DNA of 64,000 nucleotides from Armatimonadota bacterium (GTDB lineage: Bacteria > Armatimonadota > SYMT01): NCBI GenBank assembly GCA_046292385.1, contig JBKBRF010000007.1:123247-187246 (forward strand). The letters are read 5' to 3'. How positions within the stretch are numbered: the stretch's first letter is position 1; the number at the start of each line of letters is the position of its first letter. Of this stretch, positions 1 to 64,000 are shown one piece after another. The translations under genes and the position numbers were made by a program. Below the pieces are notes generated by a model. It was not told the origin of the DNA and searched no databases. It saw only the letters and a list, made by a program, of their open reading frames with translations.

Positions 1-94
1 GGAAGAGAATGGCGGCCAGTACCGCGATGATGGCGATGACGACGAGCAGCTCGATCAGCGTAAAGCCACTCGTGCGGGGTCTCCGGAAGCGCAT
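1..94 (-). CDS. Prepilin-type N-terminal cleavage/methylation domain protein (DUF1559-like), 5' part only
   Basis: Minus-strand translation MRFRRPRTSGFTLIELLVVIAIIAVLAAILF; GGAG RBS upstream; runs off the window. Confidence 0.9.
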   Translation of the reverse strand, partial: MRFRRPRTSGFTLIELLVVIAIIAVLAAILF

Positions 95-116
95 GGGGAT
101 CTCCGATGATCAGCCT

Positions 117-257
117 TCACATCCCTCGCAGCGGGACGTCGATTCCAGGTCGAGGCCCTACGTCTCGCGTCGCCGAGATTCTCCACATCACCCCGAACAC
201 GATGGCGACGAGAACGATCGCCGCGATAGCGGCGATCTTGACGGTTTGGTTGGACAT
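117..257 (-). CDS. Small single-pass membrane protein (46 aa)
   Basis: MSNQTVKIAAIAAIVLVAIVFGVMWRISATRDVGPRPGIDVPLRGM; hydrophobic helix; co-oriented directly upstream of the prepilin gene; below ORF-track cutoff. Confidence 0.6.
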   Translation of the reverse strand: MSNQTVKIAAIAAIVLVAIVFGVMWRISATRDVGPRPGIDVPLRGM

Positions 258-407
258 GCCTAAGGGGTCCGGGCAAAAGTATGGGAGGCTTGCATTATAG
301 CGGGGCAGGCGCGAAGCGGGGTTAAAAACTCGCTAATCGGCGAGCGTGCCCAGATCAGGAGGAAAGGCGCTGCCCTGGCTGCCCGCGAGGCAGGCGCACG
401 CGCGGGA

Positions 408-1535
408 TCAGGCGGCCTGGCGGCGGCGGACGCGGGCTTCGGCGCGCTGCATGATCGCCTCGCGGGAGACCACGCCCTCCAGCTTGCCGTCATGCATTAC
501 CAGCAGGCGGTTGGCGTCAGTCTCCACCATCTGGGTCAGCGCTTCCCACGCGTCCTGGTCGTCCCGCACCAGCCGCTCCTGGTCCGGCGCCTGGGCCAGG
601 TCGCCCACCCGGGTGGCGGCCCAGCGCTCCCGCTTCAGCTCCCGCACGTCGTCCGTGGAGATCACGCCCACCAGCGTGGCGCCGCGAAGCACCGGGTAGA
701 CGCTGTGGTCGTAGCGGAGCATGTACTGGTCGACGAACTCCGGGAGCGACATCTCCGCCTGCACCGCCGGCACGTCGTGCGCCATCACTTCCGCCACCGC
801 GACCCCGTCCAGCAGGTTGCGGAGCACGAACTGCTGGTAGGCGGAGTGCGCCGCGGTGTGGAGGAACCAGCCGACCAGCACCAGCCACAAGCCGCTCAGC
901 GTGCCCTGCCAGGCGACCATGTAGAGGCCGTACCAGATCAGCACCCAGGCGAAGAAGCGTCCCGCCAGGGAAGCCCAGCGAGTCGCCTTACGGAGGTCGC
1001 CGGTAAAGTGCCAGATCCCGGCGCGGAGCATGCGACCTCCGTCCAGGGGAAAGCCCGGCACCAGGTTGAACGCCGCCAGCGCCAGGTTCATCACGCCGAG
1101 GTAACCGAGCAGCAGCACCCAGGCGCGGTAGGCGATCTCGCGAGGCACGCTCCAGGCCATTCCGAGGCAGGCCAGCGCCAGCACGATGCTCACCAGCGGG
1201 CCCACGCCCGCGATGAAGACCTCCTGCCGCGGCGCCTCCGGCTCACCCTTGATCTGCGCCACGCCTCCGAACAGGAAGAGCGTGATACCCTGGACCTCGC
1301 TGCCGTACCGGCGCGCCATCAGCGCGTGTGCCAGCTCGTGCACCAGCACGCTGGCAAAGAGCAGCACGGAGCCGGCGGCGCCGAGCGCCCAGCTCACCGC
1401 GCCCCGGATGAGCGGCGGCTCCGAGAAGAGGCCGACGGCGAGGTTCCAGGTGACGATCAGGAAGATCGCGAACCACGACCAGTCCAGCCGGATCTCCACT
1501 CCCAGGATCCTGCCCAGCCGCAGCCCCGCTCCCAT
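408..1535 (-). CDS. Site-2 protease (M50) with CBS domains
   Basis: HELAH and NLVPGFPLDGG motifs, TM helices, C-terminal CBS pair; GAGGAG RBS. Confidence 0.93.
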   Translation of the reverse strand: MGAGLRLGRILGVEIRLDWSWFAIFLIVTWNLAVGLFSEPPLIRGAVSWALGAAGSVLLFASVLVHELAHALMARRYGSEVQGITLFLFGGVAQIKGEPEAPRQEVFIAGVGPLVSIVLALACLGMAWSVPREIAYRAWVLLLGYLGVMNLALAAFNLVPGFPLDGGRMLRAGIWHFTGDLRKATRWASLAGRFFAWVLIWYGLYMVAWQGTLSGLWLVLVGWFLHTAAHSAYQQFVLRNLLDGVAVAEVMAHDVPAVQAEMSLPEFVDQYMLRYDHSVYPVLRGATLVGVISTDDVRELKRERWAATRVGDLAQAPDQERLVRDDQDAWEALTQMVETDANRLLVMHDGKLEGVVSREAIMQRAEARVRRRQAA

Positions 1536-1762
1536 CGCCCTCAACTCCTCCCGCGCGTCCTACCCGGTGTTCGTGGGCCGCTTGCGCGGACCTCTCCGGA
1601 TCTTTACCCGGGCGCGGCGAGAGTTACGCTCCAGCGGCACAGAGTAGGCGCCGGGGCGGGTCGTTTGCGGGCGCGCAGGTTGCAAGTCGGCACCCCGGTC
1701 TCCCGCGGGCTCGAAACCTGCAACCTGCTCACCTGGCCACCGTGACTCGGCAGCGATACGGC

Positions 1763-2248
1763 CTAATAGCGGCCGCCGCGGCGATAGCGGTAATCGCGGC
1801 TCGGGTACCGGTCGTAGTTGGAGTACTGGCGGTCGTAATAGCCGCGGTCGTAGCGGCGGTAGTAGCGACCGCCGCGCGACCCGCCGTGCCGGCGCAGGTC
1901 TTCTTCCACGTCGTCCAGGTCGTCCATCCGCCGGTCGAACTCGCTCTCGGTGAGGTCGCGGTCGTTCCGGAGGAAGTCGTGGACGTCGTCCAGCTCGTCG
2001 TACAGGTCTTCCGCCTGGCGGCGGGTAATGGCGCGCTCGCGCTCCGCCAGACGGATGCGCTGGGCGAGCGCGTCCATGCGGCCGTAGAGGACGCTGCGGT
2101 GGCGGTCCCGGCGGTAGTAGCCGCCGCTGCGGTAGCGGCGGTCGCACTCGCGGCAATCACAATCCCGGCCGTGCGCGTGCGCGGCGGGGGCGGCGACCGC
2201 GGTGACGGCGCCGACCACCAGCGCCAGCAGGGCGTGTCGTCGGTTCAT
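1763..2248 (-). CDS. Secreted Arg/Tyr/Asp-rich hypothetical protein
   Basis: Signal peptide MNRRHALLALVVGAVTAVAAPAAHA, CxCxxC, helical core; AGGAG RBS. Confidence 0.75.
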   Translation of the reverse strand: MNRRHALLALVVGAVTAVAAPAAHAHGRDCDCRECDRRYRSGGYYRRDRHRSVLYGRMDALAQRIRLAERERAITRRQAEDLYDELDDVHDFLRNDRDLTESEFDRRMDDLDDVEEDLRRHGGSRGGRYYRRYDRGYYDRQYSNYDRYPSRDYRYRRGGRY

Positions 2249-2430
2249 GAATAGACTCCTGGTTGGGATGAGGGATCGGACCCAAGAGGAGCAGCTCGCA
2301 AGCAGCCGGGCGCCCGCCCGGACTTTCAGCGATTCTCCCCCGAGCCCATTGCGGACAGGACCCAACTCGGCGACCCCCGGTTCCCCCGATTGACGGATAG
2401 AGCGTCCGGAGCTGAGTGGGGGAGGCCGAG

Positions 2431-2510
2431 GGATGAAGGATGAGGGATGAGGGATGAAGCCGGGCCCGCCGTGCGCGGAGGGTCCTGCTCCTGCTCTTGC
2501 TCCTGCTCAC
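2431..2510. repeat. Short-period repeat element: (GGATGAG/A)n run followed by (CTCCTG)n run
   Basis: ggatgaa ggatgag ggatgag ggatgaa ... tcctgc tcctgc tcttgc tcctgc; same layout at 47612-47696. Confidence 0.7.
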
Positions 2511-2813
2511 TGGCGACCGGGGTGTTCCCGGCACGTCCCCGAGAGCTCGCTCCAGGCGCGCTGATTGGGATGAAGGCGGGCCTTCCGGAACTGCGTGGGA
2601 GAGTGGGAGAGCGCTGTTGGCGGTTTCAGGTTGGCAGGTTCCAGGTTTGCACCCAAGTGGGTGGATCGGGGGCCAGAGAGCCGGTCCGCCGCCGGAGCCC
2701 ACTCGCCCACCCGGCGCGGGAAAGTGGTAAAACGCCGCAGGGCGGGCGTGACGGGCCGGGCCTGCCGGGAACTACCCCATGCGTGCAGAGAAGAGAGCTT
2801 GAAAGGGAGCGGG

Positions 2814-3269
2814 ATGGAGGAGGAAACGCGCGAGGGAGTCGAGCTGCCGGGGCTGGGGTTCGATTTCCTGGACCGGGTCTACCGGACCTCGCTGATCGTG
2901 ATGCTCTTCGGGGCGATGCTGCTCTGGAGCCGGTCCGGTCCTTCCGCGGCGCTGGGCTTCAACCTGGGCGCGGGGTTCAGCCTGGTCATGATCAAGATGT
3001 GGGAATGGGCGATCCGGCGGTTCATCACGCCGGAGCGCCGCTCCAAGGGGGCAGTGGCGCTGGTGATGCTGCTCAAGGTCCCGGTGGTGGCCCTGGTGCT
3101 CTGGCTCGCCTACACCGGCGCGCAGCAGGGGTGGATCTCGCTGGTCTGGGTGATCGCCGGCTTCGCGGTCCCGCACGTGGTGCTGGTGCTCAAGCTGGTC
3201 GGCCGCAAGCTGAACGACCTGGTGGGCGCGGACGAGGCGCTCCGCCCGCCGACCCGGAGGTCCAAATAG
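2814..3269 (+). CDS. ATP synthase subunit I-like 4-TM membrane protein
   Basis: Four TM helices, GxxxGxxxS pattern, LLKVPVV; resembles AtpI, but no atp operon in the window. Confidence 0.55.
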   Translation: MEEETREGVELPGLGFDFLDRVYRTSLIVMLFGAMLLWSRSGPSAALGFNLGAGFSLVMIKMWEWAIRRFITPERRSKGAVALVMLLKVPVVALVLWLAYTGAQQGWISLVWVIAGFAVPHVVLVLKLVGRKLNDLVGADEALRPPTRRSK

Positions 3270-3415
3270 CCGGGAGCCGATCTGAACCAGCCTGACTGGC
3301 TCCCGCGGGTCTGGCCGGCTTCGCTTCCGTGGACGCGGCTCCATGCGTCCAGGGTCACGAAGCCGGCCGTAACTCCGATCCACTCCTGTACCCACCGCCA
3401 CGCTGTTTGGCGGCG

Positions 3416-4039
3416 CTACCCCCTCACGCTGAGCCAGGGCCGGATGTCGACCGCCTGCATGCCCGCCCGGTGCGCGGCTTCCAGGCCGAGGTTGCTGTCT
3501 TCGAAGACGACACACTCCGTCGCCGGCACGCCGATCCGCTCGGCGGCGAGGAGGAAGAGGTCCGGCTCCGGCTTGCCGCGCTCCACGTCTTCCGCCGTGC
3601 AGACGGCGTCGAACAGCGGGGCGATCTTCAGCGCCTCCAGCGTCTGGTCCACCAGCCGCCGCAGGCCGCCGGAGGCGACCGCCATCGGGTGGCGGCCGTG
3701 GTACTCTCGCACCAGCTCCACCACCCGCTCTACGGGCGTCAGTTCCGGAAGCAGCTCCTCGTAGCGGTTCTCCTTACGGTGCGCGATCTCCGCGGGATCG
3801 AGCGAGTAACCGAACCGCCGGTTCAGAATCGGGACGATATCAATGGTGGGAACTCCGCCCAGGTCGTAGAAGAGCTGCTCCGGCATGTGCGCGTCGAAGG
3901 CGGCCAGGGTCTCGCTCCACGCACGGAAGTGGAGCGGCATCGTGTCGGCCAGCGTGCCGTCGCAGTCGAAGATGGCGCCGCGGAAGGCGCGGGTCACGGC
4001 GCTGAGCGGGTCCGCGATTGTCGTGTCAGAAGGTGCCAT
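3416..4039 (-). CDS. HAD-family phosphatase (beta-PGM/YqaB-like)
   Basis: FDCDGTLADTMPLH, GKPEPD and FEDS motifs. Confidence 0.92.
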   Translation of the reverse strand: MAPSDTTIADPLSAVTRAFRGAIFDCDGTLADTMPLHFRAWSETLAAFDAHMPEQLFYDLGGVPTIDIVPILNRRFGYSLDPAEIAHRKENRYEELLPELTPVERVVELVREYHGRHPMAVASGGLRRLVDQTLEALKIAPLFDAVCTAEDVERGKPEPDLFLLAAERIGVPATECVVFEDSNLGLEAAHRAGMQAVDIRPWLSVRG

Positions 4040-4201
4040 TGGGGTCTCTGCAGTCCGTCCGGGGCGCGTGCCCCGTGTATTATAGGTCGGACCTTCCGGA
4101 AACCCTCGGTCTCCCCGTGTTTGAGTGCTCGCTCGCCGAGGGAAGAGTGGACCGGTTGGGTAACTCGGGAAAAACTAGCGAACGCGTGATCAAACTTCTC
4201 G

Positions 4202-4230
4202 TTGACTCCCGGCAAGCAGGCGGCTATACT
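4202..4230 (+). promoter_or_regulatory. Sigma70-type promoter
   Basis: TTGACT-17 nt-TATACT upstream of the small ORF at 4296. Confidence 0.75.
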
Positions 4231-4295
4231 GCAAACAGACGTTCGCAGTCAAGACGCTGGCCTTGGATCGTGATCAGACGGAAGCGAGGACTCAG

Positions 4296-4475
4296 ATGGC
4301 GACTCTGAAGCTTTTTCGAAAGGTTCGGGAGACGTTGGTGACCTGGGGCTGGGTGCCCCGCCGCAGCTTCGGGATGCGGCGCCACCCCGCCGGCGTGGTC
4401 CGCAGCCGGCTCGCCCGCCGCGGCAGCTCGCGCCGCTTCCGTCACGTTCCGCTCAAGCGGCTGCTGCGTTTGTAA
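4296..4475 (+). CDS. Small highly basic hypothetical protein (59 aa)
   Basis: GAGGA RBS, near-consensus promoter, MATLKLFRKVRETLVTWGWVPRRSFGMRR... Confidence 0.6.
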   Translation: MATLKLFRKVRETLVTWGWVPRRSFGMRRHPAGVVRSRLARRGSSRRFRHVPLKRLLRL

Positions 4476-4624
4476 GCGGCAGCGCCACTTTAGAGATTCT
4501 CTGGGCCGGAGACCGCAGCGCGCGCTGCGGTCTCCGGCCCGGTTTGCATGTGCGGGAGGATAGGGAGCCGGCTTCGCTCGGGTAGAACAGGAGAGCGCGG
4601 CAGGCAGAGGAGACGGACGAGAGC

Positions 4625-7600
4625 ATGGCGGCGGGTGAGTTGGCGGGTCGGCTGCGGGACCGGATTCCCGAGATCCTCCGCCGATGGCGGGCAACGGCGC
4701 CGACAGAGGCCGGGGAAGACGCCGCGACGGACGCGCAGGAGGGCTATTTCCACGCGTTCCTGCTGCGCCTGGCCCAGGCCCTGGAGACCTCCGGCGCCTC
4801 CCCGGCCGCCGGAGCCCCGCCGGAAGTCTTCGCCCTCCCGGAGCTGGTGCGGGAGCTGCGGCGGCTGCGCGAGCTTGTCCTGGAAGCGCTGGAGCGGGAC
4901 GGCGCGCTGGAGCCGGAGGCGCGGACGCGGCTGCTGACGCGGTTCGCGGAGCAGGGCGACCTCTCCCTCACTTCGGCGGCGGAGCGCCTGGTGCGGGAGC
5001 AGGCGGCGGCGCGGGAGCGGCAGGAGGAGCACCACCGGCTGCTGCTCGACGCGGCGCGGGACTTCGCTTTCATGACGATGGATCCCGACGGGAAGGTCCT
5101 GACCTGGAGCTCCGGCGCGGAGCAGATCACCGGCTACTCCGCCGCGGAGATCCTCGGCGAGAGCGCGGACCGGCTTTTCACCCGGGAGGACCGCGCCCAG
5201 GGCGCGCCGGAGGAAGAGCGGCGGACGGCCCTCGTCACCGGGCGCGCGGAAGACGAGCGGTGGCACCTCCGGAAAGATGGGCGGCGTTTCTACGCGTCCG
5301 GCGTCATGCGCCCGCTGCCGCCCGCGAACGGCGCGCCCGCCGGGTTCGTGAAGGTGCTGCGGGACGCGACCGACCGCAAGCTGGGGGAGCTGCGTCAGCG
5401 TGCCCGCTTCGAGCTCGGCAGCGTGCTGGCGGAGGCCCAGGGCCTGGCCGACGCGGCCCCGCGGGTGCTCGGGATCCTCGGCGGCTCCACCGGCTGGAGC
5501 TTCGGCGCGCTCTGGGCGCTGGAGGAGAGCGCCGACGCGCTCCGCTGCGTCAGCACCTGGCGCGCTCCCGGCGTGAGCTGTCCGGAGTTCGAGGCCCGCA
5601 CGCGCGGGGCGCGGTTCCGCGCCGGAGAAGGGCTGCCCGGCACCGTGTGGCTCTCCAACCAGCCGGTCTGGATCGCCGAGGTGGAGCAGTCCGCGAACTT
5701 TCCGCGCCTCCTGGTAGCCGTCCGGGAAGGGCTGCAGACCGGCTTCGCCATGCCGATCGTCGCCGGCCGGCAGCTCGTCGGCGTGGTGGAGTTCTTCTCT
5801 CGCGACGTGCGCCCGGCGGAGCCGGAGCTGGTCCGCGCGTTCGAGCAGTTCGTCGGCCAGCTGGGTCAGTTCCTGGAGCACCAGCGGGCTCGCGCCTCCC
5901 TGGCGCGCTCCGAGGCGCGGAAGTCGGCGATGCTGGAGGCGGCGCTCGACGCGATCATCACGATCGACCGCGAGGATCGAGTCCTGGAGTTCAACCCGGC
6001 CGCGGAGGCGATGTTCGGGTACACGCGAGAGGAAGCGCTGGGCCAGCTGCTCGCGGAGCTGATCGTGCCCCCGTCGCTCCGGGCCGCTCACCTGGCCGGC
6101 ATGGAGCGGTACCTGACGAACGGCGAGGCGCGCGTGCTGGGGAGGCGGATCGAGCTGCCGGCCCTTCGCCGGGACGGGAGTGTCTTTCCGGTGGAGCTCA
6201 CCATCACCCGCATTCCCGCGCCGGAGGGCGATCCGCTCTTTACCGCGTACCTGCGAGACATCAGCGAGCGTAAGCGGATGGAAGGGGCGCTGCGGGACCA
6301 GCTCGACTTCACCCGCGCGGTGATGACGAGCCTGGGGGAGGGGGTCTACGCGCTCGACCACGGCGGCAGGATCAGCTTCGCCAACCCGGCGGCGGAGCGG
6401 CTGCTCGGCTGGACGCAGGAAGAGCTGCTCGGCCGCAGCCTCCACACACTCGTGCACGGAGAGGTGAGCGAAGCGGAATGCGCCCTGCTCGAGGCGCTTC
6501 GCTCCGGCGGCCGCATCACCCAGCACGAGGACCACTTTGTCCGGAAGGACGGCACCGCGATCCCGGTGGTCTGTTCGTTCGCGCCGCTCCTGGCGGGAGA
6601 GGAGATCGCCGGGGCGGTGCTCACCTTCCAGGACATCTCCGCCCGGAAACACGCGGAAGAGCTGCTCTGGGAGCAGGCGTCCCTCGGACGCCTCGGCACG
6701 GCGGTGAGCGAGGCGCTGACCGGCAGCGGCGAGCTGGAAGAGGTGCTCCAGCGGTGCTGCGAGGCGCTGGTGGAGCACCTCGGCGCCAGCGTGGCCCGCG
6801 TCTGGCGCCTGGACGAGGCGGGCGCCGGCTTGGAGCAGAGTGCCTCCGCGGGGCTGGAGAGCGGCCCCTATCAGGCCGTGGGGCGGGCGCCGCTGGAGGG
6901 GAGCCGGATCGGCTGGATCGCCCGGGAGGGGCTTCCGCATCTCACCAACGACGCGCCGAACGATCCTCAGATCGGGGAGCGGGAGTGGGTGCGGCGAGAG
7001 GGACTCACCGCCTTCGCGGGGTATCCGCTGATTGTGGAAGAGCGGGTGATCGGGGTCGTCGCGCTCTTCGCCCGCCGCCCGCTCTCGGACCAGGTCCTCC
7101 GCGCGCTCGCCTCCGTGGCGGAGGGGGTCGCCCAGTTCATCGATCGCAAGCGCCTGGAAGAATACCTCCTGCTGCGGACCGACCAGCTTCTGGAGGCGGA
7201 CCGCCGCAAGAACGAGTTCCTCGCCACGCTGGCGCACGAGCTCCGCAACCCGCTGGCGCCGATCCGGAGCGCCGTGGAGCTGATGCGGCTGCGCGGCGAG
7301 AGCGACCCGATGCTGAGACGCGCCCGGGAGACGGTGGAGCGGCAGGTCCAGCAGATGAGCCGCCTGGTGGAAGACCTGCTCGACGTCGCCCGGATCACCC
7401 GCGGCACGATCGAGCTGCGCCGGGAGCGGGCCTCGCTGACGGAGGTCGCGCGGCACGCTGCCCAGACCGCGCGCCCCTTCCTGGAGCAGCGGCGACACCA
7501 GTTCGTCCTCGACCTTCCGGACGAGCCGCTCGAGTTGGAGGGCGACCCGACGCGGCTGGAGCAGGTGGTGGTGAACCTGCTCACCAACGCCGCCAAGTTT

Positions 7601-8353
7601 ACGCCGCCGGAGGGGCGCGTGGAGCTGCGGCTCCGGCACGAAGGGGAATGCGCGGTGCTCCGCGTCCGGGACACCGGGAAGGGGATCCCCGCGGAGATGC
7701 TTCCCCAGATCTTCGAGCTGTTCACCCAGGTGAATCCCACCATCGACCGGGCGGAGGGCGGGCTCGGTCTCGGGCTCACCCTGGTGCGCAACCTGGTGCG
7801 GATGCACGGCGGCACCGTCGAGGCGCGCAGCGAGGGGCGGGGGCGAGGCAGCGAGTTTGTCGTCCGGCTGCCGCTCCTTCCGCCGGGGTACGAGGGGGTG
7901 CCCGCCCCGGCGGCGGGTGTGGCTCCGGGAGCGCCGCGCCCGGTGACCGGCACCCGCGTGCTGGTGGTCGACGACAACCGCGACGCCTCCGAGACGCTGG
8001 GTGATCTGCTCTCGCTGTGGGGGTATGAAGTGGAGACGGCCTACTCCGGCCCGGAAGCGCTGGAGATTGCCCGCGTCTTCCGCCCGGACGCCGTGCTGCT
8101 CGACATCGGCCTGCCGGGGATGGACGGCTACGAGGTGGCGCGGCGCCTGCGCGGCGATCCGGAGCTCGCGTCGGCCTGCCTGCTGGCGATGACCGGCTAC
8201 GGGCAGGAAGAGGCGCGCCGGCGCTCCCACGAGGCCGGCTTCGACCAGCATCTGGTGAAACCGGTCGATCCGGAGCTGCTGCGGAAGCTGCTGGCGCCGG
8301 TGGGCGAGCCGGGGACCGGTGACGCGCGATCATCCCAGGGAGGCACCGAATGA
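4625..8353 (+). CDS. Hybrid sensor histidine kinase/response regulator (PAS, GAF, HisKA, HATPase, REC)
   Basis: EFLATLAHELRNPL H-box, NLLTNAAKFT, GGLGLGL, C-terminal VLVVDDN...LLDIGLPGMDG. Confidence 0.95.
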   Translation: MAAGELAGRLRDRIPEILRRWRATAPTEAGEDAATDAQEGYFHAFLLRLAQALETSGASPAAGAPPEVFALPELVRELRRLRELVLEALERDGALEPEARTRLLTRFAEQGDLSLTSAAERLVREQAAARERQEEHHRLLLDAARDFAFMTMDPDGKVLTWSSGAEQITGYSAAEILGESADRLFTREDRAQGAPEEERRTALVTGRAEDERWHLRKDGRRFYASGVMRPLPPANGAPAGFVKVLRDATDRKLGELRQRARFELGSVLAEAQGLADAAPRVLGILGGSTGWSFGALWALEESADALRCVSTWRAPGVSCPEFEARTRGARFRAGEGLPGTVWLSNQPVWIAEVEQSANFPRLLVAVREGLQTGFAMPIVAGRQLVGVVEFFSRDVRPAEPELVRAFEQFVGQLGQFLEHQRARASLARSEARKSAMLEAALDAIITIDREDRVLEFNPAAEAMFGYTREEALGQLLAELIVPPSLRAAHLAGMERYLTNGEARVLGRRIELPALRRDGSVFPVELTITRIPAPEGDPLFTAYLRDISERKRMEGALRDQLDFTRAVMTSLGEGVYALDHGGRISFANPAAERLLGWTQEELLGRSLHTLVHGEVSEAECALLEALRSGGRITQHEDHFVRKDGTAIPVVCSFAPLLAGEEIAGAVLTFQDISARKHAEELLWEQASLGRLGTAVSEALTGSGELEEVLQRCCEALVEHLGASVARVWRLDEAGAGLEQSASAGLESGPYQAVGRAPLEGSRIGWIAREGLPHLTNDAPNDPQIGEREWVRREGLTAFAGYPLIVEERVIGVVALFARRPLSDQVLRALASVAEGVAQFIDRKRLEEYLLLRTDQLLEADRRKNEFLATLAHELRNPLAPIRSAVELMRLRGESDPMLRRARETVERQVQQMSRLVEDLLDVARITRGTIELRRERASLTEVARHAAQTARPFLEQRRHQFVLDLPDEPLELEGDPTRLEQVVVNLLTNAAKFTPPEGRVELRLRHEGECAVLRVRDTGKGIPAEMLPQIFELFTQVNPTIDRAEGGLGLGLTLVRNLVRMHGGTVEARSEGRGRGSEFVVRLPLLPPGYEGVPAPAAGVAPGAPRPVTGTRVLVVDDNRDASETLGDLLSLWGYEVETAYSGPEALEIARVFRPDAVLLDIGLPGMDGYEVARRLRGDPELASACLLAMTGYGQEEARRRSHEAGFDQHLVKPVDPELLRKLLAPVGEPGTGDARSSQGGTE

Positions 8354-8400
8354 GCGCAGTAGAGCCCCGGCTCCGGCCGGCCGCGCCGGGAGCCTGATTC

Positions 8401-9378
8401 ATGGACAGCGGCCTCTTCCCGGTGCTGGATCCGTTCCAGGCGCGGCTTCGGGCGGAGGGGCTGTCGCTGCGGCGCGGGGCACTGCGGGTGCTGCAGGTGA
8501 ACGTCGGCAAGCTCTGCAACCAGGTCTGCCGGCACTGCCACGTCGACGCCGGCCCGCACCGCACGGAGCAGATGACGGCCGAGACCGCGGAGGAGGTGCT
8601 CGCCGCGGCGGAGCGGCTGCGTCCGGAGACGGTCGACCTCACCGGCGGCGCTCCGGAGCTGAACCCCCACTTCGAACGGCTCGTCACCGGCGCCCGCCGC
8701 CTCGGCTGCCGGGTGATCGACCGCTGCAACCTCACCGTGCTGCTGCTTCCCGGGAAAGAGCGGCTCGCCGGCTTCCTGGCGGAGCAGCGCGTGGAGGTGG
8801 TCGCCTCGCTCCCCTGCTACCTCGGGGAGAATGTCGACGCCCAGCGCGGCCGCGGCGTCTTCGAGCAGAGCCTGGAGGCGCTCCGCAGGCTGAACGCACT
8901 CGGCTACGGCGACGCGAGCAGCGGGTTGGAGCTGTGCCTGGTCTACAACCCGCTCGGCCCGCAGCTTCCCCCGCCCCAGGCGGAGCTGGAGACCGCCTAC
9001 CGGGAGGAGCTCCGCGCGCGCTACGGTCTCCGCTTCACCCGCCTCTACGCCCTCACCAACATGCCGATCCACCGCTTCGCGCAGTCGCTCCACAAGCAGG
9101 GCCGGTACCAGGAGTACCTGTCGCTCCTCGCCGGCGCCTTCAATCCGGCCGCCGTGGAGGGGCTGATGTGCCGGGACACCTTGAGCATCGGGTGGGACGG
9201 CGCGGTCTACGACTGCGACTTCAACCAGATGCTGGAGCTCCCGGCCGGCGCCCCCGCGCGCCACGTCCGCGACCTGCAACCCGGCCTGCTCCCCGGCGCC
9301 CCGATCGCCACCGCGGAGCACTGCTTCGGCTGCACTGCCGGCGCCGGCAGCAGCTGCGGCGGCGCCGTGGCAGGCTGA
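8401..9378 (+). CDS. arsS: Radical SAM/Cys-rich protein, arsenosugar biosynthesis ArsS family (DUF3641 C-terminus)
   Basis: LQVNVGKLCNQVCRHCHVDAGP (CxxxCxxC), YDCDFNQML, HCFGCTAGAGSSCGG. Confidence 0.85.
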   Translation: MDSGLFPVLDPFQARLRAEGLSLRRGALRVLQVNVGKLCNQVCRHCHVDAGPHRTEQMTAETAEEVLAAAERLRPETVDLTGGAPELNPHFERLVTGARRLGCRVIDRCNLTVLLLPGKERLAGFLAEQRVEVVASLPCYLGENVDAQRGRGVFEQSLEALRRLNALGYGDASSGLELCLVYNPLGPQLPPPQAELETAYREELRARYGLRFTRLYALTNMPIHRFAQSLHKQGRYQEYLSLLAGAFNPAAVEGLMCRDTLSIGWDGAVYDCDFNQMLELPAGAPARHVRDLQPGLLPGAPIATAEHCFGCTAGAGSSCGGAVAG

Positions 9379-9434
9379 ATGCGGCTATCTTCCCGCAAAC
9401 CTCTGCGTCTATCGCTCGGGAGAGCTGGAGGACG

Positions 9435-10394
9435 TCAGCGAGCCTGCGGTCGCCACCTCGGGTGAGATCCGGTGGTCAGCAGGCGCGGCTTCGGGTTTTC
9501 GACATTGGTAATGAAGATCTTGCCTTCGCTCTCGTAAGCGATCTCCCTTCCATCCGGCGACCAGGACGCGCGGAGCGAAGAATCCAGGATGTTCTGTCTC
9601 GGCTGCAACTCGGGACGAGCTACCACCACCCGGTCCTGCTTCCCAGCGGGACCAACACTCACTTCAATATCCAGATCGTGATTCAGCCCTTGCGTTGCCA
9701 CGAAGCGCACGAGGAGGTCCCGATCGGGATCGCTGGGACACCATCCGTGGTAGTTGTTCTCATACATCCGCCCGATCTTTGGATCGGGTTGGCTGAGCAC
9801 AAGTGGCTCGAAGCCAGTGTTGGTAAGCTTGATTCCGTCTATGTCAAAACCGAAGTAGAGCTCCACCTGGGTGCTCAAGCGCAGCCCGTCGCGAGACCAG
9901 TCACACAGCTCGCGGGTTAGCGGCCCGTGAATCACTCTGCTCGAGTGATGAAAAACCGACGGGCGCGTCGGGCGCCCGTTTGGATCCACGAAGGCAATAT
10001 GCGTGCCTGCAGGCTCCCCTGCCCGCTCGGATCTCACGTAGGCGAGCTCATCCTTTACTGGCGACCAGAGCGGGGACCAACAGGCTCCCTCTACCACCTT
10101 CTGGGGGCTGCCCCCGGCAGCCGGAATGCGGTGCAGCGTGCCCCGGAAGTCACCGCGTCGATTTCCCCGGATGAAGACGATCTGCTCTCCATCGCGAGAC
10201 CAGGCCGGTGAAGTGTTATTCCGGGTCCCGGTCAGTCGCCGGCGATTCATCCCGTCGGACTGGATCGTCCAGATCGCGCCGCCATCCACGAAGGCTAGCT
10301 GCGGCTTCGTAGCGGCAGGCGGTTTGGGAGCCGCTAACCCGCAGCTCATCGCTGCCAATCCCGCAAGAAGTCCGATCGTCAGCCGCCAGCGCAT
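9435..10394 (-). CDS. TolB-like/PD40 beta-propeller secreted protein or lipoprotein
   Basis: Signal with AMSC lipobox-like site; repeated PxWSxDG motifs. Confidence 0.75.
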   Translation of the reverse strand: MRWRLTIGLLAGLAAMSCGLAAPKPPAATKPQLAFVDGGAIWTIQSDGMNRRRLTGTRNNTSPAWSRDGEQIVFIRGNRRGDFRGTLHRIPAAGGSPQKVVEGACWSPLWSPVKDELAYVRSERAGEPAGTHIAFVDPNGRPTRPSVFHHSSRVIHGPLTRELCDWSRDGLRLSTQVELYFGFDIDGIKLTNTGFEPLVLSQPDPKIGRMYENNYHGWCPSDPDRDLLVRFVATQGLNHDLDIEVSVGPAGKQDRVVVARPELQPRQNILDSSLRASWSPDGREIAYESEGKIFITNVENPKPRLLTTGSHPRWRPQAR

Positions 10395-10432
10395 GGGAGC
10401 CTCCTCTCGCTGAGTTTGGCGGGGTCAGGCCG

Positions 10433-11596
10433 CTATGACGTCGCGCCCGCTTCGAGCAGAATGCGGATAATCGCCTCGTTGCCCCGGCTCCTGGCGAGGG
10501 AGAGCGAGGTCTTTCCGCCGATCATGCGGGCGTTAGAATCCGCGCCGCGAGAGAGCAGCTCCCGCACCGCCTCCGGCTTGTTTCCGGCTACCGCCGCCAG
10601 CAACGGGGTCCACCCGAGCTGATCCCGCTCATCCAACGCCGCGCCGCGCTTCAGCAGCTCGCGAATCAGGCGCAGGTCGCCCCGCCGCGAGGCCCAGATC
10701 AGGACCGTCTCTCCGCTGTAGCGGTCGCGGGCGTTAACCTTGGCGCCGCGCTGGAGGAGCTTCCCGACCTCGGCCGCATCGTTGTTCCGCAGCGCCTCGC
10801 TCATGGCATCGTCCAGGCTCCGCTTTGCGCCGGCCGCCTCCAGGGCCCGGATCACCTCCGGCCGTCCTCTCGCCACGGCATAGGCGAGCGGAGTGTTGCC
10901 CATCCGGTTGGCGACGTGGACATCGGCTCCCGCCTCGAGGAGCCGCCGCACGAAACGCGGCTGGCCGTACTGGATGGCATACTTGAGGGCGGTGTCTCCG
11001 GCCGGGTCCTTCGCATCGACCTCCGCTCCGTGGGCCAGCAGCAGCTCCACGATCAGGGCCGCGGACCGGCTCTCCCTCTCCAGGTGCTGCCGCATCTCGT
11101 CCGACATGCGCACCCGCGGATCGTTCGGATCCGAGGCGGAAACCGCCGTCATCAGCGGCGTCTTCCCCTGCCCGTCCGCCAGGTTCGGATCGGCCCGATG
11201 CTCCAGCAGCTGCCGCACCAGTCCGGGGTTACTCCCGAGCATAGCGAGCGTCAACGCCGTCCAGCCGCGCTCATCCCGCACGTTCGGATCTGCGCCGCGC
11301 TTCAGCAGCTCGCCGCACAGCCGAGCTTCCCCGGCGGCGACAGCCGCAGTCAGCGCGGTCCAGCCGGTGGAGGTGCGAGCGTCCGCCGGTGCGCCCATCT
11401 CTACCAGGGAGCTTACGAGGGTGATGTCGACGGAGAACTCTTTGGAGAACTGCGTCTGCTGCCTCTGGAGCTCTGTCACGAGCTCGGCGCGCAGCCACTC
11501 GACGTGTCGATACCGAAGGGTGCCGATCGCGCCGAGCGCGACCGCGATCACCAGGGCGATGACGGCTCCGATCTCCCAGCGGCGCTTTCGCTCCAT
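10433..11596 (-). CDS. Ankyrin repeat protein with N-terminal TM anchor
   Basis: Multiple G(W)TxL..A...G...LL..GAD.N repeats. Confidence 0.92.
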   Translation of the reverse strand: MERKRRWEIGAVIALVIAVALGAIGTLRYRHVEWLRAELVTELQRQQTQFSKEFSVDITLVSSLVEMGAPADARTSTGWTALTAAVAAGEARLCGELLKRGADPNVRDERGWTALTLAMLGSNPGLVRQLLEHRADPNLADGQGKTPLMTAVSASDPNDPRVRMSDEMRQHLERESRSAALIVELLLAHGAEVDAKDPAGDTALKYAIQYGQPRFVRRLLEAGADVHVANRMGNTPLAYAVARGRPEVIRALEAAGAKRSLDDAMSEALRNNDAAEVGKLLQRGAKVNARDRYSGETVLIWASRRGDLRLIRELLKRGAALDERDQLGWTPLLAAVAGNKPEAVRELLSRGADSNARMIGGKTSLSLARSRGNEAIIRILLEAGATS

Positions 11597-11713
11597 TCGT
11601 TCTCCTGCCTCCAGGATCATGAGTGGAGCCGCCGGGAAAAAGTTGCGACACTCGGATTGCGGCAGCCGGTTTCCGCCGCGCTTCCCGGGCGGATCCACCT
11701 CGGGCCGGGGAAA

Positions 11714-11768
11714 CCCGGGGGCTGCGCTTCGCTGACCCCCGGCTATTCTCCGTCGCCCCGCCGGGGCG
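11714..11768. repeat. REP-like palindromic element
   Basis: CCGGGGG-CTGCGCTTCGCTGA-CCCCCGG hairpin followed by CGCCCCG-C-CGGGGCG. Confidence 0.55.
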
Positions 11769-11865
11769 AGAGTGCCAGCGCTTCACGGTCCCACGGGCTG
11801 CCCCGCCGCAGCGCCCGCCAATCCGGGGCCGGACTGACCTGGCCGCCTCGGTCCGCGGCCGCCCG

Positions 11866-12252
11866 TTACGCGGTTGCCGGTTCGGCGTAGCGGCGCACGA
11901 TCTCCAGCAGCAGCTCCGGCCGCGCGCTCTTGGGGAAGTAGTCGTCGACGGCGAGCGGATCGGTGTGGCGGTGCGGGTGCGGCTGCTCCGTGACGAGGAC
12001 GACCGGGATCTCCGCGAGCTCCGCGTCGGCACGCTGCAGCGCCCGGAACTCGGCGCCGTCCATCTCCGGCATGCGCATGTCGAGCAGGATCACCGCGGGG
12101 CGCAGCCCGGACCGGAGCTGCTGCAGCGCCTCCGCGCCGTTGGAAGCGGTGACGGTCCGATAGCCGCCCAGATCGAGCCAGCGGCCGAGCGCGTAGAGGG
12201 TCGCCTCATCGTCGTCTACCAGCATCACCAACGGCCGTCCCTCACCCGCCAT
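11866..12252 (-). CDS. Single-domain response regulator
   Basis: MLVDDDE, ILLDMRMPEMDG, IPVVLVT motifs. Confidence 0.88.
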   Translation of the reverse strand: MAGEGRPLVMLVDDDEATLYALGRWLDLGGYRTVTASNGAEALQQLRSGLRPAVILLDMRMPEMDGAEFRALQRADAELAEIPVVLVTEQPHPHRHTDPLAVDDYFPKSARPELLLEIVRRYAEPATA

Positions 12253-12334
12253 ACGATCGTGCTCCCGCCTGCCTGCCTCTAACACTGCTTGCGGTGCGTT
12301 ATACCACAGTGGCGCCTGGGAAAACCTCCCCGGA

Positions 12335-12408
<74 letters not shown>

Positions 12409-12431
12409 GCCGTCCTGATCCGTTCCGAGCC

Positions 12432-14186
12432 CTACAGGCCCGGCACGGGCGGGCGGTGCGGGGCGGCCCAGCCGTAGGCGCCCTTCGCTCCCAGCTTGCG
12501 GCGGTAGACCGCGTCACCCGTCGTGACGTAGAGGGTGTCGAGCTCCGCCCCGCCGAGGGTCAGGCTGGTCACCTGGCCGCCCGGCACCGGCAGGATGCAG
12601 TGGACCCGCCCCGGCTGGTCGCAGACCTGGACGCCCATGCGGGTCGCCACGTACAGCCGGCCCTCGCGGTCGACCGCCATGTCCGCGGCGCCGCTGTCCT
12701 CGCTGGTGTCGGGCGAGTGGATCCAGTAGTACTGCTGCTTGTGCTTCAGGGTGCCGTCCGACTGGATCTGGTAGCTGTAGATCCAGTGGGTGCGGCCGTC
12801 CGCCACGTAGAGCAGCGTCTGGTCCGGGGAGAGGGTGATGCCGCTCGCCTGCTCCAGGCCGGTGTCGACCACCTGCTTCTTGCCGTCCGGCCGCACCAGC
12901 CAGACCTTGCTGGCAGCCGCGCCGACGGGCCCCGGCTCCGCGACGTAGACGTTCCCGTTGTGGGCGGCGACCAGGTCAGTCCCGCGGACGCCGCTCGCCA
13001 GCGTGCGGGTCTTGCCGCGGTCATGGACCATGATCTTGCCGTCCGCCGTGACCGCGAAGTGGCGGCCTTCCGGTCCGAACGCCTGTCCCGGCGCCTTGGC
13101 GCGGGAGCCGTGGACCAGGCTGGCGCCGGCGTCGGCACCCAGCCGGTGCGTGCGCCCGGCACCCGGCTCCGTGAAGAAGACCTCGCCGGTAGGGCTCGTG
13201 GCGAGCGCTCCCGGCTTCTCCAGGTCGCCGGCCGCCTTCTCCCAGCCGGCGCCCGGGCGCAGGATCCGGTTCATCGTGTCGTTGCCGGTGCGGCCGTTGC
13301 CCACCGCCGCCGGCCAGCCCTTCCAGAGCCAGCGCATGGCGTCCGGGAAGACCGCGGTGCCGTGCTGGCCGTTGTGGCCGCCCTCGCCCCACACGTGCTC
13401 CACCTCGTAGCCGGCGAACTTGAGGGCGCGCTCCATCATCTGGTTCGCTTCCCACCAGTCGCCCGCGTAGATGTTCAGGTCGTTCCGGCCGTCCTGCAGG
13501 AAGACGCGGATCGGCTTCGGCTCGTACTTGCGGAGCAGCGTGGGGTAGCGGTCCGCCCCGCGGATGCCGACGTAGGTGCCGATGGCGCTGAAGACGCGGC
13601 TGAACTGGTCCGGCCGCTCCCACGCGGCGGTGAAGGCGCAGACCGCGCCGCTGCTGGAGCCGCCGATCGCCCGGTCCGCCGCGCGGCGGGAGAGGCGGAT
13701 CGCGCGGCCGTCGGAGGTTTTCTTCTTCTCCACGTCCGGGAGCAGCTCTTCCACCAGGAAGCGCGCGTACCGGTCGCCGAGACCGTCGTACTCCAGGCTG
13801 CGGTTGAAGCGGTCGAGCGCGGCCTGCTCGTTCGCCGCGCGGACTCGGCCGTGCATCACGAAGACGCCGATCGTCACCGGCATCTCCTTCTTGTGGATCA
13901 GGTTGTCGAAGACGGTCGGCGCCTGCCACTGGATGCCGTCCTGGTTGACGTAGAGGCAGGCCGGGGTGGCCGGGTTGTACTGCGCCGGTACGTAGACCCA
14001 GTAGTCCCGGTAGGTGCCGGGGAAGATCCTGGAGTCCTCGAAGCTGAACTTGAGCACCTCGCCCTTGGGGACGCCGGGCTGCGGCTTGGAGTCGGGGCCC
14101 GGCTCGTACTGGGCGGCGGCGCCGGTGGCGAGGCACGCGGCGAGCGCCGCGCCCGCCAGCGCGGGGAGTAGACGGAGCGGTTGCAT
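12432..14186 (-). CDS. Secreted esterase (Fes-like alpha/beta hydrolase) fused to SMP-30/gluconolactonase propeller
   Basis: Signal peptide, GGSSSGAV nucleophile elbow, LQDGRND, GGHN; C-terminal SGL-type repeats. Confidence 0.88.
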   Translation of the reverse strand: MQPLRLLPALAGAALAACLATGAAAQYEPGPDSKPQPGVPKGEVLKFSFEDSRIFPGTYRDYWVYVPAQYNPATPACLYVNQDGIQWQAPTVFDNLIHKKEMPVTIGVFVMHGRVRAANEQAALDRFNRSLEYDGLGDRYARFLVEELLPDVEKKKTSDGRAIRLSRRAADRAIGGSSSGAVCAFTAAWERPDQFSRVFSAIGTYVGIRGADRYPTLLRKYEPKPIRVFLQDGRNDLNIYAGDWWEANQMMERALKFAGYEVEHVWGEGGHNGQHGTAVFPDAMRWLWKGWPAAVGNGRTGNDTMNRILRPGAGWEKAAGDLEKPGALATSPTGEVFFTEPGAGRTHRLGADAGASLVHGSRAKAPGQAFGPEGRHFAVTADGKIMVHDRGKTRTLASGVRGTDLVAAHNGNVYVAEPGPVGAAASKVWLVRPDGKKQVVDTGLEQASGITLSPDQTLLYVADGRTHWIYSYQIQSDGTLKHKQQYYWIHSPDTSEDSGAADMAVDREGRLYVATRMGVQVCDQPGRVHCILPVPGGQVTSLTLGGAELDTLYVTTGDAVYRRKLGAKGAYGWAAPHRPPVPGL

Positions 14187-14408
14187 GGGGTTTTCTGTTC
14201 CGAGCTATCGATAAGGATCAACCGGAGCGCGCTTGCTCCGGGACCGTTACTATTCGTAAGCTACTCTGCGGACTCCCGGAACGCCTCCTCGCCGCCTGTC
14301 GCAGGCTGGCTTGGAGGTCGGACGCTGTTCCTTCCAGAACGAGGGACGGGTACCCGCGTCTGAGTCATGAGGCGGGACCGGTGTCTGGTGCGAGCAGTGG
14401 AGAGCGAG

Positions 14409-17400
14409 ATGGTGGAGCGAAGTAGAAGGCTCGGCTGGGGCGCGGTCGGCCGCCGGGCGGCCTGGGCGGCGGTGCCTCTGGCGCTGCTGGCGGCGCTGAA
14501 CGCGGCGGCGGAGGTCGGCGCCGTCCGTGCGGGCACGCCCGCGGGCGCGATCGACTTCAACCGGGACATCCGGCCGATCCTCTCCACCAACTGCTACGCC
14601 TGCCACGGGCAGGACTCCGGCTCGCGGCAGGCGAAGCTCCGGCTCGACACGCGGGAGGGCGCCACGGCGCCGCGGAGCGGGATGCGCGCGGTGGAGCCGG
14701 GGAAGCCGGAGCAGAGCTCCCTGGTAGCGCGGATCAACGCCACGAACGCGCTGGTGATGCCGCCGGAGGCGAGCGGCCACCGTCTCACCGCGGAGCAGAA
14801 GCGGCTGCTGGCGGAGTGGGTCCGCCAGGGCGCGCCGTACGCGGAGCACTGGTCGTTCGCCCCGCTGCGCCGGCCGGAGCTGCCGCGAGTGCGGAACGCG
14901 GCGTGGGTGAAGAGCCCGATCGACGCCTTCGTGCTGGCCCGCCTGGAGAAAGAAGGCCTCGCCCCCGCCCCGGCCGCGGACCGGTACACCCTGATCCGCC
15001 GGGTGGCGCTCGACCTGACCGGTCTCCCGCCCGAGCCGGAGCTGGTGAACGCGTTTCTCGACGACAACTCGCCCGACGCCTACGAGAAGGCGGTCGACCG
15101 GCTCCTCGCCTCGCCCCGCTTCGGGGAGCACTGGGCCCGGATGTGGCTCGACCTCGCCCGCTACGCCGACTCGCAGGGCTACGAGAAGGACCTGCCCCGC
15201 ACGATCTGGCGCTACCGCGACTGGGTGATCGACGCCTACAACCGTGATCTCCCGTACGACCGCTTCACGATCGAGCAGCTCGCCGGCGACCTGCTTCCGA
15301 ATCCGACTCCGGACCAGCTCCTCGCCACCGCGTTCCACCGCAACACGATGACGAACACGGAAGGCGGTACCGATCCGGAAGAGTTTCGGGTCGCGGCGGT
15401 GAAGGACCGGGTCGATACCACCGCGCAGGTCTGGATGGGGCTCACCGTCGGCTGCGCCAAGTGCCACACCCACAAGTACGACCCGATCACGATCGAGGAC
15501 TACTACCGCTTCTACGCGCTCTTCGACCAGACCGAGGACGCCAACCGCTTCGACGAGGCGCCGACCGTTCCGACTCCCACGGAAGCGCAGCGCCGCCGGA
15601 GCGCCGCGCTCGACGAGCGGCTGAAGGGGCTGCGGGAGGCGTTCTGGCAGCCGGTTCCGGGGCTGGAGAGCCGGCAGCGGGAGTGGGAGGCGAAGCTGGC
15701 CGCGGAGCGGCTCTGGACCCCGCTCCGGTTCGAGAGCGCGCGGGCGGAGAGCGGCGCCGAGCTGAAGCACCGGGACGATGGCGCGGTCCTGGTCTCCGGC
15801 GCGAAGGCGGAGAAGGATACCTACACGCTCACCCTGCCGCTGCCGGAAGGCCGCGCGGGCGCGCTCCGGCTGGAGGCGCTGAAGGATCCCTCGCTGCCGA
15901 ACGGCGGCCCGGGCCGCGATGCGGCCGACCAGAACGTGGTCACCTCCGAGCTGACGGTCGAGCTGCTCGCCCCCGACGGCACCCGCACGCCCGTCGCGCT
16001 CACCGGCGCCCGCGCCGATTTCCAGCAGGGCGGCTGGCCGGTGGCGGCAGCGGTCGACGGCAAGCCGGACAGCGGCTGGGCCTGGGCGCCGCAGAACGGG
16101 CAGCCGCACGTGGCGGTCTTCGACTTCAAGACGCCGGTCACGGCGCCGGGCGGCAAGCTGGTGGTGAAGATCGAGCAGCACTTCGCGCGCCTGCAGCACG
16201 GCTGTTTCCGCCTCTCCGTCAGCGGCGCCGAGGCGAAGCTCTTGAAGGCGGAGCTGACGCCGCTGAGCGACCTGGCGGCAGCCTCGCGGGAGCGCCGCTC
16301 CGATGCGGACCGGCGGCGGCTCGAGGAAGCGTTCCGCCAGGTGCACGAGCCGACGTCGCTCGTCTACAAAGACCTCCAGGCGGCGGAGGGGGAGCGGGCG
16401 GCGCTCGACCGCGAGATCCCGCGCACCCCGGTCATGCGGGACCTCCCGCCGGATCGCGCCCGCGTGACGAAGATCCACCAGCGGGGCAACTTCCTCGACC
16501 CGGGGGAGAAGGTCGCCCCCGCGGTCCTCGCCTCGTTCCATCCGCTGCCGTCCGGCGCCCCCGCCAACCGGCTTGGCGCCGCGCAGTGGCTCGTCTCTCC
16601 GGAGAACCCCCTTACCCCGCGCGTGGCGGTGAACCGCGTCTGGGCGCGGATCTTCGGCACCGGCCTGGTGGAGACCGAAGAGGACTTCGGCTCCCAGGGG
16701 ACGCTGCCGACCCATCCGGAGCTGCTCGATTACCTGGCTTCCCTTTTTGCGGCGCCGGCTACTTCTGCCGATCCCGACAGAGAGACAGAGAGACGGAGTG
16801 ACGGAGAGAACCGTGACCGCAAGGCGGGATCAGGCCCGCGAGAGGCGGGGGTTCGGACTCCCTCTGTCCCTCTGTCTCTCCGTCCCTCTGTCTCCCCATC
16901 TCGAGGCCCGAAGGGGCTCGGCTGGTCGCACAAGCAGCTCTGCAAGACGATCGTGATGTCGGCGACCTACCGGCAGGCGGCGCGCGTCTCGCCGGAGAAG
17001 GCGACGCGCGATCCGAACAACCAGCTCTTCAGCCGGGGTCCGCGCTTCCGGCTGCCGGCGGAGGTGATCCGCGACCAGGCGCTGGCGTCGTCCGGACTGC
17101 TCTCCGATAAGATGCACGGCCCCTCCGTGATGCCGCCGCAGCCGGACGGGCTGTGGAAGACGGTCTATAGCGGCCTGACCTGGAAGACCAGCGAGGGCGA
17201 AGACCGGTACCGCCGCGGCCTCTACACCTTCTGGCGCCGCTCCACGCCGTACCCGTCGCTCACCACCTTCGACGCCGGCAGCGGCGAGTTCTGCGTGGTG
17301 CGCCGGGTGCGGACCAACACCCCGCTCCAGGCGCTGGTGACGCTGAACGACCCCGCCTTCGTAGAAGCGGCCGGGGCGCTCGGCCGGCGGATGGTGGAAG

Positions 17401-17666
17401 CCCCCGGCGCCGACGTGCGAGCCCGGCTGGCCTATGGCGTGCGGTGGGTGCTGGTCCGCCCCGCGGCCGGCACGGAGCTGGCGCGCCTGGAGCGCCTCCA
17501 TGCCGCCACCCTGGCTGACTACCGCGAAAAACCCGAAGCTGCCACCGCGTTACTGAAAGCGGCTGGCCAGTCTCCTAAGGCCGGACAGGACGCCGCGGAC
17601 CTAGCGGCCTACGTGGTCGTCGCGAACGTATTGCTCAACCTTGACGAGGCGTTGACTAAACCATAG
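14409..17666 (+). CDS. PSD1 and planctomycete cytochrome c domain protein (DUF1549/DUF1553)
   Basis: CYACHG and CAKCHTH heme motifs, WLDLARYADS, NPLTPRVAVNRVW, TNTPLQAL. Confidence 0.93.
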   Translation: MVERSRRLGWGAVGRRAAWAAVPLALLAALNAAAEVGAVRAGTPAGAIDFNRDIRPILSTNCYACHGQDSGSRQAKLRLDTREGATAPRSGMRAVEPGKPEQSSLVARINATNALVMPPEASGHRLTAEQKRLLAEWVRQGAPYAEHWSFAPLRRPELPRVRNAAWVKSPIDAFVLARLEKEGLAPAPAADRYTLIRRVALDLTGLPPEPELVNAFLDDNSPDAYEKAVDRLLASPRFGEHWARMWLDLARYADSQGYEKDLPRTIWRYRDWVIDAYNRDLPYDRFTIEQLAGDLLPNPTPDQLLATAFHRNTMTNTEGGTDPEEFRVAAVKDRVDTTAQVWMGLTVGCAKCHTHKYDPITIEDYYRFYALFDQTEDANRFDEAPTVPTPTEAQRRRSAALDERLKGLREAFWQPVPGLESRQREWEAKLAAERLWTPLRFESARAESGAELKHRDDGAVLVSGAKAEKDTYTLTLPLPEGRAGALRLEALKDPSLPNGGPGRDAADQNVVTSELTVELLAPDGTRTPVALTGARADFQQGGWPVAAAVDGKPDSGWAWAPQNGQPHVAVFDFKTPVTAPGGKLVVKIEQHFARLQHGCFRLSVSGAEAKLLKAELTPLSDLAAASRERRSDADRRRLEEAFRQVHEPTSLVYKDLQAAEGERAALDREIPRTPVMRDLPPDRARVTKIHQRGNFLDPGEKVAPAVLASFHPLPSGAPANRLGAAQWLVSPENPLTPRVAVNRVWARIFGTGLVETEEDFGSQGTLPTHPELLDYLASLFAAPATSADPDRETERRSDGENRDRKAGSGPREAGVRTPSVPLSLRPSVSPSRGPKGLGWSHKQLCKTIVMSATYRQAARVSPEKATRDPNNQLFSRGPRFRLPAEVIRDQALASSGLLSDKMHGPSVMPPQPDGLWKTVYSGLTWKTSEGEDRYRRGLYTFWRRSTPYPSLTTFDAGSGEFCVVRRVRTNTPLQALVTLNDPAFVEAAGALGRRMVEAPGADVRARLAYGVRWVLVRPAAGTELARLERLHAATLADYREKPEAATALLKAAGQSPKAGQDAADLAAYVVVANVLLNLDEALTKP
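16776..16902. repeat. 8-nt-period palindromic element inserted in-frame in the DUF1553 gene
   Basis: (GACAGAGA/GACGGAGA)n arm and complementary (TCCCTCTG/TCTCTCCG)n arm; same unit at 63842-63883. Confidence 0.75.
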
Positions 17667-17672
17667 GCAGTC

Positions 17673-17822
17673 GTATTGCGTATCCCGTATTGCGTAGCGT
17701 CATGCCTGGAGCGCTCGGCCAGAACGTCGTGCCGGGCGGACCGCCGAGCTACTTTTCGCCCGGCGCGAAATTCTCGAGAAGCGAGCCAAGCGCTCCGCTA
17801 CGCAACACGGAATACGCAATAC
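17673..17822. mobile_element. MITE-like hairpin element with 7-nt-period arms (TACGCAA/TACGGAA)
   Basis: 27-bp inverted repeat 17673-17699 / 17796-17822 with 2 mismatches; further arm at 18393-18420; sister copy at 43725-43879. Confidence 0.75.
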
Positions 17823-17838
17823 CGAATACCAGAACACG

Positions 17839-18309
17839 ATGCTCGATTACCGCGAGTGGGAAAAGACAGTTCCGACCTGTATTCGCCGCGACGCGCTCTG
17901 GAGCGAGCACGTCTATCGCCTCGCGCTTTTTGTGGCGGATACCGGCTGGGAGGACGTCGCTACCCTCACTCGAGATCGGCGCACGATGTCGACCGTAGAT
18001 CAGCTCGTCCGAGCGCTGGGGTCAATCAGCGCGAATATCGCCGAGGGTTACTCGCGAGGTTCCGGACGAGACCGATGCCGATTCTATGAGTATGCACTCG
18101 GCTCAGCTCGCGAAAGCCGGGACTGGTATTACAAGCTCCGTCACGTCCTCGGGTCGGAGCTCATCGAACACCGTTTGAACATCTTGACCGAAGTCATTCG
18201 GCTGCTCCTCGCCATTATCCCGAAAGAGCGCTCGCTCCGCGTGGGAGAGCCCGAAGCTGTTTACGATGTCGCCGCGGAGCCGGTGGAGCTGAGTCTCGAT
18301 GGCGGTTGA
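17839..18309 (+). CDS. Four helix bundle protein (23S rRNA IVS-protein family)
   Basis: DQLVRALGSISANIAEGYSRGS...RFYEYALGSARESRDWY. Confidence 0.92.
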   Translation: MLDYREWEKTVPTCIRRDALWSEHVYRLALFVADTGWEDVATLTRDRRTMSTVDQLVRALGSISANIAEGYSRGSGRDRCRFYEYALGSARESRDWYYKLRHVLGSELIEHRLNILTEVIRLLLAIIPKERSLRVGEPEAVYDVAAEPVELSLDGG

Positions 18310-18423
18310 CGACGACCGCTCCGGGGTCGCGGGCCCCGTTCCCAATAGCGCCTCGCCCGGCACGACGCCGCCGAAAGCTCCGCGAGGCCTTCCGCTACGC
18401 AATACGCACTACGGAATACGAGA

Positions 18424-19947
<1,524 letters not shown>

Positions 19948-20030
19948 CACTCGCTCTCTCCCGCGCATGAATGCCGCGGTGCCTCCCCCGGGTATACGGG
20001 GCCGGGATCGACCCCGGGGAGGAGCATGAC

Positions 20031-21068
20031 GTGGAGAACAGAGAGCGGGCGGCCGGCGAGTTGCGGGTGATGAGCTTTAACGTGTTGTTCGATACGGCGA
20101 ACAATCCCGCCGGCCAGTGGGAGCAGCGGCGTCCACTCGTGCGGCAAGTTATTCACGACTGGCAGCCCGACGTCATCGGGGTGCAGGAAGCGACGCCGGG
20201 CCAGCTCCGCGATCTCTGCCAGGACCTGCCGGAATACGGTGTCGTCGAGGGCCGCCGCAGCGGGCAGAGCAAGGTCCCGCTCTGGATCGTCACCCTCTCG
20301 CCGCTGCTCCTGGGCGCCGCGGCGGCAGCCAGGAGCCGGGCTCCGAAGGCGGTTTCCGGCACCCTGGCCGCCGCCGCGGCGGTACCGGTGCTGGGCACGG
20401 CGGCCGGACTGATCGCCAGTGGGAAGTCGTTCTTCCGCGGCGCCTACCGCCCCGTCTTCTATCGCCGCGACAGGCTCCGCCTGCGGGAGAGCGACGCCTT
20501 CGACATGGCGGAGCCGATCGACGATCCGCTGACGCTGCTGCTCGGAACCTGGCTGCCGCGGACCGGAACCCGGGTGCGCCTGGAGACGCTCGACGGACGG
20601 GCGTTCTCCCTCTTCAACGTCCACATCGACTACATGAGGTACATCACGCGGGGCAGCATCCAGCGGCTCCGCGACTACCTCGACGCGCACTGGGACGGCA
20701 CGCCGCAGATCCTGACGGGCGACTTCAACGTCGATCTCGACAGCGAGGAGTGCGCGATCCTCCTTCGGCCCAACGAGGAGCCGGGCATGGAGAGCAGTTG
20801 GTGCATCGCGCGGGAGCGGCTCGGCCCGGAGATCACCTCGCACCAGGGCCTCGGGATCGACAGCCCCCACGCTGCGCGCGCCGACCATGTCATGCTGCGC
20901 CCGGGGCTTCCGGTCGCCCGGGTGGTCACCGTAACCGATCACTCGGACGGGGCCTATCCCTCCGACCACTTCCCGGTGGTGGTGGACCTTTGCCTCGAGA
21001 CCACTGCCGCAGGGACGGGGGTTGCCTCCTCGACCGGGAGCAGCGAGGCGAGCCCCTGCCCGGTCTGA
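20031..21068 (+). CDS. Endonuclease/exonuclease/phosphatase family protein with hydrophobic insertion
   Basis: VMSFNV, DVIGVQE, GDFN, DHV, SDHFPV motifs; start codon uncertain. Confidence 0.88.
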   Translation: MENRERAAGELRVMSFNVLFDTANNPAGQWEQRRPLVRQVIHDWQPDVIGVQEATPGQLRDLCQDLPEYGVVEGRRSGQSKVPLWIVTLSPLLLGAAAAARSRAPKAVSGTLAAAAAVPVLGTAAGLIASGKSFFRGAYRPVFYRRDRLRLRESDAFDMAEPIDDPLTLLLGTWLPRTGTRVRLETLDGRAFSLFNVHIDYMRYITRGSIQRLRDYLDAHWDGTPQILTGDFNVDLDSEECAILLRPNEEPGMESSWCIARERLGPEITSHQGLGIDSPHAARADHVMLRPGLPVARVVTVTDHSDGAYPSDHFPVVVDLCLETTAAGTGVASSTGSSEASPCPV

Positions 21069-21298
21069 AGAAGCCCTCGGCCGGGCGCTTCGCCATTCCG
21101 CCGGACCGCGACCCGGCGGCGCGGCGGTTTTCGCGCCGGTGAAAACCGGGAATACCGGGGTGGCCCATGGCACCTTGCCGGCGCCGGTCCCCTAAGAGCC
21201 TATCCGGACGACGCATGGTCCCCTCGCAGCCGGTTGCAGCCAAGCAGGCCGGTTCGGATCGGCTCTAACTCCCGCGGCGGTGAGTGAACGGAGAGGCG

Positions 21299-22171
21299 AT
21301 GCGGATCCTCTACGCGACGGACGGCTCGGAACAAGCCCTTGCCGCGGCACGGCTGCTGCTCGCCTTGCCGCCAGAGCTGGACCTGACGATCACGGTGCTG
21401 ACCGTAGCGGAGGCGCCGGGCTCGGAGACGGCGGCATCGGCGCAGCGGACGACGCTGGAAGCCCTGGGCGGCGGCACCGCGGAACTGGTGACGAAGATCC
21501 GGAACGGCAAGCCGGCCGCGGAAATCGTGCAAGAGATCGAAGAGGATCCTCCGGACATGGTGGCCCTGGGGTCGCGCGGGCTGGGCGCCGTGGCCCGGTT
21601 CCTTCTGGGGAGTGTCGCGGAGCGGGTCGCGCGACATGCTTCCTGCCCGGTGCTCGTGGCCCGCGAGCTGAAAGAGGGGATCCGGAGGGTGATCCTGGGG
21701 ATCGACGGCTCGCCGGGGGCCGCATACGCCACCGAGTGGCTGCAGCGCTTCCCGCTCCCGCCGGACTGCGAGGTGCGCGTCGTCACGTCGGTGCCTCAGT
21801 ACAACCTCCGCGCGTATTCCGCCGAACGGCTTCCGGGACTGGCGGACGAGCTTCAGGCCATCCAGCTCGCGGAGAGGCTGGAGGCCGAGCGGCGGCTGCA
21901 GCTCGTCTCCGCGGCGTTCCTGGAAGCGGGGAAGCAGGCGGTGCCGGAGCTTCGGCAGCAGCATCCGGCGCTGGGACTGGTGGAGGCGGCGGAGCAGCTA
22001 GAGGCCGATCTGCTGGTGGTCGGCCGGCAGGGGATGAGCCGCATCGAGCGCTTCCTGATGGGCAGCGTCTCGGAACACGTCCTTCACCACGCGCCCTGCT
22101 CGGTGCTCATCATTCCGAACCCGAATGCTCCGGAGGAAGCGGCCCCGGCGGAGCATAGATTCGCGAGCTAA
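21299..22171 (+). CDS. Universal stress protein, tandem Usp domains
   Basis: ILYATDGS, LLGSVAERVARHASCPVLV and a second repeat. Confidence 0.93.
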   Translation: MRILYATDGSEQALAAARLLLALPPELDLTITVLTVAEAPGSETAASAQRTTLEALGGGTAELVTKIRNGKPAAEIVQEIEEDPPDMVALGSRGLGAVARFLLGSVAERVARHASCPVLVARELKEGIRRVILGIDGSPGAAYATEWLQRFPLPPDCEVRVVTSVPQYNLRAYSAERLPGLADELQAIQLAERLEAERRLQLVSAAFLEAGKQAVPELRQQHPALGLVEAAEQLEADLLVVGRQGMSRIERFLMGSVSEHVLHHAPCSVLIIPNPNAPEEAAPAEHRFAS

Positions 22172-22211
22172 CCCTCGTTGGCGGCCGGAAGCGATCTCAC
22201 CGGAGGTTGCC

Positions 22212-23006
22212 ATGGAGAAGGTTCTACTGATCGTCTTCGACACGGAGAGCCAGGCCCGCCTGGGAGAGCAGGCGCTCCGGGAGCTGGACGCCGAGGGGAG
22301 TATCACGGTCTTCGCCTCGGCCCTGGTTGGCAAGGACGAGGGGGGACAGGTCACGCTGGAGAGGGTGAGCGATCAGAGCTCGAGCCCACTCCTCGCCAGT
22401 ACCCTGGTCGGCGCCCTGGCCGGACTGGTGATGGGGCCGGTGGGCGCGGCGGTCGGAGCCGCCGGCGGGGCGATGTTCGGCGGCATGTACGAGCTGGTGA
22501 AGCGGGGGAGTCGCGCGGAGCTCCTGGCGGTGGCGGAGCGCCAACTGCAGCCGGGGAAGGCTGCCGTGATCGCGGAAGTGGATGAGCCGCAGGTCCTGCC
22601 GGTCGAGACGCGCATGGCCGCCGCGGGCGGGGTCGTCTTCCGCCTCCCACGCACCGACGTCGAGGATCTCCTGATCGAGCGAGAGCTGGAAGCCTGTAGG
22701 ACGGAAATCGCGGAGCTGCGGCGGGAGCGCCACGAAGCCGAGGGCGAGGCGCGGACGGTGCTTCAGAGCCGGCTAGCCGCCGCCGAGCAGAAGCTGGCGG
22801 ACCGGGTCCGGGACGCGCAGGCGGCGATCGAGGCCGCGGGGAGAGTGGCGGAGGCAAAGGCCCGCACGCTGGAAGAGCGAGCGGCCGCCGCGGATAGCGA
22901 GCGGCGCGGGCGGCTCCAGGTGAGCGCCGCCGACCTCCGTGCCGATTACGAGCGCCGCCGGGCGAGACTCACCCGGGCCCTGGGGCAGGTCGACGAGGCA
23001 GCCTGA
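22212..23006 (+). CDS. DUF1269-like membrane protein with coiled-coil tail
   Basis: Gly-zipper GALAGLVMGPVGAAVGAAGG, LQPGKAAVIAEVDE; GGAGG RBS. Confidence 0.75.
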   Translation: MEKVLLIVFDTESQARLGEQALRELDAEGSITVFASALVGKDEGGQVTLERVSDQSSSPLLASTLVGALAGLVMGPVGAAVGAAGGAMFGGMYELVKRGSRAELLAVAERQLQPGKAAVIAEVDEPQVLPVETRMAAAGGVVFRLPRTDVEDLLIERELEACRTEIAELRRERHEAEGEARTVLQSRLAAAEQKLADRVRDAQAAIEAAGRVAEAKARTLEERAAAADSERRGRLQVSAADLRADYERRRARLTRALGQVDEAA

Positions 23007-23181
23007 TCCCACAGTCGGAGATGGAAGGGTGGATTTGGCAAGGGAGGGTGGGAGCTGCTGAAGGAGAAGGACCGCGCCCAGGAAGCATCCGGTCACGTGA
23101 ACACCGGAGAAACGCGACGCGCTCCAGCAACTGCTCGCCGGTGGCACGGCGCCGGCGCGGACCCTCACCTAGTGTGTGCGC

Positions 23182-24156
23182 TCAAGTGTGCGTGGGCTGT
23201 CGGGCGCCTGCCCCGTGCCACTGCGGCAGGCTGAGCGGCGGCAGCACGCGCTCTAGCTCCTGGCGTGAGGGCTCCAGCCAGGGTGGGAGCTGCAAGCGGG
23301 TGCCCAGCTCTTCCTCGGCCTCGTCCGCCGTGAAGCCCGGCGGCTCCGTGGCGATCTCGAAGAGCACGCCGCCCGGCTCCCGGAAGTAGATCGAGTGGAA
23401 GTAAGTCCGGTCGATCAACGGAGTGACGTTGAGGCCCAGTTCCGAGATCCGTTCTCGCCAGGCGAGCTGCTGGGCGTCGTCCGGCGTCCGGAACGCGACG
23501 TGGTGGACCACCCCCGCTCCCATCCCCCCGCGGCGGGCGTCCGGTACGCAGAGGAGGTCGACCGTCGCGGCCTGCTCGCCGGCTCCGGCGCGGTAGCGGA
23601 AGCGAGTTCCTTCGCTGCCCACCGCGTGAAAGCCGAGCTCTTCGGAGAGGAGCCGCGCGGTCCGCTCGTACCCCTCTTCGGAGAGCGTCACGGAATGGAA
23701 GCCGCGGAGGGCGTGCTCCGCGGGGACCGGGCCGCCGGTGGGGACGTGCCTTCCGGTCTCCGGCGTGGCGACGATCTCCAGCCGGATGCCGTCCGGATCC
23801 GTGAAGCTCAGGAACTCCTCCCCCAGGCGGTGGCCCGGCTGCGCGGCCACGAGATGCTGCTGGAGGCGCTCCATCCAGTACCCCAGCGAGCCCTCCGGCA
23901 CCGCAAAGGAGGTGGTAGTGACCTGCGGCGGACCGACGCGCCCGCGGGGGGCACCGGGCCAGGCGAAGAAGGTCATGATCGTTCCGGGGCTGCCCAGCTC
24001 GTCTCCGTAGTAAAGGTGATAGCTGGTCGGATCATCGAAGTTGACGGTCAGCTTCACCAGCCGCAGGCCGAGCACGCCGCTGTAGAAGTCGACGTTCTGC
24101 TGCGGGAGGGCGGTAATCGCGGTGACGTGGTGGAGGCCGGGAAGGGTCGGGGTCAT
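23182..24156 (-). CDS. Ring-cleaving dioxygenase (MhqO/MhqA-like VOC)
   Basis: GLHHVTA, TVNFDDPTSYHLYYGD, VHHVAFR, YFHSIYFREPGGVLFEIAT. Confidence 0.93.
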   Translation of the reverse strand: MTPTLPGLHHVTAITALPQQNVDFYSGVLGLRLVKLTVNFDDPTSYHLYYGDELGSPGTIMTFFAWPGAPRGRVGPPQVTTTSFAVPEGSLGYWMERLQQHLVAAQPGHRLGEEFLSFTDPDGIRLEIVATPETGRHVPTGGPVPAEHALRGFHSVTLSEEGYERTARLLSEELGFHAVGSEGTRFRYRAGAGEQAATVDLLCVPDARRGGMGAGVVHHVAFRTPDDAQQLAWRERISELGLNVTPLIDRTYFHSIYFREPGGVLFEIATEPPGFTADEAEEELGTRLQLPPWLEPSRQELERVLPPLSLPQWHGAGARQPTHT

Positions 24157-24172
24157 CAGTCGCTCCTCCGGG

Positions 24173-24523
24173 TCAGTCGAGCACGATAAAGAGGGAGCGC
24201 CGCTCCCGGGGCTCGACGTTGCGCGTGCGGTGGCCGCGGCCGGTGGTGTCCTCCAGCAGCAGGACCTCGCCGCCGCGGAAGGTGCGGCGCTCGCCGTCCG
24301 AGACCTCGATCTCGATGGCGCCGTCGAGCAGCACGATGAACTGCCGCTGCGGAGCCGGATGCCAGTCGTAGTCGTAGCCCGGCTCGTTGGTCCGAAAGAT
24401 CACGGAGCGCGCCGGGATCGGCGGCGAGAGCCGGCCGATCGGACCGGCATCGCGCAGCTCGACCTCCTGCTCCTCGAAGTGGCTTTCCCCGGCTTCATCG
24501 GCGTAGACGCGGGTGAATCTCAT
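24173..24523 (-). CDS. Cupin domain protein
   Basis: WHPAPQRQF, LLEDTTGRGH. Confidence 0.85.
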   Translation of the reverse strand: MRFTRVYADEAGESHFEEQEVELRDAGPIGRLSPPIPARSVIFRTNEPGYDYDWHPAPQRQFIVLLDGAIEIEVSDGERRTFRGGEVLLLEDTTGRGHRTRNVEPRERRSLFIVLD

Positions 24524-25191
24524 CGACGCTCCTCCCGCGCCGGCACCGAGACCCGGCGGAGCAGGGACCGGCACGCCTCCAGCTCATCCTCATTCACGCT
24601 GTGGGGCAGACCGGGATAGCGCCGGAGATCGACCGCGGCCCCCATCCGCGTGAACACCTCCGCCGTCTCCCGGACGCGCTCGAACGGGACGTGGGGATCC
24701 GGGTCGCCGGCCCCGAGAAAGACCGGGGTCCCGGCCAGGGAGCCGGGATAGTCGCGGGGCGTTCCCGGCGGCCCGATGAGGCCGCCGGTCAGGATCATCA
24801 CCGCTCCGTAGCGCCGGGGGTGCCGCGCCGCGAGCTCCGCGGTGAGACAGGCGCCCTGGGAGAAGCCGAGCAGCGCGATCCGCTCCTCCGGAATGCCGCG
24901 CGCGAGGAGGTCGGTCACGACGCCCTCCAACCGGCGCAGCGCCGAGTCGAGGAACGGCTGGTTCGACTCCAGGGGCGCAAGGAACGAGAGCGGGTACCAG
25001 GTGTGTCCTGCCGCCTGGGGAGCCACCGCGGCCGCGTTGGGCAGTGCCAGGTCGTCGTAGAGACCCAGCATTCCGCGTGCCGGCGCCCCGCGGCCGTGGA
25101 CGAGCACCAGGGTGGCGTCTGCCTGCTCCGGCGCCGGCCCGGCCGTCAGGACCGGTTGACCAGCGTGCGGGTCGGATCTCACCGCTTCCAT
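24520..25191 (-). CDS. Phospholipase/carboxylesterase (MhqD-like)
   Basis: HGRG, GFSQG, DPHVP, PHSVN catalytic triad motifs. Confidence 0.9.
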   Translation of the reverse strand: MEAVRSDPHAGQPVLTAGPAPEQADATLVLVHGRGAPARGMLGLYDDLALPNAAAVAPQAAGHTWYPLSFLAPLESNQPFLDSALRRLEGVVTDLLARGIPEERIALLGFSQGACLTAELAARHPRRYGAVMILTGGLIGPPGTPRDYPGSLAGTPVFLGAGDPDPHVPFERVRETAEVFTRMGAAVDLRRYPGLPHSVNEDELEACRSLLRRVSVPAREERR

Positions 25192-25589
25192 CGAGGCTCT
25201 CCCAACCGCTCGGACGGTGCAGGTGCGGGCCCGGCTCGAGTGCTCCCCTCGGCCGGGAGCATGACCGGGAGTCTACCCGGCCCGCGCGCCGCCGAACCAG
25301 GAGAGTCGGGCCGGGACCCGGGTGGGATTCCGGTCTTTCCGGACCGCCGGCGAGTTTCCGAGCCCGCCGTTTTGCCGGCGAGAGGCGTGGGAAGAGTGCG
25401 GTACTCCGCCTGCAGCAGGAACGTGAAGCGGGTCCCGGGGCGCGCCCTCGCAGTGGGCTCGAGCGGCTGTGATCCGGGGAAGCGGCCGGTCCATCGTGGG
25501 ACGCCGACGGCCGCGGGACCGAACCGCCAGCCGGTCGCAGACGGATCGGCGTCCTGCTGCGAGCGCCGCTGATCCACGGAGGAAGCGAC

Positions 25590-26342
25590 ATGGACCTCCA
25601 GAACAAGTCCGCCATCGTCACCGGAGCGGGATCCGGCATCGGCCGCGCTCTGGCGCTCGCATATGCGCGGGAGGGCGCTCGCGTCGTCGTCTCGGACATT
25701 GCGGAGGAAAGCGGGCAGGAGACGGTCCGCCTGATCCAGGAGGCGGCGCCCGGGGCGGAAGCGCTGTTCGTCCGCGCCGATACCACCAGCCCGGAGGAGA
25801 ACGAAGCGCTGGCGCGGGCGGCGGTGGACCGCTTCGGGGCCCTCCACATCGCCTGCAACAACGCGGGGATCGCCGGGGAGCTGAACCCCGTGGGCGAGCT
25901 CAGTCTGGAAGGCTGGCGGAAGGTGATCGACATCAATCTCTCCGGGGTCTTCTACGGCATGCGTGCGCAGATCCCGCGCATCCTGGACGCGGGCGGCGGC
26001 GCCATCGTCAACCTGTCCTCCATCCTGGGGCAGGTGGGGTCGGCAAACAGCAGCGGCTACGTGGCTGCCAAGCACGGAGTGGTGGGGCTCACGAAGACGG
26101 CGGCGCTGGAGTACTCGGCGCGCGGCCTGCGCGTTAACGCCATCGGCCCCGGGTACACCGACACGCCCCTGCTGACCGAGCTGCCGCGCGAGACGCGGGA
26201 GGGCCTCGTCGCGCTGCACCCGATCGGCGGCCTGGGACGTGCCGAGGAAGTGGCGGAGCTGGTGGTGTGGCTGAGCAGCGACCGCGCCGGGTTCGTGACG
26301 GGCGCTTACTATCCGGTGGACGGCGGTTATCTGGCCCGGTGA
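25590..26342 (+). CDS. Short-chain dehydrogenase/reductase
   Basis: TGAGSGIG, NNAGI, YVAAK. Confidence 0.95.
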   Translation: MDLQNKSAIVTGAGSGIGRALALAYAREGARVVVSDIAEESGQETVRLIQEAAPGAEALFVRADTTSPEENEALARAAVDRFGALHIACNNAGIAGELNPVGELSLEGWRKVIDINLSGVFYGMRAQIPRILDAGGGAIVNLSSILGQVGSANSSGYVAAKHGVVGLTKTAALEYSARGLRVNAIGPGYTDTPLLTELPRETREGLVALHPIGGLGRAEEVAELVVWLSSDRAGFVTGAYYPVDGGYLAR

Positions 26343-26396
26343 CGCAGCCCGCGGCGACTCCCGGCGGAGAGGAGAAGCCCAGCCAGGAGTGACGCG

Positions 26397-27779
26397 ATGC
26401 CCGCAGAACGTTTCGAGCTGGCCGTGGTGGGTGGGGGCAAGGGCGGCAAGACGCTCGCCGCGGCGCTGGCCTCGGCCGGCCGCAAGGTGGTGATGATCGA
26501 AAAGGGGATGATCGGCGGCAGCTGCATCAACGTCGCCTGCATCCCGACCAAGACGATGGTCAAGTCCGCCAGGGTGGCCGAGCTGGCCCGGCGGGCGGCG
26601 GAATTCGGCATTCGAGTCGCGTTCGAAGGGGCCGACGCTGCCGGTGTCCGCGGTCGTAGGGACGCGGTCGTCGCGGAGATGATCGAGCGCAACCAGGCGA
26701 ATTTCGACCGCTCCGGGATGACGCTGCTCATCGGCACGGCGCGCTTCATCGGCCCCCGCTTGCTGGAGGTCCGGCAGGACGACGGCGCGGCGCGGGAGGT
26801 GACGGCGGAACGAGTGGTGGTCAACACCGGCACCCGGCCGGCCCTGCCGCCGCTGCCGGGCCTGGCGGAGGCACGCGCGCTGAACAGCGAGTCGATTCAG
26901 GAGCTGGACCGCCTGCCCGAACACCTCATCATCGTCGGCGGCGGGTATGTCGGCTGTGAGTTCGCCCAGATGTTCCGCCGCTTCGGCAGCCGGGTCACCG
27001 TCCTCGAACGCTCCGAGACGTTCCTTCCGCGCGAGGATCCCGACATCGGGGAGCAGGTGCTCGGCCTCTTCCGGGAGGACGGGATCGGCGTGCGACTCGG
27101 GACCTCGGTCGCGCAGGTGGAAGGGCGGTCCGGGCAGTCGGTGCGCGTTCGAGTGCAGTCGCGGTCCGGCGAAGCGGTCGTGGAAGGATCCGATCTTCTC
27201 GCCGCCCTGGGCCGCGAGCCGAATACCGAAAGCCTCGATGCCGCGGCCGGCGGGATCGAGCTGGACAGCCGGGGATTCGTCCAGGTCAACGACCGGCTGG
27301 AGACGACGGCGCCCGGAGTCTGGGCGGTGGGCGACGTGAACGGCGGGCCGCAGTTTACCCACGTCTCCCTGGACGATTACCGCATCGTGGCCGCGAACCT
27401 CTCCGGCGGTCAGCGCAGCACGGCGGACCGGGTAATCCCCTACACGCTGTTCATCGACCCCGAGCTCGGCCGGGTGGGGATGACGGAGGCGGAGGCTCGC
27501 CGGCAGGGGCGGCGCGTGCGCGTGGCGACGCTGCCGGCCGACGCGGTCCCGCGCGCCATGACCTCCGGAGAAACGCGGGGCCTGCTGAAAGTCGTCGTCG
27601 ACGCCGACACGGATCAGGTCCTGGGGGCCGCCATTCTTGCGGCGGCAGGAGGAGAGGTGATGGCAGTGGTACAGGTCGCGATGCGGGCGGGTCTCACCGC
27701 GTCCGACCTCGGTGACATGATCTTCACGCACCCCACGATGGCGGAGAGCCTGAATGATCTCCTGGCGCGGCTGGAGTAG
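26397..27779 (+). CDS. Pyridine nucleotide-disulfide oxidoreductase (RclA/mercuric-reductase-like)
   Basis: GGSCINVACIPTK redox motif, GGGYVG, HPTMAE; no C-terminal Cys pair. Confidence 0.88.
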   Translation: MPAERFELAVVGGGKGGKTLAAALASAGRKVVMIEKGMIGGSCINVACIPTKTMVKSARVAELARRAAEFGIRVAFEGADAAGVRGRRDAVVAEMIERNQANFDRSGMTLLIGTARFIGPRLLEVRQDDGAAREVTAERVVVNTGTRPALPPLPGLAEARALNSESIQELDRLPEHLIIVGGGYVGCEFAQMFRRFGSRVTVLERSETFLPREDPDIGEQVLGLFREDGIGVRLGTSVAQVEGRSGQSVRVRVQSRSGEAVVEGSDLLAALGREPNTESLDAAAGGIELDSRGFVQVNDRLETTAPGVWAVGDVNGGPQFTHVSLDDYRIVAANLSGGQRSTADRVIPYTLFIDPELGRVGMTEAEARRQGRRVRVATLPADAVPRAMTSGETRGLLKVVVDADTDQVLGAAILAAAGGEVMAVVQVAMRAGLTASDLGDMIFTHPTMAESLNDLLARLE

Positions 27780-27812
27780 ATCGTCACTGCGCCGCGCGAC
27801 CGCCTTCTTCGC

Positions 27813-28013
27813 TTACCGGACTCCTCTGAGGTCGCCGGCGGCTGCCGGCGCTTGGCCGTACTTCCAATCGGCCCAGAGCCACCCTGCGAGCCAGTGAAGG
27901 TGAGACGGATGCTCCGGCGGATAAGGATTCGCCGTTTCCTGCAGCCCGGATTTGTAAGCCAGGGTGCCTTCCATCTCTCCACGACGGGCTGTATCAGGGG
28001 TGCTGGTCTGCAT
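27813..28013 (-). CDS. Small protein with Rmf/CrpP-like NPY...WxxGW motif
   Basis: GxxAYxxG...NPYP......WLAGW. Confidence 0.5.
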   Translation of the reverse strand: MQTSTPDTARRGEMEGTLAYKSGLQETANPYPPEHPSHLHWLAGWLWADWKYGQAPAAAGDLRGVR

Positions 28014-28162
28014 TTCGCACTCGGTCCTGCGGGGCATGTCTCCACTCTAGCGCCCGCCCACCCGAAGCACGGTCGGCTTCCGCCCCCAATTCCCTGCGCT
28101 TTAGCGCACTCCAGCCGGTGAAGAGCCGATGGCGCGTCATTGGCCCGCACGCCGCAGGGTGG

Positions 28163-29017
28163 TCAGCGAGCTTCCAGCACGCGCTGGAGCGCCCGGTCCA
28201 GCTCCGCCGCTGCCGGCAGCCTCAACCGGAAGACTTCCTCCAGTGCCGTGCGGATCTCGAGCGGAGTGGTGAGGCGGCGCTGCTCTCTCCTTCCGTCGAG
28301 GAAGTAGGTGTTGAGCTCGGTGTTGATCAGGGTGTAGCGGCAGCCCGCGTCGACCCGCGCCGCGACCAGGCTCCGCACGAACGGCGACTCCGGGTGAGTG
28401 GAGGTGTACCAGTTCGAGAGCTCGTAGTCGGCGGGATACTGCGCCGTCAGGTCGAAGCGGTAGAGCGGCTTCCACTCGCCGGCGACCTGCGCCTGGAGCT
28501 GGTAGAGGTCTTCCCAGGGGCGGATCCGGAACCGCTCGTGCGGAGTGCTCTGCTCCGTCTCCAGCTCCAGACGTAAAGGGCCGGACGGCGCCATCACGCC
28601 GAAGCCGATGTCGACGAGGAAAACTTGGTCGTCCAGGTCCACGCGGAGCAGCATGTGGCTGCGTGCCGGCCGGACCTCCTCCGGCTGGTTCCAGACCACC
28701 CGGGAGGCGAGGTAGCCGACCTGGAAGCCGAGCGCCTCCAGGACATGTCCCAGCAGCGAGTTCTGCTCGAAGCAGTAGCCGCCGCGGCCCTGGCGGACGA
28801 GCTTTTCCTGGAGCGTCTCCAGGTCGAGGCGCACGGGCCAGCCCAGCAGCGGGTTGAGGCCTTCGAACGGAATGCTGCTGAGGTGCCGCAGCACCAGGCC
28901 CCGCAGGGTCTCCAGGCGCGGCCGGAGCTCTCCCGTGTAGCCGATCCGCCGCAGATACGCATCCAGTTCCAGCTCGCTGCCCCTACCGGAGCGCCGGGTC
29001 GCCGCGAGGCTCGCCAT
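28163..29017 (-). CDS. Arylamine N-acetyltransferase
   Basis: LDAYLRRIG, IPFE, RGGYCFEQN, SHMLL, VDIGFG; GAGGAG RBS. Confidence 0.95.
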   Translation of the reverse strand: MASLAATRRSGRGSELELDAYLRRIGYTGELRPRLETLRGLVLRHLSSIPFEGLNPLLGWPVRLDLETLQEKLVRQGRGGYCFEQNSLLGHVLEALGFQVGYLASRVVWNQPEEVRPARSHMLLRVDLDDQVFLVDIGFGVMAPSGPLRLELETEQSTPHERFRIRPWEDLYQLQAQVAGEWKPLYRFDLTAQYPADYELSNWYTSTHPESPFVRSLVAARVDAGCRYTLINTELNTYFLDGRREQRRLTTPLEIRTALEEVFRLRLPAAAELDRALQRVLEAR

Positions 29018-29125
29018 CTTCGTTCTCCTCAGCCCCAGGAGTGCCTTTGAAAGCATACTTATGCAGTCGGGGTCCGGTGTGTCAACCCGGTCAGCCAACC
29101 AGGGGCCGGATCGGGCGGAGGCAGG

Positions 29126-29782
29126 ATGGATTCTCCAGGGTTTGTGGGGGCGGAGCACGCGTTTCACGACGCGGAGTTCGCCGCCGGCTGGGCGGAGCGC
29201 TTTACGCCGACCGCTCCTCGCCTGCGGTTGTTCGACGCAATGGTGGAGCAGCTGCGAGATTCGCCGGCGGCCGCCGGGCGGATCGTGGAGCTGGGAGCCG
29301 GCCCCGGGTTCCTGGCGGAGCGGGTGCTGGCGAGCCTGCCGGCGGTGCGGTACGTCGCGGTCGATTTTTCGGAGGCGTTCCTGTCGCTCGCGCGGCGCCG
29401 GCTCGCGCGGTTTGCGGACCGGGTCACGTGGGTCCGGGCGGACCTGCTCTCCCGCGAGTGGCCGGAGGCGGTAGGGGGGCCGGTCGAGGCGTGTGTCTCC
29501 ACCTGGGCTCTGCACGATCTCGGCAGTCCCGAAGCGACGGGCAAGGTCTACGCGGACTGCGCGGGGCTGCTCGCCGGCTGCGGAGTGCTGCTGAACGGCG
29601 ACTTCGTGAAGCCGGAGGGCACCGCGTACGCGTTCGAACCCGGCCGGTTCGAGGTGAGCCGACACCTGGAGTTTCTTCGCACGGCCGGGTTCGTCCGGTG
29701 TGAATGCCTGGAGATGTTCGAGCTCGAGATCCGGCGTCCCACCGCCGCGCAGAATTACGCGCTGCTCTCGGCCCATCGGTGA
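29126..29782 (+). CDS. Class I SAM-dependent methyltransferase
   Basis: VELGAGPG, VDFS, STWALHD. Confidence 0.85.
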   Translation: MDSPGFVGAEHAFHDAEFAAGWAERFTPTAPRLRLFDAMVEQLRDSPAAAGRIVELGAGPGFLAERVLASLPAVRYVAVDFSEAFLSLARRRLARFADRVTWVRADLLSREWPEAVGGPVEACVSTWALHDLGSPEATGKVYADCAGLLAGCGVLLNGDFVKPEGTAYAFEPGRFEVSRHLEFLRTAGFVRCECLEMFELEIRRPTAAQNYALLSAHR

Positions 29783-30130
29783 AGGGTCGCGCGGTCCGCC
29801 CCACGCGCTCGTCCAGGATAGGAGCATCCGGCCGGAAACGATTCGGGCGCCGCTGTTGCTGAAACAGCGGCGCCCGAACGGCTCATGATCCTGTTTTGCG
29901 CTGGCCCGGAACAGACAGGGCCGATTTCGTGCGGAACGCGGGGCTCCGGGAGGGGCGAAGGAGCCGGCCGTGGTGACTGGGGGGCGGGTCGGCGTCCTGG
30001 GCGATTCACCCGGTGAGGAGCCCTCACACCAGAAGCCTAGCAGTGCGGCGATGGCGCGGCATTGGCCGGGTGGCCAGTAAGCGGCCGGCCACCCGGCCAT
30101 TTCTAATCGGCCGCTTGCTCGGTTGCCGGA

Positions 30131-30427
30131 TTAGCGGTCGTTCAACCCCCGGTCCCGGAGCTTGGAGACGACGTTGTTGAGCGCCTCCGTGTCCCGGAAA
30201 CGCAGCACCAGGCCATCTTCCCGCTCGCCGGCCACTCCGGTGAACCAGCTGGGGAAGTCGTGGTCCAGGCTATCCAGGCCGTCTCGAATCCGGCTCAGCA
30301 GCTCGCTGCGGACCGGCGTGCGGAGGTCGATCCCGGTGGCGCGCTCGAAGCCGTCGTGCGTGATCCAGACCGTCGGCTGGGTGCCGGCCGGCACCGTGGC
30401 CGCCTCGATTCCAAAGTCTCGAGCCAT
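30131..30427 (-). CDS. Hypothetical protein
   Basis: GAGGAG RBS, typical codon usage. Confidence 0.65.
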   Translation of the reverse strand: MARDFGIEAATVPAGTQPTVWITHDGFERATGIDLRTPVRSELLSRIRDGLDSLDHDFPSWFTGVAGEREDGLVLRFRDTEALNNVVSKLRDRGLNDR

Positions 30428-30560
30428 CGCTCTCCTCCTCTTAAGTCACCGAGAGGGAGGTTCCCCGAGACTGGCGCAGGAAAACCCTTCCTGGGCGCCA
30501 GGGGAGGGAGCATGCCGGAGCTGACGATTCGAGAGCTGCGGGCGCGGGAGGTCGAGATCC

Positions 30561-31025
30561 ATGCGTGAGCTGTCGGCCGTAACCCGGGGCCTCACCGCGA
30601 AGGCGATGGAGGCGGTGCTGCACGGACAGATGGAATCGGTGCTGCTCCAGCAGAGCCGCGTGGCGCCGGAGCACCTGCTGCTCGGCCTGCTGCGGGTTCC
30701 CGAGGCGATCGCGCTGCGGCTGCTGGGAGAGCTCGGCGCCGACCCGGAGCGGGTCCGGGCGCTCCTGCAGGCGCGGCTGGCCGTGGGCAGTGGCCCGATC
30801 GACGTCGACGGGTTGGCGCAGCTCCACCTCACCGCGGCGGCGCAGCGAGTGCTCGAGATCGCCCGCGCGGAAGCGGAAGGGCTGGCGTGCCCCCACGTCA
30901 GCACGCCGTACCTGCTGCTGGGACTGCTGCAGGTGGAGGACTCCGTCGCAGGCGAGGTGCTCCGCGACTTCGGCGTCACGCCGGAGCGGGTCCGCTCCCT
31001 GGTTCAGGCGAATCCGCGGGAGTGA
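30561..31025 (+). CDS. Clp protease N-terminal domain protein
   Basis: Two repeats PEHLLLGLL / TPYLLLGLL, no ATPase domain. Confidence 0.85.
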   Translation: MRELSAVTRGLTAKAMEAVLHGQMESVLLQQSRVAPEHLLLGLLRVPEAIALRLLGELGADPERVRALLQARLAVGSGPIDVDGLAQLHLTAAAQRVLEIARAEAEGLACPHVSTPYLLLGLLQVEDSVAGEVLRDFGVTPERVRSLVQANPRE

Positions 31026-31047
31026 GCGAAGAGACGGACGTAAGTCG

Positions 31048-31377
31048 ATGACTTCCTGCCAGGTGGAGGTGCGGATTCTCGCGCCGGGCACGCACGCCGA
31101 GAGCATTCAGGAGCGGCTGGGCGACTCGGTGAAATGGGATGGCGCGGACATGGTCTATCGGTCCCGCCTGATCGACGTCGCGTCGGCCAGCGACCACCTG
31201 AAGTGGCTCTACGGGGTGCTGGAGCCGCACCGGAAGTTCTTCCGGCAGCTGGAAGGGTTCGGGATCACGGCGGTGATCCGCATCGAGATTCACAGCCGCT
31301 CCTGCGTGCTGGAGCCGGAAGCGCTGCTGCTGGCGCACCAGTTTCATCTGCGGACGGAAATCCATTTACGACGCTGA
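31048..31377 (+). CDS. Hypothetical protein (possibly DUF4279-like)
   Basis: ORF fits between co-oriented neighbours; DHLKWL motif. Confidence 0.55.
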   Translation: MTSCQVEVRILAPGTHAESIQERLGDSVKWDGADMVYRSRLIDVASASDHLKWLYGVLEPHRKFFRQLEGFGITAVIRIEIHSRSCVLEPEALLLAHQFHLRTEIHLRR

Positions 31378-31389
31378 GGAGGCGCTCGC

Positions 31390-31971
31390 ATGAAAGGCTT
31401 CCTGTTACTCCTGGCCTGCGCGCTGCTGACGGCGCCCGCCCTGGTTCCGGCGGAGACCCGGCCGAGTCCGGCGACGCTGAAGCTGGGGCCGGAGCGGCCG
31501 GTCGTGGCGATCTGGCGCGATAGTGAAGGACGGCAGTCCGGCGCGCCGTACCTGCGGATCGCGATCTGGGGCGATGGGCGAGTCCTCTTCGCCGCCGACC
31601 CGCAGCGCTGGGGGCATTCGCTGCGGGAGGGGAAGCTCTCCCGCGAAGAGGTTTCGCGCCTGCGGAAAGAGATCGCGAAGACCGGCGTCTTCTCGCTGAC
31701 CGGTACGGCTTACCTCGTGCCGGACGCGCCGGTCGACTGCGTGGCGCTCGACTTCGGCAAGCGGAAGCAGATGCTCTACTGGGACGAGGTGGAGACGCCG
31801 AATTACGGGATCAACATCGATCCCAAGCCGCACCACCGGAAGTTCAAAGAGACCTGGAAGGCGGTGAACCGCCTGGCGCTGGCCGCGCGACCGAAGCAGT
31901 CGCGCCCGGTGAGCGGCCGGTTTGACCCGCCGCGGGAATGGCGGCTGAAGCCGGCGATTCAATCTGAATGA
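31390..31971 (+). CDS. Secreted hypothetical protein
   Basis: Signal peptide MKGFLLLLACALLTAPA; GAGGAGG RBS. Confidence 0.75.
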   Translation: MKGFLLLLACALLTAPALVPAETRPSPATLKLGPERPVVAIWRDSEGRQSGAPYLRIAIWGDGRVLFAADPQRWGHSLREGKLSREEVSRLRKEIAKTGVFSLTGTAYLVPDAPVDCVALDFGKRKQMLYWDEVETPNYGINIDPKPHHRKFKETWKAVNRLALAARPKQSRPVSGRFDPPREWRLKPAIQSE

Positions 31972-32006
31972 TCTACCGGTAGAGACGCGCTGTATGGGAG
32001 GGGTTG

Positions 32007-32354
32007 ATGAGAGGCTCGCACTTTCCGGATGACGAGAATGGCCGGGTGCTCCGCGCGATAGCGGAACAGGGGGTCGATCTCACGATCCCGCGGGACGTGG
32101 AGTTCGCGCACCTGTTCCCGGGTGAGACGGAGGCGGGAGCGTTCGCGCGGCAGGCAGCGTCTCTTGGTTACCGGACGGAGATCTACGAGCCGGATGAGGA
32201 AGCCCTGGAGGAGGGCGTCACCGACTGGGACGTGATCTGTACCCGCCGGATGGTGCCGACTCATCCGGAGATCTCCCGCACGGAAGCAGAACTGGCCGCT
32301 ATTGCCCAGCAGTGCGGGGGGCAGGAGGACGGCTGGGGCTTCTTGAGCGACTGA
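32007..32354 (+). CDS. Ribonuclease E inhibitor RraB-domain protein
   Basis: NGRVLRAIAEQGVDLTIPRDVEF...GGQEDGWG. Confidence 0.8.
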   Translation: MRGSHFPDDENGRVLRAIAEQGVDLTIPRDVEFAHLFPGETEAGAFARQAASLGYRTEIYEPDEEALEEGVTDWDVICTRRMVPTHPEISRTEAELAAIAQQCGGQEDGWGFLSD

Positions 32355-32620
32355 AGCGGCGTGCTCCGCCGCGGCCTGCCGCGTTCCCGCAGCGGCGGTC
32401 CGGGGCACGCTTCCGGGGTAGAGGTGGCCCGCTCCGGACAGTGGAACTCAACCTTAGATCGAGCGGCATGCGAGACGTGCCCGGTGCGTGGGTGGTTGGG
32501 AAACGCGGCAGGACCCGTGGCTGCCGCTCACCTCGTCGCGAAACCGCTCAACGCGGACATCCTCCGGTCACTCCTCGCCGCTTGAGTAACTGGCCGGGCT
32601 CGAGCCGTAGCGAACGCCAC

Positions 32621-33148
32621 ATGGAAGCGGTCAAGATCATCCTGCTGAGCATCCTGGCGGCGATCCTATATGGAATTGCGCAGGACCAGGTGACCGCGCG
32701 GGTCTGCGTGGAGTACTTCACCGTCGGCCATCGGGACGTCTTCGGCACCGACTCGCCCACGCTGCTCGCCTTCGGCTGGGGCGTGCTGGCGACCTGGTGG
32801 GCCGGCCTCCTGATGGGCCTGCCGCTGGCGGTCGCCGCCCGCGTGGGTCCGTACCCGAAGCGGACTGTCGGGGAGCTGATCCCCACCGTGGGCCGGCTGC
32901 TGCTCGGCATCGGCGCGGCGGCCGCGGTTTGCGGGGTGCTCGGCTACTTCGCTGCCCGGGCCGGTCTCCTCCAGCTCAACCCGTGGCTGGCGAGCGAGAT
33001 CCCGGCCGAACGGCACGCGCTCTTCCTCGCGGACGGCTCCGCGCATTCCGCGGCGTACGCCGCGGGGTTTCTCGGCGGGGCGGTCGTCTGCCTCCGCACC
33101 TGGCGCGGTCGGCTGAAGGCTGCCGCCGTAAAGGGGTGCTCCCCATGA
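32621..33148 (+). CDS. Conserved membrane protein
   Basis: YGIAQDQVTARVCVEYFTVGH, WGVLATWWAG, 4 TM helices. Confidence 0.8.
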   Translation: MEAVKIILLSILAAILYGIAQDQVTARVCVEYFTVGHRDVFGTDSPTLLAFGWGVLATWWAGLLMGLPLAVAARVGPYPKRTVGELIPTVGRLLLGIGAAAAVCGVLGYFAARAGLLQLNPWLASEIPAERHALFLADGSAHSAAYAAGFLGGAVVCLRTWRGRLKAAAVKGCSP

Positions 33149-33891
33149 CCACTGCACGCAGAAAACTCGACTGGCAGGCGCTGTGCGACCTGGATCGCGA
33201 CGGCTGGCTGGGAGAGCCGGTCCGCCGGGCGCGGTTCCTGGAGCTGTACGAGGCCGAGGTCGGCGGCAACCGGCTCTACGAGGCGGACGTGGGGGACGCC
33301 TGGGGGTTCGAGAGCCGATTGACCTGGAACCAGATGCTGAGCCGCGACTATGCCGCCGCTGCGGCGGAGCTCGACCGGTTCTTCCGGCACCCGGACATTG
33401 AACGGCTCGACTGGCGCTACCGAATTCCGCTGCAGTGTGAGCGCGCGCTTTGCGACCTGGGCCAGGGGCGCGAGGCGGAGGCGCTGGCCGCGCTTCGGGA
33501 GATCATCGCCTCGGGTTCCCGCGAGCAGCAGGTGATGGCGGCGGCGATAACGCGGACGGAGTTGTTCCCGGGCGGGCTCTGTCCGGTGCTGGAGCGGGAG
33601 GGGTTCGCCTCGGAGGACCTCACGCGGTTCGTGGGGGAGATCGCCCTGCTCCACCCCCATCGCCGCCGCGCGGCCCGGAAACGGCCCCTGACGCCGCGGC
33701 GCGCCACCTACGCCCGCCTCCGCCGCCACCTCGGCTACGAGCCGCCGCCCCCGCTCGCCCCCACCCTTACCCGCGAGGAGCTGACCGCGGAGGCGCGCGA
33801 GTCGGTCGAGGAGGTGCGGAAGGAGATGCAGCGGGAACGGCGCCGCGCCGCGCGGGGCCCCTCGCGGTTGAGCGGCCGCGAGGGCTCGTAG
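33145..33891 (+). CDS. Hypothetical helical protein
   Basis: ATGA overlap with the upstream stop codon. Confidence 0.65.
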   Translation: MTTARRKLDWQALCDLDRDGWLGEPVRRARFLELYEAEVGGNRLYEADVGDAWGFESRLTWNQMLSRDYAAAAAELDRFFRHPDIERLDWRYRIPLQCERALCDLGQGREAEALAALREIIASGSREQQVMAAAITRTELFPGGLCPVLEREGFASEDLTRFVGEIALLHPHRRRAARKRPLTPRRATYARLRRHLGYEPPPPLAPTLTREELTAEARESVEEVRKEMQRERRRAARGPSRLSGREGS

Positions 33892-33916
33892 CGCGGCACT
33901 CCGGGAGGGATTCAGA

Positions 33917-34327
33917 ATGACGGAAGACCCGAGCGAGCTGATGGAAGGCACGGAGAAGCTGCGGGCGCTCTACGGTTCCTGGATCAGCTTCCACGACGCG
34001 GTGGTGGAGAGTGTGCTGCTGGAGCGGGTCGGCCCGACGGTCACCATCCGGTTCATCACCAACGACGCCGTCTCCACGGACGGCGGCCAGACCGCCGACC
34101 TGGCTAACACTCGCCGTGCCTCGGTGGTGATGCGCTGGCACGAGGTCCGCGACCTGGTGCTCTCAGGCGTCGACTGGGACGAGAACAACTGGATCGACGG
34201 CCTGAAATTCGTCCGCAGCCGCGACACGATCTGCACCCTGATCGAGCGGATGGACGGCACCCACGGCTTCATCCAGGCCGAACGGGTGGAAGTGGTGAGC
34301 GCGGAGCTGCTGGAATGCTCGCAATAG
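33917..34327 (+). CDS. Imm50-like immunity protein
   Basis: LYGSWISFHDAVVESVLLER motif; NWIDGL. Confidence 0.55.
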   Translation: MTEDPSELMEGTEKLRALYGSWISFHDAVVESVLLERVGPTVTIRFITNDAVSTDGGQTADLANTRRASVVMRWHEVRDLVLSGVDWDENNWIDGLKFVRSRDTICTLIERMDGTHGFIQAERVEVVSAELLECSQ

Positions 34328-34398
34328 CGGCTCCGCGGCACCTCGGGAGTGGCTCGGAAACGAAAGCGGCCTGCCGGAGTGGCAGGCCGCATCGGAGA

Positions 34399-34472
34399 CG
34401 CTCGCGGAGGGATTCGAACCCCCGACACCCGGTTCCGAAGACCGGTGCTCTAATCCACTGAGCTACGCGAGC
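34399..34472 (-). tRNA. tRNA-Arg(UCG), CCA not encoded
   Basis: GCTCGCG TAGCTCAGTGGATTAGAGC A CCGGT CTTCGGA ACCGG GTGTC GGGGG TTCGAAT CCCTC CGCGAGC G. Confidence 0.96.
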
Positions 34473-34576
34473 CGGACTGCGCCATTCTAGCAGAAGCTCC
34501 TCCGCGACGGAAGAGGCGGGAGTCACGCTGGCCGGGGAGAGAACGACGAACGCTCCCATGTAGCCGGGTAGTCAAA

Positions 34577-34975
34577 CGGGGTCCGCAAAGCCGCGCGGCA
34601 CTGGAAGTACCTCGCTACTCGGCCTTCGGCCACGCGTCCTCCGGACGCCCGAGCTGACGGGAGGCTGCCCGATGGCGAGTCGGCATTGCCAACAGATCGG
34701 CTCCCTGATTCTCGCAAAGCCAATCCCACGGCCGCCGGAGCGCAAGCGCAGGCGGTCACCTGTGCCGCCCCCGAGCCGCGGGGGCGGAGCTCGAAGGGAC
34801 GCGGAGGCGCCCGTGAGTCGACCTATCGTACTGGAATAGAGACCGGTCGCGGTGCGCAGGCCTTCGGGGCGCACTTTCGGAGGGCTCCGTTAGCCCGAAA
34901 GGGCGTCGGAGGAGCCCGGAGGGCCGTCACGCGGGAGGGCGCCTCCGCGTCACCAGGGCTGGGGGTGGAACCCCG
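34577..34975 (+). ncRNA. Unassigned large structured RNA (about 400 nt)
   Basis: End-to-end closing helix, 15-bp long-range helix, hairpins capped by UUCG, GAAA and GCAA tetraloops; no credible CDS. Confidence 0.7.
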
Positions 34976-35008
34976 GGGATGGGAGACGTCTCCCGCGAAG
35001 CGAAAGCC

Positions 35009-36070
35009 CTACAACTCCGGCAGCGCCGTTCGCCGCTCCTCCGCGGCGAGGAAGTCCCGCAGCAGGCCGGGCTGCGGGCCGCGCCCCGCGAGGCCGAAGT
35101 AGGCGACCAGCCCCACGGCGGTGAGCGCGGCGAAGAGCAGCTTGGCCCACGGCGGGATGAAGGCGGGCGGGGTGATGAAGCCCTCGATCAGGCCGGCGAC
35201 CACCAGCATGGCGGCGGCGCCGAGCACCAGCAGCACCGCCAGGCGGCCCCGCTCCACCAGCGCGTCGCGGCGGGTGCGGCCGCCGGGGGCGAGCAGCGCG
35301 GAGGCGAGCAGGAACCCGGCGCCGCCCATGACGCAGATGGCGGTGATCTCGATGATGCCGTGCGGGAGGATGAGCGACCAGAAGACGAGGGCGGTGCGGG
35401 GTCCGCTCATCGCCTGGCCCAGGATGCCGAGCATCAGCCCGTTGTAGAGCATCGCGTAGAAGGTGCCGAGCCCCAGCAGCAGCCCGCCGGCGAAGGCCAG
35501 GAAGCCGACGGCGATATTGTTGAGCATGATCTGCGTGCTCTGGTCGGTCATCTCCTGCGGGCCGATGTCGTGCCCGGTCCGGTCGCTCCACTGCTGCTGG
35601 AGCAGCGGGAACTGCTTCACCAGCTCCGGCGGGAGCATGTAGTAGCTGCCGGTGGGGTCGCGCCGGTTTACCTCCCACCCGAAGGCGGCGGCGCCGAAGA
35701 AGAGCAGGGCGGCGAGCGCGATGTACTTCCAGGAGTGGCGGAAGAGGCGAGGGAAGTCGATCCAGAGAAAGGTAAGGAGGTCCCGGCCCTGGAAGCGGCG
35801 CGAGCCGTAGACCTGCGCGTAGGCGCGGGCGACCAGGTCGTTCAGATACTGCAGGATCTCCGCGTTGGCGGTCTTGGCCCGCGCGGTGACGAGGTCGGAC
35901 GACGCGCGGCGGTAGAGCACGCCGAACTCGCGCACCTCCGGCGCGGAGAGGCTGCGCAGCCCCTGGCTCTCCGCCTGCTGAAGCAGCAGCTCCAGCCGCT
36001 TCCAGCCGGGCTGGCGGCGGGCGAGGAACTGGTTGAGATCCGCCTTACGCGCGGGGGGCAACGGGATCAC
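35009..36070 (-). CDS. Stage II sporulation protein M (SpoIIM/DUF95) family membrane protein
   Basis: YRRASSDL, IMLNNI, ILPHGIIE, AGLIEGFITP. Confidence 0.9.
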   Translation of the reverse strand: MIPLPPARKADLNQFLARRQPGWKRLELLLQQAESQGLRSLSAPEVREFGVLYRRASSDLVTARAKTANAEILQYLNDLVARAYAQVYGSRRFQGRDLLTFLWIDFPRLFRHSWKYIALAALLFFGAAAFGWEVNRRDPTGSYYMLPPELVKQFPLLQQQWSDRTGHDIGPQEMTDQSTQIMLNNIAVGFLAFAGGLLLGLGTFYAMLYNGLMLGILGQAMSGPRTALVFWSLILPHGIIEITAICVMGGAGFLLASALLAPGGRTRRDALVERGRLAVLLVLGAAAMLVVAGLIEGFITPPAFIPPWAKLLFAALTAVGLVAYFGLAGRGPQPGLLRDFLAAEERRTALPEL

Positions 36071-36107
36071 CTCCGATTGGGGAGCAGGTCAGGGAGAACG
36101 GGGCCGG

Positions 36108-36911
36108 ATGATCGAAGAGCACCGGGTGCTGACGCCGGAGAGCGTGGAATTCGTCTATGAAGTGGGCGGCCTCGGCAGCCGCATGCTCGCCGCCGCCATC
36201 GACCACCTGCTGCTCCTGGCAGCGATGATCATGGTGGTGATCGGCTCCGCGTTCGGCGGTATCCCGTCGGTCGGCATCATGTTCGCCATGTTCGGCGTCT
36301 ACTTCGGCTACTTCACCTACTTCGAGTGGAAGTGGAACGGACAGACCCCCGGCAAACGGGCGCTCGACCTGCGGGTCATCGACGACCGCGGTATGAACAT
36401 CGATCTGTTCCAGGCAATCGTCCGCAATCTCCTCCGCCTTGTCGACCTGATGCCCTCCCTCCTGCCGTTCGGATACCTGGTGGTCGGCCTCTACGGTATC
36501 GGCGGCGTCACCGCGCTGGTGAGCCCCGGGCGCAAGCGGCTGGGCGACTGGGCCGCCGGGACGCTGGTGGTGCGGACCCGCACCCGCGTGCTGCCGGAGG
36601 CGGTCCTGGCGCCGGGAGACAAGTACAATACGCTGCAGGACGACCCGGTGGTCCGCCTGCGTATCCGCGGCCGCCTCACGCTGGAGGAGCGGGAGATGCT
36701 GCTGCAGCTCTGCCTCCGGCGGGACGAGCTGGAGCTGGAAGCGCGGCAGCGGCTCTTCGCGGAGGCGGCGGAGTACCTGGAGACGCGGCTGGAGCTGACG
36801 CGGGACGCGTACCTGAGCGAGGAGAAGTTCGTGCAGAACATCACCGCCGTGGCGCTGGCGGAGAGCGACTCCCGCAAGGGTCTCGGCGCGCGGGCGCTGA
36901 GCCGCCGGTAG
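36108..36911 (+). CDS. RDD family membrane protein
   Basis: TPESV, GSRMLAAAID, GQTPGKR, RLGDWAAGTLVV. Confidence 0.92.
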   Translation: MIEEHRVLTPESVEFVYEVGGLGSRMLAAAIDHLLLLAAMIMVVIGSAFGGIPSVGIMFAMFGVYFGYFTYFEWKWNGQTPGKRALDLRVIDDRGMNIDLFQAIVRNLLRLVDLMPSLLPFGYLVVGLYGIGGVTALVSPGRKRLGDWAAGTLVVRTRTRVLPEAVLAPGDKYNTLQDDPVVRLRIRGRLTLEEREMLLQLCLRRDELELEARQRLFAEAAEYLETRLELTRDAYLSEEKFVQNITAVALAESDSRKGLGARALSRR

Positions 36912-36918
36912 CGCGGAT

Positions 36919-37443
36919 GTGGAGGGAGTAAGCGAAGTGGAGCGGACGAGCGCGGTGACAGCCGATTACCGGAGACCCGAAGCCCCAGCGCGGCTGCCGT
37001 TGGGCCTGCCGGTGGTGCTGCAGATGGTCCGCTCCCGGGCCGCGTCCGCGGCGGCGCTGGCGGTGGTCGCCGCGTCGCTGCTCCTGCCGCCGGACGGGCT
37101 CGGCATCCCGCTCTGCGGCTTTCTCGCCACCACTCGTCTGCCGTGCGTCGGCTGCGGCCTCACCCGCTCGTTCATCGCGCTCGCGCACCTCGACTTCCCC
37201 CGCGCGGCCGCGTTCCACCCATTCGCCTTCGTGCTGCTCCCGCTCGCCTTCATACTGGCGCTGCTCCTGCCGCTCCCGGTCCCGTCGAGAGAGCGCCTCG
37301 CTGCCCGCATGCTGGCCCGCCGCGGCTGGCTCACCGCCGCCACCTGGCTCGTGGTCGGGTCGTTCCTCCTCTTCGGCGCAGGGCGCCTCGGGTACTGCGC
37401 CTGGCTGCTCTGGCAAGGGCGCCCGCTGCCGGTGGCGTGGTAG
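36919..37443 (+). CDS. DUF2752 domain membrane protein
   Basis: LCGF..TTRLPCVGCGLTRSF...AFHP; start uncertain. Confidence 0.85.
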   Translation: MEGVSEVERTSAVTADYRRPEAPARLPLGLPVVLQMVRSRAASAAALAVVAASLLLPPDGLGIPLCGFLATTRLPCVGCGLTRSFIALAHLDFPRAAAFHPFAFVLLPLAFILALLLPLPVPSRERLAARMLARRGWLTAATWLVVGSFLLFGAGRLGYCAWLLWQGRPLPVAW

Positions 37444-37459
37444 CCGGGTCGGGTACTGC

Positions 37460-37507
37460 ACTCCTACTCCTACTCCTAACTCCTACTCCTACTCGTTCTC
37501 CTACTCA
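37460..37507. repeat. 6-nt-period tandem repeat (CTCCTA)n
   Basis: ctccta ctccta ctcctaa ctccta ctccta ctcgtt ctccta ctc. Confidence 0.8.
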
Positions 37508-37613
37508 TTCTCAGAGGCTCGGCGAAGCAGGACCCTGCCAGCGGCGCGAGCGGCTCCGGTGGAGAGGATACGGGGAAACAGCCCCATCCTTGCAGGAAGA
37601 TCCACTCCCTGGC

Positions 37614-37657
37614 GTGAACAGATGAACACGCGTTGATATGAACGCTTGCTGTTGATG
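37614..37657 (+). promoter_or_regulatory. Putative ArsR/SmtB operator
   Basis: ATGAAC-ACGCG-TTGAT imperfect dyad resembling ATGAA-N6-TTCAT, with three TGAAC half-sites just upstream of the arsR-like gene. Confidence 0.55.
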
Positions 37658-37667
37658 GAGAAGCCGG

Positions 37668-37985
37668 ATGGTCGCAGCTCCCCGACCGGAACAGGACTGT
37701 GCCCAGAAGCTGAAGGTACTGGCGGACCCGACCCGTCTCTCCGTGCTGGAGATCCTGGGTGAGGGGCCGATGCACGTCGGCGAGATGAACCAGGTGCTCC
37801 ACCTGGAGCAGAGCCTGCTCTCCCACCACCTGAAGGTGCTCCGGGAGGCGGGGCTGGTGGAGGCGGTGCGCGACGGCAAGGCGGTGCTCTACCGCCGTAC
37901 CGACGCGGAAGAGGCGGGCGCCGGGGCGATCGATCTCGGGTGTTGCCGGCTGGAGTTCCCCGGCCGGGACCCCTCCGATGCGTAG
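37668..37985 (+). CDS. ArsR/SmtB family transcriptional regulator
   Basis: LKVLADPTRLSVL, QSLLSHHLKVLREAGLV; N-terminal Cys and C-terminal CC. Confidence 0.92.
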   Translation: MVAAPRPEQDCAQKLKVLADPTRLSVLEILGEGPMHVGEMNQVLHLEQSLLSHHLKVLREAGLVEAVRDGKAVLYRRTDAEEAGAGAIDLGCCRLEFPGRDPSDA

Positions 37986-38820
37986 CCGCCTCTTGACCCT
38001 GCTCCTGGCGCCGCTCGCCCTGGCGGCGCTCTCCGGCTGCGGCGGCGCCGCCCGGGGGAGCACCGGCGATCGACTGGTCCTGACCGGCTCCAGCACCATC
38101 GCGCCGCTGGCGGCGGAGATCGCGAAGCGGTTCGAGGAGCGGAACCCGGGGGTGCGAGTCGACGTGCAGACCGGCGGCTCCTCCCGCGGGATCAGCGACG
38201 CCCGGCAGGGCCTCGCGGACATCGGCATGGTCTCCCGCGCGCTCAAGCCGGAGGAGCGCGACCTCCAGGCGTTCCCGATCGCCCGCGACGGGATCTGCCT
38301 GATCGTCCACCGCGACAACCCGGTCCGCAGCCTGACCGACGAGCAGGTCCGCGCCCTCTTTACCGGAAAGGTCGACCGCTGGAGCGCGGTGGGCGGGGCG
38401 GAGGCTCCGGTCACCGTCGTCCACAAGGCGGAGGGGCGCTCGACCCTGGAGCTGTTCCTGGCCCACTACCGGCTGGAGAACCGGGAGATCGACGCGGACG
38501 TGGTGATCGGCGACAACGAGCAGGGGATCAAGACGGTCGCCGGCAACCCGCACGCCGTCGGCTACGTCTCGATCGGCGCCGCGGAGCACCACGTGCGGCA
38601 GGGCACCCCGCTCAAGCTGCTGGCGGTCGGCGGGGTAGAGCCAAGCTCCGAAAACGTTCGCCGCGGCGACTATCCGCTCTGCCGCCCCCTCCACCTGGTA
38701 ACGCGGAGCGCGCCCGCGGGCACCGCGAAGGCGTTCCTCGACTTCGCGCGGTCGCCGGAGGTGCGAGACCTGGTGGAGCAGCAGTCGTTCGTGCCGCTGC
38801 CGGACGGGGATGCAGAGTAG
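37978..38820 (+). CDS. pstS: Phosphate ABC transporter substrate-binding lipoprotein
   Basis: LSGC lipobox, TGSSTIAPL, GGSSRG, DIGMVSR. Confidence 0.88.
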   Translation: MRSRLLTLLLAPLALAALSGCGGAARGSTGDRLVLTGSSTIAPLAAEIAKRFEERNPGVRVDVQTGGSSRGISDARQGLADIGMVSRALKPEERDLQAFPIARDGICLIVHRDNPVRSLTDEQVRALFTGKVDRWSAVGGAEAPVTVVHKAEGRSTLELFLAHYRLENREIDADVVIGDNEQGIKTVAGNPHAVGYVSIGAAEHHVRQGTPLKLLAVGGVEPSSENVRRGDYPLCRPLHLVTRSAPAGTAKAFLDFARSPEVRDLVEQQSFVPLPDGDAE

Positions 38821-39673
38821 CGTGCCGCGGCGGGCCGACCGGCTGCTCGTCCTCACGGCACGCGCCGCCGCGCTGATCTCCGCGGCGGTGCTGCTCTTCA
38901 TGCTGCTCTTTCTCGCCCGGGAGGCGCTGCCGGCGCTGCGCTCTCCCGGGGTAGGGGCGTTCCTGACCGATCGCGCCTGGCATCCGACGGAGGGCGAGTA
39001 CGGCATGCTGCCGATGGCGGCGGGGACGCTGCTCGCGATGGCGGGCGCGCTGCTGCTGGCAATTCCGCTCGGCGTGCTCTCGGCTCTCTTCTGCTGCTTC
39101 TACGCCCCGGCGCCGCTGGCGGGAATCTACCGCAGCCTGCTGGGGCTGCTCGCGGGGATCCCGTCGGTCGTCTTCGGCTTCTGGGGGCTCGTCACGCTGG
39201 TGCCGCTGCTCAACCAGGTGCAGCCTCCCGGCGCGAGCCTGCTGGCCGCCGCCCTGATCCTGGCGCTGATGGTGCTGCCGACCCTCGCCCTCACGGCGGA
39301 GGCGGGGCTCCGCGCCGTGCCGCGGGAGTACCTCGCCGCGGCGGCCGCGCTGGGGCTCTCCCGCCCGACCACGATCTACCGGGTGGCGCTGCCCGCCGCC
39401 CGCTCCAGCCTGGCAACCGCGGTGGTGCTCGCCGCCGGGCGCGCGCTCGGGGAGACGATGGCGGTGCTGATGGTCGCCGGAAACGTGGTCCAGGTGCCGC
39501 GGAGTCTCTTCGACCCGGTCCGCACCCTCACCGCCAACATCGCGCTGGAGATGGCGTACGCGACGAGCGCGCACCGCTCCGCGCTCTTCGTGAGCGGCCT
39601 GGCGTTGGCGCTGCTGGTGGGCGCGCTGGTGCTCGCCGCGGAGACGCTCTCCCGGAGGCCCGCCCGTGGTTAA
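38810..39673 (+). CDS. pstC: Phosphate ABC transporter permease
   Basis: AGIPSVVFGFWG, GRALGETMAVLMVAGN. Confidence 0.92.
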   Translation: MQSSVPRRADRLLVLTARAAALISAAVLLFMLLFLAREALPALRSPGVGAFLTDRAWHPTEGEYGMLPMAAGTLLAMAGALLLAIPLGVLSALFCCFYAPAPLAGIYRSLLGLLAGIPSVVFGFWGLVTLVPLLNQVQPPGASLLAAALILALMVLPTLALTAEAGLRAVPREYLAAAAALGLSRPTTIYRVALPAARSSLATAVVLAAGRALGETMAVLMVAGNVVQVPRSLFDPVRTLTANIALEMAYATSAHRSALFVSGLALALLVGALVLAAETLSRRPARG

Positions 39674-40517
39674 GCCGCGCCGTGCGCTCGCGGAGCCACT
39701 GACGGCGCTCGCCGCCTGGGGCGCGGCGGCGGTGGTCTGCCTCGTCTTCCTCTGGCTGGCGGCGGAGGTCGCCCGCGCCGGGGTGGGGCGCCTCTCGCTC
39801 CCGTTCCTCATCGCGCCCGAGGAAGACGCAGGCCGCAGCGGGGGCATCGGCCCGATCCTCGTCTCCACCGGGCTGATCCTGGCGGTGAGCATGGGGGCTT
39901 CAGTCGTGATTGGTCTGCCCGCTGCCGTGCTGCTGGCGGAGCTCTCCGGTGCGGGGCGCTTCGGGGCGGCGGTGCGGCGGAGCCTCGACCTCCTCGCGGG
40001 GATGCCCTCCATCGTCTTCGGGCTCTTCGGCAACGCCTTCTTCTGCGGCGCGCTCGGGCTGCGGTTCTCCATCCTCTCCGGCGGGCTCACCCTCGCCTGC
40101 ATGGTGCTGCCGCTGCTGATCCGCACCTCGGAGGAGGCGCTCCGCGGCGTCCCCGCCGCCTACCGGGAGGCCGCCGCGGCGCTGGCGCTCTCCCGGACCA
40201 CCCTGCTCTTCCGGGTGCTGCTGCCGGCCGCGCTGCCGGGGCTGCTGGTCGGTCTGGTGCTCGGCACCGGCCGCGCGCTGGCGGAGACCGCCGCCCTCGT
40301 CTTCACCAGCGGCTACGTCACGCGGATGCCGGGGTCGCTCCTCGATTCCGGCCGGGCGCTCTCCGTGCACATCTACGACCTCTCCATGAACGTCGCGGGC
40401 GGCGACGCGAGCGCCGGCGCCTCCGCGCTGGTGCTGATGGTCCTGATCCTGGCGCTGAACGGCGCGACCGAGTGGCTCGCCGGCCGCTGGCGGCGGTCCG
40501 GAGAGGCGCGGCCGTGA
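39666..40517 (+). CDS. pstA: Phosphate ABC transporter permease
   Basis: GGIGPIL, GMPSIVFGLFG, GRALAETAAL. Confidence 0.92.
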   Translation: MVKPRRALAEPLTALAAWGAAAVVCLVFLWLAAEVARAGVGRLSLPFLIAPEEDAGRSGGIGPILVSTGLILAVSMGASVVIGLPAAVLLAELSGAGRFGAAVRRSLDLLAGMPSIVFGLFGNAFFCGALGLRFSILSGGLTLACMVLPLLIRTSEEALRGVPAAYREAAAALALSRTTLLFRVLLPAALPGLLVGLVLGTGRALAETAALVFTSGYVTRMPGSLLDSGRALSVHIYDLSMNVAGGDASAGASALVLMVLILALNGATEWLAGRWRRSGEARP

Positions 40518-41290
40518 GCGAGCCGCGCGTGCTGCTGCAGGCGACCGACCTGGCGGTCGCGTACGGAAAACGGACCGCCCTGCGCGGCGTGACGCTGCCG
40601 GTCCGGGAAGGGGTGGTTACCGCCCTGATCGGCCCTTCCGGCTGCGGGAAGACCAGCTTCCTGAGCTGCGTCAACCGGCTCACCGACCTGGTCCCCGGCT
40701 GCCGGGTCTCCGGTAGCTTGCGGCTCGCGGGGGTAGAGCTGCTCGACCCCGGCCTCGACCTCCCCTCGCTGCGGCGGCGAGTCGGGATGATCTTCCAGCG
40801 CCCGAACCCGTTCCCGCTCTCGATCCGCCAGAACCTGCTGCTCCCGCTGCGGGAGCACCGCCTCGGCACGCCGGCGGAGTGCGAGGCGCTGGCGGAGCGG
40901 GCGCTGCGGGACGTCGGCCTCTGGGAGGAGGTGAAGGACCGCCTCGACGCCCCCGCCCTTTCCCTCTCCGGCGGGCAGCAGCAGCGCCTCTGCTTCGCTC
41001 GCGCGCTCACCCTGCGGCCGGAGGTACTGCTCCTGGACGAGCCGTGCAGCGCCCTTGATCCGCTGGCGACCGGCGTGGTGGAGGAGCTGATCCTGCGGCT
41101 CCGCGGCGAGTACACGGTGGTGATCGTTACCCACAACCTGGCGCAGGCCCGCCGCCTGGCGGATGACGCGGCGCTCTTCTGGCTCCGGGACGGCGCCGGC
41201 TGCCTGGTGGAGCACGGCCCCGCCGCCCAGCTCTTCGAAGCGCCGCGCCAGCCGGAGACGGCGGACTACGTCCGGGGAGTGCGAGGGTAG
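40514..41290 (+). CDS. pstB: Phosphate ABC transporter ATP-binding protein
   Basis: GPSGCGKT, FQRPNPFP, LSGGQQQRLC, LLDEPCSALDP. Confidence 0.93.
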   Translation: MSEPRVLLQATDLAVAYGKRTALRGVTLPVREGVVTALIGPSGCGKTSFLSCVNRLTDLVPGCRVSGSLRLAGVELLDPGLDLPSLRRRVGMIFQRPNPFPLSIRQNLLLPLREHRLGTPAECEALAERALRDVGLWEEVKDRLDAPALSLSGGQQQRLCFARALTLRPEVLLLDEPCSALDPLATGVVEELILRLRGEYTVVIVTHNLAQARRLADDAALFWLRDGAGCLVEHGPAAQLFEAPRQPETADYVRGVRG

Positions 41291-41339
41291 AGGAACCCCG
41301 TCACGCGGCAGCCAACGTACGGCCCGGAGGTGACTGCGG

Positions 41340-42347
41340 ATGGAGTACGTCAACCTGGGCCGCGCGGGCGTGAAGGTTTCCCGGCTCTGCCTCGGCACGA
41401 TGATGTTCGGCGGTCCGACCGACGCGGCGGAGAGCGCGCGCATCCTCGGCCGCGCGCTGGATGCCGGAATCAACTTCGTCGACACGGCGAACATGTACAA
41501 CGCGGGCGAGTCGGAGGTGGTGACCGGCCGCGCCATTGCGAGCCGCCGGGCGGAGGTGGTGCTCGCCACGAAGGCCCGCAACCCGATGGGAACGGGGCCG
41601 AACGACCAGGGGCTCTCCCGCCTGCACCTGATCCGCGCGTGCGAGGAGAGCCTGCGCCGGCTCGGGACCGACTACGTCGACCTCTACTACCTCCACGCGC
41701 CGGACTACGGCACGCCGCTGGAAGAGTCGCTGGAGGCGATGGAGAAGCTGGTCCGGGACGGCAAGGTGCTCTATCCCGCCTGCAGCAACTACTACGCCTA
41801 CCAGGTGGCGCAGATGCTCGGCATTCAGGAGCGGCGCGGCTTCACCCGCCTCGCCTGCGTCCAGCCGCTCTACAACCTGGTGAACCGGGAGATCGAGGTC
41901 GAGCTGCTCCCCTGCTGCCGCGACGAAGGCCTGGGGGTGGTGGTCTACTCGCCGCTCGCGCGGGGCGTCCTCACCGGCAAGTACCTCCCCGGGCAGCCGC
42001 CGCCGGAAGGCAGCCGCGCCGCCCGCGGCGACCGCCGCATTCACCAGACGGAGCTGCGCGAAGAGAGCTTCGAGATTGCCCAGCAGCTCCGCCCGCTCGC
42101 GGAGCGGCACGGGGTCCCGCTCTCGCAGCTCGCCCTCGCGTGGACCCTCGCCAACCCGCTCGTCACCAGCGCCATCGTCGGGCCCCGCACCCTGGAGCAG
42201 CTCGAGGACGGCCTCGCCGCCCTCGAGGTGAAGCTGACCGCGGAAGACGAGCAGGCCGTCAACGAGCTGGTCCCGCCGGGCTGGAAGACGGGCCGCGGCT
42301 ACACCGATCCGAACTATCCGGTGCAGGGCCGGCCCGCGCTCCGCTGA
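41340..42347 (+). CDS. Aldo/keto reductase
   Basis: LCLGTMMFG, DTANMY, LGTDYVDLY, YSPLARG. Confidence 0.95.
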   Translation: MEYVNLGRAGVKVSRLCLGTMMFGGPTDAAESARILGRALDAGINFVDTANMYNAGESEVVTGRAIASRRAEVVLATKARNPMGTGPNDQGLSRLHLIRACEESLRRLGTDYVDLYYLHAPDYGTPLEESLEAMEKLVRDGKVLYPACSNYYAYQVAQMLGIQERRGFTRLACVQPLYNLVNREIEVELLPCCRDEGLGVVVYSPLARGVLTGKYLPGQPPPEGSRAARGDRRIHQTELREESFEIAQQLRPLAERHGVPLSQLALAWTLANPLVTSAIVGPRTLEQLEDGLAALEVKLTAEDEQAVNELVPPGWKTGRGYTDPNYPVQGRPALR

Positions 42348-42359
42348 CGGAGGGGCCGG

Positions 42360-43664
42360 TCACATGAAGTTCGGCGTGTGCATCTCGCTCATCTTGCGGG
42401 CGAGATCGACCGGAACCCCGGCCTGCGTGAGGCGCTGCACGCGGTTGTCGGCCATGCGCTGGTAGAGGGCGCGGACTTTCTCCACGCCGGCCGACATCTG
42501 CGCCGGGCTGGCGCCGCCGCCGCCGAGCACGGCGAGCGCCTCCATCACGAACGGGGTCGCTCCGGTGGTGGCGGAGATGGCGTCCGCCCGGGCCTCCACC
42601 GCCTCCATCAGGCGGCCGAGGTAGTCCGGGTGCCGCTCCAGCTGGTACTTCAGGTGCGCCACGCCGTAGGCGACGTGCCGCGCCTCGTCCTGCCGCGCGC
42701 GCTGAACCACGTCCCGCGTTACCGGATCCGGGGCGTGCTGCTCGCAGTAGCGGAGCAGGTCGAGGAAGGTGCCTTCGCCGAGGACGTGCAGCAGGAAGCT
42801 GGAGTTGAAGTAGTCTTCCTGGATCAGCAGGCTGAAGAGCGACCACTCCGTGGCGGCCGACGCGTACTGCAGACCGCCGCCGTTGGCGAGGGCGCGCTTG
42901 GTGAACGCCTCGATGTGGCGGGCCTCGTCGTTCACGACGGTGGCGAGGAAGAGCACCACCTCCGTGAACTGCGGGTTGATCTGCGGCATGAACTTGCTGG
43001 GGATGTAGAGGGCGGAGTACTCGTTCTCCGCCAGGAACGTCATGATCTGGCAGACCGCCCTCTCCACGTCCTCATCCAGCTTCGGCAGCTCCCCCCACGC
43101 GATCGAGGTGGAGGCGTCCCACTGCGCCGCCTTCGCCTGCTCGTAGAGATCGGCGATGTTGTCCGCCCAGACGTCGTCCTTGCGGTTGAGGGCGAAGCCG
43201 TAGTCCGGCATTCCCGGCTCCGCCACCGCCCCGCGCGGGACGAAGCCGAAGTAGGTGGGCGCCTCCTCCGGCACCTCGCCGACCCGCCCGACGAACCAGT
43301 CGCGGATATCGACGCGCCGTCCGTCGCGCCTCGGCAGCTCCACACCCCAGTCCGGCTCGCCCCAGGCGCTGGTACCGGGACCTTTGCGGACGAGGTACTT
43401 GATCCGGTCGCCGCCGTCCAGCGCCGTCAGGAACTGGTTCTTCGTCATGCGGCACCAGGCGGGGAGGTCCTGGCGCACGCTGATCTCCGTGCTGTCGACC
43501 TCCAGCACCTGCCCCTGTTCGAGCTGGTTCATCGCCCGGCGGATGACGAGCAGCAGGCCGGTGCCGCAGTCGAGGTCGCCGCCGTCGACCACCAGGTTGG
43601 GAGTCACCCCGATCACGGAGAACTCGTCGGCCGGTAGGGAGTTAGGGTCTTCGCGTGGGGACAT
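42360..43664 (-). CDS. TusA-like domain fused to ferritin-like diiron domain
   Basis: DGGDLDCGTG...DLPAWCR N-terminus; ENE, DEARH, EG, DEARH carboxylate-diiron pattern. Confidence 0.85.
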   Translation of the reverse strand: MSPREDPNSLPADEFSVIGVTPNLVVDGGDLDCGTGLLLVIRRAMNQLEQGQVLEVDSTEISVRQDLPAWCRMTKNQFLTALDGGDRIKYLVRKGPGTSAWGEPDWGVELPRRDGRRVDIRDWFVGRVGEVPEEAPTYFGFVPRGAVAEPGMPDYGFALNRKDDVWADNIADLYEQAKAAQWDASTSIAWGELPKLDEDVERAVCQIMTFLAENEYSALYIPSKFMPQINPQFTEVVLFLATVVNDEARHIEAFTKRALANGGGLQYASAATEWSLFSLLIQEDYFNSSFLLHVLGEGTFLDLLRYCEQHAPDPVTRDVVQRARQDEARHVAYGVAHLKYQLERHPDYLGRLMEAVEARADAISATTGATPFVMEALAVLGGGGASPAQMSAGVEKVRALYQRMADNRVQRLTQAGVPVDLARKMSEMHTPNFM

Positions 43665-43724
43665 CGGGTACTGCTTTCGGTTGGGGGCTGCGGGGGCGGT
43701 GAGTGGACGGTCTTGCGGGAGGAG

Positions 43725-43879
43725 GCGTATTGCGTATCGAGTATTGCGTAGCGGAGCGCTGGTCCCGCTTTACCTGACGTCGTGCCGCGCGAAGAGCTCC
43801 AATTCACGCTTCGCCCGGCACGACGTAGCGGTCGAGCGGTAGAGGCATCTCGCTACGCAATACTCGATACGGAATACGC
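43725..43879. mobile_element. MITE-like hairpin element (gene-less copy of the 17673 family)
   Basis: 29-bp inverted repeat with 1 mismatch plus inner ACGTCGTGCCG/CGGCACGACGT stem. Confidence 0.78.
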
Positions 43880-43880
43880 G

Positions 43881-44243
43881 CTAGTAACTCAGGCTCGCCG
43901 CTCCCGAAGTCAGGAACTCCACCGCTTTCGCGCCGCCGACGATCACCGCGCCGTCGACGAGCTTCTCTTCGTCCAGGCCGCGCTTCTTGAAGCAGGGGGA
44001 GCAGACGTAGATCGTGCCGCCGAACTCGGCGAAGTCGGCCATCAGCTCCTTCAGCGGCTTGAAGCCCTCCTCGTGGACGTCGTCCGCGTAGCCCTGCTCG
44101 GAGAGACGCACACCCTCCGTGCTGAGGAAGACGACCGTCTCGACATCCGAGGCGACGGCGGCGTTGGCGACCACGAAGGCGACGGTCGCCTTGTCGGTGT
44201 TGTCTTTCGCGTAAGAGAGGGAGATCAGCAGCTTTCCGGCCAT
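43881..44243 (-). CDS. DsrE family protein
   Basis: VFLSTEGVRL, IYVCSPCFKKRG. Confidence 0.88.
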   Translation of the reverse strand: MAGKLLISLSYAKDNTDKATVAFVVANAAVASDVETVVFLSTEGVRLSEQGYADDVHEEGFKPLKELMADFAEFGGTIYVCSPCFKKRGLDEEKLVDGAVIVGGAKAVEFLTSGAASLSY

Positions 44244-44264
44244 GAGGGTCCTTTCTTCCGTAAC

Positions 44265-44810
44265 TCAATCCTGCTTGCGGCGAATGAAGTAGCTCTCGTC
44301 CTCGGTGGGGCCGGCCAGGAGCGTGTGGCCGGTAAGCCGGCACCAGCTCGGGATGTCGGCCTCCGCGCCGGCGTCCCGGGCGACCAGCTCCAGCACCTCG
44401 CCGGGATCGAGCTTCCGGATCGAGCGCATCAGGAGCACCATCAGGTCGCCGCAGCCCGCCTCTTCCGCGTCGACGCGGAGCGCCGGGGTGGGAAGCTCTT
44501 CCGCCGGGGAGAACAGCTCCGGCCGGAGCCACTCCGGCGGGCTATTCGAGTGCTCCAGGCGGCTGGGGCAGCAGGGAGACTGGCCGTCCCGGTCGCAGAT
44601 CTTCGCCTTCCGCCAGTCCCGGCGGTAGCAGTCCCGGCGGATCAGGTAGTTGCCGACCAGCTCGCACAACTGCTCCGGGGTGGAGCCCAGGCCCTCCCCG
44701 AGGCACCGGAGGCAGCGGCAGGCCCCCTTGCCGGCGAGCACCCGGCTGATGACCTCCTGACGCCCGCAGATCGGCTCAGCACACCGGTCACAACGCCGTT
44801 CCTCTGCCAC
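44265..44810 (-). CDS. Cys-rich N-terminal domain plus TusA-like domain
   Basis: CxxC...C...CxCxxC...C...C...C...CC then VDAEEAGCGDL...DIPSWCRLTGH. Confidence 0.8.
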   Translation of the reverse strand: MAEERRCDRCAEPICGRQEVISRVLAGKGACRCLRCLGEGLGSTPEQLCELVGNYLIRRDCYRRDWRKAKICDRDGQSPCCPSRLEHSNSPPEWLRPELFSPAEELPTPALRVDAEEAGCGDLMVLLMRSIRKLDPGEVLELVARDAGAEADIPSWCRLTGHTLLAGPTEDESYFIRRKQD

Positions 44811-45144
44811 TGCTACCGCCCACCCATCCGGCCGTTCGCTTTCATCCTATCCTTCGTTCCCGAGAACGGTAGCACTGCTCCTTCACTGCGGCGCATCGAA
44901 AGTTCCTATGGAGCGGCCGGCTGCCATTGAAACACCTTCTGGTGCAACTCCCTAAATCGAAAACACCCCCGTGCTCCGCCCGCAGGCATCAGAAAACGCG
45001 ATGCGCCATATCGAGGACTCTGCGGTCGCTGAGTCCAACCAGCACCGGAGGGCTGCCCTGGCCGCCTGTCAACCTGGCGCTGCCCGGTGCGGCGCTCCAG
45101 TCATCATCAGTGAGCCGTCTTCCGTTGGGACGCGGCGGGAGTGT

Positions 45145-46266
45145 ATGGAATTGAGAAACGGATTGTCGATCGGGCGGGTCGTCACCGCCTCACTGGCCGT
45201 GGCGGCGCTCTGCGGGCCGGCGCGGCACGCGCACGCCCAGGGGTGAGTGGTCAATCGCCAAACCGCGCCCGTGCTTGGCGCGGCTGACCTGGGACCGTAT
45301 CTTGAAAAGGGAGAGTGGCAGCTCGGTGCCACTTACCGCACCTTCCGCGCGGACAAGCAGTACACCGGGACGCGCCTCAACCCGCTGGTGACGGCACTCA
45401 AGACCAACGTCATCAGCGAGCTCGACATGCTCGACCTGGGGGTGACCCACGCCTTCAGCCGGCAGTTGAACGTCACCCTGGGCATTCCGATCGTCCTCTA
45501 CGCCAGCTCCTCCCGGGGGCTGCCGTCTACGGTCGCCGGCAGTCCGCGCTTCGTTCACAGCGCGGAGGGGCTCGGCGACATGACGCTGGTCGGGCGCTAC
45601 TGGCTGCTCGACTGCGACAAGCACCAGCACGGCAACGTCTCGCTCGGGTTGGGCGTGAAGTTCCCGACCGGCAACTCGAACGTGCGCGACCGGTTCCCGG
45701 ATGCCACGGGCGCCAACGAGCGGCTGCGGCCGGTCGACCAGTCGATCCAGCTCGGCGACGGCGGCTGGGGGGTCATCTTCGACCTCCAGGCGTTCAAGCA
45801 GGTGGGGAGCGCCACCGTGTTCCTCCAGGGCACGTACCTGGCGAACCCCCGGGGCGAGAACGACACGCTTTCCCCGCCGGCGTTCCTGAGTCCGGCAGGC
45901 CGGAAGGCCGTGCCGCGCTCGCTGCGGTTCAACACGGTGCCGGACCAGTACCTCGGACGCGTGGGCATCACTCACCCGGTGCCGGGCGTGCGGGGACTCA
46001 ACGCGCTGATCGCCGGGCGCATCGAAGGCTCGCCGCGGAACGACCTCTTCGGCGACACCGTCGGCTTCCGCCGGCCGGGCTACGGCATCGCCATCGAGCC
46101 GGGCCTGATCTACACCCTGCCGAACAACCAGACCACGCTCTCTCTGAGCGTGCCGGTGACGCTGCAGGTGAACCGGCAGGCGGTAGCCGGCGTGCCGGGC
46201 GACGCCACCTTCGCGGACTATTCCATCTTCGCGTCGGTGACGCACCGCTTCGGCGGCAAGAAGTAG
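45145..46266 (+). CDS. Putative selenoprotein: outer-membrane beta-barrel (SphA/phenol-MetA transporter-like), 373 aa with UGA at codon 34
   Basis: GGGAG RBS, signal peptide ending AHA, then QG-TGA-VVNRQ in frame with a 339-codon barrel ORF (GLGDMTL, GLGVKFPTG, QLGDGGWG); hairpin just downstream of the TGA. Confidence 0.8.
45249..45289 (+). promoter_or_regulatory. Bacterial SECIS-like hairpin
   Basis: GGTCA/TGACC lower stem; CCGCGCC-CGTGCTT-GGCGCGG upper stem; loop starts 23 nt after the UGA with G at loop position 2. Confidence 0.7.
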
Positions 46267-46292
46267 GGCCAGGTGGCGGACCGGGCTCTACG

Positions 46293-46327
46293 ACGGCCTC
46301 TCCCAAAACTGGGAGAGGCCGTGTTTT
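46293..46327 (+). terminator. Rho-independent terminator
   Basis: ACGGCCTCTCCCA-AAAC-TGGGAGAGGCCGT then GTTTT. Confidence 0.8.
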
Positions 46328-46421
46328 CTAAGGAGGTCCCCCGGCGCGGGTCCGGAATGGTAAAGTGTGAGGTTTCAGAGCTGCGGCCGGATCAACCCGG
46401 CGAGAGGCTGGAGCGCGAACG

Positions 46422-46742
46422 ATGCTGCGAGCACTCCTCATGCTCCCCAACTGGGCGGCCCGGCCGGTGACAGCGCTCTCCGTGCTCGCCAGCGCCGGCA
46501 CCGTCTACTGGTGCTCGATCCTGGCGACCGACTACGCGCGGGAGCTTCACCCGTGGTGCGGTACGGGCGCGGACCGGATCGCCGGTCTGCTCGGCGGGGT
46601 GGTGCCGGCGAGCTTCCTGGTGCCGGCGGTCGGCTGGCTGCTCTGCCGGGGCAACCCGCGGCTCCGCCGGATAGCCCGCTGCGCCACACTCGCGTCGATC
46701 GCGGCGTGGGCGACGGTGCTCACGTGCATCCGCTGGGCCTGA
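46422..46742 (+). CDS. Small membrane protein
   Basis: Three hydrophobic segments. Confidence 0.5.
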   Translation: MLRALLMLPNWAARPVTALSVLASAGTVYWCSILATDYARELHPWCGTGADRIAGLLGGVVPASFLVPAVGWLLCRGNPRLRRIARCATLASIAAWATVLTCIRWA

Positions 46743-46755
46743 CGGCCGGGGCGGG

Positions 46756-47604
46756 TTACTTGCGCCCGCGATTGCCGGAGCGCTGGGCCGGCTTGTCGAA
46801 GAGCAGCACGTACTCGTGCTTGAAGATGTAGAAGCCGCCGCGGAGGGCGCGGTACCGCCAGAGGTTGCCGGTGCGGCCCTTGCCCACCTCGTTGCCCTCG
46901 ATGTTCTTCACCACGATGGAGCGGGTGCGGAATCCGGCCTCGTTCATCACTCGCATGCACTCGAAGCCGAGCGGGATCAGCTCGCCCGCGGAGTACTTGT
47001 CCCCGATCACCACCACCGCGAAGCGGCCGGGGCGGAGCAGGTTGTAGGCGCGGTCCGCCACCCGGCGGAAGCCGTCCAGGAACCCCTCGGTGCCGTCCGC
47101 GTTGGAGAGGTCCTCTTCGCGGTCGCTGAAGCGGATGATGTCGTGGTACGGCGGGTGGAGCACCGCGAGATCGACGTGCTCCCGCTCCCAGCCGTGCAGC
47201 ACTTCCCGGACCCGCACCTCCGTCTCCGGGCTGCCGCTGTCGCCGCAGAGCACGGCGGCGCGGCTGCCGTCGTCGCCCAGCTTCGCGCGGACGTGCTCCG
47301 CCAGCTCCGGCTTCAGCTCCACCCCGATGCAGCGCCGCCCCAGACGGAGCGCCTCCACCGCGCTGGTGCCGGAGCCGAGGAAGAGATCGAGCACCACGTC
47401 GTCCTCCCGCGTGAAGCGGGTGAACGCCTGGGTGGCGATCTGCGGCACGAAGTTGCCGTGGTACTCCAGCGCGTGCCCGTTCCCACGCGCGCGGGAAGGG
47501 ATGAGCCAGAGCGAGTCGGTCCAGACGTCGTCCAGCTCCTTCCAGCGGGTGAGGTCGAGGTCGTTGTAGGGAACGGTGGGGGCGAGCGGCTTACGGGGTT
47601 TCAC
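46756..47604 (-). CDS. DNA methyltransferase (N4/N6 type), orphan
   Basis: YHGNFVPQI, VLDLFLGSGT (motif I), HPPY (motif IV), HEYVLLF. Confidence 0.85.
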   Translation of the reverse strand: MKPRKPLAPTVPYNDLDLTRWKELDDVWTDSLWLIPSRARGNGHALEYHGNFVPQIATQAFTRFTREDDVVLDLFLGSGTSAVEALRLGRRCIGVELKPELAEHVRAKLGDDGSRAAVLCGDSGSPETEVRVREVLHGWEREHVDLAVLHPPYHDIIRFSDREEDLSNADGTEGFLDGFRRVADRAYNLLRPGRFAVVVIGDKYSAGELIPLGFECMRVMNEAGFRTRSIVVKNIEGNEVGKGRTGNLWRYRALRGGFYIFKHEYVLLFDKPAQRSGNRGRK

Positions 47605-47611
47605 GATTGTA

Positions 47612-47696
47612 GGGATGAGGGCGGAAGGATGAGGGATGATGGCGAGCCCTCCGGGTCCGAGCGCTCTTACCCCTACCCGTAATCTTACTCCGACTC
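47612..47696. repeat. Short-period repeat element (7-mer GGATGAG run, then 6-mer pyrimidine-rich run)
   Basis: Same layout as 2431-2510. Confidence 0.55.
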
Positions 47697-47793
47697 GAAG
47701 ACACTTCAGGACCGCGTCTGTTCCCGGCGAGAGATGGCCGCTCCGGTTGAGGGTCTTTCATCTCTCTTCTTCCATCTCCAGCCTTGTGTCAGG

Positions 47794-47822
47794 TTGACGC
47801 GGGACCAATCCTGGGCTAACAT
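47794..47822 (+). promoter_or_regulatory. Sigma70-type promoter of the arg operon
   Basis: TTGACG-17 nt-TAACAT. Confidence 0.7.
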
Positions 47823-47831
47823 TTCCGTGCT

Positions 47832-47927
47832 ATGCAGCCTGTGGTGCGGACAATCGGGTCTCGGCCGGAAGAGCGTCGTCGCCGTCGTACGTACGATCAC
47901 GCGTCCGTTCGGCCGGTGCTACCGTAG
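47832..47927 (+). CDS. Putative arg operon leader peptide (31 aa, five consecutive Arg)
   Basis: MQPVVRTIGSRPEERRRRRTYDHASVRPVLP; CGT CGT CGC CGT CGT at 47874-47888. Confidence 0.8.
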   Translation: MQPVVRTIGSRPEERRRRRTYDHASVRPVLP

Positions 47928-47955
47928 CATTCCCCCAGCAGGTTCGGTTTTCGGC

Positions 47956-47988
47956 AAGACGGAGCAGGTGCTCCGTCTTTTTTGTTTT
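47956..47988 (+). terminator. Attenuator terminator upstream of argD
   Basis: AAGACGGAGC-AGGT-GCTCCGTCTT followed by TTTTGTTTT. Confidence 0.88.
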
Positions 47989-48028
47989 CCGGTAACGGCA
48001 GCGGTGCCGTTTCGGAAGGAGAGCGTCC

Positions 48029-49231
48029 ATGAGCAGCGTCAGCGACTGGTCCCACGAGCAGGTCCTCCAGGCCTATGGCGACTACGTGCAGCACACGTAC
48101 GGCCGCACGCCGATCGTCTTCGTGCGCGGCGAAGGCGCTCGCCTGTGGGACGCGCGGGGCAACGAGTATCTCGACTGGGTCTCCGGCGGGCGCGCCGGCA
48201 GCGCGCTGGGGCACTGCCACCCGGATGTGACCGCCGCGCTGGAGCAGCAGCTCCGCACCCTCACCTACGTCTCCAACGACTTCCACCACCCGTGGGGCGC
48301 GCGGCTGGGGCAGCTCCTGGCGGAGCGGTCCGGCGGCCGGAAGTCGTTTTTCTGCAACTCCGGCGCGGAGGCGTCCGAGACGGCGCTGAAGCTGGCGCGG
48401 AAGTGGGGCAAGGGGAAGCGCGGCGGGGAGTGCGTGGAGGTGATCACGTTCCAGCGGTCGTTCCACGGCCGCACCTACGGCGCGCTCTCCGCTACCGCGC
48501 AGACGAAGTTCCACCAGGGCTTCGAGCCGATCGTCCCCGGCTTCACCTACCTGCCGTGGGAAGACCTGGGCGCGTTGGAAGCGGCGGTCGGACCGCAGAC
48601 CTGCGCCGTGTTCCTGGAGCCGGTACAGGGAGAGAGCGGCACCTATCCCGCCAGCACGGGGTTCATGCAGGGGATCGAGAAGCTCTGCCGGGAGCGGGAG
48701 GTGCTGTTCATGGTCGATGAGGTGCAGACCGGCTTCGGCCGCACCGGCCGGTTCTGGGCGTACGAGCACTTCGGAGTCGATCCGGACGTCGTGACGGCCG
48801 CCAAGGCGGTCGGCGGCGGCCTCGCGCTCGGCGCCTGCCTGGCAAAGCCGGAGGCATGCGCGCTGGTGCCGGGCGATCACGGCTGCACCTTCGGCGGCAA
48901 CCCGCTCGCCACGGCGGCCGGCACCGCGGCAATCGAGGCGCTCGACCGCCACGGCTACGTGGAGAACGCCGCCGCCCAGGGCGAGTACCTGCTGGGCCGG
49001 CTCCGGGAGCTGGGACGCGAGCACCCGCAGGTCAAGGAAGCGCGCGGCCTGGGGCTGATGCTGGCGCTGGAATTCCAGCCGGGCCAGGGGAAAGGCGTCC
49101 TCGGCCGCTGCCTGGAGGCCGGGCTGGTGGTCCACGGCGTCGGCGACGACATCCTGCGGATCCTGCCGCCGGTCATCCTGACTCGAGAAGAGGCAGACGC
49201 GGGGCTTGGTATTCTGGAGAAAGCTCTTTAA
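48029..49231 (+). CDS. argD: Acetylornithine aminotransferase
   Basis: FCNSGAEA, SFHGRT, DEVQTGFGRTG, AK, HGCTFGGNPL; operon context. Confidence 0.93.
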   Translation: MSSVSDWSHEQVLQAYGDYVQHTYGRTPIVFVRGEGARLWDARGNEYLDWVSGGRAGSALGHCHPDVTAALEQQLRTLTYVSNDFHHPWGARLGQLLAERSGGRKSFFCNSGAEASETALKLARKWGKGKRGGECVEVITFQRSFHGRTYGALSATAQTKFHQGFEPIVPGFTYLPWEDLGALEAAVGPQTCAVFLEPVQGESGTYPASTGFMQGIEKLCREREVLFMVDEVQTGFGRTGRFWAYEHFGVDPDVVTAAKAVGGGLALGACLAKPEACALVPGDHGCTFGGNPLATAAGTAAIEALDRHGYVENAAAQGEYLLGRLRELGREHPQVKEARGLGLMLALEFQPGQGKGVLGRCLEAGLVVHGVGDDILRILPPVILTREEADAGLGILEKAL

Positions 49232-49280
49232 GGCCGGAGTGCGATACACGCGACTCAACACGAGTAGGATCTGCCTCTCA

Positions 49281-49332
49281 CGCGGCCTCACCCCCGGCCC
49301 CTCTCCTGAGAGGGGCCGGGGGTGAGGCCGCG
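49281..49332. repeat. REP-like perfect palindrome
   Basis: CGCGGCCTCACCCCCGGCCCCTCTC-CT-GAGAGGGGCCGGGGGTGAGGCCGCG, 25-bp arms. Confidence 0.85.
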
Positions 49333-49360
49333 GGGAGAGCGACGAGTACGGAGATTTTGC

Positions 49361-50473
49361 ATGCAAACTGGTGAACCGAACGCGGGGCGGAGCGCCGCCT
49401 CTCCGGATGATGCGCTGAAGGCGCTGTGGGACCTGCCGTACTCGGAGCTGCGGCGGCTGGCGGAGTACGCGCGGAGCGGCCGCAACCCGGCGGGCGCGAC
49501 GAACGCCGCGATGGTGGCGGTCGACCTGGCCCGCCAGAAGTGCGCCGGGCTGCGGCACCTGCGGGGGGTGGAGGATCTCTCCCGGGACCAGGCGTGGGCG
49601 CTGCTCTCCCTGGCGCGCGTGCTGAAGGAGACCGCCGCGTTCAACCGGACGGCGCACCGCGACATCCTGCCCGGCCGCACGCTGGCGATGGTCTTCGAGA
49701 AGCCGTCGCTGCGCACCCGCGTCTCGTTCGAGACCGGCATGTTCCAGATGGGCGGTCACGCCATCTACCTGGGGCCGAGCGACATCTCCCTCGGAAAGCG
49801 GGAGACGGTGGCCGACGTGGCGCACAACCTGGAGCGGATGGTCGACGGCGTGATGGCCCGCGTCTTCGCGCACGCCACGGTGCAGGAGCTGGCCGCCAAC
49901 TCCCGGGTGCCGGTGATCAACGGCCTCTGCGACCGGGAGCACCCGTGCCAGGCGCTGGCCGACCTGCTCACCGTCTGGGAGCAGCGCGGCGACATCGAGG
50001 GGCGGAAGATCGCCTACGTGGGGGATGGCAACAACGTCGCCCACTCGCTGCTGCTCCTCGGCGCCAAGCTGGGCGCGCACGTGGCGGTCGCGACCCCGAA
50101 GGGGTACGAGCCGGACGCGGGGATCGTCTCCGCGGCGCAGGCGGCGGCGCGCGAATCCGGCAGCAGCGTGCAGGTGACCCACGACCCGCGCGAAGCATGC
50201 GCGGAGGCGGACGTGATCTACACCGACGTCTGGGCCAGCATGGGCCAGGAAAGCGAGGCCGCCGAGCGCGCGCAGGTCTTCGCGCCCTACCAGGTGAACG
50301 CCGCCCTCTTCGAAGCCGCCCGCCCGGACGCCGTCTTCCTCCACTGCCTCCCCGCCCACCGCGGAGAGGAGGTCGCCGGCGAGGTGATGGACGGCCCGCG
50401 CAGCGTCGTCTTCGACCAGGCCGAGAACCGCCTCCACGCCCAGAAGGCGGTCCTGGCGGTGCTTCTGGGCTGA
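49361..50473 (+). CDS. argF: Ornithine carbamoyltransferase with N-terminal extension
   Basis: FEKPSLRTRVSFE, HPCQALAD, DVWASMG, HCLPAHRG, QAENR; start uncertain. Confidence 0.95.
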   Translation: MQTGEPNAGRSAASPDDALKALWDLPYSELRRLAEYARSGRNPAGATNAAMVAVDLARQKCAGLRHLRGVEDLSRDQAWALLSLARVLKETAAFNRTAHRDILPGRTLAMVFEKPSLRTRVSFETGMFQMGGHAIYLGPSDISLGKRETVADVAHNLERMVDGVMARVFAHATVQELAANSRVPVINGLCDREHPCQALADLLTVWEQRGDIEGRKIAYVGDGNNVAHSLLLLGAKLGAHVAVATPKGYEPDAGIVSAAQAAARESGSSVQVTHDPREACAEADVIYTDVWASMGQESEAAERAQVFAPYQVNAALFEAARPDAVFLHCLPAHRGEEVAGEVMDGPRSVVFDQAENRLHAQKAVLAVLLG

Positions 50474-50485
50474 GCTCTCTTTTTC

Positions 50486-51005
50486 GACACAGAGGGACAC
50501 AGATTGGACAGAGAGCCATAGATTGAAGCAGTGGGATCGAGCAAGCGCCGAGAAGACGGGCTGCATGCGGAGCTGACCCACAAGATAATCGGAGTGGCTC
50601 GACGGGTGTACGCGTCGCTGGGCTACGGGTTTCTGGAGAAGGTCTACGAGAACGCCATGGCCCTGGAGTTCGGTCTCGCTGGCATTCAGGTGGTGCAGAG
50701 CGCCCCAATCCAGGTGCGGTATCGCGGCGAGCTGATTGGCGTCTACGAGGCCGACTTGCTGGTGGAAGGGCGAGTGATCGTGGAGCTCAAAGCGGTGGAG
50801 CGGCTGATCGAGATCCACGAGGTCCAGCTCGTCAACTACCTCCGCGCCACTGAGATAGAAGTGGGACTGTTGATCAATTTCGGCCCCCGGTTCGACGTTC
50901 GTCGCAGGATCTTCACCAACGATCGGAAAAGCGGTGGCTCGTCCGGGATCCGCCCCTTGTGACAGGGATCTGTGGTTCTCTGTCTAATCTGCGTCCCTCT
51001 GTGTC
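50486..51005 (+). mobile_element. Inverted-repeat-flanked GxxExxY cassette
   Basis: 38-bp arms at 50486-50523 and 50968-51005 (4 differences) enclosing only the GxxExxY gene. Confidence 0.7.
50531..50962 (+). CDS. GxxExxY protein (PD-(D/E)XK-like)
   Basis: LGYGFLEKVYE, ADLLVE, IVELKAV, QLVNYL, GLLINFG. Confidence 0.93.
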   Translation: MGSSKRREDGLHAELTHKIIGVARRVYASLGYGFLEKVYENAMALEFGLAGIQVVQSAPIQVRYRGELIGVYEADLLVEGRVIVELKAVERLIEIHEVQLVNYLRATEIEVGLLINFGPRFDVRRRIFTNDRKSGGSSGIRPL

Positions 51006-51022
51006 AGAAAACGAAAACCAAG

Positions 51023-52228
51023 ATGAAGAAGATCGTTCTCGCGTATAGCGGTGGGTTGGATACCAGCGTGATCCTCCCGTGGCTCAAGGAGCGCTACCCG
51101 GGCGTGCGGCTCGTGGCGTTCGCGGCGGAGCTGGGGCAGGGGGACGAGCTGAAGAACATCGAGGAGAAGGCCCGCAAGAGCGGGGCGGACGAGGTGGTGG
51201 TACGGGACCTCCGGCAGGAGTTCGCGGAGGAGTACTGCTTCCCGATGCTCCGCGCCCACGCGATCTACGAGGAAGACTACCTCCTCGGCACCAGCATCGC
51301 GCGCCCGATCATCGCCCGGCACCAGGTGCTGGTGGCGCACGAGACCGGCGCCGACGCGGTGGCGCACGGGGCCACGAGCAAGGGGAACGACCAGGTCCGC
51401 TTCGAGCTGACCTACATGGCGCTCGATCCGCGGCTGGAGATCGTGGCCCCGTGGAAGGACCCGACCTTCGAGCTGACCGACCGGGAGACCGCCATCGACT
51501 ACGCCCGGGAGAAGGGCGTGCCGGTCGACCAGACCAAGGAGAAGATCTACAGCCGCGACCGCAACCTCTGGCACATCAGCCACGAAGGGGCGGACCTGGA
51601 GGATCCGGCGAATGAGCCGCAGGACCCCCTCTGGGTGATGTCGGTCCCGGTCTCCCAGGCGCCGGACCAGCCGGAGTACGTGGAGATCCGGTTCGAGCGC
51701 GGCAACCCGGTGGCGGTGGATGGGCAGGCGCTGCCCGGTCACGAGTTGATCGCCCGGCTCAACGAGCTCGGCGGCCGGCACGCGGTGGGGCAGACGCAGC
51801 TGGTGGAGAACCGGCTGGTCGGCATGAAGAGCCGCGGCGCCTACGAGACTCCCGGCGGCACCATCCTCTACGAGGCGCACAAGGCGCTGGAGCATCTCTG
51901 CCTGGAGCGGGACACCTACCACTACAAGCAGGTGGTGGCACAGCGCTACGCGGAGCTCACCTACTACGGCCAGTGGTTCCACCCGCTGCGGGACGCGCTG
52001 CAGGCCTTCGTGGACCACACCCAGCAGGTGGTGAACGGCACCGTCCGCGTGAAGCTCTTCAAGGGCCGCGCGACCACCGCCTCCGTCTCCAGCGACAGCA
52101 GCCTCTACGACCCGCAGCTCGCCAGCTTCGCCATGAGCGGCTACGACGTCACCGCGGCGCGCGGCTTCATCGACCTCTTCGGCCTCCCGATGAAGGTCAA
52201 CCGCCTCCAGCGCCAGCGGGAGGACTGA
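51023..52228 (+). CDS. argG: Argininosuccinate synthase
   Basis: LAYSGGLDTS, LGTSIARP, KGNDQVRFE, ENRLVGMKSRGAYETPGG. Confidence 0.97.
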   Translation: MKKIVLAYSGGLDTSVILPWLKERYPGVRLVAFAAELGQGDELKNIEEKARKSGADEVVVRDLRQEFAEEYCFPMLRAHAIYEEDYLLGTSIARPIIARHQVLVAHETGADAVAHGATSKGNDQVRFELTYMALDPRLEIVAPWKDPTFELTDRETAIDYAREKGVPVDQTKEKIYSRDRNLWHISHEGADLEDPANEPQDPLWVMSVPVSQAPDQPEYVEIRFERGNPVAVDGQALPGHELIARLNELGGRHAVGQTQLVENRLVGMKSRGAYETPGGTILYEAHKALEHLCLERDTYHYKQVVAQRYAELTYYGQWFHPLRDALQAFVDHTQQVVNGTVRVKLFKGRATTASVSSDSSLYDPQLASFAMSGYDVTAARGFIDLFGLPMKVNRLQRQRED

Positions 52229-52246
52229 TCGGAGCCGGCGGTACTC

Positions 52247-52430
52247 ACCGCAGAGAACGCGGAGCGCGCAGAGGGCTCTGGGGAAACGCGGTAGTTCAAC
52301 GGGAGCGAGGGGTCCGCGAAGGCGGTCCCCCGTCCGGGGGATGAAACTTCGTGCCGTGGTTGCCGCGGTTTCAACCGCCCGGTAGCGCTCCTGAGTTCTC
52401 TTGGCGTCTCTTGGCGCTCTTGGCGGTTGA
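52247..52430. repeat. 9-nt-period repeat remnants between argG and argH
   Basis: cgcagagaa cgcggagcg cgcagaggg ... ctcttggcgt ctcttggcg ctcttggcggtt. Confidence 0.6.
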
Positions 52431-52450
52431 ATAAAGGTTCGGAAAGCAAG

Positions 52451-53818
<1,368 letters not shown>

Positions 53819-53928
53819 GCTCCGCCGCTCGCCGGAAGACGAGATGCGCTCGCCTCCCTGTCCGGGGAGTTTGCGAGCCGCCCGGACCGGGAAAAACCCG
53901 CCGAACTCGGTGATCGGGAGAGGAGACG

Positions 53929-54162
53929 ATGAAAACTCTTGGAATCGTGGCGGTGGCGGCGGCCGGGCTGGGCTACTTCCTTTACACGGACCGCGGTCGC
54001 GAGCTGATGAGCCGGGCCGGCGAGTGCGTGCGGGATAACTACGAGCAGCTCCGGGAGCGGATACGCGGGGAGCAGCCGGTGGAGGGGCTGATTCACGAGG
54101 CGGTGGAATCCTCGCACCCGGATACGGCGATGGCTCGCGCCTTCGAACAGGCGGTCGGCTAA
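53929..54162 (+). CDS. Small membrane-anchored protein (YtxH-like)
   Basis: GAGGAG RBS; AAAGLGYFLYTDRGREL. Confidence 0.7.
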   Translation: MKTLGIVAVAAAGLGYFLYTDRGRELMSRAGECVRDNYEQLRERIRGEQPVEGLIHEAVESSHPDTAMARAFEQAVG

Positions 54163-54462
54163 CTCACCGGCGACCCTGACAGTCCTCCGTCAGTCCGGCA
54201 TGGAGGGTGGCTTCGGCGAGGGTGAGTAGGTGAAAGGGCGAGCTTGAGAAGCTGCTTACGGGTGCAGCTCTCCCACTCTCCCTTGCTCCCACTCCATCCC
54301 TCAGAAGCAGCAGGACACACCTGTAGGGTGACTGGCCCGCACCGGGCGGCTCTTGGGGCGTTGAGCCCGAGCCCATCCGGTGCGGGCGTTTCGTTTCCGC
54401 CCCCGGCGGTCCGTCCGGACCCGCCCGAGGGGTGAGGCGGGACCAGCTCGCGGGCCGGACTG

Positions 54463-54601
54463 TGGAGTGCGGCAGCTTGCTGCCGCTTTGGGGAGCCGGC
54501 CGCTCCCGTAGTATGCTCTCGAGCAACAGCAAGCTGGCGCGGGTTTCGACGCGCCGTGATCGCAGCCGGCGGCGAAAGCAGGAGCAAGCTCCCGCACTCC
54601 A
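54463..54601. repeat. REP-like inverted doublet
   Basis: TGGAGTGCGGCAGCTTGCTGCCGCTTT and inverted copy AAAGCAGGAGCAAGCTCCCGCACTCCA. Confidence 0.75.
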
Positions 54602-55018
54602 GGGCCTTCGGCCTGCCTGGACGTAGGACCCTCGTTATCAGGCGGTCGGGCGCACTAGATCGGGAGACGCTCCTGCCTCGCCGTCCTTGCGGCTTAGGGC
54701 TGCCCGAAATCTGCATCGCACCCTCCCTCCGGGTGAGCGCGCCCCTCACCTTCGTCCGCCGCCGGGTTCCACTCCGCCCTTCGACACGCTGTGGTGCCCG
54801 GCGGCATGTCGCTCATCCTACAGCCGCCTGAAAGTTCTCTAAGCAGATTGGCCGCTCGGAGCAGGAAATGTCTGCTTTTGCATTTAAAATGAAATGCAGA
54901 ACCCCTGTTCGGCCTCCGGGCGAGCATCCGCTGCTCGTCTCCCGCCCTTATCCGGTTCGTTGAAGTGCCGACTCGCGGAGCCGGGCTCTCCGCCCGCACT
55001 GTTAGAGGTAGCATCGTG

Positions 55019-58000
55019 ATGATCAGTCCGCGCGCGAAATCTCTTCCCCTCTGGCTGGCCCTGGTGCTGGCCGTGCTGCTCGGGCTCGCCGGAGTGGCGG
55101 CGCCGAAGCGTGAGGCGGGGACCCGCACCACCGCGCCGAAGGTGGACCGCCGCAAGCTCATGCCTCCGCTGCACAGCGTGAAGGGGATGGAGAAGTACCG
55201 GAAGTTCCTGGCGGACAACAAGATCCGCGCCCGCACGGGATACTGGGGTGCCTACCTCCACTGGATGAAGCAGCGGGCCTACCCGAATGACCGCGTAGAC
55301 ATGTCGGCCTACCAGCGCGGCATTGCGCACCGGGAACGGATGCCCGCCGCGCAGATGGGTGGCGGACGCGGCATCAGCGCCGCGGCGGCGAACCGGTGGG
55401 AGTTCCTGGGTCCGAATGGCATCCCGGCGCCTTACCGCATCTACTTCGGCCAGGGCTTCGCGAGCGGACGCGTGAACGGCATCAGCTACGACCCCACCAA
55501 CCCGAACACCCTCTGGGCGGCGGCGGCGTGGGGCGGCGTGCACAAGAGCACCGACGGGGGCCAGAACTGGCGCTTCCTGAGCGGCTCGTGGCCATCACTC
55601 GAGACGAGCGCCCTCACCATTCACCCCACGAACGGGAACATCGTCTACGTCGGCACCGGCGACTTCGACGGCTTCGTGAACGCGTTCCCGATGGGGATCA
55701 TGAAGACGACCGACGGTGGAAACACCTGGACCAACCTCGGCCGCTCCCAATTTGGTGAGTACGGAGTGCGCCGCATCGCCCTCGACCCGGAGAGCCCGAA
55801 CACGGTGATCGCAACGGCCGGTCGCTGGACCCGGGATCCGTTCTCACCCCAGGGCCGGGTCTGGCGCTCCACCGACGGCGGACAGAACTGGACCGCCGTC
55901 ATCACCACCGGCGCCAACTGGTCCGACGTGGAATTCGGGGCCGCGGCCGGCAACGGCAGCCGGCGTCTCTACGCCGTGGGAGAGTGGACGTTCGGGGGTG
56001 AGGTCTGGCGCTCGGATGACCGCGGCGCCACCTGGACTCGACTCACCTCCCCGCTCGATAACCGTTTCCGCCAGGAAGGGATGGACATTGCCACCTCTCC
56101 CACGGACCCGGACACGGTTTACCTGCTGGGCGCGGCGCAGGCGACGATTCACAAGAGCACCGACGCCGGCCAGACCTGGACCGAGGTTACGAACAACTTC
56201 CCGCACGGCGACGGCTTCCTGAACTGGAACCAGTACTGGTACGACTGGTACATCCACTGCACGAAGCGGCCGGATAACAACGGCGACGTGGTGATCGTCG
56301 GCCTGCTTGACGTGGCGGCCTCCTTCGATGGCGGCGCCAGCTGGCAGAGCGTGGCCCACGGGCTCACGGACCAGGCGCTGGTGCATGTCGATCAGCACTC
56401 GATCGCCACGAACCCTACCAACCCCTTGGAGCTGACGCTGGGGAACGACGGCGGCGTCTACCGGATGACGCTGAATCCAACCGGCAAATCGGCCACCTTC
56501 AACACCACTCTCAACCGCACGCTCGGGATCACCCAGTTCTACGCGGCGGATTTCCACCCGACCGATCCGAACGTGATGCTCGGCGGCACGCAGGACAACT
56601 CGACACCGACCTCAACGGGTGACCTGCAGAATTGGGTCAACCCGGGTGTCGGCGACGGCGGCGGCTGTGCGATCAATCCGCTGAACCCCAACATCCAGTA
56701 CAACAGCTCCCAGGGCTACGGCACCATTCTCCGCACCGGCAATCGCTGGGCCACGGCCGGAGTTAACATCACCCCGGGCGCCAACTTCGGGAACGATGCC
56801 CTGCCGTTCATCGGGAAGATGACGATCGACCCGAGTAACCCGAACCGGGTCTACATCGGCACGAACTATATCTGGCGCTGGAACGACGACACCTCCAGTT
56901 GGACGGAGCGGCTCGGCAACCAGCGAATCGCCAACGACGCCAACGCGACGGTGTCCGCGATCGCGGTCGCCCGGAGCGACGGCAACTACATCTACGCCGG
57001 CTCCGATACCGGCGAGCTCTGGATGACCTCCAACGGGGGCACGAGCTGGACGAAGATTAACCCGGGCAGCCCCGGTCTCCCGAACCGCGCGATTACCAGC
57101 ATCGCCGTCCACCCGACCAACCCGAAGGCGATCCTCGTCGGCGTCTCCGGGACCGGCACCGGTCACCTCTGGCGGCTGAACGATACCACCGCGGGCAGCC
57201 GGGTCTGGGTGAACGTGAGCGGCAACGGTACTACCGCGCTGCCGGACATCTCGCTGAACGCGATCGCGCTCGATACCCAGGATCCCACCAACCGCTACTA
57301 CGTGGGGACCGACCTCGGTCTATTCCGCTCGACCGACGCAGGCGCCACCTGGGAGAACGCGACCGGACCGCTCGGACTGCCGAACGTGGCGATCTACGAC
57401 CTGAAGATCGTTCCCGGCACCGGGTATCTGATGGCCGCCACCCACGCCAAGGGGATGTGGCGCATCAACCCGCGGGCCCGGGCCACCGACATCACCATCA
57501 CCGCGCCCACTGTCGGCGTGCTGGTGGGCCGGCAGACGGAGATACGGTGGACCTCGCTCGGCTTCGATCCGGGCCACCTGGTCAAGATCGAGCTGTCCCG
57601 CAACGACGGCGGTAACTGGACCACGCTGGCGGCGAGCACGCCGGACGACGGCAGCTTCCTCTGGACGCCGGACGCGCCGACCAGCACGCAGGCCCGTCTC
57701 CGGATTACCTCGCTCACCGACCCGGGCACGGTGGGGCTCTCCAACCTGCTCACCATAGCGCAGGGCAGCCTGACCGTAACGGCTCCGAACGGCGGCGAGC
57801 GGCTGATTATCGGCAACACCGCCACGGTGACCTGGAGCACCAGCGGGTCCGCGTCGGATAGCCCGGACGTGCAGATCGAGGTCAGCCGGGATAACGGCGC
57901 CACCTGGTCGTCCCTGCTCGACTCCACGCCGAACGACGGCACGGAAGGCGTGGTGATCACCGGCCCGAGCTCCGAGACCGCCCGTATCCGGGTGACGGCG

Positions 58001-58963
58001 CTCGACCAGCCGGTCTTCACCGACACCAGCGACGCGAGCTTCACCATCCGCGACCCCTCCACGGTGGCCGTGGTCTCGCCGAACGGCGGGGAGACCCTGG
58101 TGGTGGGCGACCTGGTCCCGATCTCCTGGGCCAGCACCGGCTTCACCGGCAACGTAAAGATCGAGCTGAGCCGGGACGGCGGCGCCACCTACGAGACGCT
58201 CTTCCCGGACGCAGACAACGGGACGAAGACGGTCACCTGGCGCGTCACCGGGCCGGATGCTCCGCTCGCCCGCCTCCGGATCAGCTCCCTGGAAGAGCCG
58301 AACGTGGTCGACGTGAGCAACGGCACCTTCCGGATCGAAGTGCCGAGCATTACGGTTGACGCGCCGGTCGCGGGTACCGTCTCGCTGATCGGGCAGCCGC
58401 TGGAGATCAACTGGTCCTCGACCGGCCTTACCGCCGCGCGGCAGGTGAAGATCGAGATCAGCCGGGACGGCGGTCAGACCTGGACCTCGATCTCGGACAG
58501 TACCGGGAACGACGGCTCGTTCACCTGGACCGGGGCCGCGCCGGAAGCGGCTTCCGCCGTAGTCCGCGTCTCGTCGGTCGATGACCCGGCGGTAAACGGA
58601 GTCTCCTCTGCCTTCTCCGTCTCGGCGCCCACGATCTTCGTGGTGAACCCGAACGGAAAGGAGAAGTGGAAGCTGGGCAATCAGCACCAGATCCGCTGGA
58701 GCGGGACCTCCGTGGGCGTGGGCACGGTCACGATCCAGCTCTCCCGCAACGGCGGCCGCACCTGGACCACGATCCTGGACGGCATCGAGAACGACGGCGG
58801 CGAGTACTGGGGCGTACACGGGGCAGCGAGCGACAAGGCCCGCCTCCGGATCATCTGGAACGTGGACGGCAACGTGCGCGACGCCAGCAACCGGAACTTC
58901 AGCATCGTCCGCGGCTCGGCCAAAAAGAACAGCGGCAAGAGCAACAAGAAGAACCGCAAGTAG
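55019..58963 (+). CDS. Large secreted VPS10/BNR (Asp-box) beta-propeller protein with five C-terminal Ig-like repeats
   Basis: Signal/TM segment, many STDGGxxW Asp-boxes, HVDQH, GNDGG, GGTQDN; xPNGGE...IELSRDGGxTW repeats; Lys-rich tail. Confidence 0.88.
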   Translation: MISPRAKSLPLWLALVLAVLLGLAGVAAPKREAGTRTTAPKVDRRKLMPPLHSVKGMEKYRKFLADNKIRARTGYWGAYLHWMKQRAYPNDRVDMSAYQRGIAHRERMPAAQMGGGRGISAAAANRWEFLGPNGIPAPYRIYFGQGFASGRVNGISYDPTNPNTLWAAAAWGGVHKSTDGGQNWRFLSGSWPSLETSALTIHPTNGNIVYVGTGDFDGFVNAFPMGIMKTTDGGNTWTNLGRSQFGEYGVRRIALDPESPNTVIATAGRWTRDPFSPQGRVWRSTDGGQNWTAVITTGANWSDVEFGAAAGNGSRRLYAVGEWTFGGEVWRSDDRGATWTRLTSPLDNRFRQEGMDIATSPTDPDTVYLLGAAQATIHKSTDAGQTWTEVTNNFPHGDGFLNWNQYWYDWYIHCTKRPDNNGDVVIVGLLDVAASFDGGASWQSVAHGLTDQALVHVDQHSIATNPTNPLELTLGNDGGVYRMTLNPTGKSATFNTTLNRTLGITQFYAADFHPTDPNVMLGGTQDNSTPTSTGDLQNWVNPGVGDGGGCAINPLNPNIQYNSSQGYGTILRTGNRWATAGVNITPGANFGNDALPFIGKMTIDPSNPNRVYIGTNYIWRWNDDTSSWTERLGNQRIANDANATVSAIAVARSDGNYIYAGSDTGELWMTSNGGTSWTKINPGSPGLPNRAITSIAVHPTNPKAILVGVSGTGTGHLWRLNDTTAGSRVWVNVSGNGTTALPDISLNAIALDTQDPTNRYYVGTDLGLFRSTDAGATWENATGPLGLPNVAIYDLKIVPGTGYLMAATHAKGMWRINPRARATDITITAPTVGVLVGRQTEIRWTSLGFDPGHLVKIELSRNDGGNWTTLAASTPDDGSFLWTPDAPTSTQARLRITSLTDPGTVGLSNLLTIAQGSLTVTAPNGGERLIIGNTATVTWSTSGSASDSPDVQIEVSRDNGATWSSLLDSTPNDGTEGVVITGPSSETARIRVTALDQPVFTDTSDASFTIRDPSTVAVVSPNGGETLVVGDLVPISWASTGFTGNVKIELSRDGGATYETLFPDADNGTKTVTWRVTGPDAPLARLRISSLEEPNVVDVSNGTFRIEVPSITVDAPVAGTVSLIGQPLEINWSSTGLTAARQVKIEISRDGGQTWTSISDSTGNDGSFTWTGAAPEAASAVVRVSSVDDPAVNGVSSAFSVSAPTIFVVNPNGKEKWKLGNQHQIRWSGTSVGVGTVTIQLSRNGGRTWTTILDGIENDGGEYWGVHGAASDKARLRIIWNVDGNVRDASNRNFSIVRGSAKKNSGKSNKKNRK

Positions 58964-59146
58964 CGCGATACGCGGAGCCCCGCTCGTCTCGAACGGCGGC
59001 GGCGGGGCTCCGCTCCTCCTCCCTCAACCCGGCTCCCCCGCCCGCGGATCGAGCGTCCACGGGCTGAAGCTTGCCCTCCGGCAAGCACCCGCCGCCTGCA
59101 CGGGAGAGCGACGATACGGCCCCCTGGCGGGCCAAAGGATGGTCAA

Positions 59147-62100
59147 ATGCGTTCGTTGTATCTCATCGGCATCCTGATCCTGAATCTCGTGCTGGGGGGC
59201 CTCCTCGCCCTCTCGGGAGCGCCCGCGCAGGCGCAGAATTCTACATTCATCCAGCCGCGGCGCATTGCCTACCAGGTGGAGAGCCTCCTCGACGTGGTGC
59301 GGCGCGAGCGCAGCGCGCCCCAAAGGAAGGCTCAACCCTCCGGCGAGCCCGCGCCGCAGCACGATCTGGAGACCAACTCGCCGGTGCTGGACGAGCCGGT
59401 CCTGCAGCCGCGGACGGTTCGCCGCGGGCCCGGCGCGGCTGCGGTGAGCACGCCATCGCCGGACGCGGTCTTCGACACCGTCTTTGCCAGCGGCTCTCCC
59501 ACGCCGAATCCGTCGGTCGCTGTAGGCCCGCAGCACGTGGTGGTGACCGCCAACAAGCAGCTCGGGATCTTCACCTTCGACGGGTCCGCCGCGGCGCAGG
59601 TGCTGCTGACGAGCTTTTTTCCGGCCGACATCAGCCCGGACATCTCCGAAGCGACGGTGGTGTGGGACCCGTGGATCAACCGCTTCGTCCTCGTCGCGCG
59701 GGGTTTCAACGACCAGACCAAGCTGGCCACGTTCAACATCGCCGTGTCGAGTAGCTCCGACCCCACCGGGTTCTGGATCAAACAGACCTTTATCTTCCAG
59801 TTCCTCGCGCCGGATAACCTGACTCATAAGCTAAGCTATCCGCGCATCGGATTCGACCAGAGCAACTACTACCTCGGCTTCAACGTCCTGCCGTTCCCGG
59901 GGGTGAATGAACCCCCCACCAACCTGCTCCTGGGCATCAGCCGGAACGGACTCCTCTCCGGTGGCGGTAACCCGAGAGGCATCATCAACTTCACGCTGCC
60001 GCCGCCGTTCGCTCCCGGAACCCTGCCGCTCTGCCTGACTCCAGTGCAGGCGGTCAGCCCCACCAACCAGACGATGGTACTGGCGGACGCGGGCGGCACC
60101 GGGGTGATGGTCTTCAAGATCGCCAACTTCTTCGGTGTACCCGCCTTTGACGATGACCTGGTGGCGACGGCGCCGAACGAAGCGGGACCGTTCACCGCGC
60201 CGCAGCCCGGTGGCAGCCTGAGCGTGGGCGACTACCGCGTCAACGAAGCGACTTACCAGGACGGGCGCATCTGGACGGGCCGAACGATCCGCCGGGGCGG
60301 AAGCGTGACTGGCGCGATCTACCGGATCATTCCCCAGCCCCTGGGGTCCGATTCCACGTTGGAGCGAGAGTTCTTTCCGACCGCCAGCGCAGGCGTCCTG
60401 TATCAGCCAAGCGTGCAGATTCTGCCGGATCCCTTCAATCCTGGCAATCGTTTCGGACTGGCTGCGTTCCACGGTTCCGGCTTCGGGGTTGCTCCTACGC
60501 TCTTCGTAAGCCGCTATAACCCCATCGAAGACAGCTTCGGGGCTGCCATTCCGGCGCGGACCGGGGCCAGCCGTTATGCAGGGGCCGGCTGGGGCCGGAC
60601 GACCGATGTAGCGCTCGACACGACTTCCGGCGGGCTCAAGATGTGGGCGGTGGGCGAGTCCACCATCGCTCCCAGCGAGGTGACGCTCCTGGCGGCACGG
60701 GTGAACCTGCGGGGCGTGGAGGTGCTCTCGCCGAACGGTAACGAGACCTACGCGCCGGGGCAGGCGGTCCAGATCCGCTGGGTGCCGGGCGGCGCCGGCG
60801 CAAACGGCGTTACGCTCCGCCTCTCCCGAGACGGCGGCGCTACCTACCCGGAAGTGATCGTTGCGAACACAACGGATGACGGCGTCTACGATTGGGTCGT
60901 CCCCAGCCCGGTTACGTTGAACGCCCGTGTGCGCGTGGAGCTGGCGGACCTGGCCTCCGTCAACGACCAGGGCGATGGCAACTTCACGATCACGGACGCT
61001 GCGTCATTCACCCACTGCAAGGACGACGAGGGAGCTCCGGTCACGCCGGTAGCGATCCCGGATAACCGCTCCGGCCACGAGTGGGCGGAGATGGACCTCT
61101 TCTTCCCGGTGGACAAGATCATCCACGGCTTCGAAGTCGACGTCGACATCACCCACCCGTTTATCGGCGACCTGGAAGTGGAGCTCCAGCACCCGGATGG
61201 CACCCGGATTCTGCTCCACAACGAAACGGGCGCTGGTGACGACAATCTGGTCCTCAGCTACCCGCCTACCCCAATCGCAGAGGATGTGAACGAGGCCCGA
61301 GCGAAGCTGCTGCGAAAGCGGACCGTCTTCTTCGACTCCGCGACGGGCAGCCCGGACCCGACCAGGCCGTGGAAGCTGCGGGTGCGTGACCTGAAGATCG
61401 GCGACATCGGCCAGATCAACAACTGGTGCCTCACGATCATCGGTCCCTCTACGGGTGAGCTGGATATCACCTCTCCCAACGGCGGCGAGCGTTGGGATGT
61501 CGGCAGCAGCCGCAAGATCACCTGGACGAACGGCCCTAACTCGTTCGTGCAGGGCGACGTGCTGGTGCAGCTCTCTCGCGACGGCGGCGCCACTTACACC
61601 ACCCTGGGTCAGGTGCCGGCGCTCAACGGCGAGTTCGACTGGACCGTCACCGACCCGGAAACCACGCGGGCTCGGGTGAAAGTCGTGTCCGTGCTGGAGC
61701 CGGTGCAGCTCGACGTGAGCGCCGCGGACTTCAGCATCCTGAACCCGTTCATCCGGGTGGACCGGCCCTCGCTGAACGAGCGAGTCGCCACGGGCAAGAA
61801 CTACGTGATCCGGTGGGACTCGGTGCCGGATACCGACACCGTGAAGATCGAGCTCTCGCGAGACGGAGGCGACAGCTTTACCGATCTAGCGGCGAGCGCT
61901 CCGAACACCGGCACCTTCAACTGGACGCCGGTCGCCGGAACGGACGACACCACCCGCGCCGTGATCCGGGTCTCCGCCAACGGCGGCCCGGCTCGCGAGG
62001 ACACCAGCGATCCGTTCATCATCGAAACGCCCGCCATCGTCGTGCTCACTCCGGACGGTGGTGAGCTCTGGCACACCTTCCATCAGAAGGAGATCCGGTG

Positions 62101-63778
62101 GCGCACGGTGGGCGTGGAAGGCGAGGTCCGGATCGAGGTGAGCCGCCTGGCGAACCGGTCCGACTGGACCGAGATCGCCCGGGTGCCGGCGAGCGACGGC
62201 TCCTTCACCTGGACCGTGGAGGGCAATCCCACCACCCTCGCGAAGGTGCGCGTGACCTCCGTGAGCGAGCCGGACAAGACCGACGAGAGCGACTCGAGCT
62301 TCGAGATCCGCCGGATGTCGGTCACCCTGGCCCGGCCCAACGGCGGCGAGAGCTTCGGCATCGGCACGGCCCAGGGGCTCGCCTGGACCAGTGACGGCGT
62401 CCTTGGCGGCATCGATCTCGAGCTCAGCCGGGACAGCGGCGCCACCTGGGAGCCGCTCTTCACCAACGTGACCAACTCCGGCGCGGCGATCTGGGGCGTC
62501 TCCGGCCCGGCGACAGCGCAGGCGCTGGTACGCGTGAAGACGCACGACTACCCGGTCGAGGACGTCAGCAACGCGGTCTTCGCCATCGTCCCGTCTGCCG
62601 TGACGGTCCTCGCGCCGAACGGCGGCGAGGAGCTGCGGGTCGGTCGCACGGTCGATCTTCGCTGGGTGAGCAGCGGCTTCGGGTCGAGCGTGAAGATCGA
62701 CCTCTCCCGCGACGGCGGCACCACCTGGCAGACGCTCTTCGCCGACGCGGAGAACGACGGCGTGCAGCCGTGGGTGGTGACCGCTCCGGACACGGCGCAG
62801 GCGCTCATTCGGATCACCTCCACCGAGCTGAGCAACGTCTCCGACGCCAGCGACACGGCGTTCACCATCGTGACGCCGCGGGTGGCGGTCACCGCGCCCA
62901 ACGGCGCCGAGCGCTGGTTCACGCAGACGACCCAGCGGATCACCTGGACCTCCCAGGGGATCGACACGCTGGGCGCGGAAGGGAACGTGCGCATCGAGCT
63001 GACGCGGGATGGAGGCACCACCTGGGAGACGCTGGCCGCGAGCACGCCGAACGACGGCTTCGAGGACTGGGTGGTGGCCGGAAATCCGACCGGAAACGCC
63101 CGGATCCGCGTCACCGCCCTCGACGTCTCCGGCGCCGTGGATGAGAGCAACGGGCCGTTCTCCATCGTCTCGCCCGCCATCGTGGTGACGCAGCCGACGA
63201 CGGCGGCCGAGGTGCTCATCGGCACCCCGCTGACGATCTCCTGGACCAGCTCCGGGGTGACCGGCAACGTGCGGATCGAGCTGACGCGCGACGGCGGCGC
63301 CACCTGGGAGACGCTGGCCGCCGATACGGAAAACGATGGAGTGGAGCTCTGGAGCGTCAGCGGGGAGCCCTCCGCGCAGGCGTTCATCCGGATCACCCCG
63401 CTCGATCGGCAGGACGTGGCGGGCACGAGTGGCGAATTCGCCATCTCGCGCGCCACCCTCACGGTCACGGCGCCGACCCGGCGCACCAAGGCAGCGATCG
63501 GGCGCCAGCTCGTCATTACCTGGGACGGCAGCGTGGTTCGCTCCGGCACCGGGACGGTAACGATCGAGCTCTCCCGCAACGGCGGCCGGACCTGGAAGCC
63601 GATCATTGTCGACACCGCGAACGACGGCGTGGAAGTCTGGATCGCCACGGGCGGCGCCACCGATAAGGCGCGCGTCCGTGTGATCTGGAACGCCGACACC
63701 TCCGTCCGGGACGACAGCGACGGGAACTTCCGCATCGGCAAAGCCAAGGCGGTGAAGAAGAACAACCGCCGCAAGTAG
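59147..63778 (+). CDS. Large secreted protein with proprotein-convertase P-domain and nine Ig-like repeats
   Basis: Signal peptide ending AQA, VDITHPFIGDLEVELQHPDGT (P-domain), xPNGGE repeats, Lys-rich tail. Confidence 0.88.
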   Translation: MRSLYLIGILILNLVLGGLLALSGAPAQAQNSTFIQPRRIAYQVESLLDVVRRERSAPQRKAQPSGEPAPQHDLETNSPVLDEPVLQPRTVRRGPGAAAVSTPSPDAVFDTVFASGSPTPNPSVAVGPQHVVVTANKQLGIFTFDGSAAAQVLLTSFFPADISPDISEATVVWDPWINRFVLVARGFNDQTKLATFNIAVSSSSDPTGFWIKQTFIFQFLAPDNLTHKLSYPRIGFDQSNYYLGFNVLPFPGVNEPPTNLLLGISRNGLLSGGGNPRGIINFTLPPPFAPGTLPLCLTPVQAVSPTNQTMVLADAGGTGVMVFKIANFFGVPAFDDDLVATAPNEAGPFTAPQPGGSLSVGDYRVNEATYQDGRIWTGRTIRRGGSVTGAIYRIIPQPLGSDSTLEREFFPTASAGVLYQPSVQILPDPFNPGNRFGLAAFHGSGFGVAPTLFVSRYNPIEDSFGAAIPARTGASRYAGAGWGRTTDVALDTTSGGLKMWAVGESTIAPSEVTLLAARVNLRGVEVLSPNGNETYAPGQAVQIRWVPGGAGANGVTLRLSRDGGATYPEVIVANTTDDGVYDWVVPSPVTLNARVRVELADLASVNDQGDGNFTITDAASFTHCKDDEGAPVTPVAIPDNRSGHEWAEMDLFFPVDKIIHGFEVDVDITHPFIGDLEVELQHPDGTRILLHNETGAGDDNLVLSYPPTPIAEDVNEARAKLLRKRTVFFDSATGSPDPTRPWKLRVRDLKIGDIGQINNWCLTIIGPSTGELDITSPNGGERWDVGSSRKITWTNGPNSFVQGDVLVQLSRDGGATYTTLGQVPALNGEFDWTVTDPETTRARVKVVSVLEPVQLDVSAADFSILNPFIRVDRPSLNERVATGKNYVIRWDSVPDTDTVKIELSRDGGDSFTDLAASAPNTGTFNWTPVAGTDDTTRAVIRVSANGGPAREDTSDPFIIETPAIVVLTPDGGELWHTFHQKEIRWRTVGVEGEVRIEVSRLANRSDWTEIARVPASDGSFTWTVEGNPTTLAKVRVTSVSEPDKTDESDSSFEIRRMSVTLARPNGGESFGIGTAQGLAWTSDGVLGGIDLELSRDSGATWEPLFTNVTNSGAAIWGVSGPATAQALVRVKTHDYPVEDVSNAVFAIVPSAVTVLAPNGGEELRVGRTVDLRWVSSGFGSSVKIDLSRDGGTTWQTLFADAENDGVQPWVVTAPDTAQALIRITSTELSNVSDASDTAFTIVTPRVAVTAPNGAERWFTQTTQRITWTSQGIDTLGAEGNVRIELTRDGGTTWETLAASTPNDGFEDWVVAGNPTGNARIRVTALDVSGAVDESNGPFSIVSPAIVVTQPTTAAEVLIGTPLTISWTSSGVTGNVRIELTRDGGATWETLAADTENDGVELWSVSGEPSAQAFIRITPLDRQDVAGTSGEFAISRATLTVTAPTRRTKAAIGRQLVITWDGSVVRSGTGTVTIELSRNGGRTWKPIIVDTANDGVEVWIATGGATDKARVRVIWNADTSVRDDSDGNFRIGKAKAVKKNNRRK

Positions 63779-63802
63779 GCCGGACCCCGGCCGAATGCAC
63801 CC

Positions 63803-63840
63803 GAGCCCGCTCCCCTTCCCGGGGGGCGGGCTCTCTTTTT
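63803..63840 (+). terminator. Rho-independent terminator
   Basis: GAGCCCGCTCCCC...GGGGGGCGGGCTC followed by TCTTTTT. Confidence 0.8.
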
Positions 63841-63880
63841 GGGACAGAGGGACCTTCGGAGACAGAGGGACAGAGGGACG

Positions 63881-64000
63881 GAGTTACCCCCTGAGAGCGG
63901 ACAGGCAATACCCCTCATTTCGACCAACGGGTCGGAGGGAGGTTGCTATGGCTCGCAGGTTCTCAGCCGCGTTCAAGTTCGAAATCGTGCGGCAACTCCA
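63881..64000 (+). mobile_element. Left end of a probable IS3-family element; transposase OrfA starts at 63948 (partial)
   Basis: IR-like GAGTTACCCCCTGAGAGCGGACA, GGAGG RBS, MARRFSAAFKFEIVRQL resembling HTH_Tnp_1. Confidence 0.6.

Follow-up and report, generated by a model that had tools for sequence, protein, structure and literature searches.

A lineage-restricted family of large covarying repeats in an Armatimonadota genome, and its probable chance juxtaposition with a REP-like hairpin module

Within a stretch of 64,000 nucleotides of an Armatimonadota genome (hereafter the window), the interval 34577-34975 was found to combine parts of two dispersed repeats. One is a module of short REP-like hairpins, designated A5', and the other is a copy of family B, an undescribed and lineage-restricted family of large covarying repeats of about 230-300 nt. 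An earlier note on this DNA had interpreted the same interval as one large non-coding RNA, and its interpretation as a single RNA in one copy is wrong. In the explanation that we consider probable, two non-coding dispersed repeats came to lie side by side by chance, A5' having been spread by a Y1 transposase and B being a selfish or commensal mobile element with a selected fold.

The interval is located in a 536-nt spacer (34473-35008) between the gene for tRNA-Arg(TCG), which is followed by a terminator-like hairpin (34390-34366), and a gene for a SpoIIM-like membrane protein. The assembly to which it belongs (G000) consists of 7.04 Mb in 91 contigs, with 68.9% G+C and a completeness of 98.45%. 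The features of the locus are listed below in window coordinates.

34399..34472, - strand: tRNA-Arg(TCG), identified by Rfam tRNA (68.8 bits) and ARAGORN; context, outside the elements
34559..34654, + strand: A5' module, three short hairpins, REP-like (nhmmer match at C7:157805-157900, 64.5 bits)
34655..34727, no strand assigned: linker, unique (blastn against the whole genome gave the self-match alone across 34653-34722)
34728..34757, + strand: 5' hairpin of B, GGCCGCC/GGCGGTC with a GCAA loop, aligning with the 5' hairpin of other B copies
34758..34977, + strand: core of B, branched fold (covariance model R1, 142.5 bits, E 3.5e-35, model positions 1-226)
34978..35021, + strand: 3' tail of B, weakly conserved, overlapping the 3' end of the adjacent gene (nhmmer profile)
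35009..36070, - strand: SpoIIM-like membrane protein gene (Pfam SpoIIM, E 2.8e-37), its 3' end abutting element B

Element B as a whole extends over about 34728-35021 of the window. The nhmmer profile match at C7:157984-158267, corresponding to window positions 34738-35021, scored 106 bits, and this copy is among the most divergent of its family. Against Rfam 15, the interval 34577-34975 gave no match either at the gathering score or at E<=10, in agreement with its earlier description as unassigned; tRNA-Arg(TCG) was the sole Rfam family match at the gathering score. As to the earlier statement that there is no credible open reading frame, reading frames do overlap the interval (34686-35102 on the + strand and 34572-34874 on the - strand), but none of them matches any Pfam family. 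Orthologues of the SpoIIM-like gene were detected in all six relatives of the same bacterial family, and in none of the six does B or a tRNA lie closer to it than 1.5 kb. The spacer past this gene measures 56-833 nt in these relatives versus 536 nt here. Since this locus has other downstream neighbours in the relatives, the comparison provides no clean empty site.

The composite nature of the interval became apparent from its matches within the same genome. Comparison of 34473-35010 with its own genome by blastn gave a total of 134 matches. Their number reaches 77 over 34583-34652 and 54 over 34913-34972. The 5' quarter of the supposed 400-nt RNA is a REP-like repeat unrelated to the remainder, and an A5' copy placed 5' of a B copy, on the same strand and no more than 400 nt away, was found at this locus only, involving one of 80 A5' copies and one of 132 B copies. 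The linker between the two, 34655-34727, is unique and includes the GGGAG/CTCCC domain that had been counted as a part of the RNA. The A5' copy is truncated, consisting of A5' alone without the usual 3' module of its family, and its first stem contains a C.U mismatch, in which C replaces the A of the A-U pair of the family.

The helices described in the earlier note are real. By an inverted-repeat search, the perfect 15-bp long-range helix (34798-34812 with 34937-34951), the 9-bp hairpin (34765-73 with 34779-87) and the pairing of GGGCTCC with GGAGCCC (34882-88 with 34911-17) were all recovered, and the motif ACTGGAA is present twice, at 34600 and 34830. The helix proposed to close the whole structure (34577-86 with 34965-75) fared less well. 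It is present, together with most of the local hairpins, in the MFE fold of the + strand (-215.9 kcal/mol, z = -2.63, none of 100 shuffles being as good; the - strand of the interval gave z = -1.79), and to this extent the fold speaks for a single multi-domain RNA that spans about 400 nt and has this helix at its base. However, the closing helix joins two different repeats, and its 3' arm takes part in a local hairpin, GGGG/CCCC at 34961-34974, as predicted by RNAalifold over 36 B copies. Since the A5'-B arrangement occurs once, the closing helix reaches across two families and the linker has no second copy in the genome, this 400-nt unit is best understood as an accident of two insertions; a single RNA of this extent, with halves derived from two independently occurring repeat families and one of them truncated and mismatched, is hardly credible. 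An impressive fold of a single sequence can be a mosaic of dispersed repeats, and the copy number within the genome settles the question quickly.

The proposal of an undescribed structured class does not apply to the interval as a whole. Most of its 3' two-thirds is nevertheless real, strongly covarying and without an Rfam 15 family, and the homologues and the covariation that had been suggested as a check were both found for the B part. The B fold contains two hairpins, one of 9 bp and one at the 3' side, as well as a short outer stem, the 15-bp long-range helix and a nested pair of inner helices; a variable region is enclosed by the long-range helix. In the core of the window copy, the inner helices are located around 34882-34917 and the 3' hairpin at 34961-34974; the 15-bp helix, the hairpin at 34765-87 and the domain at 34882-917 seen by the earlier reader are all covarying helices conserved in the family. 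A covariance model, R1, with 226 positions and 43 pairs, was constructed from the window copy, 30 other copies of G000 and one copy of a relative (G005). The window copy forms 42 of the 43 consensus pairs. Among 77 model-aligned matches (66 distinct), in an alignment fitted to the model, 95.5% of 2718 cells were standard pairs, compared with 77.7% in shuffles (0 of 500 as high) and 38-46% for slid partners. Changes on both sides were observed for 28 of the 43 pairs, and 14 of the 15 pairs of the long-range helix covary. An independent alignment and folding of 36 B copies by MAFFT and RNAalifold showed compensatory changes in 24 of 46 pairs.

The helices of B are not symmetrical with respect to strand. 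G.U or U.G was found in 269 cells versus 29 for A.C or C.A, and several U.G pairs are nearly invariant. This excess of G.U over A.C indicates that the B fold belongs to the strand that is + in the window. Between nearest copies, paired sites differ at 0.084 per site versus 0.173 for unpaired sites, and pairing is kept in 135 of 207 helix differences. Many unpaired nucleotides, including those of the junction, are also conserved, across genera too, and optional hairpin insertions are located at loops. A coding function of B was considered and rejected: a stop-free sense frame was present in 17 of 66 cores, and the core lengths fall into the three classes modulo 3 as 30, 20 and 16, without favouring multiples of three.

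B is confined to a narrow set of genomes. With an iterated nhmmer profile, 157 matches were obtained in G000, of which 132 scored above 100 bits, while the R1 model gave 142. Three related genera carry 15 (G005), 8 (G006) and 2 (G004) matches, and none was found by R1 in G001, G002, G003 and G007; B is thus present in four of the eight genomes of the order. Those four are the only carriers among 151 genomes sampled from the phylum with R1, the other 147 giving none. Even within one genus the number varies, from 0 copies in G001 to 8 in G006. A pattern scan of genome contigs returned at least 46 loci; among the matches listed, the model confirmed nine, which belong to two MAG records, and the others were due to chance. 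Nearest copies share a median of about 86% identity, with a maximum of 95.5%. No Rfam match for B was detected at the gathering score in the window and 18 loci, at E<=10 in 34300-35200, or at E<=1 on a canonical doublet, and these repeats are undescribed in the open-access literature that was searched.

The genomic setting of B was analysed using crude gene calls, made from open reading frames by means of a GC3 filter, which gave 5284 genes over 84% of the genome. For 126 copies, the four classes of flanking-gene orientation, in the frame of the element, numbered 34, 33, 32 and 27, as expected for random placement. No depletion was observed in divergent spacers, which carry promoters and hold 34 of the 126 copies. 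The neighbouring genes are functionally unrelated, as judged from 49 proteins scanned here and 16 in relatives; Planctomycete-type domains such as PSCyt1, PSD3, DUF1501 and DUF1552 occur among them. A leader or riboswitch of a particular gene family was rejected on the grounds of this random orientation and of the unrelated neighbours, and apparent clusters of similar neighbour proteins turned out to be spurious reading frames within the elements. B copies are also found between genes of a prophage-like cluster on contig C40 (terminase, portal and capsid), and one lies inside an IMG/VR provirus fragment. The earlier comparison with single-copy RNAs such as OLE, GOLLD and raiA fails at this level, since the structured part of the interval is one of about 142 copies, oriented at random to genes and variable within a genus.

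Neighbouring B copies are arranged in a strongly preferred manner. Of 29 neighbour pairs within 2 kb, 27 are head-to-head, two tandem and none convergent, and doublets are present in G005 as well. At 10 or more loci, the doublet forms a sharp-ended palindromic composite, about 800 nt long, that shows 77-82% identity between loci. The composite is an imperfect palindrome, the arms of which are about 76-78% alike; its ends are dissimilar and do not form simple terminal inverted repeats. Inspection of 10 composite copies by eye revealed no target-site duplication. The orientation of B relative to the local GC skew gave p = 0.04 when the 78 single copies were taken and p = 0.21 when all 132 were included, in a genome where the skew itself is weak, so that a replication-strand bias is weak or absent. 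The sequence TCTGT is mildly enriched on the 3' side of B, one of 132 copies having three or more.

No mobilising enzyme or other partner gene of B was found. Between B copies there is no multi-copy gene and no parent insertion sequence was found, and no B copy was located next to any of 12 Y1-gene loci of the order; the idea that B forms the end of an autonomous element was accordingly rejected. The TnpB zinc-ribbon (PF07282) gave no match in G000, the control being positive in 8 of 14 genomes. Reverse transcriptase (PF00078) likewise gave none in this 98.45%-complete assembly, in which repeated genes may be unassembled, with the control positive in 3 of 14 genomes. For the IscB-type domain RRXRR (PF14239) there was no match in the genome, and the control likewise matched in no genome, which makes this search uninformative. 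The CsrA gene was not found in the genome, and the idea of a CsrA sponge was dropped. Neither a sigma-70-like promoter nor an intrinsic terminator was predicted in a canonical B doublet or in the window copy.

Several explanations may be considered for a fold maintained over so many dispersed copies. B is most likely a selfish or commensal mobile repeat, and we infer both its mobility and the role of the fold as a recognition substrate. As a non-autonomous element, it would have the branched fold of the + strand as its selected feature. A factor acting in trans would use the folded single strand as its substrate, be it a transcript or the DNA of a replication fork, and selection on propagation-competent lineages would keep the helices while the sequences drift. 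Against this reading stand the searches of the genome that gave no mobilising enzyme for B, no reverse transcriptase and no TnpB zinc-ribbon, and the at best weak bias of its orientation. The nearest copies, moreover, are only about 86% identical and most helix differences preserve the pair, which also fits selection on each copy in place. Such selection is the essence of a second explanation, by which B copies are functional RNA units, working in trans or as domains of neighbouring transcripts, the window copy being a + strand gene for an RNA of about 260 nt. It is favoured by the very strong covariation with many conserved unpaired nucleotides in several genera, by the 9:1 excess of G.U over A.C, by paired sites that differ half as often as unpaired ones, by the age of the family as measured by nearest copies, and by the position of optional hairpins at loops; the divergent doublets, too, resemble those described for TwoAYGGAY RNA (10.64898/2026.09.22.753630). 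We nevertheless hold it to be somewhat unlikely, in view of 142 copies placed at random to genes, the difference of 0 versus 8 copies within one genus, the lack of predicted promoters and terminators in the doublet and the window copy, and the failure to find CsrA, a TnpB zinc-ribbon or a reverse transcriptase as a partner in the genome.

In a more ambitious form of the same idea, B would represent a novel class of functional RNAs, large and multi-copy, with a length of about 250 nt. Such an RNA might be catalytic, or might act as scaffold or guide in a mobile or defence system as yet unrecognised; it would be transcribed outward from head-to-head doublets as a functional counterpart of TwoAYGGAY in this lineage, with the window copy as a diverged, still fully foldable member. 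This we regard as unlikely. Both B and A5' might instead be structural or protein-binding sites at the DNA level, comparable to BIME and REP clusters, for which binding of gyrase or nucleoid proteins has been proposed, or hairpin barriers at transcript ends. The strictly intergenic mosaics of variously combined hairpin modules would suit such sites, and roles of this kind are ascribed to REPs in the literature (PMC3733652). Binding to double-stranded DNA, however, would give no strand-specific excess of G.U and would not conserve a branched long-range fold, and B is undepleted in divergent promoter spacers; we therefore judge a DNA-level role to be very unlikely. The selfish or commensal mobile repeat remains the preferred reading of B.

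In its behaviour, B is closest to TwoAYGGAY RNA (RF01731) and is not a member of that family. TwoAYGGAY of Pseudomonas is described as having up to 202 copies, with 68% of doublets divergent, a median spacing of 249 bp and an association with REP arrays (10.64898/2026.09.22.753630). Both families are multi-copy and structured, vary strongly in copy number between relatives, form mostly divergent doublets whose members lie one to a few hundred bases apart, and are physically associated with REP-type repeats. The upstream arrays of short repeats reported for TwoAYGGAY (10.64898/2026.09.22.753630) are, however, no general feature of B. B also differs in that it gave no RF01731 match (E<=1 on the canonical doublet, E<=10 in the window region), its consensus lacks A[CT]GGA[CT] loops, and the two occur in different phyla.

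Other known systems share some but not all of these features. The omega RNAs of TnpB and IscB and HEARO are likewise structured over hundreds of nucleotides and can be present in many copies per genome, whereas B has no adjacent nuclease gene and no Rfam match and resides in a genome without the TnpB zinc-ribbon. ERIC, Correia/NEMIS and RUP are structured MITE-like repeats, which are non-coding, dispersed, intergenic and foldable. B resembles them in being non-coding, dispersed and intergenic and in the imperfect palindrome of its composite of about 800 nt, and differs in that a single arm carries a covarying multi-helix fold with a strand-specific excess of G.U. OLE, GOLLD, ROOL and raiA are single- or low-copy genes, often with conserved gene neighbourhoods. 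B is similar to these RNAs in size class and in a multi-helix fold with GNRA-like and UUCG loops; in contrast, it exists in about 142 copies, with no conserved neighbourhood and no Rfam match. With REPs, B shares the head-to-head arrangement, which is reported for most REP families (PMC3733652), but at 230-300 nt with a branched long-range fold it is far larger and more complex than a REP of 20-40 bp.

Among bacterial intergenic repeats, B is unusual in being large and branched and in a covariation that matches curated RNA families in clarity, and also in its strand-specific G.U excess, its conserved junction nucleotides, its almost exclusively head-to-head doublets and its number of copies, about 142 in one genome against 0 to 15 in the relatives. 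A second, unrelated family behaving like TwoAYGGAY would suggest a general class of self-propagating structured RNA or DNA repeats.

The other component of the interval, A5', belongs to a family of a different type. The A5' core motif gave 80 matches in its own genome at up to two mismatches, and the whole A family gave 106 with an iterated nhmmer profile. About 57 of the A copies run on into a conserved 3' module, while others have a different 3' module or one half only, indicating that family A is modular. The sequence is nearly invariant among 12 full copies, and three of 38 predicted pairs covary. In one genome from another family of the phylum (G013), nine A-like matches were found. Soil-metagenome contigs matching the window gave A-like matches as well, with loose ends at 34610 and 34652. 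Contigs of two DNA runs, and of two runs labelled metatranscriptomic but flagged as probably DNA, end at the repeats.

A5' is similar to REP/REPIN-RAYT and BIME sequences in that its hairpins are short and GC-rich, occur outside genes in about 80 copies and form mosaics with other modules. REP hairpins carry a conserved GTAG or CGTC tag at one end, as stated by Di Nocera et al. (PMC3733652). The third hairpin of A5' starts with G-CGTC, and CGTC is paired there, not an unpaired end motif. Two strong matches to Y1_Tnp (HUH transposase) were found in the genome, and no more. One is a single-copy gene on contig C51 (25905-26330), bracketed, as in REP/RAYT systems, by inverted hairpin units related to A5': in a 1.1-kb search, the A5' profile recognised them at 25840-25888 on the + strand (E 1.5e-5) and at 26420-26368 on the - strand (E 1.6e-4). 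These units are a two-hairpin variant without the middle hairpin of A5'. By NCBIfam, the C51 protein scored 73.4 bits as an IS200/IS605 transposase (cut-off 55) and 21.7 bits for REP_Tyr_transpos, below the cut-off of 80. It differs in this respect from the transposases of REP/RAYT systems, and since the protein falls outside the RAYT clade, A5' is classed as REP-like and not as a RAYT system.

Enzymes of the IS200/IS605 and RAYT types act on hairpins in single-stranded DNA. By analogy with this precedent and from the gene arrangement on C51, we infer that the IS200/IS605-type Y1 (HUH) enzyme encoded there is the candidate mobiliser of A5'; acting in trans, it would recognise the folded hairpins of A5' in single-stranded DNA and spread them. 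The location of A5'-related hairpins beside a Y1 gene of the IS200 type, and not of the RAYT type, bears on the origin of REP systems from insertion sequences. A dispersed repeat of another kind, about 100 nt long, flanks the second Y1 gene, which is located on contig C22.

The tRNA-Arg(TCG) gene of the window (34399-34472, minus strand), which lies beside the spacer that holds the A5' module and the branched repeat B, is accompanied by two further features.

Features adjoining tRNA-Arg in the window
33917-34327, plus strand: gene for an Imm50-family immunity protein (Pfam E 7e-10), just past tRNA-Arg
34366-34390, minus strand: GC-rich hairpin and T-rich tail resembling a terminator, directly downstream of tRNA-Arg

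A polymorphic-toxin locus may be situated near the Imm50-family gene. Elsewhere in the window, a fragment of the 3' module of the A family, the REP-like dispersed hairpin repeat, was detected at 52312-52411 (C7:175558-175657 of the source assembly, G000), matching the A-family profile at model positions 198-277 with an nhmmer score of 57 bits.

The arrangement of B differs between the source organism and a related genome, G006. Same-strand tandem arrays of B, which are rare in G000, were found in G006 at C47:3673-4933 and C236:9059-11966 (L056, L062 and L052), with a spacing of about 430-600 nt and with the inner domain absent from some of the copies. In the related genome G005, four copies within about 6 kb adjoin a Cas1 gene (C3:830600-836900, L064). 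Contig C40 of G000 carries eight successive copies of B, all on the same strand, and a prophage-like gene cluster at 17000-35400 (L038, L039), encoding terminase, SPP1-type portal, capsid, and head and tail completion proteins. Six copies of B are located between the genes of this cluster, all six in antisense orientation to them. Among the matches listed, only two named public MAG records also contained model-confirmed copies (L071-L107; L067, L091). The titles of these two records name different phyla, the genes neighbouring B encode Planctomycete-type domains, and the taxonomy of the B-bearing lineage in public records looks unreliable.

Other repeats are dispersed in G000. A further Y1 (IS200-type) transposase gene, the second of G000, is located at C22:55627-55965 (L045/L128), outside the window. 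On both sides it carries a repeat about 100 nt long, in inverted orientation, other than the A5'-like unit that brackets the Y1 gene of C51. The gene with its flanks gave 78 blastn matches within G000, and the flanking repeat is itself dispersed. This gene and its repeat look like a second REP-like system within the genome.

Runs of 7-8-nt units recur at many G000 loci, for example at C51:25790-25820, the units being of the GGGATGA type (on one strand), the CCCTCTGT type and the CTCCTAC type; a 29-mer of the GGGATGA-type run gave 56 near-matches in this genome. These runs often adjoin one end of an A or B copy, as at C5:135547, C39:17438 and C8:56490, but are not general in the B flanks of G000.

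An optional hairpin of about 20 nt, of the CCCCCG...CGGGGG type, is inserted in some A 3' modules and in some B copies.

Example sites of the optional hairpin
C2:197882
C10:72561
C60:122

The place of insertion differs among copies of both A and B, and this hairpin appears to be a miniature repeat in its own right, a third one nested inside the two larger ones.

Follow-up and report, generated by a model that had tools for sequence, protein, structure and literature searches.

Does the TGA at position 45244-45246 of the window, by which we mean the whole analysed stretch of 64,000 nt, end a short leader reading frame, or does it encode selenocysteine (Sec) near the start of an exported beta-barrel protein? 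The initial annotation had described an ATG at 45145, a TGA directly after CAG GGG and a barrel ORF of 339 codons that follows in the same frame, and all three are present on reading the sequence. The frame of the ATG stays open beyond the TGA to the TAG at 46264-46266, so that the read-through ORF comprises 373 codons. The gene-caller ORF runs from 45247 to 46266 (339 aa, GTG start), and the stored protein P0001, also 339 aa, is 100% identical to it. The terminator reported after the TAG was located as well. On either side, the ORFs 43782-44930 (+) and 46367-46831 (+) have translations that look non-coding. The locus contains the following features:

45137-45141 (+): Shine-Dalgarno-like GGGAG, 3 nt upstream of the ATG; a candidate with a short spacer
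45145 (+): ATG start codon, 5' end of the read-through frame
45145-45237 (+): signal peptide including the start, M1-A31 (...PARHAHA), with a predicted signal peptidase I cut after A31
45238-45243 (+): Gln32-Gly33, residues 1 and 2 of the predicted mature chain, which are invariant in two family alignments
45244-45246 (+): in-frame TGA, assigned as Sec34 and residue 3 of the predicted mature protein from the TGA/Cys column, the decoding machinery and independent contigs
45247-45312 (+): N-terminal segment before the first strand, VVNRQTAPVLGAADLGPYLEKG, candidate lumen-occluding segment by analogy with the plug role described for Pput2725 in the main text of PMC4493636
45263-45283 (+): SECIS-like hairpin with a CCGCGCC/GGCGCGG stem and a CGUGCUU loop, also coding (T)APVLGA
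45313-46254 (+): beta-barrel domain, residues 57-370, from AF2, Foldseek and a profile match
45613-45615 (+): Cys157 (LLDCD), within the turn that joins strands 146-153 and 163-173
46264-46266 (+): TAG stop codon, read from the sequence
46293-46322 (+): intrinsic-terminator-like hairpin of 13 pairs, 9 of them G-C, then GTTTTCT

Our overall reading, to which we assign a probability of about 0.88, is that 45145-46266 is one exported, Sec-containing, FapF/COG4313-like barrel gene. It draws on comparative evidence that covers all of this reading except selenium incorporation and the cleavage site themselves. Judged from sequence, the gene very probably encodes a genuine selenoprotein in which the UGA at codon 34 is read as Sec. 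Each of the three conditions that the initial annotation had named as refuting was checked, and none of them speaks against Sec.

The TGA/Cys column across relatives

We examined the codon at this position in 170 related loci (164 distinct sequences). It is TGA in 89 and Cys (TGC or TGT) in 81, with no other residue at any locus; since the loci are interrelated and some are near-duplicates, these counts overstate independence. The loci were taken from (i) relatives' genomes, with 9 TGA and 2 TGC among 11 full-length matches, (ii) species genomes, with 21 TGA and 59 Cys (n = 80 loci), and (iii) metagenome contigs, with 59 TGA and 20 Cys (n = 79 loci), the Sec form being the commoner one on these soil contigs. 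The 21 TGA loci of the species genomes all come from MAGs, and Cys forms are carried by isolates, for instance of Spirosoma and Algoriphagus. The column has conserved flanks, QG before and xxxR after, and both R38 and P42 are invariant in the family alignment. All Cys forms read QGC[VIL][VILA]xR, close to the QGCVAxR that the initial annotation had given as the start of similar barrels.

Among the 119 nearest protein clusters examined, all 40 full-length ones carry Cys at the column, and in 79 the called start falls just past it, with 35 of these at the next codon and 37 at a conserved Val GTG nine codons on. Gene callers do truncate the barrel protein, as had been anticipated. On a FastTree tree of 161 distinct mature sequences, computed with the column codon excluded, at least 13 switches between Sec and Cys are needed, compared with 52-62 under label shuffling (first 5 of 200 shuffles).

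The TGA is bridged unchanged by contigs X2 and X3, which stem from two independent soil studies and argue that it is not a sequencing error. Contig X6 ends at 45239, short of the TGA. A single RNA run (X20) yielded a divergent contig of 208 nt, showing 14 differences, plus two fragments that are each only about 20 nt long.

SECIS-like hairpin and decoding machinery

Comparison of the orthologues, proposed as a check on the initial annotation, gave a conserved and covarying hairpin after the TGA in addition to the exclusive pairing of TGA and Cys. In the window, the stem is formed by CCGCGCC (45263-45269) and GGCGCGG (45277-45283), enclosing the loop CGTGCTT (45270-45276). The stem is 7 bp and the loop 7 nt long, the loop begins 23 nt past the UGA and G occupies loop position 2. 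In general form, the loop pattern of the 7-bp hairpin at this distance is CGUGNUN. When the bSECIS constraints given in Fig. 2 of PMC13188914 are applied position-specifically, 77/86 distinct Sec forms satisfy them versus 7/78 Cys forms.

We quantified pairing in the inner 7-bp helix across the 86 Sec forms. Here, 91.1% of cells are paired versus 81.6% in shuffles (0/500 reach the observed value), and changes on both sides of a pair occur in 49 cells versus 12.6 in shuffles; pairing and covariation lie above all 500 shuffles and above every slid control. Residue changes in the encoded peptide compensate each other in a way that preserves pairing, with Thr7/Val12 in 3/3 cases and Gly7 (11 loci) accompanied by Ser12 (12 loci). 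At the codon level, Pro is encoded by CCC in 81/81 Sec forms versus 4/17 Cys forms, and Gly by GGC in 78/81 versus 9/17. Synonymous sites under the hairpin are frozen in Sec forms only, a comparison in which the Cys controls are mostly low-GC Bacteroidota with a different peptide and Pro8/Gly11 is shared by only 17 Cys forms. Since the stem lies over a peptide motif that some Cys forms conserve as well, the sequence conservation of the hairpin is in part exerted at the protein level.

The bipartite hairpin of the initial annotation survives in its inner half: the 7-bp helix fits the bSECIS model, while the outer GGTCA/TGACC helix is not conserved, with 41.8% of cells paired, inside the range of the slid controls. 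A search of 45100-45400 against Rfam gave no match up to E <= 10. The 7-bp hairpin is absent from five Sec loci (L024, L026, L029, L030 and L049), which have other stems instead. Fold energy was considered as evidence for a SECIS element and dropped in favour of the position-specific pairing and codon tests. Folded alone, the 7-bp hairpin has -13.0 kcal/mol; the 61-nt region is no more stable than its shuffles (-22.5 vs a mean of -23.1, z 0.23), 117/200 of which fold as well, so that fold energy alone remains at chance level in this GC-rich DNA. Likewise, 30 Sec and 61 Cys loci could not be told apart by the 45-nt MFE percentile within the gene (medians of 0.179 and 0.165, respectively; p 0.64, Mann-Whitney).

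The genome itself holds all four components, selA, selB, selC and selD, whose presence had been named as a check. Matches reach 578 bits for selA, 367 bits for selB, 362 bits for selD and 66.6 bits for the tRNA-Sec, all over the curated cut-offs, and ARAGORN calls the tRNA tRNA-SeC(tca). The selD gene of this genome contains one in-frame TGA of its own and encodes CGGU, again accompanied by a hairpin. Each of the 10 genomes with a TGA form that were tested contains selA or selB, and Cys forms were found in three Bacteroidota genomes without a selA match over the cut-off. We also considered selA as a discriminator among close relatives, where its presence in 32/41 genomes says little.

Barrel fold and the role of the N-terminal residue

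We obtained two AF2 models, one with the signal peptide and one of the mature chain with an N-terminally complete alignment. In both, pLDDT exceeds 90 across the whole barrel domain (residues 57-370) and, over the first ~20 residues of the mature chain, remains below 60. The strands listed by DSSP for the models give an ambiguous strand count. In Foldseek searches with the model, FapF (5o67) is the best match (E 3e-14, TM 0.73, 13-14% identity), and the COG4313 channel 4rl8 (Pput2725) is matched at E 2.6e-9 and TM 0.76 on the target. FapF is also the sole match of the family profile among PDB sequences (E 4e-10). The modelled fold is thus that of a FapF/COG4313-like outer-membrane barrel. In Pfam, the window protein matches 0 families at E <= 1, and PF13557 is matched by 72/120 close homologues at E <= 0.01 (best 4.9e-8); the window protein is a distant relative of the PF13557/COG4313 channels, not a scoring member.

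What the residue does at the end of such a barrel can be approached through the other cysteines of the family and through its fusions and neighbours. C-terminal tail Cys occur in 33/84 Sec forms versus 1/77 Cys forms, Cys in the barrel body in 11/84 Sec forms, and at least one further Cys in the mature chain in 57/84 Sec forms and 47/77 Cys forms; 27/84 Sec forms have no other Cys. Sec forms often bear C-terminal Cys tails, CxxC, TlpA-like or HMA domains. Fusions to HMA are found in 3 loci and to a redoxin in 5, a TlpA-like gene lies directly downstream in 12/89 Sec loci, and the Cys form P0054 bears a thioredoxin domain at its C-terminus. Otherwise, the neighbourhoods of family loci are heterogeneous. 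The window copy lacks both a tail and CxxC, neither TlpA nor HMA is found among its neighbours, and Cys157 is the sole other Cys of its mature protein. We considered the neighbours in the window (a PstS-like ABC transporter, a DNA methylase and arginine genes) as clues to function and found no recurrent link.

These data bear on the alternative that Sec is real and has a purely structural role, forming a fixed selenylsulfide or disulfide staple between the N-terminal segment and the barrel or tail, with no part in catalysis or cargo handling. The frequent presence of a second Cys in both forms, Cys157 of the window copy included, fits such a staple, and a pairing of Sec34 with Cys157 can be speculated upon. 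Against it stand the Sec forms that have no other Cys, and the use of costly Sec, the repeated switches between Sec and Cys and the linkage to TlpA-like reductants and HMA domains better fit a reactive site; moreover, in most selenoproteins Sec serves a redox or ligand role (PMC13188914). We therefore regard a purely structural Sec as improbable.

Another alternative concerns the position of the residue within the export signal. Sec or Cys is directly preceded by Gly in 160/160 distinct loci and by Gln two residues before in 158/160; the residue 3 before is Ala, Gly or Ser in 158/160, the residue 4 before is often aromatic and a small or aliphatic residue stands 5 before. The column is always preceded by a signal peptide that ends in small-x-small|QG (pattern AxA|QG[U/C]). 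Applying the -3/-1 rule of signal peptidase I, on which the placement of Sec as third mature residue rests, we predict a cut after AHA and a mature protein that starts Gln-Gly-Sec. A Cys right after a signal peptide, with Gly before it, is also lipobox-like; on this reading the conserved Cys/Sec would occupy position +1 of a lipoprotein signal (AQG|C), and Sec would take the place of the acylated Cys in a lipid-anchored barrel. The lipobox consensus is L-[AS]-[GA]-C. The family departs from it by Gln at the second position before the residue and by Ala/Gly/Ser, not Leu/Val/Ile, at the third; the residues 3 and 5 before obey the small-x-small rule with an aromatic residue in between, and the invariance of Gln and Gly exceeds what a lipobox needs. 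A lipid anchor at this residue is thus highly improbable.

Finally, that the TGA is a true stop that ends a 33-codon leader ORF, with the barrel translated separately from the adjoining GTG 45247 or decayed to a pseudogene, is how gene callers treat P0001 and the 79 late-starting clusters and agrees with TGA being the ordinary stop of three other genes in the window, but we consider it the least probable alternative: a barrel started at this GTG has no signal peptide and would be unable to reach the outer membrane, the in-frame upstream signal peptide ending AxA|QG is kept in 89/89 TGA loci of several phyla, Cys fills the same column in the other 81, the hairpin covaries, the supposed start of 37 clusters is merely a conserved Val codon, and a pseudogene would not persist in so many loci while switching to and from Cys.

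Returning to the selenoprotein reading, we propose the following mechanism. The UGA at codon 34 would be decoded by the SelA/SelB/SelC/SelD system of the organism, steered by the downstream hairpin within the codons of the conserved APV(L/I/F)G(A/V) peptide. If Pput2725 and FapF are a guide, the stretch of ~23 residues that precedes strand 1 may fold back into or under the barrel, which would place the selenol in the lumen or at the periplasmic opening. In this position the selenol could attack a thiophilic cargo as nucleophile or bind it as ligand, the cargo being a soft metal, for example Cu(I), or a species of sulfur or selenium. It would be serviced by periplasmic thiols, in relatives by the tail Cys, the CxxC tail, a TlpA-like redoxin that is either fused or adjacent, or a fused HMA. 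Apart from Cys157, nothing of this kind lies near the window copy, which would therefore need a partner acting in trans.

The associations suggest an N-terminal selenol that exchanges with periplasmic thiol or metal partners, a function that we infer from the company the family keeps. For Sec as a redox- or ligand-active site with such partners we see somewhat less than an even chance, and any particular cargo is unlikely at best. The soft metal, thiol or selenium compound guessed at in the initial annotation gains circumstantial support from the HMA, TlpA-like and TusA-like associations and is still conjecture. A more specific and doubtful proposal is a selenol-dependent transporter of the outer membrane, whose working part would be the Gln-Gly-Sec tip of an N-terminus inserted into the lumen. 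The tip would capture thiophilic cargo (Cu(I), another soft metal, or a sulfur/selenium species, for instance polysulfide or selenide), binding it as a Se-ligand or in a Se-S/Se-Se adduct, and swing it to periplasmic acceptors, namely tail Cys, CxxC, an HMA or a TlpA-like partner, possibly feeding TusA-like carriers. If true, this would be the first covalent or ligand-relay passage across the outer membrane and possibly a dedicated route of selenium uptake.

Implications and relation to known systems

If our reading is right, a large outer-membrane family of soil and freshwater bacteria is systematically mis-annotated. Its database entries are N-terminally truncated versions named 'hypothetical protein' or 'transporter', without the signal peptide and the Sec/Cys residue, and Acidobacteriota, Armatimonadota, Planctomycetota, Verrucomicrobiota and Gammaproteobacteria are among the taxa given in the record titles. 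Through its links to HMA, TlpA-like and TusA-like modules, the family makes surface selenol chemistry accessible to testing. According to PMC13188914, prokaryotes have no known high-affinity system dedicated to selenium transport, and the barrel family is a candidate for selenium transport or for soft-metal uptake.

The initial annotation had set the protein apart from the classical selenoprotein families. This holds: the barrel family is absent from the 2026 list of 119 prokaryotic selenoprotein families (PMC13188914 Table 1), and no NCBIfam model, NF041027 and NF049945 included, matches the window protein at E <= 1. The family is missing from current selenoprotein lists and, if correctly read, adds an outer-membrane family without a thioredoxin fold to the bacterial selenoproteome.

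The only outer-membrane barrel entries in Table 1 of PMC13188914 are the GSU2204/MtrB-PioB family (NF041027) and the TonB-dependent receptor with the FCYXU motif (NF049945). Sec was predicted in these, as here, from Sec/Cys pairs; they are, however, different barrels, and the Sec of neither lies at the mature N-terminus. Exported TlpA-, DsbG- and DsbA-like selenoproteins (UxxC/CxxU; PMC13188914 Table 1) share an extracytoplasmic Sec with Cys homologues, but in the present barrel Sec lies outside a thioredoxin fold and outside UxxC, in a motif of QGU followed by hydrophobic residues and Arg.

FapF, the secretion channel for functional amyloid in Pseudomonas (PDB 5O65/5O67), is the closest structure. 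It possesses a plug helix and a coiled coil. FapF has no Sec, and fap-type amyloid genes were not seen among the neighbours of the present barrel that were examined. The COG4313/PF13557 (Phenol_MetA_deg) channels, represented by Pput2725 (PDB 4RL8), resemble it in barrel size and in the segment before strand 1. As described in the main text of PMC4493636, Pput2725 is a 12-stranded barrel in which 14 residues before strand 1 occlude the lumen; its N-terminus has conserved Glu2 and Gly6, with no mention of cysteine in that text, and COG4313 channels are linked there to the uptake of hydrophobic molecules, in contrast to the thiol and metal partners proposed for the present family.

Reading frame and the Sec/Cys column

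We re-read the barrel region and confirmed the layout proposed in the initial annotation, a signal peptide followed by an in-frame TGA and a continued frame:

45137–45141 (+): Shine-Dalgarno-like GGGAG, read from the sequence
45145 (+): start codon ATG, opening a 31-codon signal peptide of typical kind, MELRNGLSIGRVVTASLAVAALCGPARHAHA
45238–45246 (+): CAG GGG TGA, directly after the signal peptide
46264–46266 (+): stop codon TAG, ending the continued barrel frame 339 codons after the TGA
46293–46322 (+): terminator hairpin, 13 pairs and a T-run
46756–47604 (−): gene for an N6/N4 DNA methylase domain protein, directly past the terminator on the opposite strand

A mechanical ORF list places the barrel at 45247–46266 with a GTG start, and the protein collection holds exactly this 339-aa product from the same contig (P0001). 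An assembly error at the TGA, which would have undermined the selenocysteine (Sec) reading, is excluded by bridging contigs from two independent soil studies, X2 (record 1, spanning 45100–45853) and X3 (record 8, spanning 45150–45648), both of which keep 45244–45246 unchanged. A reassigned genetic code is ruled out, since TGA is the normal stop of three other window genes, encoding a permease, a TusA-domain protein and argininosuccinate synthase.

Searches of 41 related genomes returned 12 matches (nine with one TGA, two with TGC and one fragment), each TGA lying at ...AQG* right behind the signal peptide, in the same column as the AQGC of the Cys forms. Scanning a single genome for each species yielded 80 loci (21 TGA, 31 TGT, 28 TGC), and scanning metagenome contigs gave 79 (59 TGA, 17 TGC, 3 TGT). 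The homologue check suggested in the initial annotation thus gave, for 170 pooled loci (164 distinct), 89 TGA and 81 Cys codons at this column and no other residue. Among the 119 nearest clusters of the protein collection, the 40 full-length ones all carry Cys here; the remaining 79 start past the column, of which 35 begin at the codon that follows and 37 begin nine codons on, at a conserved Val. These starts mark where gene callers took the TGA for a stop, a truncation that had been anticipated. On a FastTree phylogeny of 161 distinct mature sequences, built with the Sec/Cys codon left out, the state changes at least 13 times, compared with 52–62 changes in label shuffles (first 5 of 200 shuffles).

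The window's own genome contains a second full-length copy (C54:1581–2651) with 50% identity, in which the TGA column and the hairpin are both retained. A shorter match (C2:15639–16178; residues 137–320, 46% identity) has stops in its upstream reading and is therefore probably a decayed copy.

The hairpin behind the UGA and the Sec machinery

In DNA this rich in GC, fold energy by itself is not informative: the 61-nt region of the window gave a z of 0.23 against shuffles, and Sec and Cys loci could not be told apart by an MFE percentile computed within each gene (p 0.64). The window hairpin itself has a fold energy of −13.0 kcal/mol. Tests tied to position gave a clear signal. We aligned 86 distinct Sec forms without gaps and analysed their pairing, counting positions after the U of UGA. 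A helix of nt 19–25 with nt 33–39 is conserved around a 7-nt loop, CGUGNUN; 91.1% of its cells are paired, compared with 81.6% when columns are shuffled (none of 500 shuffles reached 91.1%) and 23–48% in slid-partner controls. Both sides have changed in 49 cells versus 12.6 expected, with a covariation score of 0.259 versus 0.114. In the encoded peptide, amino-acid changes at residues 7 and 12 are coupled so that stem pairing persists: Thr7 (ACG) is paired with Val12 (GUG) in three of three cases and Gly7 (GGG, 11 loci) is coupled with Ser12 (UCG, 12 loci), and one locus shows a synonymous double change, GCA/GGU. The additional outer helix of the initial annotation (GGTCA/TGACC) is paired in 41.8% and not conserved, and was dropped.

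When only forms with both Pro8 and Gly11 are compared, the Sec forms alone have their synonymous sites fixed.

Codon use and pairing in forms with both Pro8 and Gly11
Pro codon CCC: Sec 81/81; Cys 4/17 (13 CCG)
Gly codon GGC: Sec 78/81; Cys 9/17
Val codon GTG: Sec 77/77; Cys 6/8
At least 6 of 7 pairs formed: Sec 76/81; Cys 2/17

The hairpin agrees with the bSECIS constraints (PMC13188914, Fig. 2) in 77 of 86 Sec versus 7 of 78 Cys forms, although the Cys controls are for the most part low-GC Bacteroidota whose peptide differs; five divergent Sec loci have other stems in its place, and Rfam contains no family matching it. Three tandem TGA-bearing paralogues (L026, L029 and L030, on G002:C287) differ in their N-terminal peptide (QGU, then xxPK/VR...GGA) and carry a GC-rich hairpin unlike the main one, GGCGGCGCCGCC, which may represent a second SECIS solution within the barrel family. 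Signal-peptide ends are far more uniform in Sec than in Cys forms (R/P-H-A-W-A-Q-G-U; among 83 Sec forms, 49 have W at −4, 28 have H at −6 and 33 have R at −7); common ancestry or a constraint acting immediately 5′ of the UGA may be the cause.

The selA, selB, selC and selD genes that the initial annotation had proposed to look for are all present in the 7.04-Mb genome of the window organism: selB (367 bits), selA (578 bits), selD (362 bits; one in-frame TGA in its CGGU motif, then a hairpin) and tRNA-Sec (66.6 bits; called by ARAGORN as tRNA-SeC, anticodon tca). Genes for selA, selD and tRNA-SeC cluster at C11:87438–90122 with an adjoining tRNA-Ala, and selB lies apart on C16. All ten TGA-bearing genomes tested (G000, the window's own, G002, G003, G005, G016, G041, G042, G043, G044 and G045) have selA or selB above the curated cut-off, G043 having selB only. 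Cys forms also occur in selA-bearing genomes; three Bacteroidota genomes with Cys forms gave no selA match above cut-off. We put the probability that the window barrel is a genuine selenoprotein at about 90%, in support of the earlier Sec interpretation, whose underlying observation is confirmed.

Barrel fold, mature N-terminus and associated modules

Two AF2 models (pLDDT 89.0 and 93.2) give a confident barrel for residues 57–370, with FapF (E 3e-14, TM 0.73) and the COG4313 channel Pput2725 (E 2.6e-9, TM 0.76) as top Foldseek matches; a PDB search with the family profile found FapF alone (E 4e-10). The window protein matches nothing in Pfam or NCBIfam, yet among 120 close homologues 72 match PF13557 (E ≤ 0.01), and we accordingly place the barrel on a remote branch of the FapF/COG4313 superfamily.

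Among 160 distinct loci, the Cys/Sec is preceded by Gly at −1 (160), Gln at −2 (158) and Ala, Gly or Ser at −3 (158), with −4 often aromatic and −5 small. These residues fit signal peptidase I (small-x-small, then QG) instead of a lipobox, so that the mature chain should start with Gln-Gly-Sec. According to PMC4493636, the 14 residues ahead of strand 1 in Pput2725 fold into the lumen and occlude it; the equivalent segment here has about 23 residues, with R38 and P42 invariant. Both AF2 models leave this segment unplaced; by analogy with Pput2725, the Sec may lie in the lumen.

The C-terminal tail contains a Cys, which usually closes a Pro/Ala-rich linker, in 33 of 84 distinct Sec forms versus 1 of 77 Cys forms; the nearest relatives end in RCxKCGxLH. 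Fusions of Sec-form barrels comprise a TlpA/redoxin domain in five loci (L149, L152, L155, L158 and L159; redoxin motif FYPTCPFC) and HMA domains, single or paired and with the motif MxCxxC, in three (L037, L166 and L129). In 12 of 89 Sec loci the barrel gene is immediately followed by a stand-alone TlpA-like gene, and a Cys form, P0054, carries a fused thioredoxin domain. If both ends of the barrel lie on one side, these modules would share the side of the N-terminus.

Sec forms also recur next to LuxR-type response regulators (12 loci), the end portion of a large outer-membrane barrel (7), an MtrC-like multihaem cytochrome (6) and BNR/sortilin-like proteins (5). The cytochrome (L075, L078, L135, L150, L188 and L190; ~700 aa, Cytochrome_C554 and MtrC/MtrF-like domains) starts ~40 nt past the barrel stop on the same strand. 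The window copy is without these modules and neighbours; Cys157 is its sole other mature Cys. Genes upstream of it include:

37978–41290 (+): phosphate-type ABC transporter, comprising a PstS-family substrate-binding protein (below curated cut-off), two permeases and an ATPase
42360–43664 (−): TusA-domain gene
44265–44810 (−): TusA-domain gene

We saw no recurrent link of the transporter genes to the barrel. The TusA-like pair also adjoins it in L021, L032/L033 and L116/L118 (6 of 170 loci). One window protein of the pair combines a Cys-rich N-terminus with a TusA-like domain, the other a TusA-like N-terminus with an R2-like/DUF455 di-iron-like domain (weak matches), replaced elsewhere by MetE-like or OsmC-like domains; DxGxxxCG and WCR motifs are common to both. 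Cys forms with the N-terminus QGCVAVRHMSC (L038, L060, L099 and ~20 others, from Bacteroidota and Verrucomicrobiota) lie in a conserved same-strand cluster, with a ~198-aa unknown protein upstream (25 loci), a ~342-aa unknown protein downstream (18 loci) and then a ~700-aa DUF6851/vanadium-chloroperoxidase-like/PAP2 protein (23 loci), all three absent from Sec loci.

The modules point to a reactive selenol or thiol that would exchange with periplasmic thiol or metal-binding partners. A redox- or ligand-active Sec tip is a tentative proposal, to which we give slightly less than even odds; candidate cargoes are soft metals and species of sulfur or selenium.

Comparison with known selenoproteins

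No model of NCBIfam release 20 fits the window barrel, the words "outer membrane", "barrel" and "transporter" are absent from the main text of the BSepDB paper, and the barrel is not among the nine new families of deep-Sep in the consulted part of PMC12013277. Among the papers searched we found none joining "selenocysteine" with COG4313, FapF or Phenol_MetA_deg, and nothing on selenium in the portion of the PF13557 literature covered. The barrel could be listed as a candidate in supplementary material of the papers cited in this section, in Haft and Tolstoy 2025 or in the groundwater-MAG study that the review below refers to. Table 1 of a 2026 review (PMC13188914), with 119 prokaryotic selenoprotein families and subfamilies, includes no PF13557, COG4313 or FapF-like barrel; outer-membrane proteins are represented in it by just the GSU2204/MtrB-PioB family and a TonB-dependent receptor of the FCYXU type. 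The barrel would constitute a new selenoprotein family, set apart by its location and by Sec at the mature N-terminus, and the mechanism of UGA decoding is the ordinary bacterial one.

Follow-up and report, generated by a model that had tools for sequence, protein, structure and literature searches.

A putative ribosome-mediated arginine attenuator with an apparently leaderless leader ORF upstream of argDFGH in Armatimonadota

The argDFGH locus and its leader

The window, that is the whole stretch of 64,000 nucleotides analysed here, carries the arginine genes argD, argF, argG and argH. A preliminary description, drawn up from the DNA letters alone, had placed these genes behind a leader with the parts of a classical attenuator, and the four gene assignments were confirmed by NCBIfam profiles. 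The leader features and the genes are as follows.

47794..47822, + strand: sigma-70-type promoter TTGACG-17-TAACAT (-35 TTGACG 47794-47799, -10 TAACAT 47817-47822)
47832..47927, + strand: leader ORF of 31 codons plus stop (ATG 47832, TAG 47925-47927), peptide MQPVVRTIGSRPEERRRRRTYDHASVRPVLP
47862..47870, + strand: segment 1, 5' strand of the anti-antiterminator, pairing with 47908-47916 in the free-leader MFE fold
47874..47888, + strand: putative regulatory Arg run, consecutive codons 15-19 (CGT CGT CGC CGT CGT), four of the five being CGT
47901..47916, + strand: segment 2, predicted partner of segment 1 or segment 3; the homologous columns pair in all six aligned loci
47951..47965, + strand: segment 3, holding the entire 5' arm of the terminator; pairs with segment 2 in folds only when the Arg run is masked
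47956..47988, + strand: intrinsic terminator, 10-bp stem and AGGT loop, then TTTTGTTTT (terminator scan)
47987..48017, + strand: second hairpin, between the terminator and the argD SD (fold; strain variants)
48029..49231, + strand: argD, acetylornithine aminotransferase (TIGR00707, 425.9 bits, over the cut-off)
49322..50473 (ORF bounds), + strand: argF, ornithine carbamoyltransferase (TIGR00658, 414.7 bits)
50972..52228, + strand: argG, argininosuccinate synthase (NF001770, 566.8 bits)
52427..53818, + strand: argH, argininosuccinate lyase (TIGR00838, 598.3 bits)

The true start of argF is probably later than the ORF bound, as the profile match starts at residue 77. From argD to the end of argH neither promoter-like nor terminator-like sites were found, which fits a single transcription unit. 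The other arginine cluster of the genome, argC-argJ-argB on contig C3, has an upstream region without an Arg-run leader, so the pathway would be only partly under the control of the element described here, which is about 160 nt in size.

Between positions 46500 and 49500, the promoter at 47794-47822 is the single sigma-70-like site (shuffled sequences lead one to expect 0.1), and it lies exactly where it had been placed in the preliminary description. The leader ATG follows the -10 box by 9 nt and no SD is found ahead of it; judging solely by this hexamer spacing, the leader ORF appears to be leaderless or to have a 5'UTR of 3 nt at most. The ORF itself reads as originally described, with 31 codons and eight Arg codons (CGG CGG CGT CGT CGC CGT CGT CGG), five of them consecutive and four of these five CGT. 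This codon makes up 4.6% of the Arg codons genome-wide (2156 long ORFs).

The three mutually exclusive pairings that had been proposed, 1:2, 2:3 and 3:4, were all recovered at their proposed positions. In the 1:2 pairing, as read from the sequence, CGGCCGGA (47862-69) is matched with TTCGGCCG (47908-15); in the 2:3 pairing, the candidate antiterminator, TCCGTT-CG-GCCG (47904-15) faces CGGC-AA-GACGGA (47952-63), the duplex of segments 2 and 3 having an energy of -20.4 kcal/mol in the window; and the third is the terminator, with arms AAGACGGAGC/GCTCCGTCTT at 47956-47979 and the tail TTTTGTTTTC (terminator scan). The terminator has a G+C-rich stem, a 4-nt loop and a T-tract, and no other block of the leader is as well conserved; only its distance to argD, initially given as 40 nt, needed correction, the argD ATG lying 49 nt past the stem and about 39 nt past the T-tract. 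The fold of the whole 202-nt leader is just modestly better than that of shuffles, with a z of -2.11 and 4 of 200 shuffles equal or better.

Conservation of the leader and its occurrence in the genome

Leader orthologues were located via ArgD and compared within the phylum. The related set comprises eight loci, among them the window, whose ArgD shows 64% identity or more and whose upstream DNA extends over 300 nt or more. Seven of these carry the full layout of promoter, short Arg-cluster ORF and terminator, and the poly-Arg upstream ORF of the window thus has counterparts ahead of argD in its relatives. The clusters read RRRRR, RRRTRR, RRRPRR, RRRRGR, RRRGRSR, RRRR and RRRRRRAR, and are in frame in all seven leaders. 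The orthologous leader ORFs have 27-34 codons in L041, L042, L044, L070 and L072, which together with the window are called here the six family-type loci, and 19 codons in L045, a sister-family locus whose 5'UTR is about 70 nt long and whose GTG start is preceded by GGAG. The eighth locus, L073 (ArgD 67% identical), keeps the promoter and has neither leader ORF nor terminator, and at a ninth locus, cut 168 nt upstream, the terminator alone is visible.

According to the alignment of six sequences, the -35 TTGAC and the T/A positions of the -10 box are invariant, and each of the six family-type loci has its start codon 6-9 nt past the -10 hexamer, without an SD, in line with the near-leaderless leader that had been suggested for the window. 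The first clustered Arg follows the start codon by 14, 14, 14, 14, 15 and 12 codons in six loci, so the indels come in multiples of three; read in its other frames, CGTCGT gives Val or Ser. R15 and R17 are invariant in the leader-peptide alignment, the peptide outside the Arg run is 32-45% identical over about 30 residues, and the positions that recur there are I at 8, E-E/D before the run and P-I-x-A-S after it. The stop codon stands 29-35 nt from the terminator motif in four family-type loci. Of the 46 Arg codons that the six family-type leaders contain, 21 are CGT; for the downstream genes of the same loci the figure is 8 of 226.

Elsewhere in the phylum, an Arg-run leader followed by a terminator was found at none of 64 argD loci (24 + 40) of other families; what had been flagged there proved to be argB-argD junctions, terminators belonging to upstream genes or artefacts read out of frame. 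At three loci of other families (L051, L056 and L111), argD is preceded by a promoter, a small ORF lacking an Arg run and a terminator. A direct DNA search with the 281-nt leader against 41 genomes returned matches of 35-59 nt (E ~1e-5), which on inspection were not leaders.

Scanning the 7.04-Mb genome for short ORFs with at least four consecutive Arg and a terminator-like site, we obtained 29 candidates, and a stricter, filtered scan for CGT-rich Arg clusters gave eight; the unfiltered CGT-cluster scan was noise. The two of the 29 that were followed up, C4 and C20, were rejected, being the end of a convergent gene and a stretch upstream of a Crp/Fnr-like gene. The window element is the sole candidate judged convincing in either scan, and the sole one for which we found both a promoter and arg genes downstream. 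A search for argR by the ArgR C-terminal domain (PF02863) gave no match in this genome (98.45% complete) and none in the phylum set of 61 genomes (this genome and 60 relatives); the same profile matched in 8 of 14 reference genomes used as a control. Rfam likewise returned no leader, T-box or riboswitch for window positions 44000-56000 at E up to 10, and no match for 11 related loci at E up to 0.01.

Strain variants were collected from four metagenome runs; the contigs have a depth of 2-5.4, and some of the variants may be errors. In the leader ORF, which they leave intact, they comprise four synonymous third-position changes (including CGT>CGC in the run), TAG>TAA at the stop and one His>Cys change (His23); segments 2 and 3 and the terminator stem are free of them. 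In the second hairpin, 47994 A>G occurs with 48011 T>C, turning an A-U into a G-C pair, and 48012 T>C turns a G-U into a G-C pair.

Alternative pairings and the proposed switch

Over six sequences, 98.3% of cells are paired in the terminator and two of its pairs have changed on both sides, i.e. are compensatory. For the antiterminator the share is 78.2%, falling to 36-45% when it is slid; its covariation does not reach significance (the observed values are attained by 92-194 of 500 shuffles, the structure being derived from one aligned sequence). A candidate antiterminator lies at the homologous columns in all six loci, with energies of -12.9 to -23.4 kcal/mol, and segment 2 pairs with the 5' arm of the terminator at each of them. 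Compared with shuffled versions of segment 2, the fractions of shuffles giving a 2:3 duplex as good were 0.038, 0.100, 0.204, 0.636, 0.004 and 0.190, and the duplex energy is clearly better than shuffles in only two of the six loci.

The switch was modelled on transcripts cut ahead of the 3' arm of the terminator, with a 30-nt mask for the ribosome. The probability that the 5' arm of the terminator is paired with segment 2, P(2:3), was computed with the leader free, with the first Arg codon in the A site and with the ribosome at the stop codon, in this order below.

Window: 0.00 / 0.75 / 0.00 (0.47-0.76 with the ribosome over Arg15-19)
L070: 0.00 / 0.82 / 0.01
L072: 0.00 / 0.31 / 0.00 (just 0.13-0.31 across its Arg codons)
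L042: 0.00 / 0.71 / 0.00
L041: 0.53 / 0.74 / 0.00 (antiterminator predicted in the free state too)
L044: 0.00 / 0.82 / 0.00

P(2:3) is thus 0.00 in the free state at five of the six loci, 0.31-0.82 at the first Arg codon and at most 0.01 at the stop codon in all six. When every codon was scanned, the Arg cluster stood at the 3' edge of the permissive stretch at all six loci. The earlier suggestion that a stalled ribosome would free segment 2, and one at the stop codon mask it, therefore holds in these constrained folds. Equilibrium folds of the complete leader retain the terminator whatever the state of the ribosome, so that the switch needs the usual kinetic assumption, namely that the antiterminator has formed by the time the 3' arm is transcribed.

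We consider it likely, on the strength of these models and of the conservation described above, that the element is a ribosome-mediated transcription attenuator of the trp/his type which senses charged tRNA-Arg. The element itself is real; it would be an arginine-sensing, apparently leaderless and probably Armatimonadota form of classical attenuation, and its mode of action would be the following. Transcription would start at the leader ATG or a few bases before it, and the leader would be translated as a leaderless mRNA. With plentiful Arg-tRNA, the ribosome would pass the five Arg codons, reach the stop and cover segment 2; the terminator hairpin (47956-47979 and the T-tract) would then form and transcription would end before argD. 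If no ribosome were present, segment 1 would pair with segment 2 and the terminator would form as well. When Arg-tRNA is scarce, and especially the isoacceptor reading CGU, the ribosome would stall on the rare CGU codons and cover segment 1, leaving segment 2 free to pair with segment 3 and hence with the 5' arm of the terminator that lies in it; RNA polymerase would then enter argD, and read-through would probably extend through argF, argG and argH.

Other readings of the locus have to be set against this one. An accidental arrangement, in which an untranslated G+C-rich 5'UTR with CGT repeats happens to precede a constitutive hairpin, is extremely unlikely: DNA of 69% G+C does commonly yield open frames and Arg-rich translations, and the z of the overall leader fold is only -2.11, but the arrangement recurs at seven of eight related argD loci against none of 64 in other families, its reading frame is kept despite indels, and it is the only such element found in the genome. 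A genuine attenuator might instead be switched by an RNA-binding protein or a ligand-binding RNA, with the Arg ORF incidental or secondary, which we regard as quite unlikely. The weak covariation of the antiterminator would suit such a switch, as would the terminators without Arg codons ahead of argD at L051, L056 and L111, and since ArgR was not found another arginine regulator may exist. Yet the Arg cluster stays in frame in seven of seven leaders while the remaining peptide and much of the RNA sequence drifts, the strong enrichment in rare CGT makes sense only if the codons are decoded, the run is placed exactly where a stalled ribosome would free segment 2, and Rfam gave no riboswitch or T-box match.

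The leader could also act through its translation by other routes. Ribosomes can be slowed by runs of basic residues, and the nascent peptide might itself sense free arginine through poly-basic or arginine-dependent arrest, as in the fungal arginine attenuator peptide or SpeFL, a reading to which the recurring positions outside the run (I8, E-E/D, P-I-x-A-S) lend some colour. With such pairing, however, stalling at high arginine would give read-through under arginine excess, the opposite of what a biosynthetic operon requires; the poor conservation of the peptide beyond the run (32-45% identity), the strain variant changing His23 to Cys and the rare-codon bias, which points to decoding rate, also speak against a peptide sensor, and we find it very improbable. 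That leader translation modulates Rho-dependent termination or mRNA stability, the hairpin being a weak pause or stability element, is suggested by the Salmonella speF leader, whose consecutive Arg codons act through Rho and RNase G and not through an intrinsic terminator, according to the accessible text of PMC6386406. Here, though, the hairpin is a canonical intrinsic terminator, the leader's most conserved block, and supplies at each of the six loci the 5' arm with which segment 2 pairs; this leaves the route very doubtful.

Beyond the attenuator reading that we favour, leader-ORF attenuators might have taken the place of ArgR throughout the phylum, the element being one branch of this replacement, with a second type that possibly senses free arginine through a nascent peptide. 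In at least one other family, argD follows a promoter, a conserved small ORF (MK-x-P-I/A...) that lacks an Arg run, and a terminator. We think this wider scheme unlikely; if true, a sensor of tRNA charging and a ligand-sensing arrest peptide would serve the same pathway within one phylum.

Comparison with known systems

In bacteria, arg genes are usually controlled by ArgR/AhrC repression and by Arg T-boxes, which share pathway and purpose with the window element. T-boxes likewise read tRNA charging, whereas sensing here would go through the translating ribosome. In fungi, the conserved arginine attenuator peptide encoded by the arg-2/CPA1 uORF senses free arginine in the exit tunnel. It has in common with the window leader an upstream ORF that controls (here, is predicted to control) an arginine-biosynthesis gene in response to arginine, but it is eukaryotic, has neither an Arg-codon run nor a terminator, and differs in sign and mechanism. 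Leader-peptide attenuation, the textbook case of gene control sensed by the ribosome, is documented for Trp, His, Leu, Thr, Ile/Val and Phe, and in a translational form for Cys. If the conserved Arg-codon attenuator proposed here is true, arginine joins this list, and the element shows how the pathway can be controlled in a lineage without ArgR. At about 160 nt it is small enough for direct testing and could serve as an arginine-responsive part.

Attenuation of arginine synthesis by Arg codons does not seem to have been reported before. Our literature search, whose coverage did not extend to the 2010 survey of Lopatovskaya et al. (PubMed 20198868), found no bacterial Arg-codon attenuator for arginine biosynthesis, in agreement with the novelty first claimed for the window. 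For Actinobacteria, the accessible part of PMC1262725 gives trp, ilv/leu and cys attenuator candidates, observes no RNA element upstream of arginine operons and mentions T-boxes handling arginine elsewhere. In the Salmonella speF leader, as presented in the accessible text of PMC6386406, consecutive Arg codons of orf34 sense arginine via the pace of the ribosome and choose between alternative RNA structures. That leader, as far as the same text describes it, has two Arg codons, a polyamine (ornithine decarboxylase) target and an output through Rho and RNase G, and is not leaderless, whereas the window leader precedes arginine-synthesis genes and an intrinsic terminator.

The polycysteine leaderless sORFs of mycobacteria (the 'Cys ribulon') are, in the accessible portion of bioRxiv 10.1101/834739, sites of stalling that remodels the downstream RNA and turns on a biosynthetic operon. 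Going by that portion, they share with the window element a leaderless sensory sORF as first cistron (the leaderless start being putative here) and a run of cognate codons, and differ from it in amino acid and phylum; the mycobacterial type unmasks a ribosome-binding site, while here an intrinsic terminator would alternate and the argD SD lies outside it.

With the classical attenuators of proteobacteria (trpL, hisL, leuL, thrL, ilvL/ivbL and pheL), the element has in common a short ORF with a run of cognate codons and an intrinsic terminator that precedes the first structural gene; the exclusive 1:2, 2:3 and 3:4 pairings (2:3 being a candidate here) and a placement of the codons such that a stalled ribosome frees segment 2 are predicted for it as well. 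The leu leader, like that of the window, uses rare codons. The element differs from these attenuators in its amino acid, arginine, in being apparently leaderless and without an SD, in its lineage, probably Armatimonadota, and in having no sequence or Rfam kinship to known leaders. It would thus unite the classical terminator/antiterminator switch with leaderless sensory sORFs, which have so far been described apart.

Architecture and conservation of the leader upstream of argD

The leader studied here precedes the genes argD, argF, argG and argH, for which NCBIfam matches agree with the operon proposed in the preliminary description. Its parts, all on the same strand, are as follows:

47794-47822, + strand: promoter, TTGACG-17-TAACAT (sigma-70-like scan)
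47832-47927, + strand: leader ORF of 31 codons (sequence reading)
47956-47979, + strand: terminator hairpin with AGGT loop (terminator scan)
48029-49231, + strand: argD (NCBIfam)

The promoter (TTGACG at 47794-47799, 17-nt spacer, TAACAT at 47817-47822), the ORF without Shine-Dalgarno sequence (ATG at 47832, TAG at 47925-47927) and its arginine run, all claimed beforehand, were recovered; the ORF has eight Arg codons in total, and codons 15-19 read CGT CGT CGC CGT CGT. The same is true of the terminator, AAGACGGAGC-AGGT-GCTCCGTCTT followed by TTTTGTTTTC, which is not that of an upstream gene, since the left-hand neighbour lies on the opposite strand. The leader promoter is the only sigma-70-like site in 46500-49500 (0.1 expected from shuffles), and no promoter-like or terminator-like site was found from argD to the end of argH.

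Using ArgD searches of species genomes and metagenome contigs, we collected related loci whose ArgD has an identity of 64% or more and whose upstream DNA extends for 300 nt or more. Eight loci passed, window included, and seven share a common layout in which the Arg-cluster ORF and the terminator are kept, so that the proposed check on conservation in relatives came out positive. Six family-type loci all have a TTGACR-17-TAnnnT promoter before the leader ORF and a terminator after it (see Table). The sister-family locus L045 (= L005) encodes the leader VSSAISFSRRRRRRARCSA after a 5'UTR some 70 nt long that contains GGAG, and a terminator follows. In the eighth locus, L073, whose ArgD is 67% identical, the promoter is present, and leader ORF and terminator are both absent; in a ninth, L043 (= L006), the sequence stops 168 nt upstream and the terminator alone is visible in that stretch. 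Other families of the phylum, sampled at 64 loci with 40-53% ArgD identity, gave no Arg-run leader with terminator.

Table. Leaders of the six family-type loci: distance from -10 hexamer to start; leader peptide; antiterminator probability with the leader free / ribosome at first Arg codon / ribosome at stop codon
Window; 9 nt; MQPVVRTIGSRPEERRRRRTYDHASVRPVLP; 0.00 / 0.75 / 0.00
L070; 9 nt; MLAETPKAGIRHEDRRRTRREPICASLPPVLR; 0.00 / 0.82 / 0.01
L072; 8 nt; MERLARSIRVGNEERRRPRRKPILASLEPAPR; 0.00 / 0.31 / 0.00
L042 (genome G005); 9 nt, GTG start; NTSFGQIESGHKERRRRGRNPIGAPVPRQRS; 0.00 / 0.71 / 0.00
L041 (genome G002); 8 nt; MIRSADEIRHRGVVSRRRGRSRFSVMERTPVLSH; 0.53 / 0.74 / 0.00
L044 (genome G001); 6 nt, GTG start; LTIAVRIESRQRRRREHWLIDEPDVA; 0.00 / 0.82 / 0.00

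Within the peptide, the initiator and the Arg cluster alone are well kept, M1, R15 and R17 being invariant. The start codon and the cluster are separated by 14, 14, 14, 14, 15 and 12 codons in the six leaders; as these are whole codons, indels have preserved the frame, and CGTCGT in the other two frames would be read as Val or Ser. CGT is rare in the window genome (4.6% of Arg codons across 2156 long ORFs) and accounts for 21 of the 46 Arg codons in the six leaders, as against 8 of 226 in the downstream genes of the same loci; the L045 leader has no CGT, and CGA makes up three of its seven Arg codons. Close-strain contigs from four metagenome runs (depth 2-5.4, at which single differences may be errors) differ from the window at seven positions within the ORF: four are third-position synonymous, including a CGT>CGC inside the Arg run, one turns the stop codon from TAG to TAA, and two adjacent ones replace His23 by Cys. 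These contigs show no differences in the terminator stem or in segments 2 and 3, segment 2 being the strand that could pair either with segment 1 (anti-antiterminator) or with segment 3 (antiterminator), which includes the terminator 5' arm.

The fold of the leader also contains a second hairpin (47987-48017), which comes after the terminator and before the Shine-Dalgarno sequence of argD. Strain contigs from two runs carry 47994 A>G jointly with 48011 T>C (A-U to G-C) and also 48012 T>C (G-U to G-C), compensatory changes which suggest that this hairpin is under selection. A similar small hairpin precedes the Shine-Dalgarno sequence in L044, and none does in L041, L042 or L072.

Predicted alternative pairings

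In the minimum free energy fold of the free leader, 47862-47870 (segment 1) is base-paired to 47908-47916 (segment 2), essentially the pairing given in the preliminary description, and the terminator is formed as well. When complete leaders were folded with ribosome masks, the terminator prevailed in every ribosome state, as is expected of a kinetic switch; for this reason the stretch between start codon and terminator loop was folded instead. The mask hid 30 nt, from -15 to +14 relative to the A-site codon; the antiterminator probability is that of the terminator 5' arm pairing with the stretch from the Arg cluster to just beyond the stop codon. In these constrained folds the stalled-ribosome logic put forward earlier holds: in all six loci the 2:3 pairing rises with the mask on the Arg codon and is at most 0.01 with the mask on the stop codon, and in the free state it is 0.00 in five loci and 0.53 in L041. 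With the mask moved codon by codon, codons 8-19 are permissive for the antiterminator in the window, and the Arg cluster forms the 3' edge of the permissive stretch in every locus. Within two codons past the last Arg, the probability has dropped to at most 0.19 in five loci; L041 keeps 0.74 over two further codons and then drops.

All six loci place the best 2:3 duplex in the same columns of the alignment (about 114-146 with 178-199), with energies from -12.9 to -23.4 kcal/mol; compared with shuffled segment 2, these are exceptional in L041 (fraction of equally good shuffles 0.004) and the window (0.038) alone, the remaining four giving 0.10, 0.19, 0.20 and 0.64. On the MAFFT alignment of six sequences, pairing in the terminator reaches 98.3%, and two of its pairs carry changes in both partners. 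The candidate antiterminator, a structure derived from one of the aligned sequences, is 78.2% paired versus 36-45% when slid, and its covariation measures were matched by 92-194 of 500 shuffles, six sequences being too few to prove the 2:3 helix.

Arginine control elsewhere and neighbouring elements

As to argR, which it had been proposed to look for, a search for the ArgR C-terminal domain (PF02863) gave no match in the window genome (7.04 Mb, 69% G+C, 98.45% complete) or across 61 genomes of the phylum, of which 55 have a completeness of 90% or more; the same search matched 8 of 14 reference genomes. Contig C3 carries the remaining arginine genes, argC-argJ-argB, with no Arg-run leader upstream, and two genome-wide scans gave no second convincing Arg-run leader with terminator. 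ARAGORN predicts 10 tRNA-Arg genes, one with anticodon ACG. Three of the ten, putative tRNA-Arg(GCG) calls, are of unusual length (76-87 nt) and would be atypical for bacteria; a predicted tRNA-Arg(TCG) gene lies in the window at about 34399-34472, minus strand (C7:157645-157718).

The region ahead of argJ on C3 (about 263480-263563) has a TTGACC-17-TATACT promoter and, after it, a GCCCCGG...CCGGGGC hairpin plus TTTT; a possible five-codon mini-ORF (TTG TTG CCC CGG CGC TAA) overlaps the 5' arm of this hairpin just before the argJ start codon. A small ORF on the opposite strand separates argC from argJ. Upstream of argC (261612-261945), inverted CGTATTGCGTA / TACGCAATACG repeat copies flank the intergenic region, three of them in tandem on the argC side, and may represent an array of operators or a small mobile element.

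Within the window's arg cluster, the argD-argF gap holds an inverted repeat whose 25-bp arms match perfectly across a 2-nt spacer (49281-49332); with 31 genomic occurrences of its 20-nt core, both strands counted, it is REP-like, and miRNA-model matches to both strands there are spurious and arise from the repeat. The argF-argG gap (50531-50962) holds a GxxExxY-family ORF (TIGR04256, 131.8 bits) bordered by short CACAGAGGGACACAGA-like inverted sequences, which looks like an inserted selfish gene or one of unknown function.

Other leader types were seen before argD. In family f19 (L051 and L056, last 200 nt before argD; L111, 500-640), a TTGACA-17-TAnAAT promoter precedes a small Shine-Dalgarno-led ORF starting MK-x-P-(I/A) (MKKPICMTTEYGDSA, MKTPAILPTKYGFAKFGDRA, MKIPIYQY...), without Arg run, and then a strong terminator; no Rfam family matched these leaders, which may represent another type of attenuator. 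In L058 (family f3), the 530-nt stretch upstream contains, at about 315-490, a TTGACT-17-TAGAAT promoter and, starting 4 nt beyond it, a GTG ORF with dispersed Arg codons, VWEESQRVHRFRWPAQMPQRCDSRPAPLPCYARA; a CCGGCG-GA-CGCCGG hairpin with T-tract comes next, before argD. The Arg leader may have a divergent relative here.

Proposed mechanism and comparison with known systems

We propose that transcription would start at the leader ATG or just before it and that the leaderless ORF would be translated by 70S ribosomes. With Arg-tRNA scarce, a ribosome stalling on codons 15-19 would cover segment 1, segment 2 would capture the terminator 5' arm, and polymerase would enter argD-argH; with Arg-tRNA plentiful, a ribosome at the stop codon would cover segment 2 and lead to termination.

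What the sequences and folds show directly is which parts are present and in what order, that they and the reading frame are conserved, that the leaders favour a rare codon, and which alternative pairings are computed. We conclude that the leader is a real, conserved regulatory element. The rival explanations are a terminator switched by another factor, a leader acting as nascent-peptide sensor, a Rho or stability mechanism, and a chance arrangement. From its sequence and the modelled folds, the leader is very probably an Arg-tRNA-sensing transcription attenuator, and the whole mechanism, with Arg-tRNA-dependent stalling deciding between termination and read-through into argD-argH, appears likely.

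The leaders of the window and its relatives belong to no curated RNA family in Rfam. Full-text searches of the literature turned up no Arg-codon leader of a bacterial arginine-biosynthesis operon, in agreement with the earlier claim that none had been described, apart from a possible prediction in the survey of Lopatovskaya et al. 2010; matches to 'arginine attenuator' were to the fungal uORF peptide. PMC1262725 reports no RNA element upstream of actinobacterial arginine operons and T-box regulation of arginine elsewhere. In its sequence features, a candidate antiterminator among them, the arg leader agrees with the classical trp, his and leu attenuators and would work as they do; new relative to known attenuators are arginine, the predicted leaderless leader and the ArgR-less, little-studied lineage. 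Arg-codon sensing has its closest bacterial precedent in Salmonella speF orf34 (PMC6386406), and the leaderless sensory sORF has its closest in the mycobacterial polycysteine sORFs (bioRxiv 10.1101/834739), which act on translation and not on a terminator, the proposed target of the arg leader.
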